From: a virus
Direction: 5' to 3' (one strand)
Virus record (IMG/VR): IMGVR_UViG_3300027747_001183
Length of the DNA stretch: 64,000 nt
The notes under the pieces are model-generated. The model saw nothing but the letters and a program-made list of their open reading frames with translations, did no database searches and had not been told where the DNA came from. Positions within the stretch are counted from its first letter, which is position 1; each line of letters begins with the position of its first letter. The position numbers and the translations under genes were made by a program. Positions 1-64,000 of this stretch are shown piece by piece.

Positions 1-1
1 C

Positions 2-547
2 TAGCGTGTGTCCGACTTTCTCTGCCTTCGAGAAGTGCCTGACTGCCCATGCATACCACTTCTCACGACCGTAGTAGTCATGGATGAAGATGACTGGGTC
101 TTCTTTCGTTGAGAGGAACTTCATGAGGAATGCGGTAGCGCCGCGGGCAATACCGTCTACTAAGAAGATGTCGGCATCTAGGATCTTCTTGTTAGGAACC
201 ATGTAGTCGTCTAGACCGTGCGGGTGCTCTTCCGTAATCGTAGCGTAGCCGTGCTCGAAGCCGTAGAGTTCTGGCTTGAAGAGGAACGTGAACCGCTTGT
301 TGATGTCCGGCCGAGTATTGATGTACTCAGACACCTTCATCTGCCAAGAAGGGTTGTGCTCGATCGACGTGAGTGTCTGATCGCCAGTCATGGTTTCTAG
401 CCACTTGACCGTTGATCCGCCGCAGCCCCACTCTACCATCTTGCCGTCCGACGGCATGTTCTTGATGCAGCCGGTGATGTACTCGACCTCGTCCGGCTGC
501 ATCTGTATCTCTGTCATTGGACCATAGTTTACTGGAATGCTCATCAT
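2..547 (-). CDS. Class I SAM-dependent methyltransferase (runs off window edge)
   Basis: Manual translation MMSIPVNYGPMTEIQM...KMVEWGCGGSTVKW...TSIEHNPSW...DIFLVDG...IFIHDY; motif I-like EWGxGGST; absent from ORF track because truncated. Confidence 0.75.
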   Translation of the reverse strand, partial: MMSIPVNYGPMTEIQMQPDEVEYITGCIKNMPSDGKMVEWGCGGSTVKWLETMTGDQTLTSIEHNPSWQMKVSEYINTRPDINKRFTFLFKPELYGFEHGYATITEEHPHGLDDYMVPNKKILDADIFLVDGIARGATAFLMKFLSTKEDPVIFIHDYYGREKWYAWAVRHFSKAEKVGHTL

Positions 548-562
548 TATCACTTTCTTTTT

Positions 563-636
563 TGGTTGCGCAGCTAGGAGTTGCACCTAGAATTTTAGGG
601 TATGAGCCTAATGTGATACTGTTTCACTACCGCGCG
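563..636 (-). tRNA. tRNA-Met(CAT), initiator-like
   Basis: CGCGCGG...TTAGG CTCATAC CCTAA...CTGCGCA A CCA; C1:A72 mismatch typical of fMet tRNA; atypical T-loop TGCAACT. Confidence 0.8.
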
Positions 637-643
637 TCAATCT

Positions 644-1009
644 TTAGGCATCACGGGAGATAAAGTGCTGCCTGATCTTCTGTGGCTTAAAGTACTCATT
701 GACCAAATCAATCACCGTATTTACATCATAAGGCTTGCAGCTGAAAATGTCAATATAAAAGTTGCCGTCGTTCTCACAGAAGTGTCCAGTGATGTTCGAC
801 GTCTCGATCATCTGGCAGAAGCTGATACCAGCCTTGTCTGCTGCGTGAGTAGCGAAGCGCTCGATCCATGGCTCGCCAAACGCGACCATGTCGATGTCGT
901 ATACGAGAGTCGTGATGAATTCTTTGACGTTCTGCTTCGATGAGATTAGGTCTTTGTCTCCGGCAGTGCAGTCGAGAAGTAGGTGGTAGCCCCATGTGCT
1001 AGTTGACAT
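644..1009 (-). CDS. speD: S-adenosylmethionine decarboxylase proenzyme
   Basis: WGYHLLLDC, IETSNITGHF (self-cleavage Ser region), YIDIFSCK motifs. Confidence 0.85.
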   Translation of the reverse strand: MSTSTWGYHLLLDCTAGDKDLISSKQNVKEFITTLVYDIDMVAFGEPWIERFATHAADKAGISFCQMIETSNITGHFCENDGNFYIDIFSCKPYDVNTVIDLVNEYFKPQKIRQHFISRDA

Positions 1010-1041
1010 ATCGTTGTTTCCTTTTAAAGATAGGGTGTAAT

Positions 1042-1845
1042 TTATTTGTTACAGACTGTCTTCTTGTCGGCCGCTACCTTACCGGTATCCACCTTAGGGA
1101 ATTCATTCTTATTAGTCTTAGAGTCGGGTGTAGGAAAAGTGATGCCGGAAGCCTTCTCAACGTCGGCTACCGTAACTTGATATTTAATGTAGTCTGCATC
1201 GATGTTTACGATGTTCGGCATAATAAACGCGTATGACTGTCGAGTATTGTTATCGACTAAGATCTTATACAGTGAGTCCGGAACGACTACCTTGTTCTTT
1301 CCGATGGTCTTAGAAGATGCGGTATAGATGTTGCCGGCATAGATAGTTACTATATGGTTGAGGTCGTGGGATACGGCGCGCTCTTGAGTCTCGAGCATCT
1401 TCCATGTTCCTCGATTTACTGTAGGTAGCTGCGGTGACATGTTCGACATGATGAAGGACTCTCGAGCTACTGCTGGGTCCCACGACATGTCGGCGTTGTT
1501 TGCTAGGTGTCCTTGATCATAGCCAGAACCAGCGTAGTCCTGAGGAGTAGAGCGCTGGTCTTCAGGAAGAGACTGGTCAGCGGCAAAGGCGTCGTCGCGC
1601 TCTACACATCCTATGGAGTGCTTAGGAGTGAGCGTCCATGCTACCCAGCGAGGGATCTTTGCGGCTGGATCGTGCATGAGAATGTAGGCTCTCCTGCAGA
1701 TGACCGGGTTCTTGGCCACCATGGTAGGCATACCATAAGGCAGCTGATCAGCACATGCAGCTTGCATTCTAGGTGGCGCTTGTTCTGCGGCAATTGAAAT
1801 TGCAGGAAATAACGCTGCAATTAGCACGAACAGTAACTTCATCAT
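1042..1845 (-). CDS. Secreted DNA/RNA non-specific endonuclease (NucA/EndG family)
   Basis: Signal peptide; GYDQGHL (DRGH-type), SNMSPQ..NRG.W..LE active-site motifs. Confidence 0.9.
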   Translation of the reverse strand: MMKLLFVLIAALFPAISIAAEQAPPRMQAACADQLPYGMPTMVAKNPVICRRAYILMHDPAAKIPRWVAWTLTPKHSIGCVERDDAFAADQSLPEDQRSTPQDYAGSGYDQGHLANNADMSWDPAVARESFIMSNMSPQLPTVNRGTWKMLETQERAVSHDLNHIVTIYAGNIYTASSKTIGKNKVVVPDSLYKILVDNNTRQSYAFIMPNIVNIDADYIKYQVTVADVEKASGITFPTPDSKTNKNEFPKVDTGKVAADKKTVCNK

Positions 1846-1866
1846 TTTTTTTATTCTCCATGATGA

Positions 1867-1891
1867 AAGAGGGGAGTACTGCTCCCCTCTT
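1867..1891. terminator. Hairpin, probable intrinsic terminator
   Basis: AAGAGGGGAG-TACTG-CTCCCCTCTT inverted repeat between genes. Confidence 0.6.
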
Positions 1892-1896
1892 CACGA

Positions 1897-2325
1897 TTAA
1901 TTCATTAACTTGAGAACACGCTTACAATAAGCAGTAGGTCTCTTAGGTTTAGCAGTGCTTCCACTGCTGTATATGGCTAAAGCGTAGCATACGTCGTTTT
2001 CGGCGATGTCTAGCGCTTCTCTCAGGTACAACATACTGTAGGTGAGGTTGATTTCAGGGTCACTCAACCCATCACACTTACCGTTGTAACCCATCTTCTT
2101 TGCAGTACTGCAGAGAATCTGACCAAGCCCATATTCTCCCCTCTGGCCTCTCACCTTTGGATTGTTTGTAGACTCAATATGTACAATTGCTTCTGCTAGC
2201 TTGTATGGAACGCTGTATCTTTCGGAGTATGTCTTTACTAGATTTTCGATGTCTGCGGCGTATGTGTTTGATGCAGAAACAAACATACTAAACCCTATAG
2301 CTAGGGTCAATAGTAGTTTCTTCAT
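1897..2325 (-). CDS. Lytic transglycosylase (SLT domain) with signal peptide
   Basis: AIVHIES catalytic Glu, GEYGLGQI, P..NL..S..YL, A...Y..G motifs. Confidence 0.85.
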   Translation of the reverse strand: MKKLLLTLAIGFSMFVSASNTYAADIENLVKTYSERYSVPYKLAEAIVHIESTNNPKVRGQRGEYGLGQILCSTAKKMGYNGKCDGLSDPEINLTYSMLYLREALDIAENDVCYALAIYSSGSTAKPKRPTAYCKRVLKLMN

Positions 2326-2400
2326 TTCTTCTCCTTAGTGTTGACGACGGGACTACTTAGTCCGGCCGCTTCTCGCATCGAAGAAAAGATGCGGTAACTT

Positions 2401-2408
2401 TATTTATA
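2401..2408 (-). promoter_or_regulatory. T4-type late promoter TATAAATA
   Basis: Exact TATAAATA upstream of SLT gene; gp55 present in window. Confidence 0.7.
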
Positions 2409-3309
2409 ACCACTTTTCTACCTTGATGTCATCTGCGCATGGACATTCTTTCATCCTGCAGACGGTAGGTTTTAGATCGAATATATCAGTATCAAATACT
2501 ATATTTCCAATCTTTGGGTCGTTGGAACATGAAGCCCTATATATGTCTCCATTTGCTCTTATATAGAAACGAGTAACTCCGGCATTGCAGGTCCAGCCTT
2601 TAAACTTATAGTCTTCGTTGTACATGATGCTAATCATATCTAGCTTTTGTTCATCTAGATAGATCTCAGTTACTTTTTTTGTGGGAGGGTGCTTGGCATT
2701 ATTATATGAGAACTCATGAAATTCTTCTATTGGTAACTTTGACTTATTGCTTATTACTCGATCTTTAACGGAGTTGCCTGCTCTGGAATCGATTACTTTT
2801 AGCTTGCATGTCAGATGCAAGCTATTGTCTTTTATAAAAGACAGCAGTTCTTTGTTCCTATCATGTATATCGGCATCTCCTAGTAGAAAAACGTGAACGC
2901 TTATTTCACCCGTTGCTATAGTGCTTAGTACTCGTTTAAAGTGTTCTATATCGGCTTCTGGATGAAATGATAGAGTTACGTGATTTAGCTTCTCGTAGTT
3001 TCTCTTCCACCACTCGACTGTTCGACTCCCATTTGATGACAGTTCAATCTCTAGGTTGTCTGGCTTTGCGTCTATAAAATCTTGAAGCTTTGGCCAGAGA
3101 GAAGGCTCTCCACCCTGTATATCAAGGACTACGTGCTCTTTATTCTCACACATGGCCTTAAAGAAGTCGATCGACGCCTGTAAGTCTGGCCAACGATATC
3201 TACCATTATGAAAGTAGTCATCGCAGTACCAGCATGAGTAGTTACACACGGTGGTGAGTTCCCATGTGACTAGCGTAGTTTTAGGTCTGTTGACTCTAAG
3301 GCGTCTCAG
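2404..3309 (-). CDS. Radical SAM protein with C-terminal SPASM/twitch-like Cys cluster
   Basis: WELTTVCNYSCWYC (CxxxCxxC), GGEP, WTCNAG...C...C.C; frame is open upstream of the track start (3249) to a CTG at 3309 preceded by GGAG. Confidence 0.85.
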   Translation of the reverse strand: MRRLRVNRPKTTLVTWELTTVCNYSCWYCDDYFHNGRYRWPDLQASIDFFKAMCENKEHVVLDIQGGEPSLWPKLQDFIDAKPDNLEIELSSNGSRTVEWWKRNYEKLNHVTLSFHPEADIEHFKRVLSTIATGEISVHVFLLGDADIHDRNKELLSFIKDNSLHLTCKLKVIDSRAGNSVKDRVISNKSKLPIEEFHEFSYNNAKHPPTKKVTEIYLDEQKLDMISIMYNEDYKFKGWTCNAGVTRFYIRANGDIYRASCSNDPKIGNIVFDTDIFDLKPTVCRMKECPCADDIKVEKWL

Positions 3310-3327
3310 AGTTAACTCTCCAATTTT

Positions 3328-3534
<207 letters not shown>

Positions 3535-3542
<8 letters not shown>

Positions 3543-3807
3543 AAGTAAAGTAGTCATCGTAGTACCGATGAATGTAGATATCGAAGTGCTGAGAGTGCTC
3601 ATGGAGAACTGAGTAGCAGCTTCGGCCGCGGTATAGCTCACTGAAAGGATTGTTCTTTCCGAGGCGTCCCTTGATAGAGACTCTCCAGCGGTACTGTGGA
3701 TTTGAGTTTTCAGCATTCAGTTGCCGGACTTGATTCCGAACTTGTTGTACTAGAGAGTCATCTTTAGAGAAGACTGTACCTTTATATGCTGGAGTCCGTT
3801 GTTTCAT
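3535..3807 (-). CDS. Hypothetical early protein
   Basis: ORF with RBS directly behind early promoter cassette. Confidence 0.6.
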
Positions 3808-3827
3808 GTGATGTATCCTTTCCATTC

Positions 3828-3902
3828 CTTATATTCTTAATATAAGCTAAAATAGAATAAAAGTACACAGTTTTTTTCAAAAAATAAGCCATTGAAAAGA
3901 TT
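3828..3902 (-). promoter_or_regulatory. Early promoter cassette with upstream AATCTTTTCAATGGCTTA box
   Basis: GTGTACT -35, TATATT -10, AAGAATATAAG downstream; repeated elsewhere in window. Confidence 0.7.
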
Positions 3903-3913
3903 AGGCTTTTTGT

Positions 3914-3988
3914 TGGAGCGGGCAAAGGGATTTGAACCCTCGACATTCAGTTTGGAAGACTGACGCTCTACCCCTGAGCTATACCCGC
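3914..3988 (-). tRNA. tRNA-Gly(TCC)
   Basis: GCGGGTA...TCAGT CTTCCAA ACTGA...TGCCCGC T CCA. Confidence 0.93.
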
Positions 3989-3991
3989 GAA

Positions 3992-4756
3992 TTATTTTTC
4001 TATTTTATGTCCATCGATTATAGGCTTGCGGGCAATCTTTGATATCTCAAGTAAATGCCCAGAACCTATTGTATATAGTCCGTTGGGTGATTGAGTTACA
4101 ACCCATTTATCTCGAAAGTCGTTTGCCTTTTTAGCAACCTTGCCAGCAGGGTTTGGATAACTATCCCAATTAGAAGGCCACATTTCACTATCACCTAGTT
4201 TAAGAAATGCCACAGCATTTTCACTAGTCGCCATTGTTTTTTTTGCTATATCTAAAAAATCTATTTTTTTACTAGGGTTACTAATACTTTTTAAAAACTT
4301 ATCAACAGTTGTTCGTGTTGGTGGGATTTTTTTCATAGAAGATATTTTATAACCAGCTTTAACCATAGCTTCATATAAGGTTAATTTGGGGTTTGTAATA
4401 TAACTACTAATCGATTCTGGTGGTTTGTTTGAAAACAAAGCGTATAAAAACTCTGGTGGGTGTGTTGATAAAGATTTAACAGCCATATCATCAAAACCAT
4501 TTTTGTATTTGCCAAATAAAGGTTCTATAATTTTTTGATCTGGTCCACCAGCAGGACCTTCATAGTACATACCAAGCTTTACTATAGGCAACAACCTATC
4601 AATCAAATCTTCTGATAATAAAGGCAATGTGCCATGATCCATACCAACAAATGCTTTGTTATCTGATATAAAAATAACACCTTGAGGTGCAAATTTAAAT
4701 TTACCAGAAAGATTGTTATTTTTTAAATATTTGGTTAAGCCAGTACTAAGTGCCAT
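3992..4756 (-). CDS. Hypothetical protein, possible TIKI/TraB/EreA-ChaN-like fold
   Basis: FVGMDHG, YYEG, NDFRD, TIGSGHL pattern; visibly more AT-rich than neighbours. Confidence 0.5.
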   Translation of the reverse strand: MALSTGLTKYLKNNNLSGKFKFAPQGVIFISDNKAFVGMDHGTLPLLSEDLIDRLLPIVKLGMYYEGPAGGPDQKIIEPLFGKYKNGFDDMAVKSLSTHPPEFLYALFSNKPPESISSYITNPKLTLYEAMVKAGYKISSMKKIPPTRTTVDKFLKSISNPSKKIDFLDIAKKTMATSENAVAFLKLGDSEMWPSNWDSYPNPAGKVAKKANDFRDKWVVTQSPNGLYTIGSGHLLEISKIARKPIIDGHKIEK

Positions 4757-4805
4757 AACATTTTCCTTTAAAAATTATCGGTTGAAAGATAAAAACTCAT
4801 TGAAT

Positions 4806-4890
4806 AAGGTGCGCGTCGTCTACTAGCCACTTGATGAGTAGCACCAACCATAGGATCTTCACTAGGTTGTCTATAACGAACGTGTACCTT
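4806..4890. ncRNA. Candidate structured non-coding RNA
   Basis: Closing stem AAGGTGCGCGT/ACGTGTACCTT plus internal hairpins in an intergenic gap. Confidence 0.4.
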
Positions 4891-4909
4891 TTATATAGCT
4901 TTCTAAACA

Positions 4910-5335
4910 TTACCCGATAGCCGCCCTCTTTCTAAGGTCAGTCGTAGAGAATCGATGCTTTCTGCTGTTGTAGAAGATCGATATGTTTTTGTCCATGCAG
5001 AACTGCTTGCCCGTAAAGTCGCGACCCGTGTACTCCTCACCGACGAATCGGATGTTGATAGGGAGGGCCGCGAGCAGGTCCAGAAGGTCCTGCTCAGTCG
5101 TGTAGGGGATCACCTCGTCTACCGGAGCGCATGCCCGCACTTGGATGAACCGCTCTACTATAGACTGAGCAGGCTTGTTCTTGGTGTCTGGCCGGTCGAT
5201 AGTAGGATCAGTCTGCAGTCCTACGATCAGCCAGTCACAGTAGTTCTTGCACTCCTCGAGCATGAGGACGTGGCCTGCATGCAGAAGGTCAAAGGTCGAG
5301 CACGTAAAGCCCACAGTAACATTCTCTATTCTCAT
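4910..5335 (-). CDS. Cytidylyltransferase (TagD/glycerol-3-phosphate CT-like)
   Basis: TFDLLHAGH (HxGH) and R.H.FSTT motifs. Confidence 0.85.
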   Translation of the reverse strand: MRIENVTVGFTCSTFDLLHAGHVLMLEECKNYCDWLIVGLQTDPTIDRPDTKNKPAQSIVERFIQVRACAPVDEVIPYTTEQDLLDLLAALPINIRFVGEEYTGRDFTGKQFCMDKNISIFYNSRKHRFSTTDLRKRAAIG

Positions 5336-5350
5336 CTCACTTCTCCATAA

Positions 5351-5827
5351 TCACGCAGCTAGTATGCTCTTTAACCTATCAGCAGCATAAGAAGCAGCAA
5401 AAGCGTTTGGCTTAACAAGAGGCACCACATTACACATACCACGAATATATCCTGTTGATTCATTGATGACACAGCTAGAGCCGTGGTGCTCATCAGGGTT
5501 AATATCGAGATGTACTTCGACATATCGATCCTCCAGTACGTCTGCGAGCTTCATGTAGAGCTCGGCGATCTTATATACCTCGTTCATCAGGCGAAAGCGT
5601 GGCTTGTCTTTCTGCTGGTCAAAGTCCCTCTCGCGGACTACCTCGCCAAAGATCTTACAGCCGCGGTTACCGTTGTAGTGGATAACGACTGCCAGTGTAT
5701 AGTCAGCATGCCAGACGCCGTCTATCATGAATCGTTCCGAGTCCCCACCGAGATAGATCTTTGTCTCTGGTGACTGTGCATTGATAAACTCTGCAACTTC
5801 TTGGATGTTCATCTCTTGGCGTAGCAT
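5351..5827 (-). CDS. RNase H-like YkuK/DUF458 family protein
   Basis: IYLGGDSE, RLMNEV, EVHLDIN, KP.AFAASYAAD motifs. Confidence 0.75.
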   Translation of the reverse strand: MLRQEMNIQEVAEFINAQSPETKIYLGGDSERFMIDGVWHADYTLAVVIHYNGNRGCKIFGEVVRERDFDQQKDKPRFRLMNEVYKIAELYMKLADVLEDRYVEVHLDINPDEHHGSSCVINESTGYIRGMCNVVPLVKPNAFAASYAADRLKSILAA

Positions 5828-5832
5828 ATTTT

Positions 5833-6033
5833 TTACTCTTTTAACATTCTATTTATAGTTACATTTTTTTGTATTCTTATTTCTCTATTACTCCAAGTCC
5901 AGCATTCGCTTGAATCATCTTGAAAGCAAACCCATAATAGATCATGTTCCATACCGTAGTCTATAATAAAATGAGCCCAAGCATTTCCCTTGGGGGTAGT
6001 TAGAGGAAGAGGAGATGATAGCTGAATAATCAT
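5833..6033 (-). CDS. Small hypothetical protein
   Basis: 66-aa ORF TPKG.AWAHFIIDYG.EHDLLWVCF, co-oriented. Confidence 0.65.
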   Translation of the reverse strand: MIIQLSSPLPLTTPKGNAWAHFIIDYGMEHDLLWVCFQDDSSECWTWSNREIRIQKNVTINRMLKE

Positions 6034-6047
6034 ATATTATCCTGAAT

Positions 6048-6121
6048 TGGCTGGGGATCAAGGACTCGAACCTCAAATAACGGAGTCAGAGTCCGCTGTT
6101 ATACCATTTAACTAATCCCCA
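6048..6121 (-). tRNA. tRNA-Gln(CTG)
   Basis: TGGGGAT...GCGGA CTCTGAC TCCGT...ATCCCCA G CCA. Confidence 0.92.
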
Positions 6122-6127
6122 AAGTAT

Positions 6128-6202
6128 TGGAGCGGAGAATGGGGGTCGAACCCACGACATTCTGCTTGGCAAGCAGATGCTCTACCACTGAGCTACCTCC
6201 GC
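6128..6202 (-). tRNA. tRNA-Gly(GCC)
   Basis: GCGGAGG...TCTGC TTGCCAA GCAGA...TCTCCGC T CCA. Confidence 0.93.
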
Positions 6203-6218
6203 ATATTCTATTTAATAT

Positions 6219-6295
6219 TGGTGCCCTAGGAGAGACTCGAACTCCCAACATCCGGAACCTAAACCCGGCGCCTCTACCAATTGGACTACTAGGGC
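6219..6295 (-). tRNA. tRNA-Leu(TAG), short variable loop
   Basis: GCCCTAG...CCGGG TTTAGGT TCCGG ATGTT GGGAGTTCGAGTCTCTC CTAGGGC A CCA. Confidence 0.88.
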
Positions 6296-6300
6296 ATTGA

Positions 6301-6376
6301 TGGTAGCCGGTGACGGGTTCGAACCGCCGACAATCTCGGTGTAAACGAGGCGCTCTACCAACTGAGCTATGGATCC
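6301..6376 (-). pseudogene. Chimeric tRNA-Val(TAC) with mostly unpaired acceptor stem
   Basis: D, anticodon (TTTACAC) and T arms intact, but 5' GGATCCA cannot pair with 3' ACCGGCT. Confidence 0.7.
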
Positions 6377-6382
6377 AATATC

Positions 6383-6550
6383 TTAGACTACAATATAGTA
6401 CTTCTTTGCTTCTTTGTCAACTAGTAAGTGCGCTCTAGGATCGGTGACTTTCTTGTCGTTGATCCGAATGGCACCTGACTCGATCGCGCGTCTAGCCTCT
6501 GACTTAGACTTGCAGAAGCCGACTGCTACGCATATCTCAGCGATTTCCAT
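6383..6550 (-). CDS. Stand-alone S4 RNA-binding domain (TyrRS C-terminal-like), 55 aa
   Basis: Manual translation MEIAEICVAVGFCKSKSEARRAIESGAIRINDKKV; RBS GAGGAG; below ORF-track cutoff. Confidence 0.75.
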   Translation of the reverse strand: MEIAEICVAVGFCKSKSEARRAIESGAIRINDKKVTDPRAHLLVDKEAKKYYIVV

Positions 6551-6552
6551 GA

Positions 6553-7203
6553 CTATCTCCTCATCAACTCGTCTACAAACTCAAGCAAGAGCTTCTGGTT
6601 GTGAGTAGCCCTGTCTTGATCCCAAACCCTACGCATCCAGCTGTACTCTGAGTACCAGTGATACTCGGCTTCTGGATGTGATCCTATGAGCCCGACTCTG
6701 CCCTGAAAAGCAGCCATAGGGTCACCGTTAGGGTAAGTAGCAATAACGTCGAGAGGGCCAGACCCAACAACTGAGCATCCGTCATACCAGAACATCCTCT
6801 CTTTTTTTCCGTTCCAAGTTATCTCTAGATCTTTTGCGTGAGGCCTGCGCGTGTCCGAGTTCGGGCGGGCAAGGTACTGAACGCAGTCTATGTCCTGCAG
6901 AAGGTTCAAGTAGTGCTGACCGGCCCAGTAGGCGCCCATGCATATGCCAAGGTATCGGCCACCTCTATTGACGAAGTCTCGTATCTTTGGAATGTGCTGG
7001 CGCATTACCTTGTGAAAGGTCTCGGCGTCACCAATCCCACCTGGGATCAGTATCATGTCGACGTCGTCGAACCAGTCGTCGAAGTACAAGTCGTGCTTCG
7101 TGAAGACTTTAAACTGGTAGTAGGGCTGCAGGATATTCAACACCGCATTGATGCTCGGTACTGAGCACCTGGGGTGATCGACGAATATCGCTACCTTACC
7201 CAC
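6553..7203 (-). CDS. Class I glutamine amidotransferase-like protein (BPL_N family)
   Basis: IPGGIG, GGRYLGICMGAY nucleophile elbow, SHPE. Confidence 0.8.
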   Translation of the reverse strand: MGKVAIFVDHPRCSVPSINAVLNILQPYYQFKVFTKHDLYFDDWFDDVDMILIPGGIGDAETFHKVMRQHIPKIRDFVNRGGRYLGICMGAYWAGQHYLNLLQDIDCVQYLARPNSDTRRPHAKDLEITWNGKKERMFWYDGCSVVGSGPLDVIATYPNGDPMAAFQGRVGLIGSHPEAEYHWYSEYSWMRRVWDQDRATHNQKLLLEFVDELMRR

Positions 7204-7219
7204 ACGACCCTCCGCAAAA

Positions 7220-7293
7220 TGGCACCAGTGTAGGGAGTCGAACCCTAGCCCGCGGTTTTGGAGACCGCTGTGCTACCGTAACACTTCACTGAT
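7220..7293 (-). tRNA. tRNA-Trp(CCA)
   Basis: ATCAGTG...GCGGT CTCCAAA ACCGC...CACTGGT G CCA. Confidence 0.9.
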
Positions 7294-7309
7294 ATTGTAT
7301 ATTTATTAT

Positions 7310-7384
7310 TGGCGATCCGTAGGGGTTTCGAACCCCTCTAACTCGTTAGACAGACGAGGATCCACACCAGCTGATTCACGGACC
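7310..7384 (-). tRNA. tRNA-Asp(GTC)
   Basis: GGTCCGT...CTCGT CTGTCTA ACGAG...ACGGATC G CCA. Confidence 0.88.
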
Positions 7385-7390
7385 GAATAT

Positions 7391-7467
7391 TGGAGAGGAA
7401 GATGGGACTCGAACCCACATGAAAAGGTTTTGCAGACCTTGTAGTAACCATTCCTACGCACTTCCTC
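7391..7467 (-). tRNA. tRNA-Cys(GCA)
   Basis: GAGGAAG...AAGGT CTGCAAA ACCTT...CTTCCTC T CCA (U73). Confidence 0.88.
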
Positions 7468-7472
7468 ATTAA

Positions 7473-7548
7473 TGGTGCTGCCTGTCGGATTCGAACTGAC
7501 GACCTACGCATTACTAGTGCGTTGCTCTACCAACTGAGCTAAGGCAGC
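7473..7548 (-). tRNA. tRNA-Thr(AGT), A34 anticodon
   Basis: GCTGCCT...ACGCA CTAGTAA TGCGT...AGGCAGC A CCA. Confidence 0.9.
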
Positions 7549-7553
7549 AAAAC

Positions 7554-7613
7554 TGGGCGGGAGCAAAAGAGTGACCTTTTGTTACAATCATATATTTCTA
7601 TATGACTCTCCCG
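7554..7613 (-). ncRNA. Candidate 60-nt tRNA-like three-helix RNA ending in CCA
   Basis: CGGGAG/CTCCCG, AGTCATATA-GAAA-TATATGATT, CAAAAG-GTCACT-CTTTTG, then C-CCA. Confidence 0.5.
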
Positions 7614-7616
7614 ATA

Positions 7617-16378: not shown

Positions 16379-16876
16379 ATGATGGATCCAAAATCAGCAG
16401 CAAAGTTCGGCAACGCCCTTGGTAAGGGTCTCAGCGACCAGGTGTTCGGCATCGTCGACGACGTGCGCAATGCTAAGAACGTCAAGGCTGCCAACAACCA
16501 GAGAATAATTAATCAGAACAAGATTACCGAGATCAATAATCAGGTAGTCAAGAACAACAATGCCCTGCGTGAGCAGGCAATGCGAGAGATAGCTGCAGAG
16601 CAGGAAGCAGACATGATATCTCGCATGTCACCTGCTCAGCGCAAGGCTTTCTACGAGGCGAGGAATGCCGCTGCCCATGAGGCACACATGGCAAAGGTGA
16701 GAGCCGAGAGAAAGAGAGAAGAGTTCTGGGAAGCTTTCTGGGCGCTCTTTACCATATTCATAGTCTTACCATTCATTGTATGGATTGGTCTGATGATCTG
16801 GGGAATTTCTGACGTCATGGCCTGCTACAGCATGAAAGGAATAGTTCCCTTAATGAAGGCGCTGTGTGGAAGATGA
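16379..16876 (+). CDS. Coiled-coil membrane protein
   Basis: AAGGA RBS, late promoter upstream, C-terminal hydrophobic helix. Confidence 0.7.
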   Translation: MMDPKSAAKFGNALGKGLSDQVFGIVDDVRNAKNVKAANNQRIINQNKITEINNQVVKNNNALREQAMREIAAEQEADMISRMSPAQRKAFYEARNAAAHEAHMAKVRAERKREEFWEAFWALFTIFIVLPFIVWIGLMIWGISDVMACYSMKGIVPLMKALCGR

Positions 16877-17139
16877 AGAAGCATCACGAGACCAAGGATG
16901 ACGAGCATCCTTGGTTGAATGGGTTTGAAAAGAAGCACGGAAACGAGAAGATAGATATACTAAAGAAGAGGATCAAGGAGCTCGACAACCTAGTCGGTAC
17001 TGCATCTGTGATCATCGTCTGTCAGCTAATACTGTTTCTAGGTCTGATTATCGGCTTAGTATTTTCAGGTGCAGTCTCAGTAAGTTCAGACGCTGCCAGC
17101 AGTATGATAGGATTCGTGAAGTCAAACTTTAAGAAGTGA
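16873..17139 (+). CDS. Small membrane protein
   Basis: ATGA-coupled; one hydrophobic helix. Confidence 0.6.
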   Translation: MKKHHETKDDEHPWLNGFEKKHGNEKIDILKKRIKELDNLVGTASVIIVCQLILFLGLIIGLVFSGAVSVSSDAASSMIGFVKSNFKK

Positions 17140-17146
17140 TTTTTTA

Positions 17147-18436
17147 ATGACAGAAGTTTTTTGTCCACTACCATGGTATCATCTCGCTACTAAAGCAAAC
17201 GGCGATCTAAGAATCTGCTGTCAGTCTAATCAAGGACCGACAAGAGGTATTCTTAAGAACGAGAGCGGCGATACGTACAATCTAAATAAACACGGAATTA
17301 TGGATTCTAGAAACGCACCTCTAGCTAAAGAAGTGCGCGCAGCGATGCTCAATGGTATTAAGCACCCAGAGTGCTCTAGGTGTTGGAAAGAAGAGAGCAG
17401 TGGAATACGTAGCAAAAGAATAGGCTCAATCGAGCTTCATAGCATGTATGACTCATACGGCGAAGCTATTCAGGTTACTCAGCCAGATGGTACAATACCG
17501 CAAGACTTTCCATATAGAGACTACGATCTTAGATTTGGAAACTTATGCAACTTAAAGTGTAGAATGTGCGGACCGACTGAAAGTTCAATGTGGTATGACG
17601 ACTACTTTGAACAGCACGGTAAAAAGTTCGATGATACGGGTTATAGATGGCACGAGAGACCGGAGATATGGAGAGACTTAGAATCTCAGATGGAATATTC
17701 AGAGTACGTCTATATTATTGGAGGCGAGCCTACTCTAATACAGAAGCATTTTGAATTTTTAGAGAAGTGTATTAAGAACGATCACTCTAAACGCATGAGA
17801 CTTGAGTACGCATCTAACATAACTAACATTCATCAAAAGTACTTTGATATATGGAGTCAGTTCAAGAAAGTACATATAGCGTGCTCAATAGACGGTGTTG
17901 GAGCGGTGAATGACTACATACGATTTCCAAGTAAGTGGAAAGTCATTGAAAAAAACTTAGAGAAGCTAGTAGCATATTCGTCTAAGAAAATAAGAATTAC
18001 GATATCACTTACGGTGAACGCCTATAACGTGTACTATCTAGACGACGTATATAAGTGGAATCTTCAGAACCTAGAATGTAAGATTAATCCACACCCTCTC
18101 CATGGCCCGCGACTAATGAGCACAAAGATATTTCCTAAATACATTAAAGATGATATAGCTAAGAAGATAAGGTCTCTTTATCAGTGGATGAAAAATAACG
18201 GTCATGGTGATAAAGTGGAGAATATATCAAGACAAATAGAAAGTCATATACACTTTATGATGAGTGAAGATCTGTCTCAACTCATGCCAGAATTCTGGAA
18301 AGAGACAGACAAACTAGATGCAATTAGGAGACAGAATATATCAAATTCTCTCCCAGAGCTCTATGATTTGATAAAAGATACTCGAAATTTATTAAACATA
18401 GGAGACTACAATGGCATCAAAGAGCCTTCAGCCTGA
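17147..18436 (+). CDS. Radical SAM protein with N-terminal twitch/SPASM domain
   Basis: FCPLPW...RICC...EC.RCW then GNLCNLKCRMC and GGEP. Confidence 0.88.
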   Translation: MTEVFCPLPWYHLATKANGDLRICCQSNQGPTRGILKNESGDTYNLNKHGIMDSRNAPLAKEVRAAMLNGIKHPECSRCWKEESSGIRSKRIGSIELHSMYDSYGEAIQVTQPDGTIPQDFPYRDYDLRFGNLCNLKCRMCGPTESSMWYDDYFEQHGKKFDDTGYRWHERPEIWRDLESQMEYSEYVYIIGGEPTLIQKHFEFLEKCIKNDHSKRMRLEYASNITNIHQKYFDIWSQFKKVHIACSIDGVGAVNDYIRFPSKWKVIEKNLEKLVAYSSKKIRITISLTVNAYNVYYLDDVYKWNLQNLECKINPHPLHGPRLMSTKIFPKYIKDDIAKKIRSLYQWMKNNGHGDKVENISRQIESHIHFMMSEDLSQLMPEFWKETDKLDAIRRQNISNSLPELYDLIKDTRNLLNIGDYNGIKEPSA

Positions 18437-18728
18437 CTCAAAATACAATAAGTTTGACATAGACCACGACGGCGTAGTGACGGACGATGAGATGAAGAAA
18501 GTGGAGGAGATGATTGAGTTTGAGAACAAAGACAAGAAAGAAGACCAGCTGCGTCAGATGGCTTGGATGGCTATGGGCAGCATGGTACTGTTTACTGGTA
18601 TTCTGTTCTCACCTATCGTCGACGTCGCTAGGATAACTGCTCTCGGCAGCATTCTGCAGATGTTCTACATCGCACAGGCGGGAGTAGTTGCAACTTTCTT
18701 TGGCGCCAATGCGTACTTAAGTAAGTAA
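18411..18728 (+). CDS. EF-hand-like motif plus two-TM membrane protein
   Basis: DIDHDGVVTDDE loop and two hydrophobic helices; GGAG RBS. Confidence 0.65.
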   Translation: MASKSLQPDSKYNKFDIDHDGVVTDDEMKKVEEMIEFENKDKKEDQLRQMAWMAMGSMVLFTGILFSPIVDVARITALGSILQMFYIAQAGVVATFFGANAYLSK

Positions 18729-19772
18729 TTACCTTAAGAACTGGTCTTCGAAGTGGTCATGCTCTACTGAGCAAGTCTTTGCACACATTCGCAGTTTTCC
18801 TTCTGCGAGTGACGGCGCGCTCCATGACTTCTCAATCTTATCAAAGAATCCGCTCTCGAAGACGCCGTTTATACCGTGCACCTTTGCATCTATATCTGAT
18901 TTATCACTTATTATGTGCTTAAACAGGTGACTGTCTTTATATTTTGATACTTCGGGATCATACATCTCGGAGCCACCTATCCAGCAGCAAGGTACCACTA
19001 GCCCTTCTGCACTAACGTACATTGAATTCTGCTTAACGACCCTGCACCCAATCTCAGTCTTATCTAAGAACTTATCCCAGCCCCCAAACTTCTGCTTAGC
19101 GCGCTCTCTAAAGTCGTTTACGTCGTGTACGTATTCTTTCTTTTCCGGCTGAGATAGGTGTTTATATACTGACATGCCGTTCTGCCAGCGCGATGTACGC
19201 TTTGGTATAAAAGCCTTGAACCCTAGCTTCTTAGCCAGTGCTCGAGCTTCTTCTACCTGATGCTCGTTGTGCTTGAACACTAGAAAGTGCCACTCGGCTT
19301 GGCCGCCAGCACCTATGAAAGACTCCATCGCATTCATTACCCTGTCCCACTGGACGTTTTCTCTGTAGATATGGTTCGTATCTTCCAGTCCATCGACCGA
19401 GAAGGTAACTCGACCTTCATACAGCACCGATGCTAGGTCTCTCCACCACTCTGAGCTGCGCGCTCCTCCGTTGGTGAACATGCTCAGCTTCATAGATAGA
19501 TTAGTATACCTAAAATACTCAAACACTTCAAGCGTGTCTCTAGCCATTATAGGATCGCCGAAGTTTCCACACATGTACATGGCATGGAGCTGCTTGATAA
19601 AGTCTTTCTCAAAGATGTTCTTGCAGTCTTCTAGAGAAAGCTCAGCGTTCGTTAGGTGGTGCATTAGCTTTCCGCTACCGCTGCTGTCGTGTCTAGGACA
19701 CATGGCGCAGCCGGCCTGACACTTCTCAGTTATCTCTAGGTGTACCTTGCGTATATCCCTGTACTTATACAT
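18729..19772 (-). CDS. Radical SAM/SPASM protein
   Basis: HLEITEKCQAGCAMC, GNFGDP, C...YVSAEG.VVPCC...C..TC; start at MYKYRD (19772). Confidence 0.88.
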   Translation of the reverse strand: MYKYRDIRKVHLEITEKCQAGCAMCPRHDSSGSGKLMHHLTNAELSLEDCKNIFEKDFIKQLHAMYMCGNFGDPIMARDTLEVFEYFRYTNLSMKLSMFTNGGARSSEWWRDLASVLYEGRVTFSVDGLEDTNHIYRENVQWDRVMNAMESFIGAGGQAEWHFLVFKHNEHQVEEARALAKKLGFKAFIPKRTSRWQNGMSVYKHLSQPEKKEYVHDVNDFRERAKQKFGGWDKFLDKTEIGCRVVKQNSMYVSAEGLVVPCCWIGGSEMYDPEVSKYKDSHLFKHIISDKSDIDAKVHGINGVFESGFFDKIEKSWSAPSLAEGKLRMCAKTCSVEHDHFEDQFLR

Positions 19773-19987
19773 CAGATGGTCGTCGGTGACTTCATCGGAT
19801 CGTAAGGGTCGATCTTCTCTATGCGGCTGAGAGCGTCTTTCTCGTAGCGAAGAACTTGATACCATCCGAGGAAGGCAGTAAAGTCTGCAAACATGGCCGA
19901 GTAGTTCTGGTTGAAGATCTCAATGATAAAAGAAACCGCGACTACTGCTAGGATCGCGTACGAGAGCTTAATAAAGGTATGTATCAT
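19772..19987 (-). CDS. Small membrane protein
   Basis: Two hydrophobic segments; coupled to neighbours. Confidence 0.55.
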   Translation of the reverse strand: MIHTFIKLSYAILAVVAVSFIIEIFNQNYSAMFADFTAFLGWYQVLRYEKDALSRIEKIDPYDPMKSPTTI

Positions 19988-20187
19988 GCCGCCCTCACTT
20001 TAAAGTTAAAGAATTTTCCATCGCGGTTGAGCTTTGAGACTGCATCTACCCAGTCTCTCGCATCGCGCTCGTCGATGAAGTGTAGACGATCCTTGACCGT
20101 CAGACCATTCAGACGACCCTTCTTGATGAGCTTTTCAAACTCAACTACGTACTTGTATGAACCAGGGTATACAGACATTCCATTCAC
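19984..20187 (-). CDS. Hypothetical protein
   Basis: ORF behind TTGACA..TATAAT promoter at ~20204-20232. Confidence 0.6.
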   Translation of the reverse strand: MNGMSVYPGSYKYVVEFEKLIKKGRLNGLTVKDRLHFIDERDARDWVDAVSKLNRDGKFFNFKVRAA

Positions 20188-20241
20188 TCCACTGCTATAG
20201 ACTAATTATACACTATTCTACAGACTTGTCAACAAGAGAAT

Positions 20242-20317
20242 TGGTGGGGGATGAGGGACTCGAACCCCCGATCAGACCGTTATGAGCAGCCGGCTTTTGC
20301 CACTAAGCTAATCCCCC
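20242..20317 (-). tRNA. tRNA with CAT anticodon (Ile2/lysidine type or elongator Met)
   Basis: GGGGGAT...GGCTG CTCATAA CGGTC...ATCCCCC A CCA. Confidence 0.88.
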
Positions 20318-20324
20318 GAATTTA

Positions 20325-20561
20325 TTATTTCTTAGTCCGCAGTGGGAACGTAGCCATGTAGGACTCGAACTCCTCGTGGACCATGAAGTACTCGATTACC
20401 CGCTCAAAGCTCGCGAGCGTATGCTCGAATTCTTCCTTGGTATCATATACCAAGACGTCTTTTGCGTAGTCTTGCAGTAGACCCTCGTAGCAGTACTTTA
20501 GTTCCTGCAGGACGATCGCGTCTACCTGCTCGTATTCCATATCGAACGTTACCTTTGGCAT
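20325..20561 (-). CDS. Hypothetical protein
   Basis: GAGGTG RBS; acidic 78-aa ORF. Confidence 0.6.
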   Translation of the reverse strand: MPKVTFDMEYEQVDAIVLQELKYCYEGLLQDYAKDVLVYDTKEEFEHTLASFERVIEYFMVHEEFESYMATFPLRTKK

Positions 20562-20564
20562 ATA

Positions 20565-20801
20565 TCACCTCTTAATGTAGCAGACCCATTCTTTGTCGCC
20601 GATCTTGTACCGAGCATAGGAGTTCTTGTCCATGTCGGCACACCGGCCCTGATCCATGGAGAGGATAGCTCTAAATTCGTTGCGTGCACCAATATAGACA
20701 CCATCCACACCATCGTCTCTCTTAGCAAACTGACACGTCTCATGTCGTACCCATGCTGTATTATCCCACTGCACTGCTAGGTAGTCGCAGCTGACTGGCA
20801 T
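20565..20801 (-). CDS. Hypothetical protein
   Basis: AAGGA RBS; part of tightly packed early operon. Confidence 0.5.
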   Translation of the reverse strand: MPVSCDYLAVQWDNTAWVRHETCQFAKRDDGVDGVYIGARNEFRAILSMDQGRCADMDKNSYARYKIGDKEWVCYIKR

Positions 20802-21061
20802 TCCTTATTTATGGACTCTGCCTGCATCTTGACGTTCTCTTTTACCTGCTCAAGATAAGACTGCTTCCAAGTATCTGCTTGTACTTTCAGGATATCAAGC
20901 TCACGCTTTACCCTACTAAGTTCATTAGCAAGAGAACATAACTTTGTCTCAGTTCTTCCTGCAAGTGTGTACAAATACATGTGAATACCACTAATAGGAT
21001 CACTCTTTGACCATTCATTGAATAGCTCATCACATAGATGTTTTACTTCTTCATCCATCAC
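20777..21061 (-). CDS. Hypothetical coiled-coil protein
   Basis: Coupled ORF in early operon. Confidence 0.55.
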   Translation of the reverse strand: MMDEEVKHLCDELFNEWSKSDPISGIHMYLYTLAGRTETKLCSLANELSRVKRELDILKVQADTWKQSYLEQVKENVKMQAESINKECQSAATT

Positions 21062-21291
21062 TCTACTCCAAAATATTTCTTTATATCATCACGAATCTGT
21101 TGAGCAGTGCCATCAATCGTAGCATGAGCATCACACGATTCCAAGCATTCACGCACAATCAACTTGGCAAACTTCTCGACATCTTCTTGTTCGGCATGGC
21201 CATTAATGAAGTAGTGTCTAGGTGTTTCATGATCTACATAGTTCAACAACCCAGCATCAAGTGCGAGTTTTATAAATCTATCGTTCATCAC
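21058..21291 (-). CDS. Hypothetical protein
   Basis: MNDRFIKLA...EKFAKLIVREC...IKKYFGVE, a common small phage ORF pattern. Confidence 0.65.
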   Translation of the reverse strand: MMNDRFIKLALDAGLLNYVDHETPRHYFINGHAEQEDVEKFAKLIVRECLESCDAHATIDGTAQQIRDDIKKYFGVE

Positions 21292-21476
21292 TCTACTCCC
21301 TTGATGGTTAGTGTGGCTTCTCTGAGGCGGTATTCATTGTCTAACTCCTTGATTAGGTCGCGTATGAACTGACGCCAGTGCTCTTTCTGATCTTCATTGT
21401 AGTGGGTGGCCCACTTGCCACCGTTGTTACCCAGAGCAACTCGAATAGCAAACTCCTCGATCTTATCGTCGCTCAT
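21288..21476 (-). CDS. Hypothetical protein
   Basis: MSDDKIEEFAIRVALGNNGG.W; coupled. Confidence 0.55.
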   Translation of the reverse strand: MSDDKIEEFAIRVALGNNGGKWATHYNEDQKEHWRQFIRDLIKELDNEYRLREATLTIKGVE

Positions 21477-21781
21477 CACGCCACCTTCCATGTATACTCA
21501 TCCTGCGTCATGACAGTCTCCCTGCCGTCGTACTCGTCGATGCGGTACAGAGTCCCCTCTGGGATCTCGCGTATATACAGGTCAGAGAAAGCACTGTCTG
21601 CCTCCTCACCCAGCTCCTCGACTACCTGCACCAAGATAGGGTCTGCACGATCTTCCTCCAGATCATACCGAGTAAAGGCGTCGTGCACTGGCAGTCCCTT
21701 GAGCTCCCAGTAGCGAGCGACTGCCTTGTCAGACAGCCCAAAGCCGCCGTAGCAGCCGTTGTATACGATCTTAGTCATCAC
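21476..21781 (-). CDS. Conserved-type phage hypothetical protein
   Basis: KIVYNGCYGGFGLS...R.DP.LVQVVEELG...I.EYDG.E. Confidence 0.7.
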   Translation of the reverse strand: MMTKIVYNGCYGGFGLSDKAVARYWELKGLPVHDAFTRYDLEEDRADPILVQVVEELGEEADSAFSDLYIREIPEGTLYRIDEYDGRETVMTQDEYTWKVA

Positions 21782-21969
21782 TTCCCTCCAAACAAGTTCT
21801 TGCCCTCGATGCAGATCGTGTGGTCGATATAGACACCACCCAGAGTCTCACACGCAAACTTTAAGCTGGCGCTGCGCTGATAGTCGTCATAGACTAATAA
21901 ACCCATCAGCAAGAAGGGGCCTACCATTACCAACGGCATTAGTACGTAGTCAACTATGATCTTCTTCAT
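21778..21969 (-). CDS. Small membrane protein
   Basis: MKKIIVDYVLMPLVMVGPFLLMGLLV hydrophobic N-terminus; C...GG......C. Confidence 0.55.
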   Translation of the reverse strand: MKKIIVDYVLMPLVMVGPFLLMGLLVYDDYQRSASLKFACETLGGVYIDHTICIEGKNLFGGK

Positions 21970-21970
21970 C

Positions 21971-22903
21971 TCAGGCCCCCGCAAATTCGAGGGCCTTCTG
22001 GAGCGCCTGCACCTTGCGGTTGCGATTGCCGCCGAACCAAGCCGACTGAAGCCGAGTATCTGCACTGTGGCCTAGAATGTGGTCAGTGGTATACGTGACC
22101 GCATTGAATGCCTGCCACCACGTACCCCTGCCGAACTCTGCACCCGGCTGTGTCTCGAGCACCTCGAACGCCTGAGTCGCAGGGCGCGAGAGGATGTCGT
22201 TGTCCTTCTTCGTCATCGCTGGGAAGATGGTGCGCAGGTAGTCCACGACGGTGTCGGCAGTGAAGTTCTTGCTCGAGAGGAACTCAGCGGCCTCTTGATA
22301 GGTGCCGAGAGACTTACGAGCGATGCCGAGAGTGCGCTTGACCATCTCAGGGTTGAACTCACGACGGTGGTTGAGTCGCACCATCATGTCGAACTGGCCA
22401 GCCAGCGAGAGAGTCAGCGTGTTGTTGCAGACCACTCGGATGGCGGTGAAGCGGATGTCGATGCACTTGCCGTACTGGTGCGGGTTGGAGAAGAGGAGGT
22501 AGGGCTCTACGCGGTCCTCGCCTAGGATGGTAAAGGAGTCCTTCACCTTCGCGAGTGCCCAGATGTTGGTGCCGCCCTTGAGTGAGCCGGCAGTGTGCAT
22601 CTCCATGTCGCCTTCCATGACGAACTCGTTGAAGAACTCAAATGCCTCGTGGTTCTGCACTGGGTTCCAGTCTTCAGAGACCATCGTGAGGATCTTGTTG
22701 TCGGACGAGCGGACGAGAGCCTGAGAGGGAGTAGGTACTTTCTCGCCGGCTACCTCGACGAATGTCTGGTACTTGTCGACCGTCCAGTCGAGTCCAGCCT
22801 TCTCAAGCATCTGGGCCGGTGTGAGGTCGTTGTGGACGGGAACTCCGAGGCCGTGCCAAGGGGTCTCGCCTGCGTATGCCATAGTCTCAACTTCGTGTGC
22901 CAT
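21971..22903 (-). CDS. DUF932/DUF945 family protein
   Basis: ETMAYAGETPWHGLG, PVQN.EAF.FF, IRVVCNNTL, GTWWQAFNAVT. Confidence 0.85.
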   Translation of the reverse strand: MAHEVETMAYAGETPWHGLGVPVHNDLTPAQMLEKAGLDWTVDKYQTFVEVAGEKVPTPSQALVRSSDNKILTMVSEDWNPVQNHEAFEFFNEFVMEGDMEMHTAGSLKGGTNIWALAKVKDSFTILGEDRVEPYLLFSNPHQYGKCIDIRFTAIRVVCNNTLTLSLAGQFDMMVRLNHRREFNPEMVKRTLGIARKSLGTYQEAAEFLSSKNFTADTVVDYLRTIFPAMTKKDNDILSRPATQAFEVLETQPGAEFGRGTWWQAFNAVTYTTDHILGHSADTRLQSAWFGGNRNRKVQALQKALEFAGA

Positions 22904-22921
22904 TGTGTATCTCCGTTTGGT

Positions 22922-22977
22922 TTAGCTTGTATTCTGATATTAGTACTTTTTTCAAAAAATGTCAACCGTTGTTTTCA
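22922..22977 (-). promoter_or_regulatory. Early promoter cassette
   Basis: GTTGACATTTTTTGAAAAAAGTACTAATAT, identical core to 46188-46217. Confidence 0.7.
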
Positions 22978-23156
22978 ACTGGCTGAGAAAAAAGTACAGT
23001 CTCGTGGATCTGAAAGTCGCTCTTGCCGTACTCGACATTGTGTCGGCCGTACTCGTGAGCGCCGGCCCACGAGTCAAACACCATCGGCTTTCCGATCATG
23101 CGACCAGTCGTACCATCGTGGTTGACTTTATGAAACGTGAGGACGAAGTAGCTCAT
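22962..23156 (-). CDS. Hypothetical early protein
   Basis: MSYFVLTFHK..., ATGA-coupled. Confidence 0.5.
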   Translation of the reverse strand: MSYFVLTFHKVNHDGTTGRMIGKPMVFDSWAGAHEYGRHNVEYGKSDFQIHETVLFSQPVENNG

Positions 23157-23467
23157 GCTGCCACCAGCATGTTGAGTGGAACGTTGTAGAGCGCAGTCGC
23201 TGGAACTCGCTGCATCTTGGCGTTGTAGGCCGTGCCAGCCACTGGACACTCGACCACGGCTTTCTTGATCTTGATCGACTTGATCACGCCGGTGTAGTCC
23301 ACTCCGCGGCTGGAGAAATTGACCTTCGTACCTGCCGTGAGTGCGCGGCGGTTCATGCGAGCCAGACGATCCCGACCGATCAGGAGAGCCTGATAGATTT
23401 GGTCGATGTCGGCTTGGGTGGCTGAGTTGCAGATGAACTCTACAGAGGACTTGAGCTTGGCATTCAT
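23153..23467 (-). CDS. Hypothetical early protein (possible SH3-like C-terminus)
   Basis: AAGGAG RBS behind early promoter. Confidence 0.65.
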   Translation of the reverse strand: MNAKLKSSVEFICNSATQADIDQIYQALLIGRDRLARMNRRALTAGTKVNFSSRGVDYTGVIKSIKIKKAVVECPVAGTAYNAKMQRVPATALYNVPLNMLVAA

Positions 23468-23482
23468 GGTAGACTCCTTTGG

Positions 23483-23571
23483 TTTAGCTTATATTCTTAT
23501 ATTAGTATTTTTTTGATAAAATGTCAACAAAAAAATGGCATTTTTATGAAAAAAATGCCATTGAAAAGATT
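23483..23571 (-). promoter_or_regulatory. Early promoter cassette with hairpin and AATCTTTTCAATGGC box
   Basis: GTTGACA..TAATAT, TGGCATTTTT/AAAAATGCCA inverted repeat. Confidence 0.7.
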
Positions 23572-23578
23572 GAGTTTT

Positions 23579-23788
23579 TTATAGGAAGACGTTTTGGTGT
23601 GGATAGCCAATTTCGTCAAGTGCGGCGAGTGCCGATTTTTGGTTAGGGAATTCGAGGGTTACAGTTTGGTTGGGTAGGTCGATGTTGAGGTTGTGAGATG
23701 ATACGAGTTTGGCAGAATAGGCGTTTAAGAAGTCGAGGAAGTCGAAGAGGTCGGTGGTGGTGGGGAGGTCGATTTTGATGAATGTCAT
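23579..23788 (-). CDS. Hypothetical early protein
   Basis: GGAG RBS; single gene between two promoter cassettes. Confidence 0.6.
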   Translation of the reverse strand: MTFIKIDLPTTTDLFDFLDFLNAYSAKLVSSHNLNIDLPNQTVTLEFPNQKSALAALDEIGYPHQNVFL

Positions 23789-23799
23789 TTTGTATCTCC

Positions 23800-23888
23800 A
23801 TTGGTTATATTATTAATATAAGCTTTTTTGATAAAAAAGTACACAAAAAAACAGCACTTTTAACAAAAAAAGTGCCGTTGAAAAGATT
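23800..23888 (-). promoter_or_regulatory. Early promoter cassette with hairpin and AATCTTTTCAACGGC box
   Basis: GTGTACT..TATATT AATAATATAA; GCACTTTT/AAAAGTGC inverted repeat. Confidence 0.7.
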
Positions 23889-23900
23889 GAGTTTTTTCTG

Positions 23901-24986
23901 TCACAATCGGGGTAGGGAGCCTCCCCTGTGAAGCTCCGTGGTATTGCAGTGGATTCCACCATCAAAAAAGAATCTGTGTCTCAGGGGTGATATGTGTGGC
24001 ACTATGCCATGCTTCTCAAAGGCATCAAAAGCCTGCTTGTTATAAGAAGAAACTATGACGTTCTTCTCATCTATTGTCAAAATATTGACATCAAATATGT
24101 TTTCTCTGATATGCTTAGACCAGTCATTCATCCACTTCTCTACGTACTCTACGAGCTCGTCATCGTCCTGAGCTCTAGGCATGTACCACTTTCCATGGTT
24201 CTTCTTCTTTGAAGCAAGAAAATCATTCATTGAATTTAGTCTGCTGTTCTTGAAGTAGATGACTTCCCATCCGGGGAACGTCTTACTATAAGTGTCTGGG
24301 CTATAGACTGAGAATATAAGACCCGGCTTTACTGGATTAAAGCAGCCATCTGTATGACCACCACTCGTTACAGGAATGACGCTGTAGTCTCTAAGCCAGT
24401 TCTCCCACACGTAGTCTACAGCGTCTATCATCTCAAAGTCGGTAAGCTTCTTGCTCGATCCAAAGAGTATATCTTTGCCAGTTCTCCATATACCGTTTAG
24501 CCTAATTAGGCTTAAAACATCATCGCTCTCACCTCGAATTATCTTATTTCCGTTTGACTCAACATAGTCAAATACATTATCAAAGCACGAACTTAAGTTT
24601 TCTTTTTTGATGTCTTCAAGACTTAGCTTTATAGCACACTGTCTATTCTGCTTTATAACAATCTGATCGGGTGGAAATGAAAAGAACTTATCTCCTATCA
24701 TTATTATCTGGTCTCTAGGTACAGCGGAGACTGCAGGTGGTATGCTTATACCCTTTGATATATACTTTTCTGTATCTACTAGCGGCACCCTAGGGCGCAA
24801 TACGTCTATGTTAAACGTCTTTAAGATGGAGATTAGTTTCTGCTTGTCTTCTTCCACCTCTATCGCAATCTGCTCAAACAGATTGCGAAGCCTACGGTTC
24901 TTCATAAAGCTAAAGAACTCAGGTGGGTAGCTTCTTCCTACCACGCATACCTTGAGTGGGTCCCACTCTTGATTCACTGTTAACAT
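23901..24986 (-). CDS. Amidinotransferase (glycine/inosamine amidinotransferase-like)
   Basis: EWDPLKVCVVG, PRD, GHTDGCF, FDVN, DGGIHCNT catalytic motifs. Confidence 0.85.
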   Translation of the reverse strand: MLTVNQEWDPLKVCVVGRSYPPEFFSFMKNRRLRNLFEQIAIEVEEDKQKLISILKTFNIDVLRPRVPLVDTEKYISKGISIPPAVSAVPRDQIIMIGDKFFSFPPDQIVIKQNRQCAIKLSLEDIKKENLSSCFDNVFDYVESNGNKIIRGESDDVLSLIRLNGIWRTGKDILFGSSKKLTDFEMIDAVDYVWENWLRDYSVIPVTSGGHTDGCFNPVKPGLIFSVYSPDTYSKTFPGWEVIYFKNSRLNSMNDFLASKKKNHGKWYMPRAQDDDELVEYVEKWMNDWSKHIRENIFDVNILTIDEKNVIVSSYNKQAFDAFEKHGIVPHISPLRHRFFFDGGIHCNTTELHRGGSLPRL

Positions 24987-24988
24987 GT

Positions 24989-25606
24989 CTAAGCGGTGTA
25001 CCTCTTCATTGATCCGTCTGGTCTGACGTGATACGCATGGAACTGAGTGTGTGGGTATTCTCTCTTGAGTCCTAAGAAAGCATCCAAGTTCTCGTGGCTG
25101 TCATCATACATCCTAACGTGAGTGTAGGGATGATTTGCGAGGTGCTGTCTAATGAATGTAAGCTTCTTGTTAGCCGGCTTCTCGTTACCCGGAATGTTTC
25201 CAGCTCGATGCACATGGATGTCGTGCATGTTATGAATGCCATGCGCAGTGAGAGTATTTAAGAACCTGTGCTTGTCATCGAAGTCTGCTCGAGCCGTGTT
25301 GATGATGACCCTGTTCTTTGGGTTCTTCTTCCTAGTCGCAGAAGTAGCATTGATCGTGTTGATCATGCGATGGATCGGCTTTGACTTACTAAACACGCGA
25401 GAGCTCTTGAACTCATGATAGTCGTAGTGGTGTCCGGGTGGAAGCCTATGGCTGTTGTACTCAGACGTAGTCAGCTTCTGGACAGTATGCCCGTGTGGGT
25501 CCTTTACGTGCACCTTCGCGTTCGAGTGGACTAGCGTATCGTCCACGTCGAACACGTGCAGTGTAGATGACTCTGATATGAACTCTGAGAAGGGCTTCAG
25601 TTGCAT
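24989..25606 (-). CDS. HAD-superfamily phosphatase with capsid-targeting-like N-terminus
   Basis: MQLKPFSEFISE; FDVDDTL, INTAR, K, YDDS..NL. Confidence 0.75.
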   Translation of the reverse strand: MQLKPFSEFISESSTLHVFDVDDTLVHSNAKVHVKDPHGHTVQKLTTSEYNSHRLPPGHHYDYHEFKSSRVFSKSKPIHRMINTINATSATRKKNPKNRVIINTARADFDDKHRFLNTLTAHGIHNMHDIHVHRAGNIPGNEKPANKKLTFIRQHLANHPYTHVRMYDDSHENLDAFLGLKREYPHTQFHAYHVRPDGSMKRYTA

Positions 25607-25896
25607 ATTCTTTGATACTGTTCTACCCAAGCGTATCCATTCCACTGACGACCCATGAATACTATCTGACACTGGCGATCGTAGATCGAAGGCTCTTGAA
25701 TGTAGGTACGCTGCTGGTTAGCCATGATGCCGCCGAGGATCATGCCGCCGATGAGTCCGCCGAAGAGTGCTGCTCCAGCGTCACCGCCACGGTTGTAGTA
25801 GTTGCGCTGCTCGAAGCGACGCTGTTCCCATCCATGGGCTGAGGCTACCGATGTCATCGCCATCGTTGCTGCTAGCGCTATTGCGATCTTTCTCAT
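25597..25896 (-). CDS. Secreted glycine-zipper protein
   Basis: Signal peptide, GAALFGGLIGGMILGGIM, terminal Cys pair. Confidence 0.65.
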   Translation of the reverse strand: MRKIAIALAATMAMTSVASAHGWEQRRFEQRNYYNRGGDAGAALFGGLIGGMILGGIMANQQRTYIQEPSIYDRQCQIVFMGRQWNGYAWVEQYQRICN

Positions 25897-25904
25897 ATCA
25901 ATCT

Positions 25905-25952
25905 CCATTGCTTATATTATTAATATAGCGGTTTTATTAAAAAAGGTCAACA
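25905..25952 (-). promoter_or_regulatory. Early promoter cassette
   Basis: GTTGACC..TATATTAATAATATAAGCAATGGAGA. Confidence 0.65.
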
Positions 25953-25958
25953 GTTATT

Positions 25959-26192
25959 TTAGCTGTTATCTCCATTAAAAGCATTGGCATAATCGTTGAG
26001 TTGGGAAGGTGTCAAGCTAGCCAAGAAAGGATCAACCTTCTGAGGACGACGAACAGAAGATAGGCTAGCCCATGGGCTAACACGACGAACAGCATCCTGG
26101 ATATCTGCATCATTGCAGCCATCTGGCAAGCGAACTGTTACCGTACCACCAAAGTCTGCGTAACCCTTAGGCCAAACTTCCAGAAGAATCAT
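25959..26192 (-). CDS. Hypothetical early protein
   Basis: MILLEVWPKGY..., GGAG RBS behind promoter. Confidence 0.6.
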   Translation of the reverse strand: MILLEVWPKGYADFGGTVTVRLPDGCNDADIQDAVRRVSPWASLSSVRRPQKVDPFLASLTPSQLNDYANAFNGDNS

Positions 26193-26202
26193 TTGTATCT
26201 CT

Positions 26203-26274
26203 CCATTGCTTATATTATTAATATAGTCTTTTTTTGAAAAAATGTCAACAGAAAAATAAGCCATTGAAAAGATT
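26203..26274 (-). promoter_or_regulatory. Early promoter cassette with AATCTTTTCAATGGCTTA box
   Basis: GTTGACA..TATATTAATAATATAAGCAATGGAGA. Confidence 0.7.
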
Positions 26275-27043
26275 AAGCTTTTCCCCACATCACGACCTCG
26301 AACCGACCGTCCAGATGCTCGACCACAGCCGAGCAAGTCTCGACCCAGTCGCCGCAGTTAATGTAAGTAGTCCCCGAGATATCTCTAAGGTTAGGATGGT
26401 GGATATGACCACAAACAATGCCTTGTACGCCCTTAGATACTGCATAATTACTGAGATTCTCTTCATACTGACTTATAAAGTTCACTGCTTTCTTTACCTT
26501 GTACTTGGCCCACGCTGATAGCGACCAGTGAGGTAGATTGAGCAGGTTCCTGATCTTGACTACGGCTACATTGATATAGATGAGAAAGTCATATGCCCAA
26601 CTACCGAGATGTGCTAGCCACTTCATCTTGTTAATCACGACGTCAAACTGGTCGCCGTGCATTACTATGTACTTCTTGCCGTCCGGACCTAAGTGCACTA
26701 TAGTATCGGTAAGTGAGATGTTGCCGAACTCGTGGTCGCCGAACGACCTCAAGAACTCATCGTGGTTACCCGGAAGGTAGACTACTCGAGTACCCTTGCG
26801 AGCCCTTCTCAGGATCTTCTGTATAACGTCGTTGTGGTCCTGCGGCCAGTAGAAGCCAGAGTTGAGCGCCCAGCCGTCGACTATATCGCCGACTAGGTAT
26901 AGGTTATCACACTCGAATGTCTTGAAGAATTCTAAGAGAAAGTCGGCACGGCTCATTTTGGTACCGAGGTGCACGTCGGAGATGAATACGGAGCGGTACC
27001 TCAGTACCTGTTGCCGATCGTGTACTTCGTCACTAGGTTCCAC
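26273..27043 (-). CDS. Metallophosphoesterase, LpxH-like (UDP-2,3-diacylglucosamine hydrolase family)
   Basis: SDVHLG, GDIVDGW, PGNHD, HGD.FD, GHIH, NCGDWVE; start may instead be CTG at 27004. Confidence 0.85.
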   Translation of the reverse strand: MEPSDEVHDRQQVLRYRSVFISDVHLGTKMSRADFLLEFFKTFECDNLYLVGDIVDGWALNSGFYWPQDHNDVIQKILRRARKGTRVVYLPGNHDEFLRSFGDHEFGNISLTDTIVHLGPDGKKYIVMHGDQFDVVINKMKWLAHLGSWAYDFLIYINVAVVKIRNLLNLPHWSLSAWAKYKVKKAVNFISQYEENLSNYAVSKGVQGIVCGHIHHPNLRDISGTTYINCGDWVETCSAVVEHLDGRFEVVMWGKA

Positions 27044-27396
27044 TGAGACTTCTCTTTATAAGGAATGATCTTGACTTGATTGATAGGTGCTATTGGATCT
27101 TTGACCTGATCCTTGTCGACAATCTCTACGAGGTTCCACTCGTCCAGCAGCAGCACTATCTTGTTTCTTCTAGCAACGTCGCTCTCAGAGAAGTCTGCCT
27201 GCTTTCCATCGAGCATAAAGAGCTCTTTGAAGTGCACGATGTAGTACCTACCCTGCTTGTGCAGGATGTGGCAAGATTGATACAGCGTATTGTCTTTTTT
27301 GGAAGCTAGCCCTATGCGAGACAGTGTCTCTTTAACTTTTAGAAAATCTTCAGAGCTTCTAAGACGAACTTCCACCAGTTGACTTAGATTGAACAT
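27001..27396 (-). CDS. regA: Translational repressor RegA
   Basis: DFLKVKETLSRIG.AS, LYQSCHILHKQGRYYIVHFKELF.LDG. Confidence 0.96.
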   Translation of the reverse strand: MFNLSQLVEVRLRSSEDFLKVKETLSRIGLASKKDNTLYQSCHILHKQGRYYIVHFKELFMLDGKQADFSESDVARRNKIVLLLDEWNLVEIVDKDQVKDPIAPINQVKIIPYKEKSQWNLVTKYTIGNRY

Positions 27397-27781
27397 CAGT
27401 ACCGCCTTTTATTATTCTTGTTCTTATAAGGTCGATCTGCTCTTTAGTAAGGATCTTAGATAACTCCAGCGCTCTCGCATAATTTATCTTGTAGTATTCC
27501 TGTACACATTGAACGTCGGGATCCTCAACGTGCTTAGCCCACTTTGAGAACCTCTTTCCTTTTCTGACTATATTTATAAAATAGTCGTTTTGCAGTCGAT
27601 TTTCTAGCAAATGGTTAACGTTCATCTCGTTTGCGTGGTATATCGTCTCAGGAAAGTAGGAGAGAGCCTTGTTTGTAAGGAACGGGTTGTAAGACTTCTC
27701 CGCGAGCACAGGGTTGTCTGAGTCGCGGATCAAGTCTTTCTTCGTGGTATTGATTGCAGTGACAAAGTCAAAAGGGTTCAT
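27359..27781 (-). CDS. gp62: Clamp loader small subunit
   Basis: NPFDFV.AIN, YNPFL.NKALS, KRFSKW; position between gp44 and regA. Confidence 0.9.
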   Translation of the reverse strand: MNPFDFVTAINTTKKDLIRDSDNPVLAEKSYNPFLTNKALSYFPETIYHANEMNVNHLLENRLQNDYFINIVRKGKRFSKWAKHVEDPDVQCVQEYYKINYARALELSKILTKEQIDLIRTRIIKGGTDVQSKSTGGSSS

Positions 27782-28719
27782 TTGAACTCCACTGTCATCA
27801 TGACCTCAGTCAAGAAGGCTGCAAGGTTGACTTCTTGGTCGGCGACGAACGCTGCCTGATACTGGTAGCGAGCAAGCAGGATTACGAGGTCTGCAATAGA
27901 CCCAGCCTTCATGTACTCGTGTGCCGTATCGTAGAACTTACGAAACATCGAGGTAGAGTCCATGTCAGAGTTCTCACCGACCCACTTACGCATCTCAGTG
28001 AACTTCTTTTCTTTCAAGAGACCGATGAGGTTGCGGAAGTTATCCTCGCCGAGGTTGGCGAAGATGCCGGTATCGATGTGACCGTTTACGGAGTATCTCT
28101 GTAGTTCATTAAGTACCCGACGCCAATCAGGCACGTGACGCTGAATAAGCTCAGCAATAGTAGCTTTATCATATCCGATTCCCTCTGAGTTGAGGATCTT
28201 TAGAGTGCGCTTGAAGAACTCACCGGCGAGAAGCGGAAGAGAGCTCTTAGGGATCTTGAACTCTACGACAGAGCACCGAGAATGTAGTGGTTCGATAATT
28301 CTGTTCTTGAAGTTACAGGTAAGGATAAATCCGCAGTTCCTAGAATACTCTTCCATGAAGTTTCTAAGTGCGGGCTGGGTGGAATTGGCATTAAGGTAGT
28401 CAGCCTCATCGAGGATGACGTATTTGCGTCCACCAGTGAGAGAGACGCTTGAGGCGAACTGCTGTATATCGTTGCGAAGCGTGTCGATGTTTCCATTCAT
28501 ACTCCCGTTGATTACGATGTAGTCTGCACCGACCTGCTCGAGCATGGCTCGGGCCACCGTCGTCTTACCGACGCCGGGGCCACCAGTCAAGAGGAGGTTC
28601 GGGATCTCCTTCATGTCCACGAACTTCTGAAAGGTACTCTTTAGTTCTTCAGGAAGCACGCAGTCACTTATAGTCTTTGGGCGATACTTCTCCACCCACA
28701 AGAATTCATCACGAACCAT
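27778..28719 (-). CDS. gp44: Clamp loader large subunit
   Basis: WVEKYRP, GPGVGKT, DEAD, SRC. Confidence 0.96.
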   Translation of the reverse strand: MVRDEFLWVEKYRPKTISDCVLPEELKSTFQKFVDMKEIPNLLLTGGPGVGKTTVARAMLEQVGADYIVINGSMNGNIDTLRNDIQQFASSVSLTGGRKYVILDEADYLNANSTQPALRNFMEEYSRNCGFILTCNFKNRIIEPLHSRCSVVEFKIPKSSLPLLAGEFFKRTLKILNSEGIGYDKATIAELIQRHVPDWRRVLNELQRYSVNGHIDTGIFANLGEDNFRNLIGLLKEKKFTEMRKWVGENSDMDSTSMFRKFYDTAHEYMKAGSIADLVILLARYQYQAAFVADQEVNLAAFLTEVMMTVEFK

Positions 28720-28728
28720 TATATCACC

Positions 28729-29406
28729 TTAGTTGTTGAAAGTGCTGTTGGACTCAGTAGGCACGTAGTAGTTAATTGTACTCGACGTAAAGAGTGCGAG
28801 ACCCTTTGAAGAGATCTTGACGTTGTATCCAGTCGAGATCAGCTTCATGATGTTCTCAGCCTTGAACACCATGTTGAACGACTTGTCAGTCGTACCGACG
28901 TCTACCATGAAGGTATCGGCCGATGGGTTCTTTGAGTTGTCAGCGCATAGGCGGATGACGCTGCCGTCACCGACCACGGTGATCTCAGGGAGTTGAAGAA
29001 CGCCGGTAGCGCGTACTACTCGCTGCAGCTCTTCCTGAGTGATGTCGAACTCGATGTCAGGAGAAGGAAAGGTGATGTCCTTCTCAGGAGGAGTAACGAT
29101 CATCGATGGGTCTGCATACGTATAGAGCAGAGACTGCTTGCCTGAGCTGATCTTCATGTTCTTCTCGCCGAACTCGATCTCAGGGTCGCTGAAGAGCGAG
29201 AGAACGCCGAGGAACTTAGAGAGCTCATAGATGGCGAACTGTGAAGGAAAAGTCTCCTCTACAGTCACCTTAGCGAAGATCGTCTTCATCTCTGAGATTG
29301 TAGAGAGGACGCTTCCGGGCTTCACCAAGATCGACTTGTTGATAGTGGCGAAGTTCTTGAAGATTGCGATTGTATTTTCACTGATTTTCATAATGTATGT
29401 TTCCAA
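28729..29406 (-). CDS. gp45: Sliding clamp
   Basis: MKISENT..I.KNFATINKSI, FAIYELSKFL; synteny with gp44/62. Confidence 0.92.
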   Translation of the reverse strand: METYIMKISENTIAIFKNFATINKSILVKPGSVLSTISEMKTIFAKVTVEETFPSQFAIYELSKFLGVLSLFSDPEIEFGEKNMKISSGKQSLLYTYADPSMIVTPPEKDITFPSPDIEFDITQEELQRVVRATGVLQLPEITVVGDGSVIRLCADNSKNPSADTFMVDVGTTDKSFNMVFKAENIMKLISTGYNVKISSKGLALFTSSTINYYVPTESNSTFNN

Positions 29407-30387
29407 TTACTTCTTTTTCTTCATTGCTTCTAGCTGAGAAGGGTCTGCAGTAGCAGACGCGCCTATAGACGCGAGTGCAGCGAGCTTGCCGCCGAACGTA
29501 TAGAAGCCTGCATGCTGAAGGTGCATCCAAGGGCAGAGCCAGATCTTCATGCCGATCTTGCGGACCAGCTGACAGAACCAGTAGTCCTCAGAGAGGTAGC
29601 GCTCAGACGATGCATCCTGCTTAGCCTTAGCGTCTTCCATGATAGTCTTGATAGACGTCGGGTCGATGGTCTCACCGTTTGCGATGCGAGCAAGGATAGC
29701 CTCGTATTCCTTGGCTGGGTTGTAGCGGTCGACCTCAGCTTGGAAGTACTGGCCGATGCGACGAGTGCCGTCGAACTCAGCTGTACGAACGTGATCAGGC
29801 TTATACATGATCTCAGGGTATTCCTTCACGAAGTTCATAAATGTATCGCGACGAACCATCATGAAGCCGGTACCGAGTTCGAGAACTTCTGCAGGCTCGT
29901 CGAGCTTGATGCTCTTAGAAGACTCACCCGGTTCCATGACTGGGTTGAACACGAAGTCGCCGACGAAGTCTTCGAGGTTTGCTGGGTTCTCTTCAGCGAC
30001 GCCGCGGTCGACTGCCATCTTGATCTTTTCCCAAGTGATGCACTTCTTAGGATACGCACCGCCGATTACGTCGTACGGAGACTCTTCAGTCTGCAGGGCT
30101 AATAGAGCCAGTACGTCCTGAGGGTTGAAGCCGATGTCGGAATCGATGAATAATAGATGAGTATATCCTGAACGCAGGAATTCGTCAACACAATAGTTGC
30201 GAGCGCGAGTGATAAGTGACTCATTGAATAGGAAGTACGAGCGCATCTCGATGCCGTACTTCAAGCACATTGCAGTAAGGTCGCACATTGCTCGGGCATA
30301 CATGCCGTTACAAGCGCCGCCGTACATAGGAGTCGCTACGAAGAGCTTGTTCTTCTGCAGAGCCTCGATGTTGATTTGAATTTCCAT
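29407..30387 (-). CDS. GT-A fold glycosyltransferase (GT2-like)
   Basis: FVATPMYGG, ESLITRARN, HLLFIDSDI (DxD), GTGFMM, YLSEDY.FC. Confidence 0.8.
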   Translation of the reverse strand: MEIQINIEALQKNKLFVATPMYGGACNGMYARAMCDLTAMCLKYGIEMRSYFLFNESLITRARNYCVDEFLRSGYTHLLFIDSDIGFNPQDVLALLALQTEESPYDVIGGAYPKKCITWEKIKMAVDRGVAEENPANLEDFVGDFVFNPVMEPGESSKSIKLDEPAEVLELGTGFMMVRRDTFMNFVKEYPEIMYKPDHVRTAEFDGTRRIGQYFQAEVDRYNPAKEYEAILARIANGETIDPTSIKTIMEDAKAKQDASSERYLSEDYWFCQLVRKIGMKIWLCPWMHLQHAGFYTFGGKLAALASIGASATADPSQLEAMKKKK

Positions 30388-30391
30388 TGTA

Positions 30392-30580
30392 TTACCACCT
30401 TTCGTCGTCGATAATGATTGTTATTTTAATGAGACCTGCTCTTAGTACTGCGCTTAGTATTAGTCCAGGGTCGTGATCGCTTACAGTAGAATAGTCTAAA
30501 TAGAACCTCCACTTAAGTGGGTTCAGAAAAAGTGTAATGACGATGTCAGACTGTCTTAGATATGATAGGAACTTCTTCAC
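30392..30580 (-). CDS. Small hypothetical protein
   Basis: GTGA-coupled 62-aa ORF. Confidence 0.5.
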   Translation of the reverse strand: MKKFLSYLRQSDIVITLFLNPLKWRFYLDYSTVSDHDPGLILSAVLRAGLIKITIIIDDERW

Positions 30581-30897
30581 TTGTCGTCCTCAAACTGTTC
30601 ATCGTGTACGTAGAGCTGCATGACTGCGTAGTGAATGACCTTCATCATGTCCTTACGCCAGTCATCGGGACTGCCCTTACGGCCGTAGCGCTGGGCGTAC
30701 TTGAGTACGTTGCCAACGCAGAAGCCAGTGCCGTGACCGGAGTCGATGATGAACTCCGTGGCCTGAAACTTGTTCTTTGAGTAGTGCTCACCGTACGTAT
30801 TGTTAATATAATCTAAGATCTGATTAATGTACACATCTTCTTTGTACTTATACTTTGGCGCGTTCTGCTGGTCAACACCGAACTTAACAAAAGACAT
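30577..30897 (-). CDS. DUF3310 family protein (T7 gp1.7-like nucleotide kinase family)
   Basis: TY..HY, GFCVGNVLKYAQRYGRK, D..K..HY. Confidence 0.75.
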   Translation of the reverse strand: MSFVKFGVDQQNAPKYKYKEDVYINQILDYINNTYGEHYSKNKFQATEFIIDSGHGTGFCVGNVLKYAQRYGRKGSPDDWRKDMMKVIHYAVMQLYVHDEQFEDDK

Positions 30898-32096
30898 TAG
30901 AAGAACTCCTCGAGTGTTAGAGCTTTGGCTCCGGGTGTCTCGATCCTGTGATCGAAGTTGTACTGGAAAGTATACGTAGAGTTGATCATCGGTCTCTGCC
31001 CGTTGAGATAAGCGAGGACCTCAGTGGCCATGTCCTCTGCTGTCTGCACCGGTACGTTCTGACACATGTGATTGACGCTCTTCTCTGGATCTAGAAGCTC
31101 GAAGTTATCTGGGAGACCCATGATCGATAGGCCCTCGCGGTACGTGATATACCTGTCCTCGACTGGATGAGTCAGCGATGTTGGGTAGTGACCGACGAAA
31201 GCACCGATGTAGTCCTTAGGAATAACCGTGCCGCGGCGCATGATGTTGGCTCCTGTAGCCAGCTTATCGAACTTTCTCTTGCATCCGGCTACTTCTTTCT
31301 CATAGCCATGACGAGCCATCCACTCACCGACCTGCTCGTAGTTCCTACCCATCTTCTCTATGTATGAGAACGCATCATTGCCTCTAGCTCTCGATGGCTC
31401 AACGATCTTAGCGAACTCAGCGTGAGTTATCCCACCGTGAATGTCCTCGAGGATGTATCGGTAGTAGGGGTCCTGAGATGGAGTCTTCTTGTTGATGGGA
31501 TCCTGCAGGGTATTTCCCCTAGCATCTAAGATCGTCTGCTCGATTGACTTGTAAGGTCGATTGTACCAGCTGAGCTGGGGAGTCTCATCTCCCTCCCAGA
31601 AGAAGTAGAACGACCTCTCTCGAACTTGAGGGACGCCGTGGAGCATCGAGCGAGTGCGGTACACAGTCATTGAGTACTTGTTCTCTCTGGCTATGTCGTA
31701 CATCTGCGTCCTGATGTTCTCACCGATCTTGCCAGCAAATCCTGGAGCGTTCTCACCCCAGAAAACTTTTGGCTTGAGCTCACCGAGAACTAGCTTCGTG
31801 GTCTCGAGCATCCACTTGTTGTTTGGATTGTGATCACCGAAGCCGTGAGACATCTGAGATAGGCCGGCGCAGGGGCACACTGAGGCTATGACGTCAACTT
31901 TCTTCGGAGCAGATTGGTTCTTATCTAGAACGTAGTAGGGCACCTCGTTGTTGTAGTGATTAACGATGTGCCGGTCATTTGGCCAGAATGTCTCGTATGA
32001 TAGGAAGTACTCTGGTCTGGCACCGAACGCTCGCTCAGTGCCTATCGTCTCACCGCCTATAAGCGGGATGATAGATGCATGTGTAAAGGTCATCAC
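30897..32096 (-). CDS. C5 cytosine DNA methyltransferase-like protein
   Basis: Degenerate motif I IPLIGG, catalytic PC (VCPCAGLS), ENAP, HGVPQ.RER, R.IT.RE...IMG.P, QNVP. Confidence 0.8.
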   Translation of the reverse strand: MMTFTHASIIPLIGGETIGTERAFGARPEYFLSYETFWPNDRHIVNHYNNEVPYYVLDKNQSAPKKVDVIASVCPCAGLSQMSHGFGDHNPNNKWMLETTKLVLGELKPKVFWGENAPGFAGKIGENIRTQMYDIARENKYSMTVYRTRSMLHGVPQVRERSFYFFWEGDETPQLSWYNRPYKSIEQTILDARGNTLQDPINKKTPSQDPYYRYILEDIHGGITHAEFAKIVEPSRARGNDAFSYIEKMGRNYEQVGEWMARHGYEKEVAGCKRKFDKLATGANIMRRGTVIPKDYIGAFVGHYPTSLTHPVEDRYITYREGLSIMGLPDNFELLDPEKSVNHMCQNVPVQTAEDMATEVLAYLNGQRPMINSTYTFQYNFDHRIETPGAKALTLEEFF

Positions 32097-32942
32097 TTAC
32101 TCATTGTTAAATTTGACGTTCTGGGCTTTCTCGCGATCGTCCAGTTCAGTATATTTATTACGGATCTCTGAGTTCTTCTTAATAGCTTCCTGCAAAAGTG
32201 TGAATGGCTCATTAATTTTTTTAGAGTAGTGAAGTATAGCGCTGGTGTCTTTTGGAAAGCAAGCTCCACCGAATCCCTCCCTACCATCCGGACCCGGAAC
32301 TTGCATGTGAGTCATTCCAATTCTGGGATCAGCTGATAGGATCTTAGTGAAGTAGTCCCATGAGCAGTTGGCGTCGGTGCTGTCAAAGATCTGCTTGAAC
32401 TGGTTGAAGAAGAGGACCTTAGTAGCTAGGAAGGAGTTCATAGCGTACTTCACCAGAGATGCGGTGTAGATGTCGGTAGTGAATACCGGACACGGATTGC
32501 AGATGCTGTGGTCCTCATAGAGCTTCTTGCAGAACTCAACGTCTTTCTGCTTTCCTCCGAGAACGAGTGCGTGAGCGTTGACAAAGTCGTGCTTGGCCGT
32601 CCTCTCAGTTAAGAACTCTGGGTTGTACACCAGACGGTTGCACATTGCATCGAGCTTTCTTAGAACGTCAGGAGTTACCGTGCTCTTGATGATGACGACT
32701 GGGTCGTAGTCGTACTTTGAGATGTCATTGAGAACGCTCTCGATGATGCTCGAGTCAATTGAGCCGTCATCTCCCATCGGCGTCGGCACAGAGACGAAGA
32801 TGACATCGAGATTGAAGTCTCGCATCTCGTTTACTGTAAGAGAAGTATAAGCTGGATCTACTATGTACTTCTCAACTGAGTTAGTAAATCCAAAGTCAAC
32901 GGCTTTTCCGACGAAGCCGTACCCAACAATTCCTATCTTCAT
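32097..32942 (-). CDS. ugd: UDP-glucose/GDP-mannose 6-dehydrogenase (short form)
   Basis: IGIVGYGFVG, KSTV.P, NPEFL, K...NSFLATK, GFGGACFPKD catalytic Cys. Confidence 0.88.
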   Translation of the reverse strand: MKIGIVGYGFVGKAVDFGFTNSVEKYIVDPAYTSLTVNEMRDFNLDVIFVSVPTPMGDDGSIDSSIIESVLNDISKYDYDPVVIIKSTVTPDVLRKLDAMCNRLVYNPEFLTERTAKHDFVNAHALVLGGKQKDVEFCKKLYEDHSICNPCPVFTTDIYTASLVKYAMNSFLATKVLFFNQFKQIFDSTDANCSWDYFTKILSADPRIGMTHMQVPGPDGREGFGGACFPKDTSAILHYSKKINEPFTLLQEAIKKNSEIRNKYTELDDREKAQNVKFNNE

Positions 32943-33946
32943 CAGAACATCCTCTCGGTCCAAGTCTTGGGAGTCTTCTCGTTTTGTATCTCAATTGGCA
33001 GGTGGTAGTTGAAGTCCTTAGGACCTCGCATGCGAATGAAGTCGGCGGTGAGCTTAACGGCATCAGCTACCGTCGTAGTCGTCTCGTACTTGAGAAGCAG
33101 TCGAGCTTTATCACTCGAGCACACCGCGTGCTTTACTTCGCATGGCCGGCCCTCTTTGTAGTAGACCGGAGGTAAGTTGAGTCCGGTCTCGTTAGCGCAG
33201 AGCTTAGCCAGCTCATTGATAGTTATGAACTCCTCATCGGGGCCGATGTTGATGATCTCGCGGTTGATGCTGCGATCTAATCCCATCTTCTCTAAGCACG
33301 CGATGCAGTCGTCTACATATGAGAAGCACCGCGTCTGCTCACCATCGCCGTAGATGATCGATGGTAGCCCGCGCAGGTTTCGATTGAGCATGATCGACAT
33401 GACGTTGCGGAACGGGTCGTCGTACTTCTGGTTAGGACCAACGATGTTGTGGGGGACTGCGATGTTCCACTCAATGCCGTGCACTTCGCCCATCACTTTT
33501 AGAACCTCCTCAGCGGCGACTTTCGCGATGCCGTACGGATCTACTGGCATCGGCTTCATGTCCTCTGAGAACGGAGGTTGCTGCTCACCGTACCTAGCCA
33601 TCGACGTGCAGTTGACTATGCGCTTTACGCCAGCCGCTACTGCAGCTGAGAACGTAGCTACTGAGGCCTCGAAGATGTTGCTGGTAATGAAAGATGGAGA
33701 GAATACCGAGAGGCCCTCGTGGGCTGTTGCCGCGCAGTGGTATAGTAGGTCGTAGCCAGTGAGGGCGCGCTTCATCGCCTCTTGGTCCCTGCAGTCGATC
33801 GCGTCGAACTTAACGAATGAGTGCACGTTGTACTCATCGCCACCGACCATGCTGTCGTTGCCACCGACTTCGTGGCCGAGATCATGCATTCGCTTCGCGA
33901 TGTGCGATCCTAAGAATCCGGCTACGCCGGTCACATATACTTTCAT
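32942..33946 (-). CDS. NAD-dependent NDP-sugar epimerase/dehydratase (extended SDR)
   Basis: VTGVAGFLGS, HCAA, S...YG, YGIAK (YxxxK), GDGEQTRCFSYVDD. Confidence 0.9.
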   Translation of the reverse strand: MKVYVTGVAGFLGSHIAKRMHDLGHEVGGNDSMVGGDEYNVHSFVKFDAIDCRDQEAMKRALTGYDLLYHCAATAHEGLSVFSPSFITSNIFEASVATFSAAVAAGVKRIVNCTSMARYGEQQPPFSEDMKPMPVDPYGIAKVAAEEVLKVMGEVHGIEWNIAVPHNIVGPNQKYDDPFRNVMSIMLNRNLRGLPSIIYGDGEQTRCFSYVDDCIACLEKMGLDRSINREIINIGPDEEFITINELAKLCANETGLNLPPVYYKEGRPCEVKHAVCSSDKARLLLKYETTTTVADAVKLTADFIRMRGPKDFNYHLPIEIQNEKTPKTWTERMF

Positions 33947-35076
33947 TCCGAAACCCTCTTTATAAAGTCCTCTGCCGTCTCTTTGACGATCCACTCTTTT
34001 TCTTCTTGTAGAAGAGAAACCACTTTATTGAAATTATCATGATCTCTAATAAATGTCAACTTATCTATGAATTCCTCCCGATCTTTAAAGTACAAGACGT
34101 GATTTAAGTAGTCGCTCTTCATGAACGTCTTCTTATCATCTACTGTCTGGTCGATCAGCATAGCTTTAGAAACGGTGAGACCTTGCAAGAACCGGTGATT
34201 AATTCCGGTGTTGTTCTGCATGGCGTTTCCGATGACGAGAGATGCTATGTGGTCCTCGTATATCTTCGAGACGTTTTCGAGAGATACCCTGACGTTGCTG
34301 TTATCCCTGAACTTAGCGATCTTTCCATAGAAGTTAATGAGCCCGTCTTTCTCTGCTTTTGAGTTGAACAAGTTAAGCTCATTGAGTCTGCGATGGCGCG
34401 ATCGCTTGTTTGACCCGATGTAGCACACCGACTTCTTCAGCTCGCTGAATGATGGCTCAAAGAAGTTGTAGTAAGGCTCGCGTACATTGAATAGGTGCTC
34501 TCTCCAGGAGTCGATAAACTCGACTTCGTGGAACCTAGCGTGAATTGGATGATTGCGTATTGGATACGCTGAGCGCACGAAGAGGTTCTCTTTCTTCGTC
34601 TTGTATATGTTGTCCTCTAGCATGGACTTGGGGAAGTGCTTCTGCTTGTCCTCCATCGTCATCGGTGGAGAACCCATGTAAGTCAAGTTAGCAGTTAATA
34701 CGTAGAGCTTCTCGTAGAACTTCTTGATGTACTCACCTTTGGCCATCTCTGGGTCGCAGAAGAAGTAGCTTATCCTTCCCTTGAACTTACAGAGGGAGTT
34801 GATCGTGAAGATGTGGTACTTGTTGATCTCACCACCAAAGAAGTTCGGTTCCTCTCTGTTCATGAGAAGCTCGTCGAACTGGTCAACATCGACGTCGCGG
34901 TGGACTGTCCTGTACTTCTTACTTGAGATGTCGTCGTTCACTAAGATGTAGGGCTCATGTCCCTGCTTCTCAAGAGCTAGGTACACACCGCAGATCTCCT
35001 CCACGGTATTGTTTGTCGGCTTGTCGTCGATGATCTGTATGCCGACGTCGGTTAGGAATATGAGTATCTTAGCCAT
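33943..35076 (-). CDS. bgt: DNA beta-glucosyltransferase homologue (T4 Bgt-like, GT-B)
   Basis: DVDQFDEL...NFFGG..N...KFKGRISYFFCD and ASLVIG...N..I..R......AMLID...D.K...Y...R.E.ID align by eye with recalled T4 Bgt. Confidence 0.75.
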   Translation of the reverse strand: MAKILIFLTDVGIQIIDDKPTNNTVEEICGVYLALEKQGHEPYILVNDDISSKKYRTVHRDVDVDQFDELLMNREEPNFFGGEINKYHIFTINSLCKFKGRISYFFCDPEMAKGEYIKKFYEKLYVLTANLTYMGSPPMTMEDKQKHFPKSMLEDNIYKTKKENLFVRSAYPIRNHPIHARFHEVEFIDSWREHLFNVREPYYNFFEPSFSELKKSVCYIGSNKRSRHRRLNELNLFNSKAEKDGLINFYGKIAKFRDNSNVRVSLENVSKIYEDHIASLVIGNAMQNNTGINHRFLQGLTVSKAMLIDQTVDDKKTFMKSDYLNHVLYFKDREEFIDKLTFIRDHDNFNKVVSLLQEEKEWIVKETAEDFIKRVSE

Positions 35077-35422
35077 GTATGTAGTTCCTGCATAATTCGA
35101 GTTGCTCTAGCTCAAACTTAGGGTCGTTGAGCTTTCTATTTAGCCCGCTTGGATGTGGTAGTACGAAGTGATCGATGTTCAGCTTCTTGAGAGCGCTCGA
35201 CGGGAAGTTCCCGAGAGCAACTACTCTATCATATCCAGCTGCGCTCTTAGAGAGTCGATCGTAGTCGATGTCTGCTCTAGTGTAGGGTCCTGCTTCGGAG
35301 ATGCAGTTAGTAAATGATACGATTCCAGCTCCTATTCTATCGATCCAGAGTGGGAGCCTCCTCATAGTAGTATTTAGCTTTAAGTTCTTAGCAGAAGATG
35401 GATTGATCCCCACAATCAGCAC
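35069..35422 (-). CDS. Uracil-DNA glycosylase superfamily protein (small)
   Basis: LIVGINPS motif A, VVALG, LPHPSGLN motif B; start uncertain (35422 GTG or 35476). Confidence 0.7.
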   Translation of the reverse strand: MLIVGINPSSAKNLKLNTTMRRLPLWIDRIGAGIVSFTNCISEAGPYTRADIDYDRLSKSAAGYDRVVALGNFPSSALKKLNIDHFVLPHPSGLNRKLNDPKFELEQLELCRNYIHG

Positions 35423-35837
35423 GCGCCGAGACGCCAGCTTCTTTGAAGATGTCCATCGTGATCTTGAACGAGTCATTCCACTTCTCTCTGATGTTTTCTG
35501 GATAGCACATGAAGACTCTCTTGATGCCTACTTGGACAACTCCTTTAGCGCACTCAGAACACACAGGAAGGCCGCTAACATAAAGATCTGCATTATCGAG
35601 GCTAACTCCATTTAGAGTGGCGTTGTATATGCAGTTCATCTCTGCGTGCACAACGAACTTGTACTTCTGTTCCCTGTTAGAGAGCCTATCATTGGTGTCA
35701 GCTATGCCTCGGGGGAATCCGTTGTATCCCTGAGATAGGATCTGCCCTCCCTTACCAACAGCTACGGCGCCGACTTTAGTGCTAGGGTCCTTGGACCAGC
35801 AAGCGATGTGGCCCGCTAAGTCCAAGTACTTGTTCAT
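35388..35837 (-). CDS. cd: dCMP deaminase
   Basis: WSKDPSTKVGA, GYNGFPRG, HAEMN, PVCSEC. Confidence 0.92.
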   Translation of the reverse strand: MNKYLDLAGHIACWSKDPSTKVGAVAVGKGGQILSQGYNGFPRGIADTNDRLSNREQKYKFVVHAEMNCIYNATLNGVSLDNADLYVSGLPVCSECAKGVVQVGIKRVFMCYPENIREKWNDSFKITMDIFKEAGVSARADCGDQSIFC

Positions 35838-35844
35838 CCAGCTC

Positions 35845-36492
35845 TCAGAGAACGAGGTCAAAGTGCCTCTCATAGATGTGCAGCGAAGCCGCGTTCCAAT
35901 AGATATTTCCAGTCTCGTAGCCGAGCTCATCGCACATGCGATCGAGCACGTATCTCTGCCACGCTCGATCGTTCTTGTAACCATAGATCACGTCGTTAGA
36001 ACGCATGTACACGAGAGCATGCAGGCGATTGTGGCGGATCATGTACTGAACTGTGTTGGTGCACATGAAGTCGCTCATGCCGTCGCGATTGTACTCACTC
36101 CACATTGTTGGACGGGTGTAGATCATCACCGCCCGACGAGACTCAGGGTTCATCTGAAGCTCGGAGACGACGTTGTCGTATTGAGCGTGGTTCTCATCCG
36201 ACCACACGCACCAGCCGTAGTTGGAGTTGATCTCACCATTCTCACTCGACACCTGCTGCCAGATCGCTGGAGGCCCGCCGGGAATATCGTTGACGTTGAG
36301 AGACATCGACTCGTACCACTCGATCTCGCGCATGACGTAGTCTTCGTTGACTGTGCCAAAGATCGTGGGCTCATAGGCGATGAACGATGCGTTCATGATC
36401 TCGAGCATCTTGACGCCGCTCTTGTCGCGAACGAAGTTGTTGTTCTCAAGATCATAGTGAAAAGTCGCTCGGATGTCCGGTATGGTCATCAT
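35845..36492 (-). CDS. gp42: dCMP hydroxymethylase (T4 gp42-like, thymidylate synthase fold)
   Basis: EIEWYES, INSNYGW, SRRA.MIYTRP.M, DFMCTNTVQY.IR, MRSNDV.YG.KND.AWQ (Asp at dCMP-specificity position), SLHIYERHF. Confidence 0.88.
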   Translation of the reverse strand: MMTIPDIRATFHYDLENNNFVRDKSGVKMLEIMNASFIAYEPTIFGTVNEDYVMREIEWYESMSLNVNDIPGGPPAIWQQVSSENGEINSNYGWCVWSDENHAQYDNVVSELQMNPESRRAVMIYTRPTMWSEYNRDGMSDFMCTNTVQYMIRHNRLHALVYMRSNDVIYGYKNDRAWQRYVLDRMCDELGYETGNIYWNAASLHIYERHFDLVL

Positions 36493-36854
36493 TTGTTGCG
36501 GTCTTTCTCATAGTAGTATTGCGAGTGCTGCTTTGGATTATTGAATATGTCGCGCGTTTGATCTTGACCTTCGATGCCGCCACGAATCCAAGCGACCGCG
36601 AACGATGCGTAGTTGATGAGATCTTTGTACGTATCTTCAAGAGACTCAAAGTTCGCTTGATCCGCACGGCCAGACTCAAGGAGCGACTGAGCGCGATAGA
36701 GCTTGCCTTGGAGAGTATCGTGGATTGAGTCTATGCCGCGACGATAGTGCATCGCCTGCTTTACGTTTGAGTTTGGGTTCTGATAGTCCTGAGACTTCTT
36801 GATCTGCAGGTCCATGCACTCTCTGAGTACCTTTACTGATTCTTTATCGCTCAT
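36489..36854 (-). CDS. Nucleotide-modification-associated alpha-helical protein (Nmad1/DUF1599-like)
   Basis: KKSQDY...K..RA.SL...ESLEDT..DLINYASF. Confidence 0.7.
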   Translation of the reverse strand: MSDKESVKVLRECMDLQIKKSQDYQNPNSNVKQAMHYRRGIDSIHDTLQGKLYRAQSLLESGRADQANFESLEDTYKDLINYASFAVAWIRGGIEGQDQTRDIFNNPKQHSQYYYEKDRNK

Positions 36855-37429
36855 GCTGCTGCTCCATCAAAATAAACGTGATCGCGGTAGAAGGCATCGC
36901 CTGTCTTTACCGCGTTATGGTGGTCATAGTAAGATTTATTGGTGTAGTTAGAAGGGCGCACGTACTTCTCAAAAGTCTTTGCATCTGCAACTAAGTGAAA
37001 TGCTACCGTATAGAAAGACGGAGTGCGAAACACCTTTCCGGATACAAAGTAGTCGACGATGTCGACGTTCTTCATGAAGGTGTTGATGTCTTTGTAGTTA
37101 AAGCTGAACCACTTCTCAGCCCATCGCTTGCACTCAAAAGTGCAGTTATTCTCGTCAATCAAGTCATACGCGTACGAGTGACGATTAGTCTTATCAAACT
37201 CAAGTGGGTTGAGAGGAATTCCAGTCAGCTGTGCGAGCGCGTGCTCGACGACCATCTTCTCGACAGACTCGTGCACGGTCTTAAAATTTCGCTTAGATGA
37301 GTTTCGTACTGGACAGCGGTATATTTCGTTTGCAATGTCGTTGAACTTCTTGTTAAGTTCTTCAGTACGCTTTACTTTTACAGGTTCTGCGGCCAAGATA
37401 ATGCCGGCGTAGTATGCTAGATCTTTCAT
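36851..37429 (-). CDS. denB: Endonuclease IV-like (T4 DenB), dC-specific
   Basis: E..A.....D.....YAYDL....ECK...W.S and KYVRPSNY resemble recalled DenB YAWDV..EVK..W.S / KVVRKSNY. Confidence 0.65.
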   Translation of the reverse strand: MKDLAYYAGIILAAEPVKVKRTEELNKKFNDIANEIYRCPVRNSSKRNFKTVHESVEKMVVEHALAQLTGIPLNPLEFDKTNRHSYAYDLIDENNCTFECKRWAEKWFSFNYKDINTFMKNVDIVDYFVSGKVFRTPSFYTVAFHLVADAKTFEKYVRPSNYTNKSYYDHHNAVKTGDAFYRDHVYFDGAAA

Positions 37430-37495
37430 GGTAGTCTCCTAATTAAGCACTCAGTGCAGGTTACTATGTTAATATAGACTAATTCTGGAAAAATG

Positions 37496-37897
37496 TCAAC
37501 CAAAGATTTTACGCAAAAACCCGTAATTATTTGAATGGCTTGGACCGACCCAGCCTTCTGGCTTGATTAAGTCTGGCAGTCCCAGAGGGTTCGGGCGACT
37601 AGACTTGATGCCGGTCTGCTTGGTCATGTTGGCTTTCAAGACCTCGTCCCAAGCCTTGTGAGAGTCGACTCCGAAGCCGTCCAGTGTACCGATGGCCACG
37701 ACGCAGAGGTCGATCAGGGCATCTACCACGTCTTCTGCATTCTCTGCGTTCTTGAGCTCAGTCAGCTCTTCCATGAGGAAGTCGATGCGGAACTGCAGAA
37801 ACTTCTTGAGTGTATCTTCATCCATCTTGTCGATGACGGGGTGCACTCCATAGTGTGCGTGCATCATCGTAATATCAGTAGCCCAGTCTTTAGACAT
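37496..37897 (-). CDS. MazG-like NTP pyrophosphohydrolase (candidate dCTPase/dUTPase)
   Basis: EELTEL....EDVVDALIDL, V..ANM.K, DLIKPEGW. Confidence 0.8.
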   Translation of the reverse strand: MSKDWATDITMMHAHYGVHPVIDKMDEDTLKKFLQFRIDFLMEELTELKNAENAEDVVDALIDLCVVAIGTLDGFGVDSHKAWDEVLKANMTKQTGIKSSRPNPLGLPDLIKPEGWVGPSHSNNYGFLRKIFG

Positions 37898-38426
37898 TAA
37901 TCCACTCCGGTGTTGGTCGCTTTGTCCACTTGTGCATCTGCGACTTTCCAATCTTATAATAGTTTCTATAGTTTGTCAACGGGTCATCCGAGATGATGTA
38001 CTCGGGAGCCATGCACGACGGCATAGGCGTCATGTTCCAGTCCTTGAGGTTGTTAGGAGCATAGAAGAGAGCGCCCATGAGCTTCTCGCATGCATGGACC
38101 TTGCCGTATCGATAAGTGTACTCGAAGTGCAGGGCCTTGAGATGCTCGTACAGCCACTTGTAGTTGCCGACCGTAGTACGGCACCAGACAGCAGAAGGGT
38201 GGTTGACGTGGGTAGCCGAGTACAGCATCTCCTCGCGGACGTCGGGTAGCACCCAGCGCTTGACCTTGCGGCCGGTCTTTGTCTGACCGACGTATTCCGT
38301 GCCGTCGATTACGCGATGAGCAGTAGACAGAAGCTGCGTAGTCTCGAGGATCATCTTGACCACGTGCTTGTCCACCATCATGGTGGCAGCTTCTACTGGG
38401 TTCTCATCGATGTAGAATATGTTCAC
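37890..38426 (-). CDS. Pyrimidine-dimer DNA glycosylase/DenV-like family protein
   Basis: MNIFY.D..P, DKHVVKMILE..QLLSTAH, THVNHPS.VW, YR.YY. Confidence 0.75.
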   Translation of the reverse strand: MNIFYIDENPVEAATMMVDKHVVKMILETTQLLSTAHRVIDGTEYVGQTKTGRKVKRWVLPDVREEMLYSATHVNHPSAVWCRTTVGNYKWLYEHLKALHFEYTYRYGKVHACEKLMGALFYAPNNLKDWNMTPMPSCMAPEYIISDDPLTNYRNYYKIGKSQMHKWTKRPTPEWINV

Positions 38427-38689
38427 TTGTCTTTATCCTTATACTCGGCTTCGGCCTGCTCGATAGCTCTCGTCAGTGCAGTGTTTATCCATGACTCGAT
38501 CTTGGACTGAAGCTCTTCCGTTACAGAGCCGGGTTTCATCGGCTCAAGATCATTATTATCCGTTATCCGGTAAATGTCAACTGCTATTGCCATGCCTTCT
38601 TCATCTTCCGTGATAAAGTCGCCTTCTGGGAAGCATACAAAGTAGTCGTCGATTCGAAAGCCGTCAGTATTTGATAGTTGTTTTTCCAT
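38423..38689 (-). CDS. Hypothetical acidic protein
   Basis: Coupled ORF with AGGA RBS. Confidence 0.55.
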   Translation of the reverse strand: MEKQLSNTDGFRIDDYFVCFPEGDFITEDEEGMAIAVDIYRITDNNDLEPMKPGSVTEELQSKIESWINTALTRAIEQAEAEYKDKDK

Positions 38690-39179
38690 TGTAGAATCCT
38701 TTCATTGCTCTGTCGCGGTGGTACTTGTTTGCACGATTGAAGAATAGTATGCCGTTTAGGTGGTCTATCTCGTGCTGTACTACGCGCGCAGTAAGACCGT
38801 CGAACGTCTTTGTGTCAAATCCTCCTGAAGGAGTCTGAAACCGCAGCCGTACAGTATTAGACCTCTTTACCTTCACGTTGACTCCGGGGAATGAAAGGCA
38901 GCCTTCTTCTAGAAGGTTCTCTTCCTCGCTCTTGAAGACTAGCTTTGGGTTGAAGCATACGAAGTTATGGTCTAGACCTCGCATCGCAAATACGCGATAG
39001 GGAATCCCTATCTGGTTTGCAGAGAGACCGATGCTTTTATGCTCATTCATCTTCTCGAGCATCGTAGAAGACAACTCATAGGGATCTTGCTGGGGATTTG
39101 CAAAGTCAAACAGCTGAGTTGCCGTAGTAAGTATATCATTGGGGTACTTTATCAGTTCCATAATTTTATATTCACTCAT
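38664..39179 (-). CDS. def: Peptide deformylase
   Basis: GLSANQIG, EGCLSFPG, QHEIDH. Confidence 0.93.
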   Translation of the reverse strand: MSEYKIMELIKYPNDILTTATQLFDFANPQQDPYELSSTMLEKMNEHKSIGLSANQIGIPYRVFAMRGLDHNFVCFNPKLVFKSEEENLLEEGCLSFPGVNVKVKRSNTVRLRFQTPSGGFDTKTFDGLTARVVQHEIDHLNGILFFNRANKYHRDRAMKGFYNGKTTIKY

Positions 39180-40891
39180 GCTGCTATCCTGCTGAAGTTG
39201 TTCTTCTTTTCAAACTTAATTACGTTGCTGAACTTGTCGACCATCTGGTCTACCTTGTGGCTGATGATGAACGTGTTGGTGTCTTGAGTCAGGTTACCGA
39301 TGATCTTAAGAAACTCATCAGTGCCGTTAGAGTCAAGCGAGCCATCAAGGACTTCGTCCATAATAAGTACGTTAGTGCTAGCAGAGTTGCGCAGCTTAGC
39401 GATAGCTCTCCAAGTGAATAGGATAGCGAGGTTGATTCGCATCTTCTCTCCCTCAGAGAACGAGGCGTAGCTAAACTCATCCCTGAACCGTGACTTGATC
39501 TTCTCTTCAAAGTTCTCATCCATCTCAAAGTTAACGAAGAAGTCCATGGCAGACAGGTACTTATTGATAAGCTTGTTAATGACCGGTACGTACTGCTTGA
39601 TGATCTTTGCCTTGATACCGTCGTCTCTCAGTACTCGAGAAGCTATTGATAGTGCTTCCTTGTCGCGGAGCAGCTCTGCTTTCTTGTCTACTAGAGTCTG
39701 TAGGCTCTCTTCGAGTTCGCGCATCTTGTCGTCGTTAGTGACGTATTCTTCGGTCTTTTTGTGAAGAAGCTCAATGTCGCCAGCAGCTCTCTTGCACTGT
39801 GCGAGTAGACCTGAAATACTGTTTGAGTGGGTGATCTTCTCGATATTGAGAGAAGTAATTTCAGATGAGATACTTGATATGACCTGTATACGCTGCTGGA
39901 TATTGAGTATCTCTTCTCTAAGTTGCTCAATCCCAACGGCGATCTCTTCGAGTTGCGATTGTTTACTATCGACAGTCTCGCACTTAAAGGTATCATCGAT
40001 GCCTTGCTTGCAAGTAGGGCAGTTATCATGTGCATTGAAGAACTCGATCTCACCTTTGAGTTTGGCAACTTTATCAGCAAGTTGGCCCTCGAGTATCTGT
40101 AGCTTCTTTTGCTTCTTGTTGACTTGGTCTTGATCGCCGATCTCATCGTTTAATTCTCCGATCTTTTCTTCCAGTTCAGCGATAGCATTCTTCTCAGCGT
40201 CGATCTTAGCCGTGTACTCACTAAGGTCACTCTTGAGTTTCTCGATCTGCTCAGTCGTGTTCTTCTGCATCGCTTCTTGATGCTGCTGCTGCATGGATAT
40301 CTTCTCTGAAGTCAGGTCATGCTCATAGTCAGTCTTCATTAAAGCTTCACCGTTGAGACCAACTTTCTCTTTGAGCAGCGAGTTCATGATAGAGAAGATC
40401 TGGATGTCGAGCAGGTCCTCGATTACCTCACGACGCTGGCCAGTAGGAAGCTCCATGAACGGCACGAATGACGCCGATCCTAGCACCACTACTTGACAGA
40501 AGCTCTTGTGGTTGAGCTTGAGGATCTGCTTCTCAAGCACAGACTGATAGTCGCGAGCAGCTGCGTCTTGATTTAGCAGTGAGTTGTTGCGGTACACCTC
40601 AAAGATGCCCGGCTTTAAGCCGCGCACGATCTTGTACATCGATGAGCCGATCTCAAACTCGATCTCGACTACTACGTCTCGCTTGTTAATCGAGTTCATC
40701 AGCTGAGACTTGTTTACCTTGCGGAACGGCTTGTTGTATAGTACAAAAGAAAGTGCGTCTAGCAGCGTAGACTTACCGGCACCGTTCTCACCTACTATAA
40801 GAGTAGTGTCTGCCTTGATGAGGTCGATCTCAGTGAATGTATTACCAGTAGATAAGAAGTTCTTCCAGCGTATCTTCTTAAAAAATATCAT
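39176..40891 (-). CDS. gp46: Recombination endonuclease ATPase subunit (Rad50/SbcC-like)
   Basis: WKNFLSTGN, GENGAGKS, CPTC hook, FSEGEK, DEVLDGSLD. Confidence 0.96.
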   Translation of the reverse strand: MIFFKKIRWKNFLSTGNTFTEIDLIKADTTLIVGENGAGKSTLLDALSFVLYNKPFRKVNKSQLMNSINKRDVVVEIEFEIGSSMYKIVRGLKPGIFEVYRNNSLLNQDAAARDYQSVLEKQILKLNHKSFCQVVVLGSASFVPFMELPTGQRREVIEDLLDIQIFSIMNSLLKEKVGLNGEALMKTDYEHDLTSEKISMQQQHQEAMQKNTTEQIEKLKSDLSEYTAKIDAEKNAIAELEEKIGELNDEIGDQDQVNKKQKKLQILEGQLADKVAKLKGEIEFFNAHDNCPTCKQGIDDTFKCETVDSKQSQLEEIAVGIEQLREEILNIQQRIQVISSISSEITSLNIEKITHSNSISGLLAQCKRAAGDIELLHKKTEEYVTNDDKMRELEESLQTLVDKKAELLRDKEALSIASRVLRDDGIKAKIIKQYVPVINKLINKYLSAMDFFVNFEMDENFEEKIKSRFRDEFSYASFSEGEKMRINLAILFTWRAIAKLRNSASTNVLIMDEVLDGSLDSNGTDEFLKIIGNLTQDTNTFIISHKVDQMVDKFSNVIKFEKKNNFSRIAA

Positions 40892-41952
40892 GCTATCTCG
40901 TGTGCTTCAATGTAGAGTGACTGAATGATGTTCTCGACTCTCTTGTGATCGTTTACCGTCATGCTGCCGATGTAGCTGCGGATGATGCTGATCGTATCTT
41001 CTGCCTCGCTGACGATGTCAGTGTCGTCTGCTAGGTCTAGGTTGAGGTGGTCTTCTACCACCTGCAGGTCTGCCACTCCCGCTTTCTCTATCTTGTCTAT
41101 CACTAGGTCAAACCAGTACGGGTTAGTCTTGTTCTTGACTACGATCTTGACGTAGCAGTTCTTATACTTGTCAGCGTCGAACACTATGACTTGATCTATT
41201 GTCTTGTTGAGGTCGTCGTAGAACATCTTATGAAAGATATTATATGGATTCTCAATAAATGTCAACCCCCTAGTTTTAGTATCAAGTACATGAAAACCCT
41301 TAGGATCTCCGTGATCAGACCAATTATATTGAGCAGGAGTACCAAGATAAAAAATGTTAGAACTATTGGAACGAGTATGATAATGCCCAGAACAGACAAG
41401 ATCGAATTTATCAAAGATCTTAGGATCATCTCCATGGTCGCTCACGTGCCCCCTGTACATCTCGTAGCCGTTTAATTCTAGGTGACCCATGACTATGGGA
41501 GACTTAGAGTTCTTAATATTCTCAAAAGACTGCTCCCTGTTCTCATCGCAGATCCAAGGCAGCATTAATATATTGGTGCCGTCAAACATAACGTCGTGTG
41601 GGACGTCATCCCATACCCTGATGTTTGCGTAGTTCTCTTTGAGGAGTTCCTGTAGAGCGTTTACTCTGTTGGTGTTCTTATAGAACGTGTCGTGGTTACC
41701 TACGATGATGTCCATTTGCAGGTCTTCTTCGAGAAGACGGTCTAGAAAGTCTTCCCTGAGTCTCTTTGCAGTAAGGTAGTTGATGTACTTACGACGATCG
41801 ACGAGATCGCCTAGATGGATGACGTGCTCGATGCCTGCACGCTTAATTTCAGGAAAGAAGATCTCGTCTAGAAACTTCTTCATCTGGTCGTGCATGATCG
41901 AGGAATCGTTGCGGATTCCCCAGTGAGTATCGGTAATGAGTGCTATCTTCAT
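40888..41952 (-). CDS. gp47: Recombination endonuclease nuclease subunit (Mre11/SbcD-like)
   Basis: TDTHWG.R, GDLVDRRK, GNHD, GHYH. Confidence 0.96.
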   Translation of the reverse strand: MKIALITDTHWGIRNDSSIMHDQMKKFLDEIFFPEIKRAGIEHVIHLGDLVDRRKYINYLTAKRLREDFLDRLLEEDLQMDIIVGNHDTFYKNTNRVNALQELLKENYANIRVWDDVPHDVMFDGTNILMLPWICDENREQSFENIKNSKSPIVMGHLELNGYEMYRGHVSDHGDDPKIFDKFDLVCSGHYHTRSNSSNIFYLGTPAQYNWSDHGDPKGFHVLDTKTRGLTFIENPYNIFHKMFYDDLNKTIDQVIVFDADKYKNCYVKIVVKNKTNPYWFDLVIDKIEKAGVADLQVVEDHLNLDLADDTDIVSEAEDTISIIRSYIGSMTVNDHKRVENIIQSLYIEAHEIA

Positions 41953-42533
41953 TCACTTGTCTCATCGTCTTCGTTGATGCCAAAGTACTTGTCGAGTCCG
42001 ATCTCAGCCTTCTTAGCCTTGACTTTCTCTTTCTTCTCGGCCTGCCTCTTGTCGTAGTTTGCTACTAAGTTCTGCATGTACTCGTTGTCGAGGTCTACGT
42101 TTACGTTCCTGTCCTCGTCACCGCCCTGATGATCTGCGAGCATGCCCTCGAAGTAGAAGTTCTCTAGGGTCTTCTGCTTGATGTAGAGGTGCTTCTTCTC
42201 ACCGTTGATGCGAGTCAAGAAAGAGTAGTAGATGATCTGAGTAAAGTATGCGAAGGGGTTGCTCGACTTTTCTGGGTCGAAGTTGTCGAAGTACGCGATG
42301 CACTTCTCTAGACCGTCGGCGACCATGTCCTCGCGGAAAGTATAGTTGACGAAGTTAGGCTTGAGTGATAGCCTGAAGGCGATCTTATATAGACACTCGC
42401 CGAGGTAGGGAGGTATTCGAGGCTTCTGATTCTTTCCAGCCGCAGCTGCGTCTTTACACATCTGCTTGTAGTGCAGGATCTCGGTAAAGAACTTCTTGTT
42501 GTCTACGTAGTGCTTAGCCGGTGCTCTTGCCAT
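41949..42533 (-). CDS. gp55: Late transcription sigma factor
   Basis: HYVDNK.F, PNFVNYTFREDMVADG, NFDPEKS.NPFAYFTQI. Confidence 0.95.
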   Translation of the reverse strand: MARAPAKHYVDNKKFFTEILHYKQMCKDAAAAGKNQKPRIPPYLGECLYKIAFRLSLKPNFVNYTFREDMVADGLEKCIAYFDNFDPEKSSNPFAYFTQIIYYSFLTRINGEKKHLYIKQKTLENFYFEGMLADHQGGDEDRNVNVDLDNEYMQNLVANYDKRQAEKKEKVKAKKAEIGLDKYFGINEDDETSE

Positions 42534-43980
42534 TATCTAAATCCATATTAAAAATCTTGTACTCAAAGTTCTCGCTATTATATATCTCGAGTCTCTCCAT
42601 AAGGTGCTGGAGAGTGTAGTTAGTATGCGTTCCTATGCGCATGTCGTCTGCTATATCATACACGTTTACCGTGTCCTTCGTACCAGAGATACGGAGTCCA
42701 CGGCCTATTGACTGGAGCAGTCTTATCCTTGACTTTGACGGAGAAGCAAGTATGACGTTGTGAAGGTTGCGAATGTTAACGCCTGTAGAAAAGGTGCCAA
42801 AGCTAGCCACGATGACAGCGTCTGATTCATTCTCGACCACTCTTCTAACTTCTTCTCTGTCTTCTGCCTCGACTCCACCATGTATGAAGAACACCTTACG
42901 GTTCGGATCTTTAATCTTGATCCTATCATATAACACTTTTCCGTGTTTGTCAACAAATTGAAACAGAAGAAGCGTATTTCCCTTGAGCGAGAGTGCTAGG
43001 TTACGAAGGAACTTATTCCTAGCATCGTTGGTGACGATGTAGTCTACTTCTTTCTGGTAGTCAAACTTCTTACTGGCCTTGCAGGCATCCTTGTCGTGCT
43101 TTAAGATGATGACCTTCAGCTTCATATCGGCGACCGTCTTAGCGTCCATAAGCTCGCGCGTAGTCGTGACTTGATGTACTGCGCCGAACAGACCTTCGAG
43201 AGTGATCTTGTTAGTAAGTGAGCCGTCGAGAGTGCCGGTGAATCCAAATCTGTACTTAGTATTCTCGAGCTTCTCCATGATGGTAGTCAGAGACTTTGCC
43301 TTGAACTGGTGAGCCTCGTCGCCGATGATTACATCAAAGTCTTTGAAATACGTCTTATCAAGTTTGTATATCGACTGCCAAGTAGAGATGGTGATCGGCT
43401 TATCAGACTGCTTAGCCACTCCGCCAAAGACGCGGTGTACCAGCTGATCGCTTCTAAAGCCATACTCAGAAAAATCAGTAGCCAGCTGGCTAACAAGAGA
43501 AGTAGTTGGAACGATAATAAGAGTGCGTGCGTCATAGTATCTCGTCACTAGGTAGATGATGAATGACTTACCAGAAGCGGTAGGTGATAGGAAGACGCTT
43601 CGGTCGTTGTTAACGGCGTGCATGAACGACTCGACCTGATAGTCTCTAGGAGTCATGGTAAGACCGAGAGACTTTAAGAACTCTGCGGTCTCTTTTATGG
43701 TGATCTTATTCTGGGGATTGAGAGATTCGTCTAGAGTGCACTCGTAGTCGCGAACCTTGCAGAAGCGCAATATCTCGTCCTTGAGTCCTACGTATGTAGC
43801 TCCGGTAAGTGCGTTTAGGAGTCGTACCTTGCCGTCCCAGTACTTGGCCTTTACGGCTGGCATGAACTTGGCACCGGGTACCTCGAACGTCAAGATATCA
43901 GAGAGCTCCTGAACGACCGACGGCTCAGCCTCGACCTTCAACCAAGTCTCGTTTATCTTTCGGAGGTGCACCTTATCCAC
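42514..43980 (-). CDS. uvsW: DNA helicase UvsW
   Basis: WDGK.RL, PTASGKS, DEAH, QSIGR.LR. Confidence 0.95.
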   Translation of the reverse strand: MDKVHLRKINETWLKVEAEPSVVQELSDILTFEVPGAKFMPAVKAKYWDGKVRLLNALTGATYVGLKDEILRFCKVRDYECTLDESLNPQNKITIKETAEFLKSLGLTMTPRDYQVESFMHAVNNDRSVFLSPTASGKSFIIYLVTRYYDARTLIIVPTTSLVSQLATDFSEYGFRSDQLVHRVFGGVAKQSDKPITISTWQSIYKLDKTYFKDFDVIIGDEAHQFKAKSLTTIMEKLENTKYRFGFTGTLDGSLTNKITLEGLFGAVHQVTTTRELMDAKTVADMKLKVIILKHDKDACKASKKFDYQKEVDYIVTNDARNKFLRNLALSLKGNTLLLFQFVDKHGKVLYDRIKIKDPNRKVFFIHGGVEAEDREEVRRVVENESDAVIVASFGTFSTGVNIRNLHNVILASPSKSRIRLLQSIGRGLRISGTKDTVNVYDIADDMRIGTHTNYTLQHLMERLEIYNSENFEYKIFNMDLDNGKSTG

Positions 43981-44407
43981 CAACCTTAAAGCGTTCCCAG
44001 TCGATCGCACTCTTGATTAAGAATCCTCTGTTGGTAATGGCCTTGATGATCGCTTCTAGCGTATCGACCTTCTCCTGCTGTACGGATATCTTCAAGTTGA
44101 ACTTGATGATGTCTTGGTCAGCATCTAGGTATTTACCAACGTCGGATTTGATGACTGAGAGTCTGAACGGCTCCCATCCATGAGTGCGAAGGTCTTCTTC
44201 AGGAAGGACCCCGCGGTAGTAGTCGTACTTTAGTAGGTTGAGCTGGCTGCGCTCTTCTTCCATCTTCTTGAGGATCATCTTCTCCTGAGAGAAGAATCGT
44301 AAGTACTTGCTGTGCAGCTTCGGTACCTTGAGTGCCTCTGAGCCGAGTTCGTACGGGCTCATCTCGCAGTCTTGCGACCACATCTCGTGGATCTCTTCAA
44401 GTTTCAT
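43973..44407 (-). CDS. uvsY: Recombination mediator UvsY
   Basis: P.LHSKYL, YYRG, R.F.IK.AIDW.RF..G. Confidence 0.9.
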   Translation of the reverse strand: MKLEEIHEMWSQDCEMSPYELGSEALKVPKLHSKYLRFFSQEKMILKKMEEERSQLNLLKYDYYRGVLPEEDLRTHGWEPFRLSVIKSDVGKYLDADQDIIKFNLKISVQQEKVDTLEAIIKAITNRGFLIKSAIDWERFKVGG

Positions 44408-44429
44408 AATATAGTACTCCAAGAGTGTC

Positions 44430-44996
44430 TCAGACGATCAGAGACACTACTTTCATCAGTGTAAACTTGAATGCTACGCGCGCGGTGACGTAGTTGACGC
44501 TGTCGTCTGCAGTCGTAAAGTCGACTTCTGACAGGCTGTAGGGAAACATGTCCGTGAACTGCACTTCGGTAGTAGGTGCCATCGAGCTGTTCAATATAGT
44601 AAGGGTCCCGTCCGAGGTTACACCCTCGCCGGAACCTATTGCAGTTCTTCTTATAGAAGCGTACTGGTCGAAAGTCTCAGGGAAGCCGATCTTGGAGATC
44701 CAAGAGTACATCTCGAGGTAGTTCGTCATCAGCTCGTCTACCTTGAAAGTAAGGACGAAGTCGCCGAACGTAGGCTTATCACCCGGAAACGACACCATCT
44801 TGAAAGGAGTCGGCAGGCTAGCGTAGCCGATGTCCAGCGATGGTATGTTTGCATCGGTTGCAAAGAAGTTAAGAGTAGGAGATCTCTTGAGAGAGAACCT
44901 AAACCCGAGTGGAGACAGGAAGTTAGTGTCTTGAGGCTGACTTCCTATCAATCCAGTAGGCGTATCTGTAATAGTCGTGGTAATGTCAATAGCCAT
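44430..44996 (-). CDS. gp3: Tail tube terminator/completion protein
   Basis: NFLSPLGFRF, PGD, F.VDE...NY.E...W, F.D.FP.SLS; late promoter TATAAATA at 45020-45027. Confidence 0.85.
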   Translation of the reverse strand: MAIDITTTITDTPTGLIGSQPQDTNFLSPLGFRFSLKRSPTLNFFATDANIPSLDIGYASLPTPFKMVSFPGDKPTFGDFVLTFKVDELMTNYLEMYSWISKIGFPETFDQYASIRRTAIGSGEGVTSDGTLTILNSSMAPTTEVQFTDMFPYSLSEVDFTTADDSVNYVTARVAFKFTLMKVVSLIV

Positions 44997-45040
44997 GTTG
45001 CACCCTTATAAAGCTATTATATTTATAAGAGTGGAAAATG

Positions 45041-45418
45041 TCAACCACGACGCATCTTAGATATGTCCTCGGCATCCTGCGTATTGAACACTGGTACCAT
45101 GTTGGACTTGTGCATGGTAGCGATGCCCATGAGGTTGCCGCCGGTATAGACCTTTGGCTCGGGCCTAGGAGCCGAAGACGTAGTCATGCCGCCGCTGCGG
45201 TAGTCAGCCATGTCCGGCTGCATAGTGGCCTGATACTCGCGTCGCCAGTCTCGCTCTAAGATCTTCTTGTCAGCCTTCTTGCCGCCCGTCATCTTCTCGA
45301 TGTACAGCTGGTGCTGCATCTTGGAAAGCTCGAGCTTGGACAGGGCAGCCTGAGGCTTCTTCTTAGCCTTACGCTGCTTAAGGTCGTTGAAGTAAATAGG
45401 TAGAAGGTGCATCGTCAT
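45041..45418 (-). CDS. Conserved T4-like hypothetical protein
   Basis: YTG..L.GIATMHKSNMVPVF...A.DISKMRR. Confidence 0.7.
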   Translation of the reverse strand: MTMHLLPIYFNDLKQRKAKKKPQAALSKLELSKMQHQLYIEKMTGGKKADKKILERDWRREYQATMQPDMADYRSGGMTTSSAPRPEPKVYTGGNLMGIATMHKSNMVPVFNTQDAEDISKMRRG

Positions 45419-45648
45419 TTGTCTCTCTCCACCTCATCAATAACCGCGGCTGCATTTGACTTCCAATACCGCATCTGCAATGCGATCTTTTCGTAGCTCA
45501 TCTCCATAGGCTCGTTATGAAACGCCAATACGAACTCGCGGTACCGCTCGAGGTCGGCGATAGTCTGCTTCATCTCCATGATGCCGCCCGGACCCTCTAC
45601 GAGTCGGCGCTCACGGTCCGTAACCAGTGCTCGCTTATTCATCGTCAT
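45415..45648 (-). CDS. Hypothetical protein
   Basis: Coupled early ORF. Confidence 0.5.
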   Translation of the reverse strand: MTMNKRALVTDRERRLVEGPGGIMEMKQTIADLERYREFVLAFHNEPMEMSYEKIALQMRYWKSNAAAVIDEVERDK

Positions 45649-46057
45649 AGTCGCTTTCACCCTTGGTGTCGATGACGATGTGTCCAAAGTGAAGGACACC
45701 GTCGTCTGAGTACACCTTGAACTCTTCAGGAAAGTCAAAGACGCGGCCGGAAGTAGAGCTGAGGCTTGATCCTTTATCCCAGCTCATGATGCCGATGGTG
45801 CCTGAGTCGACGTAGTACGTGCTCTCTTCGTTGTCTTCGTACGAGCCGTCGCCGTACTTAGTGTTGAGGATGCAGAACGTGTGCTCAGTGCCTTCGTAGA
45901 AGTTATCTACTCGACCTTTCTTGCCAAAAGAAACAGAAGAGATTACATCCCACATCTCATCGTCGCGGTAGCAGAGGTCGCCGATGAGGTAGCGTCCAGC
46001 TGGAAAGCTGACAGCTGAATCTGGAGCGCTGATGGGGAGGGAAGCCGGATAAGTCAT
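45635..46057 (-). CDS. Hypothetical protein
   Basis: G.Y.IGDLCY, T.YGDG.Y, VDSGTIG motifs. Confidence 0.7.
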   Translation of the reverse strand: MTYPASLPISAPDSAVSFPAGRYLIGDLCYRDDEMWDVISSVSFGKKGRVDNFYEGTEHTFCILNTKYGDGSYEDNEESTYYVDSGTIGIMSWDKGSSLSSTSGRVFDFPEEFKVYSDDGVLHFGHIVIDTKGESDYDDE

Positions 46058-46061
46058 ATGA

Positions 46062-46160
46062 TCAACCTTTCATGAAGAAGAATTCGTAGACTGCGCAGAC
46101 GGCCATGCCGACCAGCGCCATCTCGATAAAGGGGGCATATGCTAGAAATACGTTTACCAT
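46062..46160 (-). CDS. Small hydrophobic protein (32 aa)
   Basis: MVNVFLAYAPFIEMALVGMAVCAVYEFFFMKG; GGAG RBS behind early promoter. Confidence 0.45.
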   Translation of the reverse strand: MVNVFLAYAPFIEMALVGMAVCAVYEFFFMKG

Positions 46161-46171
46161 GACATTCTCCA

Positions 46172-46218
46172 TTGAGCTTATATTCTTATATTAGTACTTT
46201 TTTCAAAAAATGTCAACC
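46172..46218 (-). promoter_or_regulatory. Early promoter cassette
   Basis: GTTGACATTTTTTGAAAAAAGTACTAATATAAGAATATAAGC. Confidence 0.7.
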
Positions 46219-46437
46219 GTTAATTTCACGTTCGAGCATCTTTTTTTCAAAAGAATCCATGCCGGCGCAGTAGTCCGCATAGAGATCTGCATCTAGCCTG
46301 TCAGCGTAGTTACGCAGGTCTTCTACCACGAACAAGATATCTTCCAGAACCTCGTCCCGTGACTTCCCAAAAGTCCGGGCCCTACGGATGACGCCTTCTA
46401 GACGGTCTGCCATACTCATTGCACTCTGTACGTTCAT
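46213..46437 (-). CDS. Hypothetical early protein
   Basis: AAGGA RBS between promoter cassettes. Confidence 0.6.
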   Translation of the reverse strand: MNVQSAMSMADRLEGVIRRARTFGKSRDEVLEDILFVVEDLRNYADRLDADLYADYCAGMDSFEKKMLEREING

Positions 46438-46450
46438 TTGTTTTTCCTTT

Positions 46451-46625
46451 CCTTATATTCTTAATATAGACTATTTTCCACGAAAAGTACACAGTTTTTT
46501 TCAAAAAATAAGAACTTTTTTTTGTCAATCTTTTCAATGGCTTAGAGCAAGTTTCTATAAGCCATTGAAAAGATTACGTTTTTTCTACACTTTCTGGTGT
46601 ACATTCCTGCCAGACTGTGTATAAT
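46451..46625. promoter_or_regulatory. Divergent early promoters flanking an 18-bp inverted repeat
   Basis: GTGTACT..TATATT (-), GTGTACA..TATAAT (+); AATCTTTTCAATGGCTTA (46527-46544) / TAAGCCATTGAAAAGATT (46558-46575). Confidence 0.7.
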
Positions 46626-46649
46626 ACATATATTGTCATTAAAAAGGAT

Positions 46650-46865
46650 ATGACTATGGCTAAAGTGAAGGTTACTATGATCGATCCACCGTCTGGGTGG
46701 AGATACGGGTTTCCACGGGTACTGCCCGAAGAAGCCATGGGTAGGAATCTTGAGTGGATAGTTGAGCAGGGCTATCCGCAGTTCGAGATCGACAAGATGA
46801 AGGAACACTTCTACTGCCGTTACTGGGAAGCAGAGATTGAAGAATCAGACCTGCTTTTTTCTTAG
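46650..46865 (+). CDS. Hypothetical early protein
   Basis: MIDPPSGWRYGFP...W....GYP; AAGGA RBS. Confidence 0.7.
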   Translation: MTMAKVKVTMIDPPSGWRYGFPRVLPEEAMGRNLEWIVEQGYPQFEIDKMKEHFYCRYWEAEIEESDLLFS

Positions 46866-47489
46866 GAAGTTAGCTTCTGAACTGACCAGATTGCGATTGG
46901 TAGGAATCAATGGATCGTTTTCCATATGCCATCGCTTGCTTTTCTTGACCGTAAAGAAGACTTCGTGCTGTATCGCCCACTTTGCAGCCTGTACTATCTG
47001 ATTCTCGTTAAAATTAAATGGGATAAAGTTCCATACTATCGCGATATCCATGCTCTTTCCCAAGAGCATGGCTTCTTTTACGGCTTCAAAGTCGGCCTTT
47101 GTAAAGTTCTTTCTATACATGCCGACGGTCTTTTCAAATCCGTCTATAGCAAAGACCACGCGGTCTCTCTTGTCAAGTATGCTATAGAGCTCTTTCCAGA
47201 ACTCTATCTTCTTTCCAGAGCCATTTGTATTAACGCTTATTGTCTTTCCGCTAGCTTTTAAGATCTTTACGATCTCTAAGAACTTTGGATGGTAGATAGG
47301 ATCACCGAGACTTCCTGAAAACGTGATGTCTGTAATAGACTCAGTCTTTGCTATCTTCTCAATATGCTCTATCTTTATGTCAGCTATCTTTAGTAACTTT
47401 CCCATACCAGTACGAATACACTTTGTGCAAGCAAGCCTACACCTGCTAGTCAGTTCTATGTGCATTCTGACTCTAGGAGTTACCAGCAA
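46845..47489 (-). CDS. Radical SAM protein (short)
   Basis: HIELTSRCRLACTKC, GSLGDP, TNGS, FAIDG. Confidence 0.85.
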   Translation of the reverse strand: MLVTPRVRMHIELTSRCRLACTKCIRTGMGKLLKIADIKIEHIEKIAKTESITDITFSGSLGDPIYHPKFLEIVKILKASGKTISVNTNGSGKKIEFWKELYSILDKRDRVVFAIDGFEKTVGMYRKNFTKADFEAVKEAMLLGKSMDIAIVWNFIPFNFNENQIVQAAKWAIQHEVFFTVKKSKRWHMENDPLIPTNRNLVSSEANFLRKKQV

Positions 47490-47851
47490 TCGTGAATCTC
47501 CATAAACTCTGTAAGGTCATCGTAGTTTCTTATATTGAATATCTCTTGATTATATTCATTTACAGATTCTTTTATAGATCTCTTAGTGCAGTTTATCTTA
47601 CACACCCATGGTGCGTTTTTATAGTCGCCCTTGATCTTTTCTATCCAGTCAGTGAAGATCTTCTTTTTGTGAAACTCATCAGCAGTATCTGAGTTTTCTA
47701 GACTAAACTCTTCTGATAGAAATATGCCGAGTTCTTTTTTTTCTTGTTCATCTAGAGAGTAGATGCTGAAGTTACAGCATGGAGACCACATACCTTCTTG
47801 GGTAATGAGCCCCAATTCATTATTGGCACATCTAGGTTCTATCTGTTTCAT
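47480..47851 (-). CDS. Stand-alone SPASM/twitch-like Cys protein
   Basis: IEPRC.....IT.EG..SPCC...C..NC; TATAAATA at 47857-47864. Confidence 0.65.
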   Translation of the reverse strand: MKQIEPRCANNELGLITQEGMWSPCCNFSIYSLDEQEKKELGIFLSEEFSLENSDTADEFHKKKIFTDWIEKIKGDYKNAPWVCKINCTKRSIKESVNEYNQEIFNIRNYDDLTEFMEIHDCW

Positions 47852-47865
47852 GTAGGTATTTATAC

Positions 47866-47891
47866 AAAAAAGGGGAGCCCGAAGGCTCCCC
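47866..47891 (-). terminator. Terminator after gp23
   Basis: GGGGAGCC-TTCG-GGCTCCCC followed by TTTTTT. Confidence 0.85.
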
Positions 47892-47924
47892 AATTTCTTA
47901 GGTCCGGTTGTATCCGGCTTCTTA

Positions 47925-49295
47925 TTAGAGAAGGTTCGATACAAGAACGCGACGGTAGTAGATGTTCGTATCTTCTTCTAGTGCACCAGATGTGTCAGGA
48001 GCAGTAGCACCCTTAGCGAATGGGTTTGGTACGATGCCGTAGCGAGTCTTGAAACCAATCTTTGGCTGGAAGGAATCCTGACCAACCGCACGAACCATCT
48101 GAAGTGGAACGTATGGGCAGTAGAAGAGACCAGCGTCGAATGCGTTTGCACCTTTATAGCCGACGACTAGGTAGTTGCCAGTAGTATATGGGTCGATGTA
48201 GACGCGGAAGCGACCGTTGAGGATACCAGCGAAGGTGTTGCCAGTGTCGTCAACCTGTAGGTTGTTGCTGTTTAGAGCTGGAGCGTAGTCGAGAACGCCT
48301 GCCATCTGAAGAGCAGAAGCTACGTCAGAGGAGCAGATGATCACGTTACCCTTGCCACGACGAGTGTCCTTGGCAATCTGGTTAGCTTCACGCTCGATCT
48401 GGAACATAAGACCCTTGAACTTTTCAACTGACCAACGACCGTTTGAGTCGGTGTCAAGGTCGAAGATGCCCTGAGTAACTGTACCAGTGTTTGCACCGCG
48501 GACTGCAGTGATGTTGATCGAACGAACTACTTCACGGTTGATTTCAGCAAGGATTTCAGACTGAAGGATGTTCGCTAGTTCAGTCTCAGCGTCTAGACCA
48601 TGGATTGCCTTAAGGTCCTGTGCAAGTTCCATAGTGTATTCTGCCTTGAGGGCGCGTGACTTAGCAGTAACAGTCTGCTTGTCGATCGAGAACGCCATTT
48701 CAGCGAATGCAACGTTTGAAGTCGAACCAAGAGCTTCAGACTGCTGAGTGTTTGCGCCGCCAGCGAAGTTGTAGAGGTTGTTGTTGGCGATCGCAGTAGT
48801 CTGTGAAGTGTTACCTGGAACAGTACCGACGTTCTTGTTGCCGATAGTGTTAGCATTCGAGATGCCAGGTGAAGAGAATGCAGTGTTAGCTTCGTTGTAA
48901 AGTGCTTCTGCAGTAGTACGAGCAGTCGAGTTAGCGTAGTTAGCACGCATTGCGAAGATGAGTCCAGTTGGACCAGTCATTGGCTGAACGCCGCAGATGT
49001 CGTATGCGATGAGGTTAGGCATTGCACGACGGACTAGGGAGATGAGGATTGGGTCGTAACCAGCAACGCCAGTACCACCTGCGCCAGCATAACCGCCAGT
49101 ACCTGCAGAGTTAGTTGGTGAAGTCTCGAAGAGAGACTGTGGATTGAAAGCTGCTTGTTCCTTGATGGCGATCTCAGTGTTCTCAAGGATCTGTGCAGTG
49201 ACGTTGCGACGATGCGAGTCACCGATCTTTGGGAGCTCTGAGTGCTCAAGAACTGGCTTCCACTTAGCTACTAAACTTTCATAATTGTAGTTCAT
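47925..49295 (-). CDS. gp23: Major capsid protein
   Basis: LISLVRRAMPNLIAYDICGVQPMTGPTGLIFAMR, KSRALKAEY..ELAQDLKAIHG, FQPKIGFKTRYG. Confidence 0.98.
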   Translation of the reverse strand: MNYNYESLVAKWKPVLEHSELPKIGDSHRRNVTAQILENTEIAIKEQAAFNPQSLFETSPTNSAGTGGYAGAGGTGVAGYDPILISLVRRAMPNLIAYDICGVQPMTGPTGLIFAMRANYANSTARTTAEALYNEANTAFSSPGISNANTIGNKNVGTVPGNTSQTTAIANNNLYNFAGGANTQQSEALGSTSNVAFAEMAFSIDKQTVTAKSRALKAEYTMELAQDLKAIHGLDAETELANILQSEILAEINREVVRSINITAVRGANTGTVTQGIFDLDTDSNGRWSVEKFKGLMFQIEREANQIAKDTRRGKGNVIICSSDVASALQMAGVLDYAPALNSNNLQVDDTGNTFAGILNGRFRVYIDPYTTGNYLVVGYKGANAFDAGLFYCPYVPLQMVRAVGQDSFQPKIGFKTRYGIVPNPFAKGATAPDTSGALEEDTNIYYRRVLVSNLL

Positions 49296-49340
49296 TTTAG
49301 TTTTCTCCTTTAAGAGTTTTGTAATTTTATTTATTAGAAA

Positions 49341-50600
49341 TTACTTCTTGACCGTATTAGACAGTGATTTTACGTATGCCTGCATGTCAGGTGCGACATA
49401 TTGTGCAGCTTCTGGCTCCTCTACAGACTCGCTAAGGAGCTGATCCTGGGTCACCTTAACTTCACTCTTGCCTGCAAAATAAGTTTCTTTAATGATATTA
49501 GCCTTCTTGACAAACTCTTCTGCCGAAGAATAGTCCACAGCCTCAATCAGCTTTGTAAACTTCTCTTTCTGAGTATCAGTCATGCCTTCAGACAGCTCAT
49601 CTGCAGCTTCCTTGACTTTCTTCTCAGACACTACCTTAGTAAGCTCGATGTTCTTCTCAGTAGTCTCATTGATCTGGGACTCTAGAGCTTCTACCATTGC
49701 GAGCAGCGACTCGACTACAGATACTTCGTCGTCTGGAATGTCGAGGTGGTGCTCGTTGAAGAGGTTGTATAGACCTGCAAGGAAAGACTCAGTGACTTCA
49801 GTCTTGATGTTCTCTTCTACTGCAAGCTTGTTCTGTTCAATCCACTCAGCTACTGCGTAGTTGAGGTAGCTGTCGATGTTCTCTTCCATCTCTTCCTTGA
49901 TAGAGTCAAGGGCTTCCTGAGCTTCCTCAGCTAGCTCTTCCTCGATCTTAGCTACTTCTAGTGCAACGCGTGTACCGACTGCAGCCTCAAAGATAGTTCC
50001 GATCTTGTCCTTGAACTCTTCCGAAAGGTCCTGTGAGTCGCCGAATACTAGCTCAAGGTCTTCCTTTGCGATCTGCTTCATGGCTTCTGCTGGAGCGCTA
50101 GCTGACTGGATAGATGTCTTGTTCTTGTTAGCGTCACCGTTAGCGTATGAAGTATTGTTGTCGAACACTTCTTCTGGTGAGTGCGTCATTTCTTCTGGAT
50201 TAGCTAGAGTTGCAACGAATGCTGCTAGCTCCATTGGGGCCATCATTGTAGCATACTGAACCATGGTCCTCATGAGGTCAGAGCGCGATACGTTAGTTGG
50301 GTTAGCGTCGATGGTACTGCCGTTCTGAGTCATGGCAACATCTTCCTTAACTTCTTTGAACTCAGAAGCATGCTTTACTAGAGTATGTATAGGATACTTA
50401 CCAAGAGCTCCATGTGTGATTGTCTTATTTGTATTTTTATCAACCATATCAGGCCCATCGAAGTAGACTGTACGGCCTGTTTCCTTACGAATGATCTTAC
50501 CAGCATGTATCTGCTGATCGTGTTGGACCGGGGAGCGCCCGTCATCCACTACATTAGCTTCATCTAGTTCGTTCTGGACGTTTAGATTTTCGTTAGACAT
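49341..50600 (-). CDS. gp22: Prohead core scaffold protein with extended N-terminus
   Basis: LSEEFK.K..TIFEAAV, YL.Y...EW...N..A, F...L..LF.EH; late promoter at 50630-50637. Confidence 0.9.
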   Translation of the reverse strand: MSNENLNVQNELDEANVVDDGRSPVQHDQQIHAGKIIRKETGRTVYFDGPDMVDKNTNKTITHGALGKYPIHTLVKHASEFKEVKEDVAMTQNGSTIDANPTNVSRSDLMRTMVQYATMMAPMELAAFVATLANPEEMTHSPEEVFDNNTSYANGDANKNKTSIQSASAPAEAMKQIAKEDLELVFGDSQDLSEEFKDKIGTIFEAAVGTRVALEVAKIEEELAEEAQEALDSIKEEMEENIDSYLNYAVAEWIEQNKLAVEENIKTEVTESFLAGLYNLFNEHHLDIPDDEVSVVESLLAMVEALESQINETTEKNIELTKVVSEKKVKEAADELSEGMTDTQKEKFTKLIEAVDYSSAEEFVKKANIIKETYFAGKSEVKVTQDQLLSESVEEPEAAQYVAPDMQAYVKSLSNTVKK

Positions 50601-50641
50601 ATTGAGTAACTCCTATAGTTTTTCTAAAGTATTTATAAATC

Positions 50642-51301
50642 TTAGAGATTTGAAACGAAGTGCTTGAATACTCTCAGTTTAGCCTCTTCTAGCTCAGTCT
50701 TAGTGACCTTGCGAGCGGCTTCCTCGATATGAGCCTTCGCCTTCTCGAGTTCTTGGGCCTTGAGAACTCCATTGTCCCATACCCACTCGACTCCCTCCAT
50801 GATGCCGTTTACGAATGCATTCGGTGCAGACGGGTCTGCTACGATGTCGCCGGCAGTGGCTAGGTAGAAGTCGTCCTGTACTACGTGAACGCCGTTGACT
50901 TCTTTTAGCGAGCCCATTCCACGGGTAGATACTCCGAGCTGTACTCCAGACTCGATCAAGTTTCGTGCAATCTCGCCCATTGGTGTAGGTAGGATCATTG
51001 CCTTGCCGATGAAGTTGTTACCTTCTGGAACTAGAGAAACGATCTTATGAGAGATGCGGTCTAGGTTAAGTGAAGGACCTTCTGGGTGGCCGAGCTCTCC
51101 AAGAGCGCGACCCTTGTTCACGTAGTCTTCAACGTATCTGTTGACTTCGCGAGTAACGGACTCAAGACGATACATGCGCCCGTTGCGGTTCTTTACTTCC
51201 GTCTGGATAAACGGTCCATGGATATAGAGGTTCTTCTTTCCCTCTACACCCTCTTCGGTGATTACCTTAAGTTCTTCGTTTAGTTCTGTGATGAGTTTCA
51301 T
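50642..51301 (-). CDS. gp21: Prohead protease
   Basis: NRNGR.Y, ALGELGHP, LGVSTRGMGS, DIVADPSAP.AFV.GI.E. Confidence 0.96.
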   Translation of the reverse strand: MKLITELNEELKVITEEGVEGKKNLYIHGPFIQTEVKNRNGRMYRLESVTREVNRYVEDYVNKGRALGELGHPEGPSLNLDRISHKIVSLVPEGNNFIGKAMILPTPMGEIARNLIESGVQLGVSTRGMGSLKEVNGVHVVQDDFYLATAGDIVADPSAPNAFVNGIMEGVEWVWDNGVLKAQELEKAKAHIEEAARKVTKTELEEAKLRVFKHFVSNL

Positions 51302-51313
51302 CTTAGTTGTTCC

Positions 51314-51592
51314 TTAATTTTTATAAGCAACTGGTGTAGCTGCCAAAGAAACACCTGAATGGTTTGACGTTATAATATCTGTTTTACCTTTTTCTACGAT
51401 AAAACTTTCTCCACCTACAATAGACACACTCCACAAGATTGTTGTGTTAGTTGAGTCTTTGCATGTAATTACAGCTAAAGTTGTTATTGCACCTGCATGT
51501 GACATCAATACTAAAGAACTATTACCATAAGAACTAAAAGTTGAAGTATTACAACTTGATGTATTGCCAGTTGGTTTAATTATAGCAGCCAT
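51314..51592 (-). CDS. Small hypothetical structural-region protein
   Basis: Ser/Thr-rich, AT-rich ORF upstream of gp21. Confidence 0.6.
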   Translation of the reverse strand: MAAIIKPTGNTSSCNTSTFSSYGNSSLVLMSHAGAITTLAVITCKDSTNTTILWSVSIVGGESFIVEKGKTDIITSNHSGVSLAATPVAYKN

Positions 51593-54500
51593 TAGATTCC
51601 ATGCTCCTCTGCAAATGCTAGAAGAGTGTCGATGCCGTCTTGTGAACCAAGCATGTCATCGAACTTAACCCTGTTCTCTTCTGAGAGCGTATCATATAGA
51701 CGCTCTAGTACTTCTTCTGCCATCTTCTTCTTCTTTGACCTAAGAAGCTTAAAGTCTATCTTGGTAAGCTTCTCGTCACGGTTCATGTCTAGGTTCTTCT
51801 GTCCACCAACTAATTCTTCTACCTTGATCTCTCTCTTTGCTGCCCTAACGAACTTAGGGCGACCATTCGGGAAGACTCTGATAATCATGGGACCCCTTGC
51901 AGAATCCTTTGTAGTTACGTCAGTGTCTTCATTTCTTATAGATCTCTTAGTCATAGATCCGAGAGATACCCTTGGCTTCTTTTCTACTGCAGGGGGCTTG
52001 CCGTGCTTCACTACGTGCATGAAGTGTTCGTGCGAGTGAGCCAGGGCATTCTGTACTTCTTCTTTCTTACCCATAGCTACCGTAGTATTTGCATGTATCT
52101 CAAGGGCTTTTGCTACGTGCTTTGGATCTACGAGGTGCTTCTCGCCGTTCTCAAAAGTAAGCTTGTGCATACCGTTGACTGGAGCCTTGTGCATCTGGTT
52201 GATGATGTTGTTATTTGCTGCGCGTTCTACGCGATCTGACTCTTCTTCGTCGTCGCCCTTCTTCTCTACTACGTAGTCTTCACCCATGCGGTTCATGAAG
52301 TTGCCGTAGCTGGAAGCCATCTTACCAGACTGGCTGTAAGATGGAGCTGAGTCAGAAGTCTTATCTTTATCGCCATAGACCATATAGTCATGGACTCCAG
52401 AGATCATCTCCTTGGCAGAAGCGATCTTTGACTGTACCCATGGCTCGATGTGCATGCTCTGAGACATATTGTTCATCATGTCTTCAGCTTTAGCGCATAT
52501 AGCCTTGAGCTCAGTGCGCACCATCGACACCTCATCAGAGACGTAGTCGTTGTCTTCATATGCCTCGTTGCGCTGCTTTGAATAGTAGGCAGCCATCGCC
52601 TGCTTCATTCGTTCTTTCTTTGACTTGCCTGCTAAATTAGAAGCTTTACTGTGAACAAAGTCTGATATCCAAGTACCAATAGGAGTCTTCTTTGTAAGGA
52701 CTTCATTGACTTGCTCGACTTCTTCATTCTGTTTAGTAGAAGATTCTTTTTTCTGTCTTTCAAGATCTCGAATTTGATCTAGAATAGTGTTCCTCTTATT
52801 ACGAAGTCCTTCTTCTCTAGGACTCATAGTTCTGCTTCCTCTATTTCTGCGAGCTTGTTGTGCGCGTCCATATAGAACATCATGACGATTATATTGGTTT
52901 TGCAAGCTTGCAATCTTCTTGTCGATGTTTTCATTGACTTGCTCGACTTCTTCAGCAACAGATATAGTACCTATATGACGACCAATTGGTTGTTTTTTAT
53001 TACGAATATAATATAAATGAGTATTTTCCTCACCATACTTATTTGTATGACTAATTGTATGACCTGGAATATCAGCTCTAATACGCCCAGGACCATAACG
53101 ATCTCTCATTGCTTTTTTGTGGGCGTCTGGTACTGTTGCTTCATAAAGTTCAACTTCTTCTTTAATTCTTCTTAAAGCACTAGGTTCTACGATTGTTTTT
53201 GTACCACCCATTGTTGTAATACGAGATTGCGTACCTGTTATAAATCCACCAAAGTCTACTTCATGATCACCATTAGGTAAAATTTTTGTTATAATACCTT
53301 TATGGCCATGAGAAGCAGATCCTGGAGCATGGATTTTTACAAGATCACCAACATGGTGTGCTTCATCAATAGTTCCAGTAATGCCTTTTCTAAGAACAGT
53401 ATCTTTTTCTTGTTCGCCTTTAGAAAGAGCATAAAAAGGTGTTCGTTGAAGTTTTTCTCTAGCAGCTTGTTTTTCTGGATTAGGTGCAGGCACTTGATTA
53501 ACTGTTTTACCCCAACCTTTATGAACTTCAGAATCTTGTGCTCTAGAATTACCACCCATTCTTTTAGATGTAAGAGCAGCATGAGCGCTATTAAAATTCG
53601 CCACAGAACCAAACCCTTGCTTTCTTCTATTACCAGCGATAGGTGACACACCACCTTTAGTAGTACCATAGTGATATTTTGTATTTAATGCTTCATCACC
53701 TCGAGTCGCTGCACGTGCAGTTCTTACATTTTGTACTCCAGGACTTACAGGACGAAATGTTCCTTTTTTACCCATTTCATTGACTTGCTCGACTTCTTCA
53801 TTCTTCATAGGTTTTCTAGAATAAACGTCAACGCGTGCGCTGTGCTCAGGCTTGATGTCTTGAGATGTCATCCTATAGTGTTTGCCGCCCCTCTTATAAA
53901 GGTGCTTGAACTTATCGAGAGGAGTGCGGCCGCGAACCCTGTGTCCGCCGACGGCTTTGCTCTTCATGTCAGCGAGCTTCTCGTCGTAGTCGGGATCGTC
54001 TTTCTTAATAGTGCCGATGTAGGTGTCGGTACGACTCGCTTCGTCGAGCTCAACGTCTTCGTTCTTCATAGCTGCTTTACGGGCTTTTTCATCTCTCATC
54101 ATCTTTACAATGTTTGGTGAACCAAACTCTGGAGCTTTCTTCATTGTGTCAGAATAAAGCTTTGGCTTAGACATAGTTGACTTTGCTTCATCAAGTTCTG
54201 CTTCTTTTTTCATTGAAGTGTAGCCAAGACCAGACCAGTGCTTCTTGTGTACGTGACCGAGAACGAAGTCGCGAGGATCAGTGTCCATCTTGGCAAGATG
54301 GTTCTTTAGACCTTCGAGGTGACCGTGCTCGATATGGTGAGCAGCCTGAAGCATGTCATGCCTATCGATGCCGCCATGCTCGCGCGCATAATTTCTAAGC
54401 TCTTTATGGTCGCCAAGTGAGTGGCTCATGTTTGCTTCGTTGTGAATCTTCTTTAGAGTCTGTGCGAGCTTTAGGCCCCTGTCATATGCCTGTGCAGACT

Positions 54501-54693
54501 GGTCACCTTCGTATGATGCAGTCTTTGGATCTTCCCTGCGCTTGTTGCCGTTGAATACGTGCTCTTGATCAGTAACGCCTGGAACTAAGTTCTTGTGATC
54601 GACCGAGTGAAGAGCCTTGAAGTTCTTCTCACCCTGTGATAGAGGCTGCTGAGTCTCTTTGAGAGACTTCTTTAAGAGGTCATACATTTTCAT
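51592..54693 (-). CDS. Large modular prohead core/internal protein (~1030 aa)
   Basis: Located in gp67/68 slot; repeated EEVEQVNE/EDVELDEA/EEVELYEA linkers between basic His-rich modules; likely start MKMYD (54693). Confidence 0.75.
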   Translation of the reverse strand: MKMYDLLKKSLKETQQPLSQGEKNFKALHSVDHKNLVPGVTDQEHVFNGNKRREDPKTASYEGDQSAQAYDRGLKLAQTLKKIHNEANMSHSLGDHKELRNYAREHGGIDRHDMLQAAHHIEHGHLEGLKNHLAKMDTDPRDFVLGHVHKKHWSGLGYTSMKKEAELDEAKSTMSKPKLYSDTMKKAPEFGSPNIVKMMRDEKARKAAMKNEDVELDEASRTDTYIGTIKKDDPDYDEKLADMKSKAVGGHRVRGRTPLDKFKHLYKRGGKHYRMTSQDIKPEHSARVDVYSRKPMKNEEVEQVNEMGKKGTFRPVSPGVQNVRTARAATRGDEALNTKYHYGTTKGGVSPIAGNRRKQGFGSVANFNSAHAALTSKRMGGNSRAQDSEVHKGWGKTVNQVPAPNPEKQAAREKLQRTPFYALSKGEQEKDTVLRKGITGTIDEAHHVGDLVKIHAPGSASHGHKGIITKILPNGDHEVDFGGFITGTQSRITTMGGTKTIVEPSALRRIKEEVELYEATVPDAHKKAMRDRYGPGRIRADIPGHTISHTNKYGEENTHLYYIRNKKQPIGRHIGTISVAEEVEQVNENIDKKIASLQNQYNRHDVLYGRAQQARRNRGSRTMSPREEGLRNKRNTILDQIRDLERQKKESSTKQNEEVEQVNEVLTKKTPIGTWISDFVHSKASNLAGKSKKERMKQAMAAYYSKQRNEAYEDNDYVSDEVSMVRTELKAICAKAEDMMNNMSQSMHIEPWVQSKIASAKEMISGVHDYMVYGDKDKTSDSAPSYSQSGKMASSYGNFMNRMGEDYVVEKKGDDEEESDRVERAANNNIINQMHKAPVNGMHKLTFENGEKHLVDPKHVAKALEIHANTTVAMGKKEEVQNALAHSHEHFMHVVKHGKPPAVEKKPRVSLGSMTKRSIRNEDTDVTTKDSARGPMIIRVFPNGRPKFVRAAKREIKVEELVGGQKNLDMNRDEKLTKIDFKLLRSKKKKMAEEVLERLYDTLSEENRVKFDDMLGSQDGIDTLLAFAEEHGI
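52702..53800. repeat. Three identical 25-nt direct repeats TTCATTGACTTGCTCGACTTCTTCA
   Basis: Copies at 52702-52726, 52930-52954 and 53776-53800; encode EEVEQVNE on - strand. Confidence 0.9.
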
Positions 54694-54907
54694 CTGATTG
54701 TTCTTCCTGATCTGTGGTTTCTTGTTCCTCAGAATCGACTGCTTCTTGCTGACCGTCAGTAGCACCAAAGATGCTAGCGGCTACATCAGGAAACATCGCG
54801 TCAACTGCGTCGGCCACCTTAGATGTCATGATATCGTCGATCGCGGTCTTTAGTCCGACTGCGTCCTTGTTGAATGCGCTAGTAAAGATGTCAGCGATAG
54901 TAGTCAT
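54680..54907 (-). CDS. Small acidic prohead core protein (gp67-like)
   Basis: Directly downstream of portal; acidic; TATAAATA at 54932-54939. Confidence 0.6.
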   Translation of the reverse strand: MTTIADIFTSAFNKDAVGLKTAIDDIMTSKVADAVDAMFPDVAASIFGATDGQQEAVDSEEQETTDQEEQSDENV

Positions 54908-54940
54908 AATTCCTCCAAAATCTGCATATCATATTTATAA

Positions 54941-56557
54941 TTAGTAGGCTTCGCCGGACCCAGACACCTTAGTACCCTGTTCTACGCCTGTAGTCTGGGA
55001 TTGGTTTCCGGTTCCGTCTAGTTCTGGTCTATTTGCGATGGGCGGCGGCGGTGGAGCCATACCTGGGTCCTGAGGAGGAAGCATTGGAACTTTCTCTTCT
55101 GCCATCTCGTCCATCATGTCTGCTATCTCCTGCTCGCTCTGGAACAGGATGTTCTTGCGTACCCACAGGTCTGAATAGTAGCGTCCAATGTAGGGCATGA
55201 CTTGGTTCAGAAGCTGCAGCCTGTTCTGCATGATCTCGATCTCTTTGAACTCTTCAAAGTGGTTGTCCACAGTAAAGTCAAAGTGAATCTGATTCTCTAG
55301 CTCTTTCCAGTCTTCCTCAGAAACTATACCCTTAAGGACTAGCTGCTTCTCGAGGGCTTTTAAGAACAGCATAGAGAACCTGCGACGCAGGCGTCCTACA
55401 AACTTAGTAAACTTTACCTCGTCTCTCGAGATCTCAGACGCCCTGCCGAGGATGTTTGCGGACTCTTGGTTGAGACGGGAAACTGGAACGTTGAGTGCCT
55501 GATAGAGCTTCTTCTGGAAGTACTCTACGTCGGTCATCTCGCCGAGGTTCTGCCCTGCTGGGAGGGTAGTGATCTCGGTGCCCTTGTTGCCTTCCCTTCT
55601 CGGAAGCCAGTAGTCCTCGAGCATCGTCATGTACTTACGATCGTCGCGCACCTCACCCGAAGTGGCGTCGTATACTAGACGGTTCTTGTGGCGGACCATC
55701 ATGTCGCGAAGGTACTGCTCAGCCTTTACCTTAGGTAGATTTCCAACGTCAATATAGAATATGCGACGCTCAGGAGCGCGAGAAATACGATAGATAACCG
55801 TAGCATCTTCGAGCGTCCTTAGCTGGTTTAGCGGCTTGATAGCCTTCTGCACGTACGAGTAGACCAGCTGGTTGTTCTTATCAGTCAGCCCAGAAGTAAC
55901 GTGGATTATTGAGTCGATTGATATTCTTAGACCGCCGGTAGAGTTGTTGTCCTGCGCTATGCCCGCATTTCCGGGTGCTGCCATGAAAGTGCGGTCTGAG
56001 TATACGTAGTACTCACGCTTTACTTTCTGGACTACGATCGGCCCCTTGGCTTCTTTCTTTACTTCGCGTATCTTCCTGACCTTTCTAGGGTCTAGATAGC
56101 GAAGCTCTTGGATTCCAAGGCGTGGATTCTTCTCGTCAATGATGAGGTGATAGTACATACGGCCGTCGACGTACCATCTCTTGAAGAGCTCGTACGCCTC
56201 GATCTGAAAGTTAAAGAGCTTGAGGATAGTCTTGAACTCTTCCCTTATCTTCTGCTTGATAGGGTCGCCGTATTCTACCTTGTCGAGATTAATGTCGATT
56301 ATCTTCTCGGCGTCGGTGTCGATAGCTTCGTTGACGATGTCGTCGATGGCTGCTTCGAGTTCAGGCTGTAGTGAGATCTCTCTGTACTTAGCTACTAGCT
56401 CAGCCTCAGTGCGGGCGGTGCCGTCTAAGTCAATGAAGGTGCCGTAGGATCCACCCGCAGCAACGACGACTGCGCCGTCGTCCTTTATCTCTGGGGCAAA
56501 GGACTCTAACGGAGTCTCGTCTTTTCTCTTGATTTCAAATCCAAATAACTGCATCAC
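54941..56557 (-). CDS. gp20: Portal protein
   Basis: LFGFEI, WYVDGR, IYRISRAPERRIFYIDVGNLP, EDYWLPRREG.KGTEITTLP. Confidence 0.97.
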   Translation of the reverse strand: MMQLFGFEIKRKDETPLESFAPEIKDDGAVVVAAGGSYGTFIDLDGTARTEAELVAKYREISLQPELEAAIDDIVNEAIDTDAEKIIDINLDKVEYGDPIKQKIREEFKTILKLFNFQIEAYELFKRWYVDGRMYYHLIIDEKNPRLGIQELRYLDPRKVRKIREVKKEAKGPIVVQKVKREYYVYSDRTFMAAPGNAGIAQDNNSTGGLRISIDSIIHVTSGLTDKNNQLVYSYVQKAIKPLNQLRTLEDATVIYRISRAPERRIFYIDVGNLPKVKAEQYLRDMMVRHKNRLVYDATSGEVRDDRKYMTMLEDYWLPRREGNKGTEITTLPAGQNLGEMTDVEYFQKKLYQALNVPVSRLNQESANILGRASEISRDEVKFTKFVGRLRRRFSMLFLKALEKQLVLKGIVSEEDWKELENQIHFDFTVDNHFEEFKEIEIMQNRLQLLNQVMPYIGRYYSDLWVRKNILFQSEQEIADMMDEMAEEKVPMLPPQDPGMAPPPPPIANRPELDGTGNQSQTTGVEQGTKVSGSGEAY

Positions 56558-56570
56558 AATTCCTTAAGAA

Positions 56571-56602
56571 AGAGCTGCTATAAGTTTATTTATAGCAGCT
56601 CT
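56571..56602 (-). promoter_or_regulatory. Hairpin containing late promoter TATAAATA
   Basis: AGAGCTGCTATAA...TTATAGCAGCTCT inverted repeat; TATAAATA at 56587-56594. Confidence 0.6.
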
Positions 56603-56608
56603 ATTAAC

Positions 56609-57160
56609 TTAAGCCCCGCCGGCGTTGCCGGTAATACCACCGACTACTTCGAAGTTATCGTAGAGGAAGGTTACGTTGAACTCTTCTATCTGGTCCTGTG
56701 CGTTCCAGTCAAGTCCAATGTTTGATACTTCAGTTGGGAAGATTCCGTTGAACTGATAGATCCTGAGAACTTCACCGGCTTTGCCGAACTGAGTGACAGT
56801 AGCCTGTGACTTGTAGAGTGCAGGTGCACCCGAACCAAGCTGGCTGATGTTACTCTCGTAGGCGTTGATCGAGTTGTTCCACTTTTCCATAGCATCGCGG
56901 ATCAGGAAGTCTTCGTCGTTGATGATCTGCACAGCCCATGGCTGGAAAGTACGGTCACCGGCGATGTAGATCTTACGGCCGAAGTATGGTACTGCGATGT
57001 TGCCGAGGGTGGAGGCAGGAATCTCTGCCCTCACCGTCAGGAATGGGACCTTAAGGTCCGCGATTGGAGCTACCGGGTTGGTGATCGTTACCTGGAATAG
57101 GGCAGGACGAGCACCACCTAGAGGTAGCTGAGCTCTCATGTCATTGATTGAAAAGGCCAT
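56609..57160 (-). CDS. gp19: Tail tube protein
   Basis: GGARP.LF.V, PYFGR...AGDRTF..W...IINDEDF.IR...EKW. Confidence 0.95.
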   Translation of the reverse strand: MAFSINDMRAQLPLGGARPALFQVTITNPVAPIADLKVPFLTVRAEIPASTLGNIAVPYFGRKIYIAGDRTFQPWAVQIINDEDFLIRDAMEKWNNSINAYESNISQLGSGAPALYKSQATVTQFGKAGEVLRIYQFNGIFPTEVSNIGLDWNAQDQIEEFNVTFLYDNFEVVGGITGNAGGA

Positions 57161-57174
57161 CTCTCATTCTCCCC

Positions 57175-59199
57175 TTAAAACTTGCCAACGATTTCATCGA
57201 AGCTTACACCGGTGCGTACTGCAACGAAGTTAAGCTGGATGAAGTTGATTGAACGTGCTGGCTTGATATAGATGTCGCCCCAGAACTCATTGCGATCGAT
57301 ACGCTCCGAAGTATTGTTCGAGCCGTCGCATACTACCTTGAATTCGTAGATGCCGCGGCGACCCTTGATGTCCCTGAGGTAAGGCTCAACTAGATTGCGG
57401 AAAGTAGCCCTAGTGAACTCGTCGTTGAATTCAAACAGGGTAAACTTAGCCGAAGTAGAGATGGCCTTCTCTAGAACGATGAAGAGGCGACGAACGTTGA
57501 TGCGATCGAATGCCGATGGCTTGCCGAGTAGGGTCTTGTCTCCGTAGAGAACCACGCCTTCACCAGGGAAGTTAACGACTGGGTTAACGTCTGCCTTGTA
57601 GAGTGTATCCCTATCAGACTTTCCAGGGTTGAATGCTAGCTTCACGACGTTCTTTATCTGACCGCGGTTGAAGCCGGCTGGAGAGAACCAAGGATCGCGA
57701 GTATTGTCCGTGCGGACGATAGTGCCGGCAACGTCACCGTTTAGTGGTACCCAGCGATATACGTCATTGTACTTATCGTACATGTACTTATATCCAGAGT
57801 CCATTACTGCGTATGACGTGTTATGGATTGAGTTTCTGAAGCTTACGATCGATGACGGAGTATCGCCAGCGTTGTTTACAACAGTCTCAAGGTTTGGAGA
57901 CACCATTACTAGGCAGTCCTTACGAACTTCAGCGATGTTGTCGATAAGGTAGTTGGCTAGACCTTCTCCGCTTACGCCGTACTGATTCTTACCAGTAAGG
58001 ATTAGGGAGATGTCGACCTGCTCATTCTTTGCAAACTTGTCATATGCAGCTGCCGCCTGTGCTAGAGTCTGCGTAGTCTCAGTGATGCCGTCAGCGCCGG
58101 TGCGGAACGACTGAGTGTATGGACCAACTGTGATTGCAGTCATGTTTGCTGCAGTGTTGGAAGATACACCGGAACGTGCATTCGAGAACCAAGCGTACTT
58201 AGAACCGCTGTTGATTACGTTCTGGTAGAAGTTAGAACCACCCTGCTCTCTTCTAGCGTCAGATGCCCTAGATACCTTCTGCCATACTTCTAGTACCTGT
58301 CCAGGTGTTCCAGTAAACATGCCGTCTTCGTCAGCGATGACGATGTGCATCTCGTCTCCAGAACCGCCCATGTTTGCAGTATAGGCTGAAGTGCCGGGAG
58401 CGCCGGTTACGTAGTTAAAGTATTCCCAGAGCCTAGTAGCAGAGATAGCAGCGCTGTTTGAAGCTAGGTTATACGTAGTCGAAAGAGATACGTTTGCCTG
58501 AGCAGTGAATACAGTCGAGTTAGCAGTAACCGATGGGGTGCCGATCGAAGTGATCCTGATATTCTGGAAACCGATCGAGCTGTTGCCGCCCTGAATGTAG
58601 TCGCCGACCATAAGCTTACCTACGATAGTGTTTGCCATCGTATTAGCGTTGGTGTTTGAAGTAGCGCTGGTGACTACGATCTGGAGAGTATTGCTGTTGG
58701 TGGTAAAGTTGAATGAAGCTACGGAGTCTGTGTTTCCCGAAAGAGAAGCTGAGAACGCGTTAGATGACTCACAAGTAGAGATCTTTAGAGAGTTGCCGAC
58801 GTCGCCAGCCCACTTGGCAAGCCAGTAGGTGCTCGAGTCGAAAGAACCAATCTTGTTTTCATAGTCAGTGCGGTTCTTGACCTGCTGACCAGAAAAGCTT
58901 GCAGTAGCATTTACTGCTGCAGCGGCGTTGTATGAGTTAGCTGCAATCGACCTTGAAACGTAGAGACGGTTTCCGTATGAAAGGAAGTTAGCTCCGGTGA
59001 ACCAAGTCTCATAGTTGTTGGAAGTTGGACGTCCAAAGTTAGATACGAGTTCATCTTCAGAAGATACTAAGATTCTTTCTAGAGCTGGACCCCATCTGAA
59101 GACGCCGGCGATTGCTCCCTCAGTCGTAGAGACTGCTGGGACAATGGTTGTTAAGTCAACTTCTGTGACATTAACGCCAGGACTTACTTGAAATGGCAT
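57175..59199 (-). CDS. gp18: Tail sheath protein
   Basis: SPGV.V.EVDLT, PWFSPAG.NRG, FDRINVRRLF, KPARSINFI.LNF; late promoter at 59243-59250. Confidence 0.97.
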   Translation of the reverse strand: MPFQVSPGVNVTEVDLTTIVPAVSTTEGAIAGVFRWGPALERILVSSEDELVSNFGRPTSNNYETWFTGANFLSYGNRLYVSRSIAANSYNAAAAVNATASFSGQQVKNRTDYENKIGSFDSSTYWLAKWAGDVGNSLKISTCESSNAFSASLSGNTDSVASFNFTTNSNTLQIVVTSATSNTNANTMANTIVGKLMVGDYIQGGNSSIGFQNIRITSIGTPSVTANSTVFTAQANVSLSTTYNLASNSAAISATRLWEYFNYVTGAPGTSAYTANMGGSGDEMHIVIADEDGMFTGTPGQVLEVWQKVSRASDARREQGGSNFYQNVINSGSKYAWFSNARSGVSSNTAANMTAITVGPYTQSFRTGADGITETTQTLAQAAAAYDKFAKNEQVDISLILTGKNQYGVSGEGLANYLIDNIAEVRKDCLVMVSPNLETVVNNAGDTPSSIVSFRNSIHNTSYAVMDSGYKYMYDKYNDVYRWVPLNGDVAGTIVRTDNTRDPWFSPAGFNRGQIKNVVKLAFNPGKSDRDTLYKADVNPVVNFPGEGVVLYGDKTLLGKPSAFDRINVRRLFIVLEKAISTSAKFTLFEFNDEFTRATFRNLVEPYLRDIKGRRGIYEFKVVCDGSNNTSERIDRNEFWGDIYIKPARSINFIQLNFVAVRTGVSFDEIVGKF

Positions 59200-59255
59200 T
59201 GTTTTCTCCTTTATTTCATAAACAATCTACAAATCGTATTCTTATTTATAAAATG

Positions 59256-60863
59256 TCAGTTTAGAAGAAGCTTTTCAAATTCATAGTCACTTACAGTCTG
59301 CACGACTTCCTCAGGCATTCCATCATCGGACCAACCAAAAGGCGTCATTTCTTCCTCGATTTGCCTCTCGTTGTCCTCAAGGATCTTCTTTCTGACATCT
59401 GTATCAGATATTTCTTTGAAGTACTCTTGACTTACCATCCACGCAAAGAGTACTAGACACATTACCAAGTCGTCGTGGTGACCTTCCTCGGCATTGTAGG
59501 AAGTACCGTCCACGACGTATGTCGATAGCTGATTGATTACGTCGTAGTCGTTCAAGATGATCTGGGTATTCTCGATCAGTGACTTTATGTTCGAGCAGCC
59601 GATCCTCTTGGTAGACTTAGTCGTCTTTAATCCTAGCCTGTTCTGCGTTCCGCCCGCTCCTAGGACTGTGCCCTTCCTGCCAGAAGTGCGAGTCATGACT
59701 ACGTTCTCGTACTCTAGATCTTGGTGAAGGATATTGACGACCTGAGACCCAGTATTTACCTCTACGAGAATGGCCGCGTCGTTGTAGTACCTGCCTATGT
59801 TGTCAAGCAGAGTAGGGTACAGAAGCTCGGACATGGTGTTGTTCTTGTAGGTAGCGACTACCTGATACGGGACCTGAGAAACGTCTACCATGACGAAGGC
59901 AGAGCTGTCAAGACCTAGACCCTCAGAGACGTCTACTGCGAGAACGTACTGGTGACCCTTTATAGGCTCCTCGTATATCTTGACTCCGTACTTCTCTGAC
60001 ACGGGCTTGAAGAATACCAGCCTCGACAGGACTGACGGGTGGATGAGCGTGTTGGAAGAACCTAAGAACTCGCACTCGAACTCCTGCCTGAACTGCTCGG
60101 CCGAGGTGTTGCGGATCATGGACTCCTTCCATGCAGCGTCTCGACCCGGAACGTCTGACCAGTGAACGTCTACCCTAGAATACTCGTTCCTCTCCTGCTC
60201 AGACTCTACCCAGATCTTGTAGAATAGGTCCATGCCGTTCGGCGTAGACGTGATGATGAGCTTAGACGACTGACCGGAAGTAATGGTAGGGAAGACCGAG
60301 GCGAAGAAGCTGTCTTGGATGTTGCGCGGTACGAACGCGAACTCGTCAAGGTAGATCAGGTTGTATGACTGACCGCGGACTGCAGAAGAAGAAGTAGCGG
60401 ACGCTAGTATCTTGGAGCCGTTCTCGAGCTCGATATTGCCCTTATTCCAGTACACTACGCCCTGCTGCAGCCACTTTGGAAGCCACTCGTACGCCAGCTG
60501 AAGACGAGCTAGGATCTCTCGAGCTTGCACCATCTTATTCGCGAGCACTGCTACGTTGTAGTTCTCGTTGAATAGTATCTTGTGAAGTAGGTAGCCGACG
60601 ACGCCAGTGGTCTTACCTACCTGGCGCGGCATCTTGCAGATGGTGAAGCGAGTGCTCCCGAACTGCTTGAACATCTTCTTCTGATACTCAAACGGCTTGA
60701 ACGGTATGAGACCCTTGTCGACCGATACGATCTTTACGTAGGTTTCACAGAAGTACTCTACGCTCTGCGCGCACTTCATGTACTCTTGAAGCTGTTCTTT
60801 TGTAAAGCTTAGCTTGACGTCTTTGTTCTTTAGGTTCTTATTACCTAAGTAGAAGTCATTCAT
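59256..60863 (-). CDS. gp17: Terminase large subunit
   Basis: YLGN.NLK, PRQVGKTT, YLDEFAF, TSTPNG, HDDLVM. Confidence 0.96.
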   Translation of the reverse strand: MNDFYLGNKNLKNKDVKLSFTKEQLQEYMKCAQSVEYFCETYVKIVSVDKGLIPFKPFEYQKKMFKQFGSTRFTICKMPRQVGKTTGVVGYLLHKILFNENYNVAVLANKMVQAREILARLQLAYEWLPKWLQQGVVYWNKGNIELENGSKILASATSSSAVRGQSYNLIYLDEFAFVPRNIQDSFFASVFPTITSGQSSKLIITSTPNGMDLFYKIWVESEQERNEYSRVDVHWSDVPGRDAAWKESMIRNTSAEQFRQEFECEFLGSSNTLIHPSVLSRLVFFKPVSEKYGVKIYEEPIKGHQYVLAVDVSEGLGLDSSAFVMVDVSQVPYQVVATYKNNTMSELLYPTLLDNIGRYYNDAAILVEVNTGSQVVNILHQDLEYENVVMTRTSGRKGTVLGAGGTQNRLGLKTTKSTKRIGCSNIKSLIENTQIILNDYDVINQLSTYVVDGTSYNAEEGHHDDLVMCLVLFAWMVSQEYFKEISDTDVRKKILEDNERQIEEEMTPFGWSDDGMPEEVVQTVSDYEFEKLLLN

Positions 60864-61242
60864 TGTTGGTCTTCATCATCTTGAGAAGGTCGGCAGTCGT
60901 CAAGAATAGGTTGTTGTTGGTGACGTTCTTCTGCTCTGGCTCGTCAGTCTTCTGAAGCTCTTTGTTCTTCTTCTGAAGCTCAAGCAGGTCCTTGTTAGCG
61001 TCTACCATGGTCTTGATGAGGTTGGTTACCACCTCGAATGCTCTCGGCGACTCTGACTGCTTGGCAATGTCCATGATGTGTTCGAGCGCGTCTGAGCCCT
61101 TCTCTATAACGTCGTAGAGATTCTTCCTAGCATACTCGTAGTCGTCGTTTTGAATCTTTGGAACCAGATCACTTATCTTTGCCCTCTCAGGCATGAGCGG
61201 CAAGTTGAGTGAAGTTCCTATAATGTCTTTTTTATGGGCCAT
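60856..61242 (-). CDS. gp16: Terminase small subunit
   Basis: DYEYARKNL, ESPRAFEV, VTNNNLF..T.DL. Confidence 0.9.
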   Translation of the reverse strand: MAHKKDIIGTSLNLPLMPERAKISDLVPKIQNDDYEYARKNLYDVIEKGSDALEHIMDIAKQSESPRAFEVVTNLIKTMVDANKDLLELQKKNKELQKTDEPEQKNVTNNNLFLTTADLLKMMKTNNE

Positions 61243-62056
61243 TGTTAGTTGTCGGGAAGTCCGTTTGTGTTATGATGTAGTCATAGTTACTAGTCTCATC
61301 AATAGACTGGTAAGATACAGTATTAGCCAGAAGAATAGTCGGATTACCATTTGCGTCTAGTCCGGGCTGCGTAGTAGTCTGAGTTATTGCTATGTTGGCT
61401 TCCATCGGCGCAAATGAATTGATCGTGGCTATCTTGATCACCTTAGCCTGCGAAGTAGGACCGTAGAGGTATGCCTTCATCGTGAAATCGATTCTCCAGA
61501 CGAGTGCTCGCCTCTCTGTGAATGCGGCATCATATGTGTCTTGATACTGAACTGACTTTATGATGACCGGTATGTCTGTATAGCCATCAAAGTCTTGAAG
61601 AAGCTTTGCAGATACAGTCCACTCCGGAGTAAAGTAAGGAAGGATCTGCTCGACGATTCTAGTGCCGTCTTCAGTCTCCTTGACCATGATAGATAGTTCA
61701 AAGTCTATGTCGTAGGGTACCGGAGTATAGACTTTCTGAAGTACGCTGTTTCCGTTGACATTGTTCTTGGTGTAGTACGGGACTGTAGTCTGGAGCTTGC
61801 GATCAGAAGCGTAGGATATGCCGGTAATCTCGAACCCCATCCTTGGAAGTGAGATTGCCGTCTTTGCTATACCGGTAGGGTTTGCCTCTACGCGCGCTAG
61901 GAACTTATCGCGAGGACCGTACGCAATTGGTACCGTGAAGGTACTGTTTACTGAGCCATCGGTGTTGTGTCTCTCGACCTTGATGTTGTTGAACAGGGTG
62001 CCGAAGATGACTACGTACTTCCTAAAGAGTGAGTGATAGTAGGGAACTGAAAGCAT
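61232..62056 (-). CDS. gp15: Tail sheath stabiliser/completion protein
   Basis: FGTLFNNI, VPIAYGP..KFLAR, LPRMGFE, EQILPYF.P. Confidence 0.93.
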   Translation of the reverse strand: MLSVPYYHSLFRKYVVIFGTLFNNIKVERHNTDGSVNSTFTVPIAYGPRDKFLARVEANPTGIAKTAISLPRMGFEITGISYASDRKLQTTVPYYTKNNVNGNSVLQKVYTPVPYDIDFELSIMVKETEDGTRIVEQILPYFTPEWTVSAKLLQDFDGYTDIPVIIKSVQYQDTYDAAFTERRALVWRIDFTMKAYLYGPTSQAKVIKIATINSFAPMEANIAITQTTTQPGLDANGNPTILLANTVSYQSIDETSNYDYIITQTDFPTTNNGP

Positions 62057-62784
62057 TAGAGTTTATTTCCTGTCTCACCGAATGGATCAAACTCAGTAAA
62101 GTCTATGAAAGATGCTGACTCTTTGTCAAATACTTCGTTTTCAGCCTGTGGATCAATTATGTCTATAGCATAGGTCTCTAGCAGAATAGGCTCGCCTGCT
62201 TCTGTAAGAATAGGAAAACCATTTTCAGTAGTGATCTCGTAAGATGCAGAGTCCAGAGTCAGCGCATTGTATACGTTATCGATCTCTGCTATTCCTGTGC
62301 TGAACTTATCGCTGTTAGCCTCGTACAGCTCACAGGTTAGGTCGTAGCTCTGCAGCGATCCCATCTGAAAGAATACTGGCTTAACGTCTGCGAGCTTGAT
62401 CTGGTATAGAGACTGAGTAAGTGGGAACCATATCAAGTCGCCTTCGTTTGGTCTAGTCTCATAGTCGTAGTTGCCGACTTCAGAAGCAAAAGACCTTCTA
62501 GACATAGTGAATACTATCTGGTCCCTTACCTGTATTCCGAACTTAGACAGGAACTCACCATCGCCCTCGAATCCGTTGACGTTCTTTATATAGACCTCGA
62601 CGAGGTATGAAGATTCAAATGTAAAGTAGGAGCCTTCCCTGAATACGTCGTCTTTATTGTTGACTTTTCTAGGGATGTAGTAGACGTCGATACCGTACAT
62701 CTTGATAGACTCTTCTATCAAGTCTTCAATCAAGTTCTGCTCAGGCGTAGAGCTAAAGTTATTAAAAAAGAAATTAGAAGCCAT
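62056..62784 (-). CDS. gp14: Neck protein
   Basis: EQNL.EDL..ESIK.YG.DVYYIPR, SKFG, RPNEGDLI.FP, FFQ.G. Confidence 0.93.
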   Translation of the reverse strand: MASNFFFNNFSSTPEQNLIEDLIEESIKMYGIDVYYIPRKVNNKDDVFREGSYFTFESSYLVEVYIKNVNGFEGDGEFLSKFGIQVRDQIVFTMSRRSFASEVGNYDYETRPNEGDLIWFPLTQSLYQIKLADVKPVFFQMGSLQSYDLTCELYEANSDKFSTGIAEIDNVYNALTLDSASYEITTENGFPILTEAGEPILLETYAIDIIDPQAENEVFDKESASFIDFTEFDPFGETGNKL

Positions 62785-62786
62785 AG

Positions 62787-63770
62787 TCAGCCTATCATGT
62801 CATAGGCTGGAAGTGAGTAGCCGCTCGACATCTCAGCCTCTAACTTCTCTATCTCCGCTTCTGCATCGTTGTATATCTTCTCACCGTTGAAAGTCACACC
62901 GCCCGGAAGCTGCATGCCGTTGAACTTGGTGAGGTTGGACCCCCACTGCTTCTTGATAAGCTGAGTAGCGTATCTCTGAAGCCAGCGATCGTTCCATATC
63001 TTTGGAAACTTGAGCGGGTCGATTATCTGATAAGCTACTACTAGTAAGAACTGTCCGGCCTGTACTTTCTGCCAGTTGACGTCGATGTAGAACCTGTTAG
63101 TGTTCCTGTTGTGTCTGATCGGCTGCTTGCCTACGAGTAGGTCTTCTAGCAGCTGGATCTGCTGGAACGCCATGTAGTACGGAACCATCGACTGATACGT
63201 CAGAGTATAGAGATCGTTGAGCGCTATCTGGTAGCGAATGTTGAAGATGTTGTTAGTCGCTATGTAGTCGCCGATAGGAAAGATGTCTACAGCGCCGATG
63301 ATGTTGTCTGGAAGAACGATGTATCCACCCTTGTATCCGGTAAGCACTGCACCGGATCCCGTAGAGGTGTTTACAGTGACGACGGGGTCTAGCTGGTACT
63401 TAGAACCGATGCTGGTGATGTTGATTTTAGTGATAGTACCCTGACCGTTGGTAGTAAGCGTAGCAGTAGCCCCGCTTCCCACTACGTCTCCGCGACCTCT
63501 GCTGATAGTTATCGTGTCGGTGTTTGAATAGCCGGTACCGCCGGAAGAGATGATGATCTCTTTAAGAACGTCTGGAAAGTCGCTGGCCTGATAGTTGTAC
63601 CTATAGTACTGCTTCTCTACGCCGTCAAAGTGATAGTCGTAGTAGTACAAGAGAGCTTGGTCGACGCGGTCGTCTACCTGATCTATGTCGACGTTTATGT
63701 CGATGACTGGTTTGCCGAGAGCTCTCAGGCAGTATTCCTTGAACTCGTCTCTATTAGTAGGTGTGGCCAT
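62787..63770 (-). CDS. gp13: Neck protein with inserted beta-rich domain
   Basis: YCLRALGKPVI.INV...Q..DR, WND.WL..YA...IKKQWG.NL.KF.G.QLPGGV. Confidence 0.93.
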   Translation of the reverse strand: MATPTNRDEFKEYCLRALGKPVIDINVDIDQVDDRVDQALLYYYDYHFDGVEKQYYRYNYQASDFPDVLKEIIISSGGTGYSNTDTITISRGRGDVVGSGATATLTTNGQGTITKINITSIGSKYQLDPVVTVNTSTGSGAVLTGYKGGYIVLPDNIIGAVDIFPIGDYIATNNIFNIRYQIALNDLYTLTYQSMVPYYMAFQQIQLLEDLLVGKQPIRHNRNTNRFYIDVNWQKVQAGQFLLVVAYQIIDPLKFPKIWNDRWLQRYATQLIKKQWGSNLTKFNGMQLPGGVTFNGEKIYNDAEAEIEKLEAEMSSGYSLPAYDMIG

Positions 63771-63795
63771 GGCAGATATCCTTTTTTAGTATTTA

Positions 63796-63999
63796 TCATC
63801 CATAGCAAGTTACGTTGCCGCTTCCAGCAGAAGCGTAGGGATTGCAGTGTGCCCCTCCCAGCGGTACGCAGTTGACGTCTGCAGATGCTGGATCGTTGAC
63901 TACTACCACTTTCTTACCGTTGATCTTTACTGTAGTGCCGGCGGGGTTTAGTTGCCCGCCGGTCTCACTGTTCTGGTCTTGGTCTACTGCCCATAGCTT
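63796..63999 (-). CDS. PAAR-like spike tip protein (gp5.4-like), 5' end outside window
   Basis: Manual translation ..LWAVDQD...GG.L....TVKINGKKVVVVND....D..C...GAHCNP.ASAGSGNV. Confidence 0.7.
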   Translation of the reverse strand, partial: KLWAVDQDQNSETGGQLNPAGTTVKINGKKVVVVNDPASADVNCVPLGGAHCNPYASAGSGNVTCYG

Positions 64000-64000
64000 G

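Follow-up and report, generated by a model that had tools for sequence, protein, structure and literature searches.

The eleven genes between positions 30577 and 37897 of the window, a 64,000-nucleotide stretch of viral DNA, are best explained as a DNA-hypermodification cassette of an uncultured T4-like myophage. Judging from sequence, structural models and analogy with known systems, we give about an even chance to our leading reading, whereby hydroxymethylcytosine (hmC) would replace cytosine (C) and glucuronic or galacturonic acid made by the phage would then be attached to it. All the genes lie on the minus strand, as do all features given below, and form one tight run with overlapping stops and starts (mostly by 1-11 nt); every gene that the initial annotation had named in this run was verified at its position. 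In the 5′ to 3′ direction the order is MazG, a possible DenB-like nuclease, Nmad1, dCMP hydroxymethylase, dCMP deaminase, a UDG-like protein, the BGT homologue, a 4-epimerase-like SDR, Ugd, a C5-methyltransferase-like gene and DUF3310. A near-identical cassette (98-99% identity) was found in four independent samples and the diverged relatives L001 and L002 carry the same cassette, which rules out chance or an assembly artefact. The sole sizeable gap of the operon, upstream of the DenB-like gene, has a sigma-70-like promoter match (37471..37499; TTGACA-17-TATATT, 11/12), which is a match to the consensus only.

Synthesis of hmC and the nucleotide pool

The hmC pathway, already proposed in the initial annotation, is well supported by sequence comparison. 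The dCMP hydroxymethylase (35845..36492) is a homologue of T4 gp42 (phmmer E 9.8e-87 to 1b49, ~60% identity), and residues diagnostic of gp42-type enzymes have been described (PMC13326640). It retains DFMCTN with the catalytic Cys148, the cytosine-specifying Asp179 of (Y/F)(K/R)ND and, at the position diagnostic of 5-hydroxy-dCMP synthases, the Asp (not Asn) of SNDV, equivalent to E. coli ThyA D169. The dCMP deaminase (35388..35837; Pfam dCMP_cyt_deam_1 2.8e-17, PHROG 174 7e-41) has MNKYLD as its likely start and carries the zinc motifs HAEMN and PVCSECA (PCxxC-type). The MazG-type nucleoside triphosphate pyrophosphohydrolase (37496..37897, the start at 37897 being taken from gene calls in loci L093/L094) matches Pfam PRA-PH (1e-7) and PHROG 671 (9e-18), with MazG-like DR2231 as its closest PDB relative (9e-5). 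In 12 related loci its gene lies together with a gp42 homologue, and it is a candidate for the enzyme that removes dCTP. Nmad1 (nucleotide-modification-associated domain 1, DUF1599; 36489..36854) matches Pfam DUF1599 (1e-5), PHROG 1485 (9.5e-13) and also PHROG 18404, a family in which it is joined to part of MazG, and shares ~52% identity with proteins from the Serratia phages PS2 and Muldoon. Production of hydroxymethyl-dCMP by the gp42-type enzyme is a well supported step of the proposed route. In the same route dCTP would be depleted by MazG and/or Nmad1, the deaminase would feed dTMP synthesis, host DNA containing cytosine may be destroyed by the DenB-like nuclease, and the phage polymerase would incorporate hmC instead of C into the genome.

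The DenB-like and UDG-like labels of the initial annotation are the less secure ones of the set. The 192-aa protein at 36851..37429 is a possible DenB-like (T4 endonuclease IV) PD-(D/E)xK nuclease, for which no match was found in Pfam, PHROG or phage tblastn. When its family profile was aligned to T4 DenB (hhalign E 0.018, probability 2.5%), YAYDxxD..FECKR fell against YAWDVL..VEVKT (D..ExK), together with a C-terminal SNY. A language-model match was also obtained, with Atlas features scoring 0.94 to Endonuclease IV clusters, and a 65%-identical homologue (P0141) has the Pfam tag PF26887. The small UDG-superfamily-like protein (35069..35476) matches Pfam UDG at 2.9e-4 and DUF1643 at 4e-4, both below threshold, and has no sequence match in the PDB. 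Its start codon is uncertain (88-98 aa by gene callers). The gene is kept between the deaminase and the glycosyltransferase (GT) in 8 related loci, with the motifs GxN/SPS and PHPSxxNRxxND.

The BGT-family glycosyltransferase

Profile searches and a structural model confirm that the GT (33943..35076) is a genuine relative of the DNA beta-glucosyltransferase (BGT) of T4, with GT-B fold, as had been claimed. The single sequence scores 24.2 bits against Pfam BGT, below the cut-off of 27; a family profile built from 8 homologues has T4 BGT as its sole match in the PDB (3.9e-11). The AF2 model (pLDDT 86.8) has 1qkj as its best Foldseek match (E 4.9e-14, TM 0.69/0.73), the next folds being at or below 0.48. 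The invariant D108 aligns with the catalytic Asp100 of T4 BGT and R295 with Arg269. Relatives are few, only 8 among 5.8 billion proteins. That such a transferase would flip hmC out of the duplex and glycosylate its hydroxyl by means of D108 is well supported in kind. T4 BGT tolerates UDP-glucose modified at C6, as in the labelling method with UDP-6-azido-glucose, and we count this for a uronic acid donor.

Source of the sugar donor

The two genes that follow the GT had been proposed to supply a donor other than host UDP-glucose. The extended SDR (32942..33946; Pfam Epimerase 6.5e-39) resembles NDP-sugar 4-epimerases and has YxxxK; its PDB matches are T. maritima UDP-glucose 4-epimerase (GalE, 1.5e-36), B. 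cereus UDP-GlcA 4-epimerase (9.3e-30) and UXS-type decarboxylases (~1e-21). The absence of a UDP-xylose synthase signature, noted in the initial annotation, is borne out: in CTSMARYGE the catalytic Ser/Thr is not followed by an acidic residue. The lack of dehydratase or decarboxylase acid residues and the top scores to 4-epimerases both speak for the uronate reading. In a rival reading the SDR would instead decarboxylate UDP-glucuronate made by Ugd to UDP-xylose, a 4-keto-pentose or an arabinose derivative, giving pentosyl-hmC (389 amu). The UXS-type relatives would suit this, as would the cytosines decorated with pentose in RB69, DLP3 and Thanatos, but those systems rely on 5-hydroxycytosine and make their sugar by another pathway, the acid found in TSEVYG-type decarboxylases is missing here, and epimerases outscore decarboxylases by 8-15 orders of magnitude. 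We hold it to be very improbable.

The Ugd gene (32097..32942) encodes a two-domain UDP-glucose-dehydrogenase-like enzyme (UDPG_MGDP_dh N 4e-15, central 1e-16). Its assignment by the initial annotation stands as to the catalytic motifs, which are all kept (GYGFVGK of the Rossmann fold, NPEFLTE, KYAMNSFLATK and GGACFPKD), and needs amendment as to its length. It aligns to positions 76-302 of 413 of TIGR03026 and is without the C-terminal UDP-binding domain that every matched solved UGDH possesses; the AF2 model has Z ~20 to UGDHs, matching only chain residues 1 to ~340. This short form is conserved, there being >7500 relatives, mostly of 279-297 aa among the matches listed, and it is common in SAR11-like polysaccharide loci of bacteria. 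Because the UDP-binding domain is missing, synthesis of UDP-GlcA by the short Ugd is an assumption. In the reading that we prefer, it would oxidise UDP-glucose to UDP-glucuronate, which the adjoining SDR would 4-epimerise, probably to UDP-galacturonate. The GT would then use this UDP-hexuronic acid, and the predicted product is a beta-linked hexuronosyl-hmC with a nucleoside mass of 433.

As to the proposed supply of a different donor, the GT-SDR-Ugd linkage is favourable, whereas the incomplete Ugd and the residues of the SDR are not. The BcUGAepi residues T178 and R185, related to the carboxylate, are N and K here, and S127 and S128 are M and A. Only 23-26% identity was found between this SDR and that of AGT-type cassettes, which is a clear relative of UDP-glucuronate 4-epimerases (5u4q 1.9e-71, BcUGAepi 2.7e-48, MoeE5 3.3e-38) and retains FFTVYGPxGRPD. 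The loss of the carboxylate-contact residues, the GalE match and the missing Ugd domain would fit hmC that carries a neutral hexose, with the BGT homologue using UDP-glucose, or UDP-galactose from a GalE-type SDR, and the short Ugd serving another purpose or only balancing nucleotide-sugar pools. Pairs of a phage GT and an epimerase are also on record as giving hexose-5hmC products that depend on the epimerase (bioRxiv 10.1101/2023.12.21.572611). Yet Ugd, with catalytic motifs intact, directly follows the SDR in all BGT-type and most AGT/TAGT-type cassettes, and its retention there is hard to explain without use of a uronic acid. A neutral hexose is considered unlikely.

Linkage across related loci

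The order gp42-deaminase-GT-SDR-short Ugd is kept in L001 (GT 61% identical) and L002 (GT 48%). Among 80 IMG/VR loci with short Ugd, the SDR adjoins it in 46, and a gene of a DNA-GT family lies within 5 kb in 35 (TAGT 25, AGT 10, GT4 5). Of the 39 loci whose flanks reach at least 3 kb to either side, 27 have an SDR and 12 do not; a GT is present in 23 of the former vs 1 of the latter. Along the Ugd tree one GT family repeatedly gives way to another, which leaves the donor module as the stable part. The linkage is conserved, and its recurrence with two further DNA-GT families is an argument for Ugd and SDR supplying the DNA transferase.

It may be asked whether Ugd and SDR act outside the DNA pathway, remodelling host envelope sugars or glycosylating virion proteins and merely sharing an early-gene region with the hmC genes, while the GT draws on the UDP-glucose of the host, as that of T4 does. 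Short Ugd is indeed frequent in bacterial polysaccharide clusters, and in the cyanophage literature such sugar genes are read as cell-surface modifiers (PMC12801897). The independent occurrence of ugd and epimerase, which by the initial annotation would tell against its proposal, is also in part observed, as Kyanoviridae phage C48C1 has the SDR and short Ugd with no ThyA-family (gp42-type) gene in its genome. The same pair occurs without a ThyA-family match in a viral contig estimated to be 86% complete; Tet_JBP was not matched there either, but that search matched 0 of 14 control genomes too, so its absence is not shown. Against such a role stand the DNA-GT genes within 5 kb in the 23 of 27 loci, which belong to three unrelated families, and the stop-to-start overlap of the Ugd and SDR genes within the hmC operon. 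We judge it quite unlikely.

Relation to known systems

The claim of a new DNA sugar modification is not upheld: uronic-acid hmC, if present here, would be nothing new in kind. Hexuronic-acid-5hmC (433 amu) has been produced in E. coli by a phage GT-A and its epimerase (bioRxiv 10.1101/2023.12.21.572611). SP-15 carries phosphoglucuronolactone (glucuronate) on its DNA and encodes a Ugd (PMC5977210), and RB69, DLP3, RL38J1 and Thanatos are established cases of phages that themselves encode the supply of NDP-sugar for glycosylating DNA (PMC13326640, PMC12838424). What is novel is the gene combination; the strategy of shielding DNA is already known in outline. If the uronate reading is true, a negatively charged sugar other than glucose would protect the DNA against restriction and against nucleases that recognise hmC or glucosyl-hmC; evasion of GmrSD in this way is pure speculation.

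The C5-methyltransferase-like and DUF3310 genes

Three members of the cassette, the UDG-like, the C5-methyltransferase-like and the DUF3310 gene, are conserved without an assigned part in the proposed route. The C5-cytosine-methyltransferase-like enzyme (30897..32093) is supported as such by Pfam DNA_methylase (5.5e-19), with the reservation that motif I is non-canonical. M.HhaI aligns only from residue 58, PCAGLS, GENAPG and PQVRER being retained; IPLIGG stands where FxGxGG of SAM motif I is expected and does not vary among 22 cassette homologues, in which no conserved acid of motif II was seen. In L001 the gene comes directly after Ugd, and in L002 it is found ~1.3 kb beyond. Such a gene sits awkwardly with a genome in which all C is replaced and is counted against the uronate reading.

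The invariant motif I, with the covalent-catalysis motifs intact, would be in line with SAM-independent chemistry of this enzyme on hmC, as part of a tailoring on the DNA itself in which the GT adds glucose to hmC and the short Ugd then oxidises C6 of the bound glucose. The missing UDP domain, present in all matched solved UGDHs, would leave the active site of Ugd open to a polymer, and Ugd resembles two-domain hydroxyacid dehydrogenases (Z ~17). Its family is, however, also found in bacterial polysaccharide loci, where a DNA sugar is not expected, and its partner in AGT-type cassettes is a canonical UDP-GlcA 4-epimerase, an enzyme that requires soluble UDP-GlcA. We hardly credit this reading, the least probable of those considered. 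The DUF3310 protein (30577..30897; Pfam DUF3310 1.2e-9, PHROG 480 1.6e-28) is possibly a nucleotide kinase, given weaker matches to PHROGs so labelled, and its gene is close to the cassette in many related loci.

Genomic context of the cassette

The window comes from an uncultured T4-like myophage. Its genes are almost all on the minus strand, and its T4-like backbone is represented by homologues of the gp43 polymerase, gp45 clamp, gp44 clamp loader, gp46/47, gp41 and UvsW, along with structural homologues of the gp23 capsid protein, gp20 portal, gp18 sheath and gp17 terminase. Stenotrophomonas phage DLP6 has a capsid protein with 70% identity to that of the window, while the identity is ~62% for Melnitz, the pelagimyophages and the cyanomyophages. 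ORF listing and profile searches confirmed all members of the gene run at 30577-37897 described in the initial annotation, with two corrections: the UDP-glucose-dehydrogenase-like protein is a short form (short Ugd), and the methyltransferase-like protein has an atypical motif. All genes of this cassette are on the minus strand, with MazG (37496-37897) first and DUF3310 (30577-30897) last in transcription order. Most junctions show an overlap of 1-11 nt, and the sole real gap (37430-37495) contains a good sigma-70-like match. No DNA-level match to the cassette region was obtained on searching 50,697 GenBank phage records by megablast. Assemblies of four independent samples contain the same cassette at 98-99% identity, and it is therefore not a chimera. 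Among the other large ORFs of the window that were scanned, none was found to be a second glycosyltransferase or sugar-nucleotide gene.

Predicted synthesis of hydroxymethylcytosine and removal of dCTP

The thymidylate-synthase homologue (35845-36492) matches T4 gp42, the dCMP hydroxymethylase (1b49), at E 9.8e-87 with ~60% identity; among true thymidylate synthases (ThyA), the best score is 1.7e-15. It retains the nucleophile Cys148 and the cytosine-specifying Asp179, and its DFMCTN and YKND motifs align to DFMCTN and FRND of T4. It may be noted that RB69-type homologues of this family, in which Asn occupies the site equivalent to D169 of E. coli ThyA, make 5-hydroxy-dCMP (PMC13326640, 2026). 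The same product was considered for the window enzyme and rejected, as this diagnostic site in its MRSNDV motif holds Asp, as in T4, which marks it as a predicted hydroxymethylase. Synthesis of hmC is a well supported prediction for this gene, the product of which would make hm-dCMP from dCMP and methylene-THF. A dCMP deaminase (35388-35837) follows it. MazG, whose closest relative is the DR2231 MazG-like enzyme, and Nmad1/DUF1599 (36489-36854) are candidates for dCTP removal.

Between these two candidates lies a 192-aa protein (36851-37429) that had been called DenB-like. Nothing was obtained by BLASTP against T4 DenB or by tblastn against phages, and a scan of 14 members of its family gave no relevant Pfam family. 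A 14-member profile of the family aligned to DenB by hhalign at E 0.018 with a low probability of 2.5%, and in this alignment the D..ExK core and the C-terminal SNY motif are in register. Also, a language-model search (Atlas) placed the protein with Endonuclease IV clusters at a score of 0.94, and PF26887 is tagged on P0141, its 65%-identical homologue. The protein is a plausible candidate for a DenB-like nuclease.

The glycosyltransferase is a distant relative of T4 BGT

Among the 5.8 billion proteins of the database searched, only eight are related to the glycosyltransferase (GT, 33943-35076), and GT shares only 16-19% identity with T4 BGT. A profile of the eight relatives matches T4 BGT alone in the PDB (3.9e-11). 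The protein matches PHROG 7922 at 1.2e-13 and scores 24.2 bits with Pfam PF09198, which is below the 27-bit cut-off. Its AlphaFold model (pLDDT 86.8) is closest to T4 BGT (1qkj; Foldseek E 4.9e-14, TM 0.69/0.73), the next GT-B families giving TM values of 0.48 or less. The invariant D108 (FFCDPE) aligns to the catalytic base Asp100 in the LFTD motif of T4 and the invariant R295 to the UDP-binding Arg269, whereas Gln is present where T4 has E272. Judged by sequence and model, GT is a genuine though distant BGT relative with a GT-B fold, and the homology to T4 Bgt proposed earlier is borne out by the family profile and the fold match. Glycosylation of hmC by this enzyme is likewise well supported as a prediction. 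Our literature search gave nothing usable on the sugar-contact residues of T4 BGT.

Neither tblastn against the 50,697 phage records nor a pattern scan of IMG/VR detected GT, and BGT-type cassettes were recovered from the protein database only. The order hydroxymethylase, deaminase, GT, SDR (the 4-epimerase-like gene) and short Ugd recurs with the two longest GT relatives, in loci L001 (61% identical) and L002 (48%). In L001 the next gene after Ugd is the methyltransferase-like one, which in L002 lies ~1.3 kb further on.

The SDR and the short Ugd

The extended SDR (32942-33946) has the Ser/Thr-Tyr-Lys triad and the motifs TGVAGFLGSH, CTS and PYGIAK. Its best PDB matches are 4-epimerases, namely T. 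maritima GalE (1.5e-36), the B. cereus UDP-GlcA 4-epimerase BcUGAepi (9.3e-30) and MoeE5 (3e-25), with a weaker match to UDP-xylose synthase (1e-21). There is no acidic residue after the catalytic Ser/Thr, which makes a dehydratase or decarboxylase role unlikely, and the initial annotation was right in remarking that the STSEVYG signature of UDP-xylose synthase is lacking. The carboxylate-related residues of BcUGAepi, which we take to be S127, S128, T178 and R185, are replaced by M, A, N and K in the window SDR, and as they are absent it is not classed as a UDP-glucuronate 4-epimerase. In contrast, the SDR found in related cassettes with an AGT-family transferase retains FFTVYGPxGRPD and matches 5u4q (1.9e-71), BcUGAepi (2.7e-48) and MoeE5 (3.3e-38), so that it is unmistakably a relative of UDP-glucuronate 4-epimerases. 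This family membership ties the SDR-Ugd module to uronic-acid chemistry; the two SDRs are only 23-26% identical. Marine virus AG-345-E08, the best match of the window SDR in the phage collection (37%), was set aside as it does not have the cassette.

The short Ugd (32097-32942) carries the Rossmann motif GIVGYGFVGK (PF03721, 4e-15), the NPEFLTE motif and the Lys/Asn pair, and its catalytic Cys lies in GGACFPKD. GGACFPKD and KYAMNSFLATK do not vary among 19 relatives. Of the 413 positions in the family model, the protein reaches no further than 302, and its structural model (pLDDT 88) matches UGDH structures at Z ~20 only over the first ~330-350 residues of these structures. Since the C-terminal UDP-binding domain (PF03720) is missing, we class the protein as UGDH-like and not as a full member. 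Decay to a pseudogene and splitting of the gene were both considered. Against these, the missing domain is not encoded nearby, the ORF downstream being the methyltransferase-like gene, and there are more than 7500 database relatives, mostly of 279-297 aa among those listed. Both readings are therefore rejected, as the short length is conserved in thousands of proteins. We found no paper on a characterised short form of UGDH without this domain. Besides the window, L004, L008, L006, L083 and other loci carry members of this very large family of ~280-aa proteins, which has intact catalytic motifs and occurs in marine phages and also in SAR11-like bacterial polysaccharide loci.

Distribution of the SDR-Ugd pair

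An IMG/VR scan with the short Ugd gave at least 589 viral loci, the best 80 of which were analysed. The SDR adjoins Ugd in 46 of the 80, and a gene of a DNA-glycosyltransferase family lies within 5 kb in 35. By Pfam, the transferases belong to the T4 alpha-glucosyltransferase family (PF11440, AGT; 10), the TET-associated GT family (PF20691, TAGT; 25) and GT4 (5). On restricting the count to the 39 loci having at least 3 kb on both sides, a transferase was found in 23 of 27 with the SDR-Ugd pair as against 1 of 12 without the SDR. A gp42 homologue was within reach in 12 of the 80 loci, ten of which also show a transferase. The transferase family changes many times on a quick Ugd tree, and so the donor module looks like a stable unit with an exchangeable transferase.

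The initial annotation had held that ugd and epimerase genes occurring independently of bgt and gp42 would argue against its reading, and such occurrences were found in part. In Kyanoviridae phage C48C1, SDR and Ugd are present without a transferase beside them, and the complete genome lacks any gene of the ThyA family. A TAGT-type contig estimated to be 86% complete gave no ThyA-family match; the search of this contig for Tet_JBP was also empty, but so it was in 14 of 14 control genomes, and this search is hence uninformative on absence. Also, the short Ugd is present in bacterial SAR11-like contigs within polysaccharide clusters. The SDR-Ugd pair is therefore not confined to hmC phages. The TAGT-type contig also has a ThyX gene in the vicinity. 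In marine T4-like loci, a TAGT (PF20691) or GT4 gene adjoins the pair (L083:4557-5492 and 8026-8865; L059:4382-5215; L071:7656-8876). Further, a 79-kb phage contig (L006:5068-9328) has ThyX, an AGT-family GT, a GT8-like gene, a UDP-GlcA 4-epimerase, the short Ugd and, last in the series, a small cytidylyltransferase, which suggests a disaccharide or a further-decorated DNA sugar.

The methyltransferase-like, UDG-like and DUF3310 proteins

The C5-methyltransferase-like protein (30897-32093) aligns to M.HhaI only from residue 58, the N-terminal 57 residues remaining outside the alignment. The covalent-catalysis motifs IV (PC), VI (ENx) and VIII (QxRxR) are retained as PCAGLS, GENAPG and PQVRER. 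Motif I, however, reads IPLIGG and not FxGxGG, and is invariant in 22 cassette homologues, while the putative motif II position varies between E, D, K and T with no conserved acidic residue. The IPLIGG subfamily includes 21 homologues in the surveyed loci (L001, L002, L016, L022, L031, L041, L046, L047, L051-L053, L058, L059, L061, L064, L070, L076, L077, L081, L088, L089). The gene directly follows the short Ugd of hmC/GT cassettes in most loci and lies just before SDR and Ugd in the TAGT-type loci. Among isolates, relatives were found only in S-TIM5-type cyanophages and one Pseudoalteromonas phage at ~30% identity, and Cyanophage S-TIM5, the best of these, shows no GT context. It may be noted that complete replacement of C by hmC would leave the phage DNA without a substrate for an ordinary C5-methyltransferase.

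The UDG-like protein (35069-35476) scores 21.4 bits with the Pfam UDG family against a cut-off of 24.3, and a PDB sequence search gave no match for it even at E 5. It contains GINPS and PHPSGLN, the Asn being Ser in half of the homologues, and the conserved motifs of the family are GxN/SPS and PHPSxxNRxxND. The motif string in the window is GINPS ... PHPSGLNRKLND. The family is retained between deaminase and GT in eight further loci, and the protein may act as a glycosylase on deaminated hmC or C. The ORF, which starts within the last part of the deaminase gene, is shortened by gene callers. DUF3310 weakly matches PHROGs annotated as nucleotide kinase, and a role as hm-dCMP kinase is only a guess.

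Comparison with known systems of DNA glycosylation

The T4 glucosyl-hmC system (gp42, gp56 dCTPase, cd deaminase, DenB and BGT/CAZy GT63) shares with the window pre-replicative hmC synthesis of the gp42 type (60% identical), the dCMP deaminase, and the BGT fold and catalytic Asp of the post-replicative transferase. The window differs in that MazG takes the place of gp56, and it adds its own SDR and Ugd along with C5-methyltransferase-like, UDG-like and Nmad1 genes. Unlike in T4, the donor of GT is probably not UDP-glucose.

A DNA glycosyltransferase paired with an NDP-sugar epimerase that supplies its donor is also seen in phage C5-MT/TET/GT clusters, which have been reconstituted in E. coli and in which the 'subclass II' GTs depend on a partner epimerase (bioRxiv 10.1101/2023.12.21.572611). 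Isomeric hexuronic-acid-5hmC of 433 amu was obtained there with GT91 alone and with GT57 (GT-A fold) plus its epimerase, and no phage Ugd is mentioned. In those clusters 5hmC is made after replication by methyltransferase and dioxygenase and GT57 used the UDP-GlcA of the host, whereas in the window hmC would be made as a nucleotide, the transferase is of the GT-B, BGT type and a phage Ugd-like gene is present.

The marine T4-like AGT-type cassettes (such as L036, L047, L053, L064 and L088) have gp42, deaminase, AGT, 4-epimerase, short Ugd and the methyltransferase-like gene in the same order as the window, and share its short Ugd, methyltransferase-like, UDG-like, MazG and Nmad1 families. They differ in having a transferase of the alpha-glucosyltransferase family PF11440 instead of BGT and an SDR that is a canonical UDP-GlcA 4-epimerase relative; because of these differences the anomeric linkage, and possibly the sugar, would differ between the two.

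Bacillus phage SP-15 has dihydroxypentyl-uracil DNA carrying glucose and phosphoglucuronolactone, and its gene 146 encodes a Ugd (PMC5977210). The likeness lies in a phage Ugd proposed to supply a uronic acid on DNA, but in SP-15 thymine is replaced, the uronic acid is phosphodiester-linked and the gene set is unrelated. The SP-15 Ugd is ~31% identical to that of the window over 78% of the query. Own sugar-nucleotide supply is also reported in other phages, as UDP-arabinose supply in RB69, DLP3 and HY126, UDP-galactose mutase in RL38J1 and UDP-xylose pyrophosphorylase in Thanatos (PMC13326640, PMC12838424). The arabinosyl-5-hydroxycytosine systems (RB69, DLP3, HY126, Thanatos) are T4-like and, as in the window, place this supply beside a TS homologue and DNA GTs. 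There, the TS homologue, with Asn at the ThyA-D169 position, makes 5-hydroxy-dCMP, and arabinose comes from ribulose-5-phosphate, whereas the window enzyme keeps Asp.

Phage-encoded sugar-nucleotide supply for DNA glycosylation is thus established, and what is new in the window is that pre-replicative hmC and a BGT-fold transferase are combined with a short Ugd and a divergent SDR. The kind of modification is not new, contrary to the initial annotation, as hexuronic-acid-5hmC had been made earlier (bioRxiv 10.1101/2023.12.21.572611). Since an acidic sugar on hmC by way of a partner epimerase has already been demonstrated by experiment, the gain is incremental.

Possible products and their significance

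A hexuronic acid is the best-supported candidate donor, although we consider it about evenly balanced between right and wrong; two of the enzymes needed for it deviate from their families. In a different scheme, the short Ugd would oxidise the glucose of hmC that is already glucosylated and the methyltransferase-like protein would carry out SAM-independent chemistry at C5 of C or hmC, amounting to multi-step tailoring on the DNA in place of the mere transfer of a ready-made sugar. The two proteins, one without the UDP-binding domain and the other without the canonical SAM motif, are conserved side by side in more than 20 lineages of phages. But the occurrence of the short Ugd in bacterial polysaccharide loci, and its canonical UDP-GlcA epimerase neighbours, weaken the idea that it acts only on DNA-bound sugar, and we regard on-DNA tailoring as improbable.

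Sugar-decorated cytosines are one of the main escapes of lytic phages from restriction enzymes, CRISPR nucleases and modification-dependent defences, and the enzymes that make them are a source of tools such as T4 BGT for 5hmC mapping. The cassette predicts a BGT-family enzyme using a charged, non-glucose donor, along with a donor-supply module of SDR and short Ugd that has been joined repeatedly with three unrelated DNA GT families in environmental, largely marine, T4-like phages. If the hexuronic-acid donor is correct, the cassette would provide a natural pre-replicative route to hexuronosyl-hmC DNA and a new transferase of the BGT type, with which 5hmC could be given a carboxylate handle as a label. 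It would also leave two conserved and puzzling enzymes to characterise, a UGDH without the UDP domain and a C5-methyltransferase fold without the SAM motif.

Other genes of the window

Directly upstream of MazG, a 178-aa protein (37890-38426) matches PHROG 624 ('DNA binding protein', 9e-54) and weakly Pfam Pyr_excise (T4 DenV-like glycosylase). A peptide deformylase (38664-39179; PHROG 2890, 6e-43) lies between the cassette and gp46. The head-gene block includes a 1058-aa ORF (51592-54768) with no PHROG family match. Radical SAM enzymes are present in the replication-gene region at 17147-18436 (+), 18729-19865 (-) and 2404-3249 (-). Also, a non-specific DNA/RNA endonuclease is encoded at 1042-1845 (Endonuclease_NS, 1e-43) and a BPL_N/GATase-like protein at 6553-7203.

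Follow-up and report, generated by a model that had tools for sequence, protein, structure and literature searches.

The gene that lies between the portal and head-protease genes of an uncultured freshwater T4-like phage probably encodes a capsid-targeted cargo polyprotein, an array of internal proteins fused into a single gene. T4's internal proteins are the classic example of proteins that enter the host together with phage DNA. About 100 metagenomic homologues occupy the same slot, and they keep the leader and the C-terminal part while their middle modules differ. The modules are separated by a short acidic peptide whose sequence resembles the sites cut by the T4 head protease gp21.

The gene, its setting and its modules

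The preliminary description placed an open reading frame (ORF) of about 1030 aa between portal and protease; it is 1033 aa long and lies on the minus strand at 51592-54693 of the window, the 64-kb stretch of DNA analysed (Table 1). An upstream TTG start would make it 1058 aa. The ATG is taken as the start because homologues begin with MK.YD, AGGAAG lies upstream of it and it overlaps the stop codon of the preceding gene. Downstream of the prohead protease, which is 39% identical to T4 gp21, follow the scaffold and the major capsid protein. Given the T4-type head genes in T4 order and the gp67-like orf75, the ORF occupies the slot of T4 gene 68. orf75 matches phrog_1064 at E 5e-4 (T4 gp67 matches it at 2e-30) and resembles gene 012 of DLP6.

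Neither the ORF nor its modules match the T4 gp68 families phrog_1049 and phrog_14114 (T4 gp68 itself matches phrog_1049 at 2e-71), and BLAST of T4 gp67 and gp68 against the polyprotein family returned nothing. Pfam and PHROG searches with the whole ORF and each of the eight modules gave no significant match, nor did searching 50,697 phage records by tblastn with the ORF, M8 and the leader as queries (best E 0.1, cyanophage hypothetical proteins). Phage tblastn, PHROG and Pfam showed no sequence relationship between the cargo and Ip1, Ip2 or Ip3, and no module matched known anti-defence or effector families in sequence and structure searches.

Table 1. Features of the polyprotein gene and its surroundings; a slash marks a known or predicted cut.
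Feature	Coordinates	Strand	Description
Portal	54941-56557		Portal_T4, E 3e-173
orf75, gp67-like prohead core protein	54680..54907	-	stop overlaps polyprotein start
Polyprotein ORF	51592..54693	-	1033 aa from ATG; stop codon 51592-51594; gene 68 slot of T4
N-terminal leader	54655..54693	-	13 residues, MKMYDLLKKSLKE/T; capsid-targeting-like; ends in invariant [LI]-x-E
M1	54187..54654	-	aa 14-169; conserved leader domain (~14-80) and His-rich module; ends AELDE/A
M2	54040..54186	-	aa 170-218; basic, pI 9.1; ends EDVELDE/A
M3	53776..54039	-	aa 219-306; basic, pI 9.5; ends EEVEQVNE/
M4	53362..53775	-	aa 307-444; pI 10.4; GC3 0.11; compact six-helix domain (predicted), floppy ends, at most distantly RyR-like
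M5	53140..53361	-	aa 445-518; GC3 0.09; ends EEVELYE/A
M6	52930..53139	-	aa 519-588; GC3 0.14; ends EEVEQVNE/
M7	52702..52929	-	aa 589-664; predicted helical hairpin; GC3 0.26; ends EEVEQVNE/
M8, conserved C-terminal part	51595..52701	-	aa 665-1033
Exact 25-nt linker repeat, copy 1	52702..52726	.
Exact 25-nt linker repeat, copy 2	52930..52954	.
Exact 25-nt linker repeat, copy 3	53776..53800	.	left edge of low-GC tract
Low-GC3, CpG-poor tract	52625..53775	.	aa 307 to ~690
gp21-type prohead serine protease	50642..51301	-	presumed processing enzyme; Peptidase_S77 (PF03420) 8e-32; phrog_207 6e-80
gp22-type scaffold	49341..50600	-	NELDE/A at residue 14, same site as polyprotein linkers

The modules had been described as basic and roughly 40-145 aa long, which holds for M2, M3, M4, M6 and M7 (pI 9.1-10.4) but not for M1 and M5, which are near neutral, or for the last 369 aa, which do not form a single small module. 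The M1 leader domain has a stand-alone homologue in DLP6 (gene 013, 85 aa). M3 belongs to a cluster of 12 members (84-89 aa) that occurs in five left-hand and five right-hand contexts, and P0066 and P0069 have it fused behind a gp67-like N-terminus. P0068 has an M5-like module and an M7-like module, the latter 81% identical. M8 contains the M8a motif (DFVHS..AGKSKKERMKQAMAAYY), a degenerate linker (NRMGE/DYVVE/K, 801-810), conserved terminal helices (988-1033) and, at about 969-981, an EF-hand/dockerin-like loop. This loop is DMNRDEKLTKID here, with Glu replacing the Gly of D-x-[DN]-x-[DN]-G-x-I-x-x-x-[DE], and DANHNGKIDxxD in relatives. Dockerin_1 scores 14.2 bits on M8, under its cut-off, and a neighbouring Atlas cluster is 79% Dockerin_1. 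Modelled whole, the protein reaches a mean AlphaFold pLDDT of 58.9, with M1b-M6 below 50, and Foldseek on that model found helical noise only.

M4 modelled alone with AF2 reaches a pLDDT of 92 and a pTM of 0.84 with disordered ends, so its low score in the whole-protein model is an alignment artefact. The M4 family comprises 243 representative clusters. Elsewhere M4 is a separate gene of 136-138 aa behind a T4-type capsid-targeting peptide (MKTFKEFITE/A), and what precedes M4 relatives is either EEVEQVDE/ or a leader (MKTFKEFITE/A, MKSFQEYLEE/A, MKTLRDILE/A); in one locus (L090), a 138-aa copy adjoins a second small ORF bearing a leader. The M4 profile also matches P0148 (LPD5, LPD38, ART-PolyVal, LPD1) at 1.5e-7 and P0113 (RadC) at 1.2e-9. 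M4 itself has no match to Pfam RyR (PF02026) at the gathering threshold of 27.4 bits, while 15 of 52 family members match it below threshold (best 23.5 bits, 6.9e-5). Compared with the solved RyR domain 3nrt_A, M4 gives Z 3.9 and rmsd 7.3 over 70 aligned residues (rank 40), within noise. By sequence, M4 may therefore be at most a distant relative of RyR. Foldseek of M4 against the PDB found nothing (E > 0.5), the M4 profile found no match among PDB sequences, and Atlas scores were at most 0.80. Lambda Q was rejected as a fold match, the best VIA-align Z of 5.7 being at noise level for helical domains.

Leader, linkers and repeats

T4 gp21 cleaves after L/I-x-E, and internal proteins bear targeting propeptides of 10-19 residues (PMC9026906). 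The 13-residue leader resembles such a propeptide in its length and its L/I-x-E ending, a likeness that we take as resemblance only. Y4, L7 and E13 are invariant in the alignment of homologues (A1), and related polyproteins open with MKTYFTFMKE/S or MKSFKDFKEEIAE; the T4 leaders are MKTYQEFIAE/A (ipII/ipIII) and MKTFKEF (ipI).

Every linker previously listed was found in the ORF. Cuts are predicted after residues 169 (AELDE/A), 218 (EDVELDE/A), 444 (TIDE/A) and 518 (EEVELYE/A), after residues 306, 588 and 664 for the three EEVEQVNE/ linkers, and after residue 13 at an additional SLKE/T. All five occurrences of the strict linker motif in the six reading frames of the window lie in the ORF, and the shuffled polyprotein contains 0.0075 on average. 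Among 101 homologues, EE[VIA]E(x)[LIVF]xE occurs 210 times, mostly followed by A, L, V, I or G. The candidate gp21 motif is present at eight or more polyprotein joints and in the scaffold; three of these joints, the EEVEQVNE ones, have Val at P3. The scaffolds of relatives, proteins of a kind known to be gp21 substrates, carry EEEVLDE/A, EEEVALDE/A, DVELDE/A and EEEVENVDE/A, and alignment to T4 E65/A66 puts the maturation site of the capsid protein at SLFE/T. As a candidate cleavage site, the linker fits the gp21 rule and recurs in scaffold proteins.

Three observations count against this. Val at P3 of the EEVEQVNE linkers differs from the Leu or Ile preferred in T4, and the linkers beside M7 are modelled within long confident helices rather than loops. 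In a close strain (L085), the Glu of the M2-M3 site is gone; individual sites are therefore dispensable, which weighs against a cargo polyprotein.

As had been reported, the three EEVEQVNE linkers do not differ in their DNA: a perfect copy of the 25-nt repeat TTCATTGACTTGCTCGACTTCTTCA lies at each of 52702, 52930 and 53776, and the first and last copies have 29 nt in common. With the amino acids fixed and codons drawn at the frequencies of this gene, two further copies would have matching codons with P ~2e-6. The linker codons GTC and GAG are nearly missing from the surrounding low-GC block (P ~9e-5 per copy). In most related genes the linker DNA is non-identical within the gene, and exact identity is a peculiarity of this lineage, not a rule of the family.

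The repeats, together with the sharp GC3 contrast within one gene, could suggest a chimera assembled across 25-nt repeats from reads of different phages. Such an artefact, which had been named as refuting the array, is scarcely credible here. An independent IMG/VR contig has the full-length gene in the same order at 99.5% identity, and L085, a second contig, shares the M3-M4 junction. Logan contigs from three runs (X1, X6 and X7, one of another study) bridge the repeats, and those assemblies used 31-letter words, longer than the 25-nt repeat. This check used contigs; coverage gaps in X5, X6 and X7 are uninformative.

The linkers might also be flexible or helical acidic spacers in a multidomain protein packaged whole, or be kept mainly as DNA recombination joints. 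The helical models of some linkers and the DNA identity of three of them would suit this, as would the M4 relatives that lie inside giant polyvalent proteins of 2560-3554 aa and the packaging of the N4 virion RNA polymerase and others unprocessed (PMC5512222). We nevertheless regard it as improbable, as each linker ends with hydrophobic-x-Glu and the next residue is small or hydrophobic, the motif is common to scaffold proteins that are known protease substrates, and ahead of M4 the linker is interchangeable with a leader cleavage site. Moreover, most relatives keep the linker as protein but not as DNA, indicating that selection acts on the peptide.

Module exchange among relatives

The suggestion of an exchangeable cassette array is borne out for the middle modules, which are not collinear among homologues; the leader and C-terminal parts are conserved and do not belong to the exchangeable cargo. 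From 101 homologues, 337 linker-bounded modules fall into 126 clusters, with 27 different right-hand neighbours of the leader and 23 different left-hand neighbours of the C-terminal part. The closest homologue is P0002.

The block at 52955-53775 is AT-rich and CG-poor as described (GC 0.374 versus 0.47 in the flanks, and 21 CpG per kb versus 43-55), but the tract is longer, about 52625-53775. GC3 is 0.09-0.26 within it and 0.41-0.60 outside, and loci resembling a donor (L086, L087) have GC3 of 0.18-0.28. We read the tract, which includes M4-M7, as a recent import from a low-GC relative.

Recombination at linkers, also proposed earlier, is supported in part. GC3 falls at residue 307, at the M3-M4 linker, and between linkers 169 and 306 the M2+M3 block is 91.5% identical in DNA to L003, against 72-78% in the flanks. 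L087 has an altered order, with an M6-like module upstream of M4, and three contig variants, each on a single contig, break at linkers, including an in-frame skip of 411 nt (aa 446-582). On the other hand, the low-GC tract ends on its right side near residue 690, within a conserved motif rather than at linker 664, and the repeat identity is lineage-specific. Ends of BLAST blocks are about two-fold enriched near linkers (21% vs 11% within 10 aa), but this test is crude and blurred, the linkers themselves being homologous and the C-terminal part internally variable, and we do not rely on it.

The variability of the middles bears on whether the gene instead encodes an enlarged structural core protein, a gp68 or scaffold counterpart whose modules are spacers or DNA-condensing filler and whose cut pieces would leave the head or do no more than neutralise charge and would play no part in the host. 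Its slot beside a gp67-like gene agrees with this, as does the cutting of T4 core proteins into fragments that mostly leave the head; most modules are without a recognisable family, and what stays constant in the slot is the M8a motif, which also stands alone as proteins of 124-200 aa in many phages. However, phages with capsid proteins 90-93% identical have polyproteins of 661-1049 aa with wholly different middles, and proteins of the slot span 124-1049 aa, which is hard to square with a size-determining scaffold. M4 is folded, and is also found as a leader-tagged gene and as part of polyvalent proteins; most codon differences between strains change the amino acid (7 of 12 in L002, 24 of 33 in L085); and similarity to T4 gp68 is absent. 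A purely structural core protein is thus rather unlikely, and we favour a cargo polyprotein.

Proposed mechanism and relation to known systems

In the mechanism that we propose, the 13-residue T4-type leader would bring a 115-kDa precursor into the prohead core, possibly helped by the conserved leader domain and the C-terminal helices. The gp21-type serine protease would then cut after the Glu of each [LIVF]-x-E linker (E13, E169, E218, E306, E444, E518, E588, E664 and probably 805/810), releasing some ten small proteins, most of them basic, in equimolar amounts; these would stay with the DNA and likely be ejected into the host. The conserved in-frame linker may double as a homology patch at which relatives gain, lose, swap and reorder modules. 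We infer targeting, cleavage, retention and injection, and any counter-defence role. Most core fragments of T4 and SPN3US exit the head (PMC9026906, PMC10052503), and retention of the modules therefore cannot be assumed.

The closest parallels are the capsid-targeted, gp21-processed proteins IPI, IPII, IPIII and Alt of T4 (PMC9026906, PMC3012670, PMC12373910), with their MK-x-Y/F leader ending hydrophobic-x-Glu and a gp21-type protease. Their products are likewise small and for the most part basic, relatives conserve only the leader while the cargo is hypervariable, and M4 elsewhere is a classic single leader-tagged gene. Among themselves, the T4 internal proteins have only the leader in common (PMC12373910). 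Unlike them, the polyprotein fuses many cargos in one frame, in the gene 68 slot and with internal sites, has a conserved leader domain and a conserved C-terminal part of 369 aa, and shows no sequence similarity to Ip1-3. With T4 gp67 and gp68 it shares the genomic slot, the gp67-like orf75 and a predicted nature as core substrate or component; it is, however, seven times longer, varies in content between close relatives and has no detectable similarity to gp68.

Polyvalent proteins (Iyer et al. 2017, PMC5512222) also combine many unrelated domains per polypeptide and are predicted to travel with DNA and be cut into units, and the M4 domain is present in bona fide members (P0148, P0113). They include a peptidase of their own (MPTase) along with many enzymatic domains, whereas the ORF has neither and no Pfam match; it appears to rely instead on the capsid maturation protease and a repeated short linker. 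The prohead-protease substrates of the giant phages phiKZ and SPN3US (PMC10052503, PMC7411985) are cut by a gp21-related protease after Glu in a three-residue motif, several cuts per protein are possible, and ejection proteins lie in the head. Those cuts, in contrast, remove N-terminal propeptides of 20-254 aa that are mostly lost from the head, leaving one mature product per gene and no strings of interchangeable modules. PeSL-type mobile cassettes, which drive modular shuffling in T4-type genomes (PMC2839356, PMC4122927), similarly use short conserved flanks of variable units as recombination joints, but these are intergenic promoter-terminator elements while the joint here is an in-frame coding linker within one gene. 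No description of such a fused, linker-joined head-cargo polyprotein was found in the literature searched.

All three T4 internal proteins are now known to block restriction enzymes (PMC12373910), and Ip1-3 block GmrSD-type restriction. A wider reading, which we consider possible rather than probable, is that one short in-frame peptide serves as both head-protease site and recombination joint across a wide uncultured T4-like clade. It would form a plug-in system for changeable small injected proteins in fixed one-to-one amounts, tuned here against defences, such as GmrSD-type restriction, met by a phage with sugar-modified hydroxymethylcytosine DNA, and its cargo would include a RyR-like domain shared with polyvalent proteins. 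If relatives do fuse many such cargos into one precursor cut by the protease, capsid cargo would be far more varied, and could evolve more readily, than single-gene internal-protein loci imply, and M4 would connect T4-type head cargo with the polyvalent proteins of other mobile elements. The linker motif would then provide a simple sequence rule for spotting injected proteins in uncultured phages, and the leader-plus-linker design could be reused for loading several proteins into T4-type heads.

Genomic setting and family of the polyprotein gene

The gene for the putative head-cargo polyprotein (the ORF) lies among T4-type head and tail genes arranged in T4 order, and the public sequencing runs containing this stretch are freshwater metagenomes. 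By capsid DNA, the closest cultured phage is Stenotrophomonas phage DLP6 (79% over 726 nt). The stop codon of the small ORF orf75 overlaps the ATG of the polyprotein gene, with AGGAAG upstream. Against phrog_1064, the profile that orf75 matches, T4 gp67 itself scores 2e-30. As the gp67-like orf75 directly precedes it, the ORF occupies the T4 gene 68 slot; no similarity of the ORF to gp68 was detected.

Coordinates of the features discussed in the window
Feature	Coordinates	Strand	Remarks
Large terminase, sheath and tube genes			T4-order head and tail block
Portal			same block, other side of the ORF from the protease; Portal_T4, 3e-173
orf75	54680-54907		just upstream of the ORF; matches the PHROG of T4 gp67 (phrog_1064, 5e-4)
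ORF	51592-54693	-	1033 codons
EEVEQVNE linkers	52702, 52930, 53776		within the ORF
AT-rich block	52955-53775		within the ORF
EF-hand/dockerin-like loop	51740-51813		ORF aa 961-985
orf92	51314-51592	-	92 aa, Ser/Thr-rich; between the ORF and the protease
S77 prohead protease	50642-51301		beyond the ORF and orf92
gp22-type scaffold	49341-50600	-	after the protease; 419 aa
gp23-type capsid protein			after the scaffold
Small ORF	7966-8334	-	discussed below

Relatives of the ORF are encoded on 186 IMG/VR stretches, and about 50 metagenome proteins of 569-1002 aa match parts of it. Of the 80 loci examined, about 60 have the gene between portal and protease; its length ranges from 124 to 1049 aa. All close relatives keep the N-terminal part, MKxYDxLKKSLxE|VQQPLSQGEKNFKALH... 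(| marks a predicted cut), and the C-terminal part, which begins VLTKKTP..DFVHSKNPKFAGKSKKERMKQAMAAYY. Relatives also carry an EF-hand/dockerin-like loop, DANHNGKIDxxDF, because of which the public homologue CAB5221340.1 is named an EF-hand protein; the copy in the window, DMNRDEKLTKIDF, lacks the Gly. Differences between strains are mostly non-synonymous (7 of 12 codons in locus L002, 24 of 33 in L085), an excess that, at such small counts, fits relaxed or diversifying selection.

The first 13 residues of the ORF are MKMYDLLKKSLKE, with [LI]-x-E13 invariant among close relatives, and resemble the T4 starts MKTYQEFIAE|A (ipII, ipIII) and MKTFKEF (ipI). Relatives of the gene with lower GC start MKTYFTFMKE|S or MKSFKDFKEEIAE. 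In DLP6, the prohead-core slot is divided among separate genes, the first of them gp67-like. One, AAY80_013 (KU682439.2, 13086-13343), encodes an 85-aa protein homologous to the leader domain (E 1e-5 to metagenome protein P0036), and its holin label is probably wrong; another, of 261 aa, begins MKTWNQFKSQLPIHE|A. Elsewhere in the window, the small ORF at 7966-8334 has, from the eighth codon on, the sequence MKNFLDFINE|NTTRPKK..., a start of the T4 capsid-targeting type that makes it a candidate for a stand-alone internal protein; PHROG gave no match.

Exchange of modules at the linkers

Short acidic linkers ending at residues 169, 218, 306, 444, 518, 588 and 664 divide the ORF into modules M1-M8, M8 being the C-terminal part. 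All the linkers named in the preliminary description are in the ORF. The strict linker motif, E[ED][VIA][ED]x0-1[LIVFM]xE, occurs five times there; the six frames of the 64 kb contain no other copy, and the mean in shuffled proteins is 0.0075. When 101 distinct proteins were split wherever the linker motif occurs, the resulting 337 modules grouped into 126 clusters, including 88 singletons. The leader cluster is followed by 27 different neighbours, and 23 different ones precede the C-terminal cluster. M3 belongs to a cluster of 12 members (84-89 aa) with five contexts per side; one further cluster, with 20 members, has eight on the left and nine on the right. The ORF middles are wholly different in phages with capsid proteins 90-93% identical to that of the window, as expected of the exchangeable array first proposed.

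The proposed identity of the three EEVEQVNE linkers over 25 nt also held, and two of them share 29 nt. For given amino acids and the codon usage of the gene, the chance that the second and third copies repeat the codons of the first is about 2e-6. Copies identical in DNA are rare among relatives, being found apart from the window only in L072 (two copies). Since in most relatives the linker is kept as protein and not as DNA, selection acts on the peptide.

In the AT-rich, CpG-poor block GC is 0.374 and CpG density 21 per kb; the flanks have 0.47 and 43-55 per kb. GC3 is 0.11 in M4, 0.09 in M5, 0.14 in M6 and 0.26 in M7, compared with 0.41-0.62 in M1-M3, M8 and the neighbouring head genes. The low-GC3 tract starts exactly at a linker, at residue 307 with the copy at 53776, but does not end at linker 664: composition recovers around residue 690, within the conserved motif at the start of M8. 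Donor-like loci (L086, L087) have a GC3 of 0.18-0.28 and an M4 77% identical to that of the window. In L087 the module order is changed, with an M6-like module ahead of M4. Similarly, CDS nucleotides 502-911, covering M2 and M3 from linker 169 to linker 306, are 91.5% identical to L003 while the flanks are 72-78% identical. The GC3 drop, the M2+M3 block and the L087 order thus place exchange breakpoints at linkers. By composition, orf92 (GC 0.33, GC3 0.16) is as foreign as M4-M6; its relatives are confined to a few loci (L042 71%, L053 48%).

The two linkers within the low-GC tract contain the codons GTC and GAG, each only one of 19 Val or Glu codons there (P about 9e-5 per copy), and therefore have a history different from that of the cassettes they join. 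This mismatch points to separate insertions or gene conversion. Contigs from three public runs also break at linkers, although with one contig each they are weak individually: one skips 411 nt, 52948-53358, in frame (aa 446-582, M5+M6; run X7), one of 55 nt passes from M5 into a different EEVE linker (X1) and one has ...MNE|A and 255 unrelated letters ahead of M5 (X6).

Misassembly of the ORF at its repeats was considered and is excluded, since L002, an IMG/VR contig of independent origin, matches the whole ORF at 99.5% identity. The M3-M4 junction is also present in L085, and contigs from three runs, one of another study, bridge the repeats.

Linkers as candidate protease sites

T4 gp21 cleaves after Glu in L/I-x-E, first seen in gp22 as a Glu-Ala bond, and likewise removes the N-terminal targeting peptides of 10-19 residues from internal proteins (PMC9026906). 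The 210 linkers in the 101 proteins always end in hydrophobic-x-Glu, followed by A (58), L (40), V (25), I (17) or G (17). Linker-like sequence is also present in scaffolds, which are known gp21 substrates as a class: the scaffold of the window starts ...NELDE|A, and those of relatives have EEEVLDE|A, EEEVALDE|A, DVELDE|A or EEEVENVDE|A near their N-termini. The capsid maturation site, aligned to T4 gp23 (cut at E65|A66), is SLFE57|T in the window and LLGE|A in DLP6. Three joints of the ORF have Val at P3, and the linkers flanking M7 are predicted as confident helix. In L085 (IMG/VR 3300033061_000297), a 97%-identical strain, E212K, V214A and E218K remove the P1 Glu, so the linker between M2 and M3 is gone and both modules are fused. 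Most core fragments exit the head in T4 and SPN3US (PMC9026906, PMC10052503).

The scaffold is longer than the 269 aa of T4, and its T4_CASP domain spans only 179-412. Its extra N-terminal part, which opens with NELDE|A, includes a His/Lys-rich stretch ending EFKEVKE|D and may itself carry a cleavable add-on.

M4 provides the strongest indirect argument for cutting at the linkers. A profile of this module found 243 representative clusters (E <= 1e-3) among proteins of 99 to 3554 aa. In polyproteins M4 is preceded by EEVEQVDE|, and in stand-alone genes of 136-151 aa the sole addition is a leader of T4 type, namely MKTFKEFITE|A, MKSFQEYLEE|A or MKTLRDILE|A. Linker and leader site can thus replace each other as the boundary of the module. 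In the IMG/VR locus L090, an M4 gene starting MKTFSEYLAE|A adjoins a second small ORF containing MKSFKEYLTE; a cytidylyltransferase-like gene (6417-6848, GGFDPVHSGHIEY) lies between two leader-tagged small ORFs there, downstream of a PhoH-like gene.

The M4 model, from a clean 52-row alignment, has six helices (residues 14-133) and loose ends (pLDDT 92, pTM 0.84). Pfam RyR scored below threshold in 15 of 52 M4 relatives (top 23.5 bits) and did not match M4 itself; fold searches with M4 stayed within noise.

Relation to known systems

M4 is also found as a domain of recognised polyvalent proteins, namely P0148 (LPD5, LPD38, ART-PolyVal, LPD1) and P0113 (RadC). Polyvalent proteins follow a similar logic and have one domain in common with the ORF, but they have their own peptidase and the ORF does not (PMC5512222). 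Giant-phage prohead-protease substrates shed propeptides and do not give rise to several products (PMC10052503). No comparable phage head polyprotein was found in the part of the full-text literature covered. In two metagenome proteins, P0066 and P0069, an M3-type module is joined directly to a gp67-like N-terminus that has an acidic run; therefore, cargo rides on the gp67 homologue in some phages.

Because T4 Ip1-3 all block GmrSD enzymes (PMC12373910), we infer that the cargo may have a role in counter-defence. The system would act as the T4 internal proteins do, although in the ORF many putative cargos stand in one frame, and we regard cargo fused in this way as a variation on the T4 internal-protein system.
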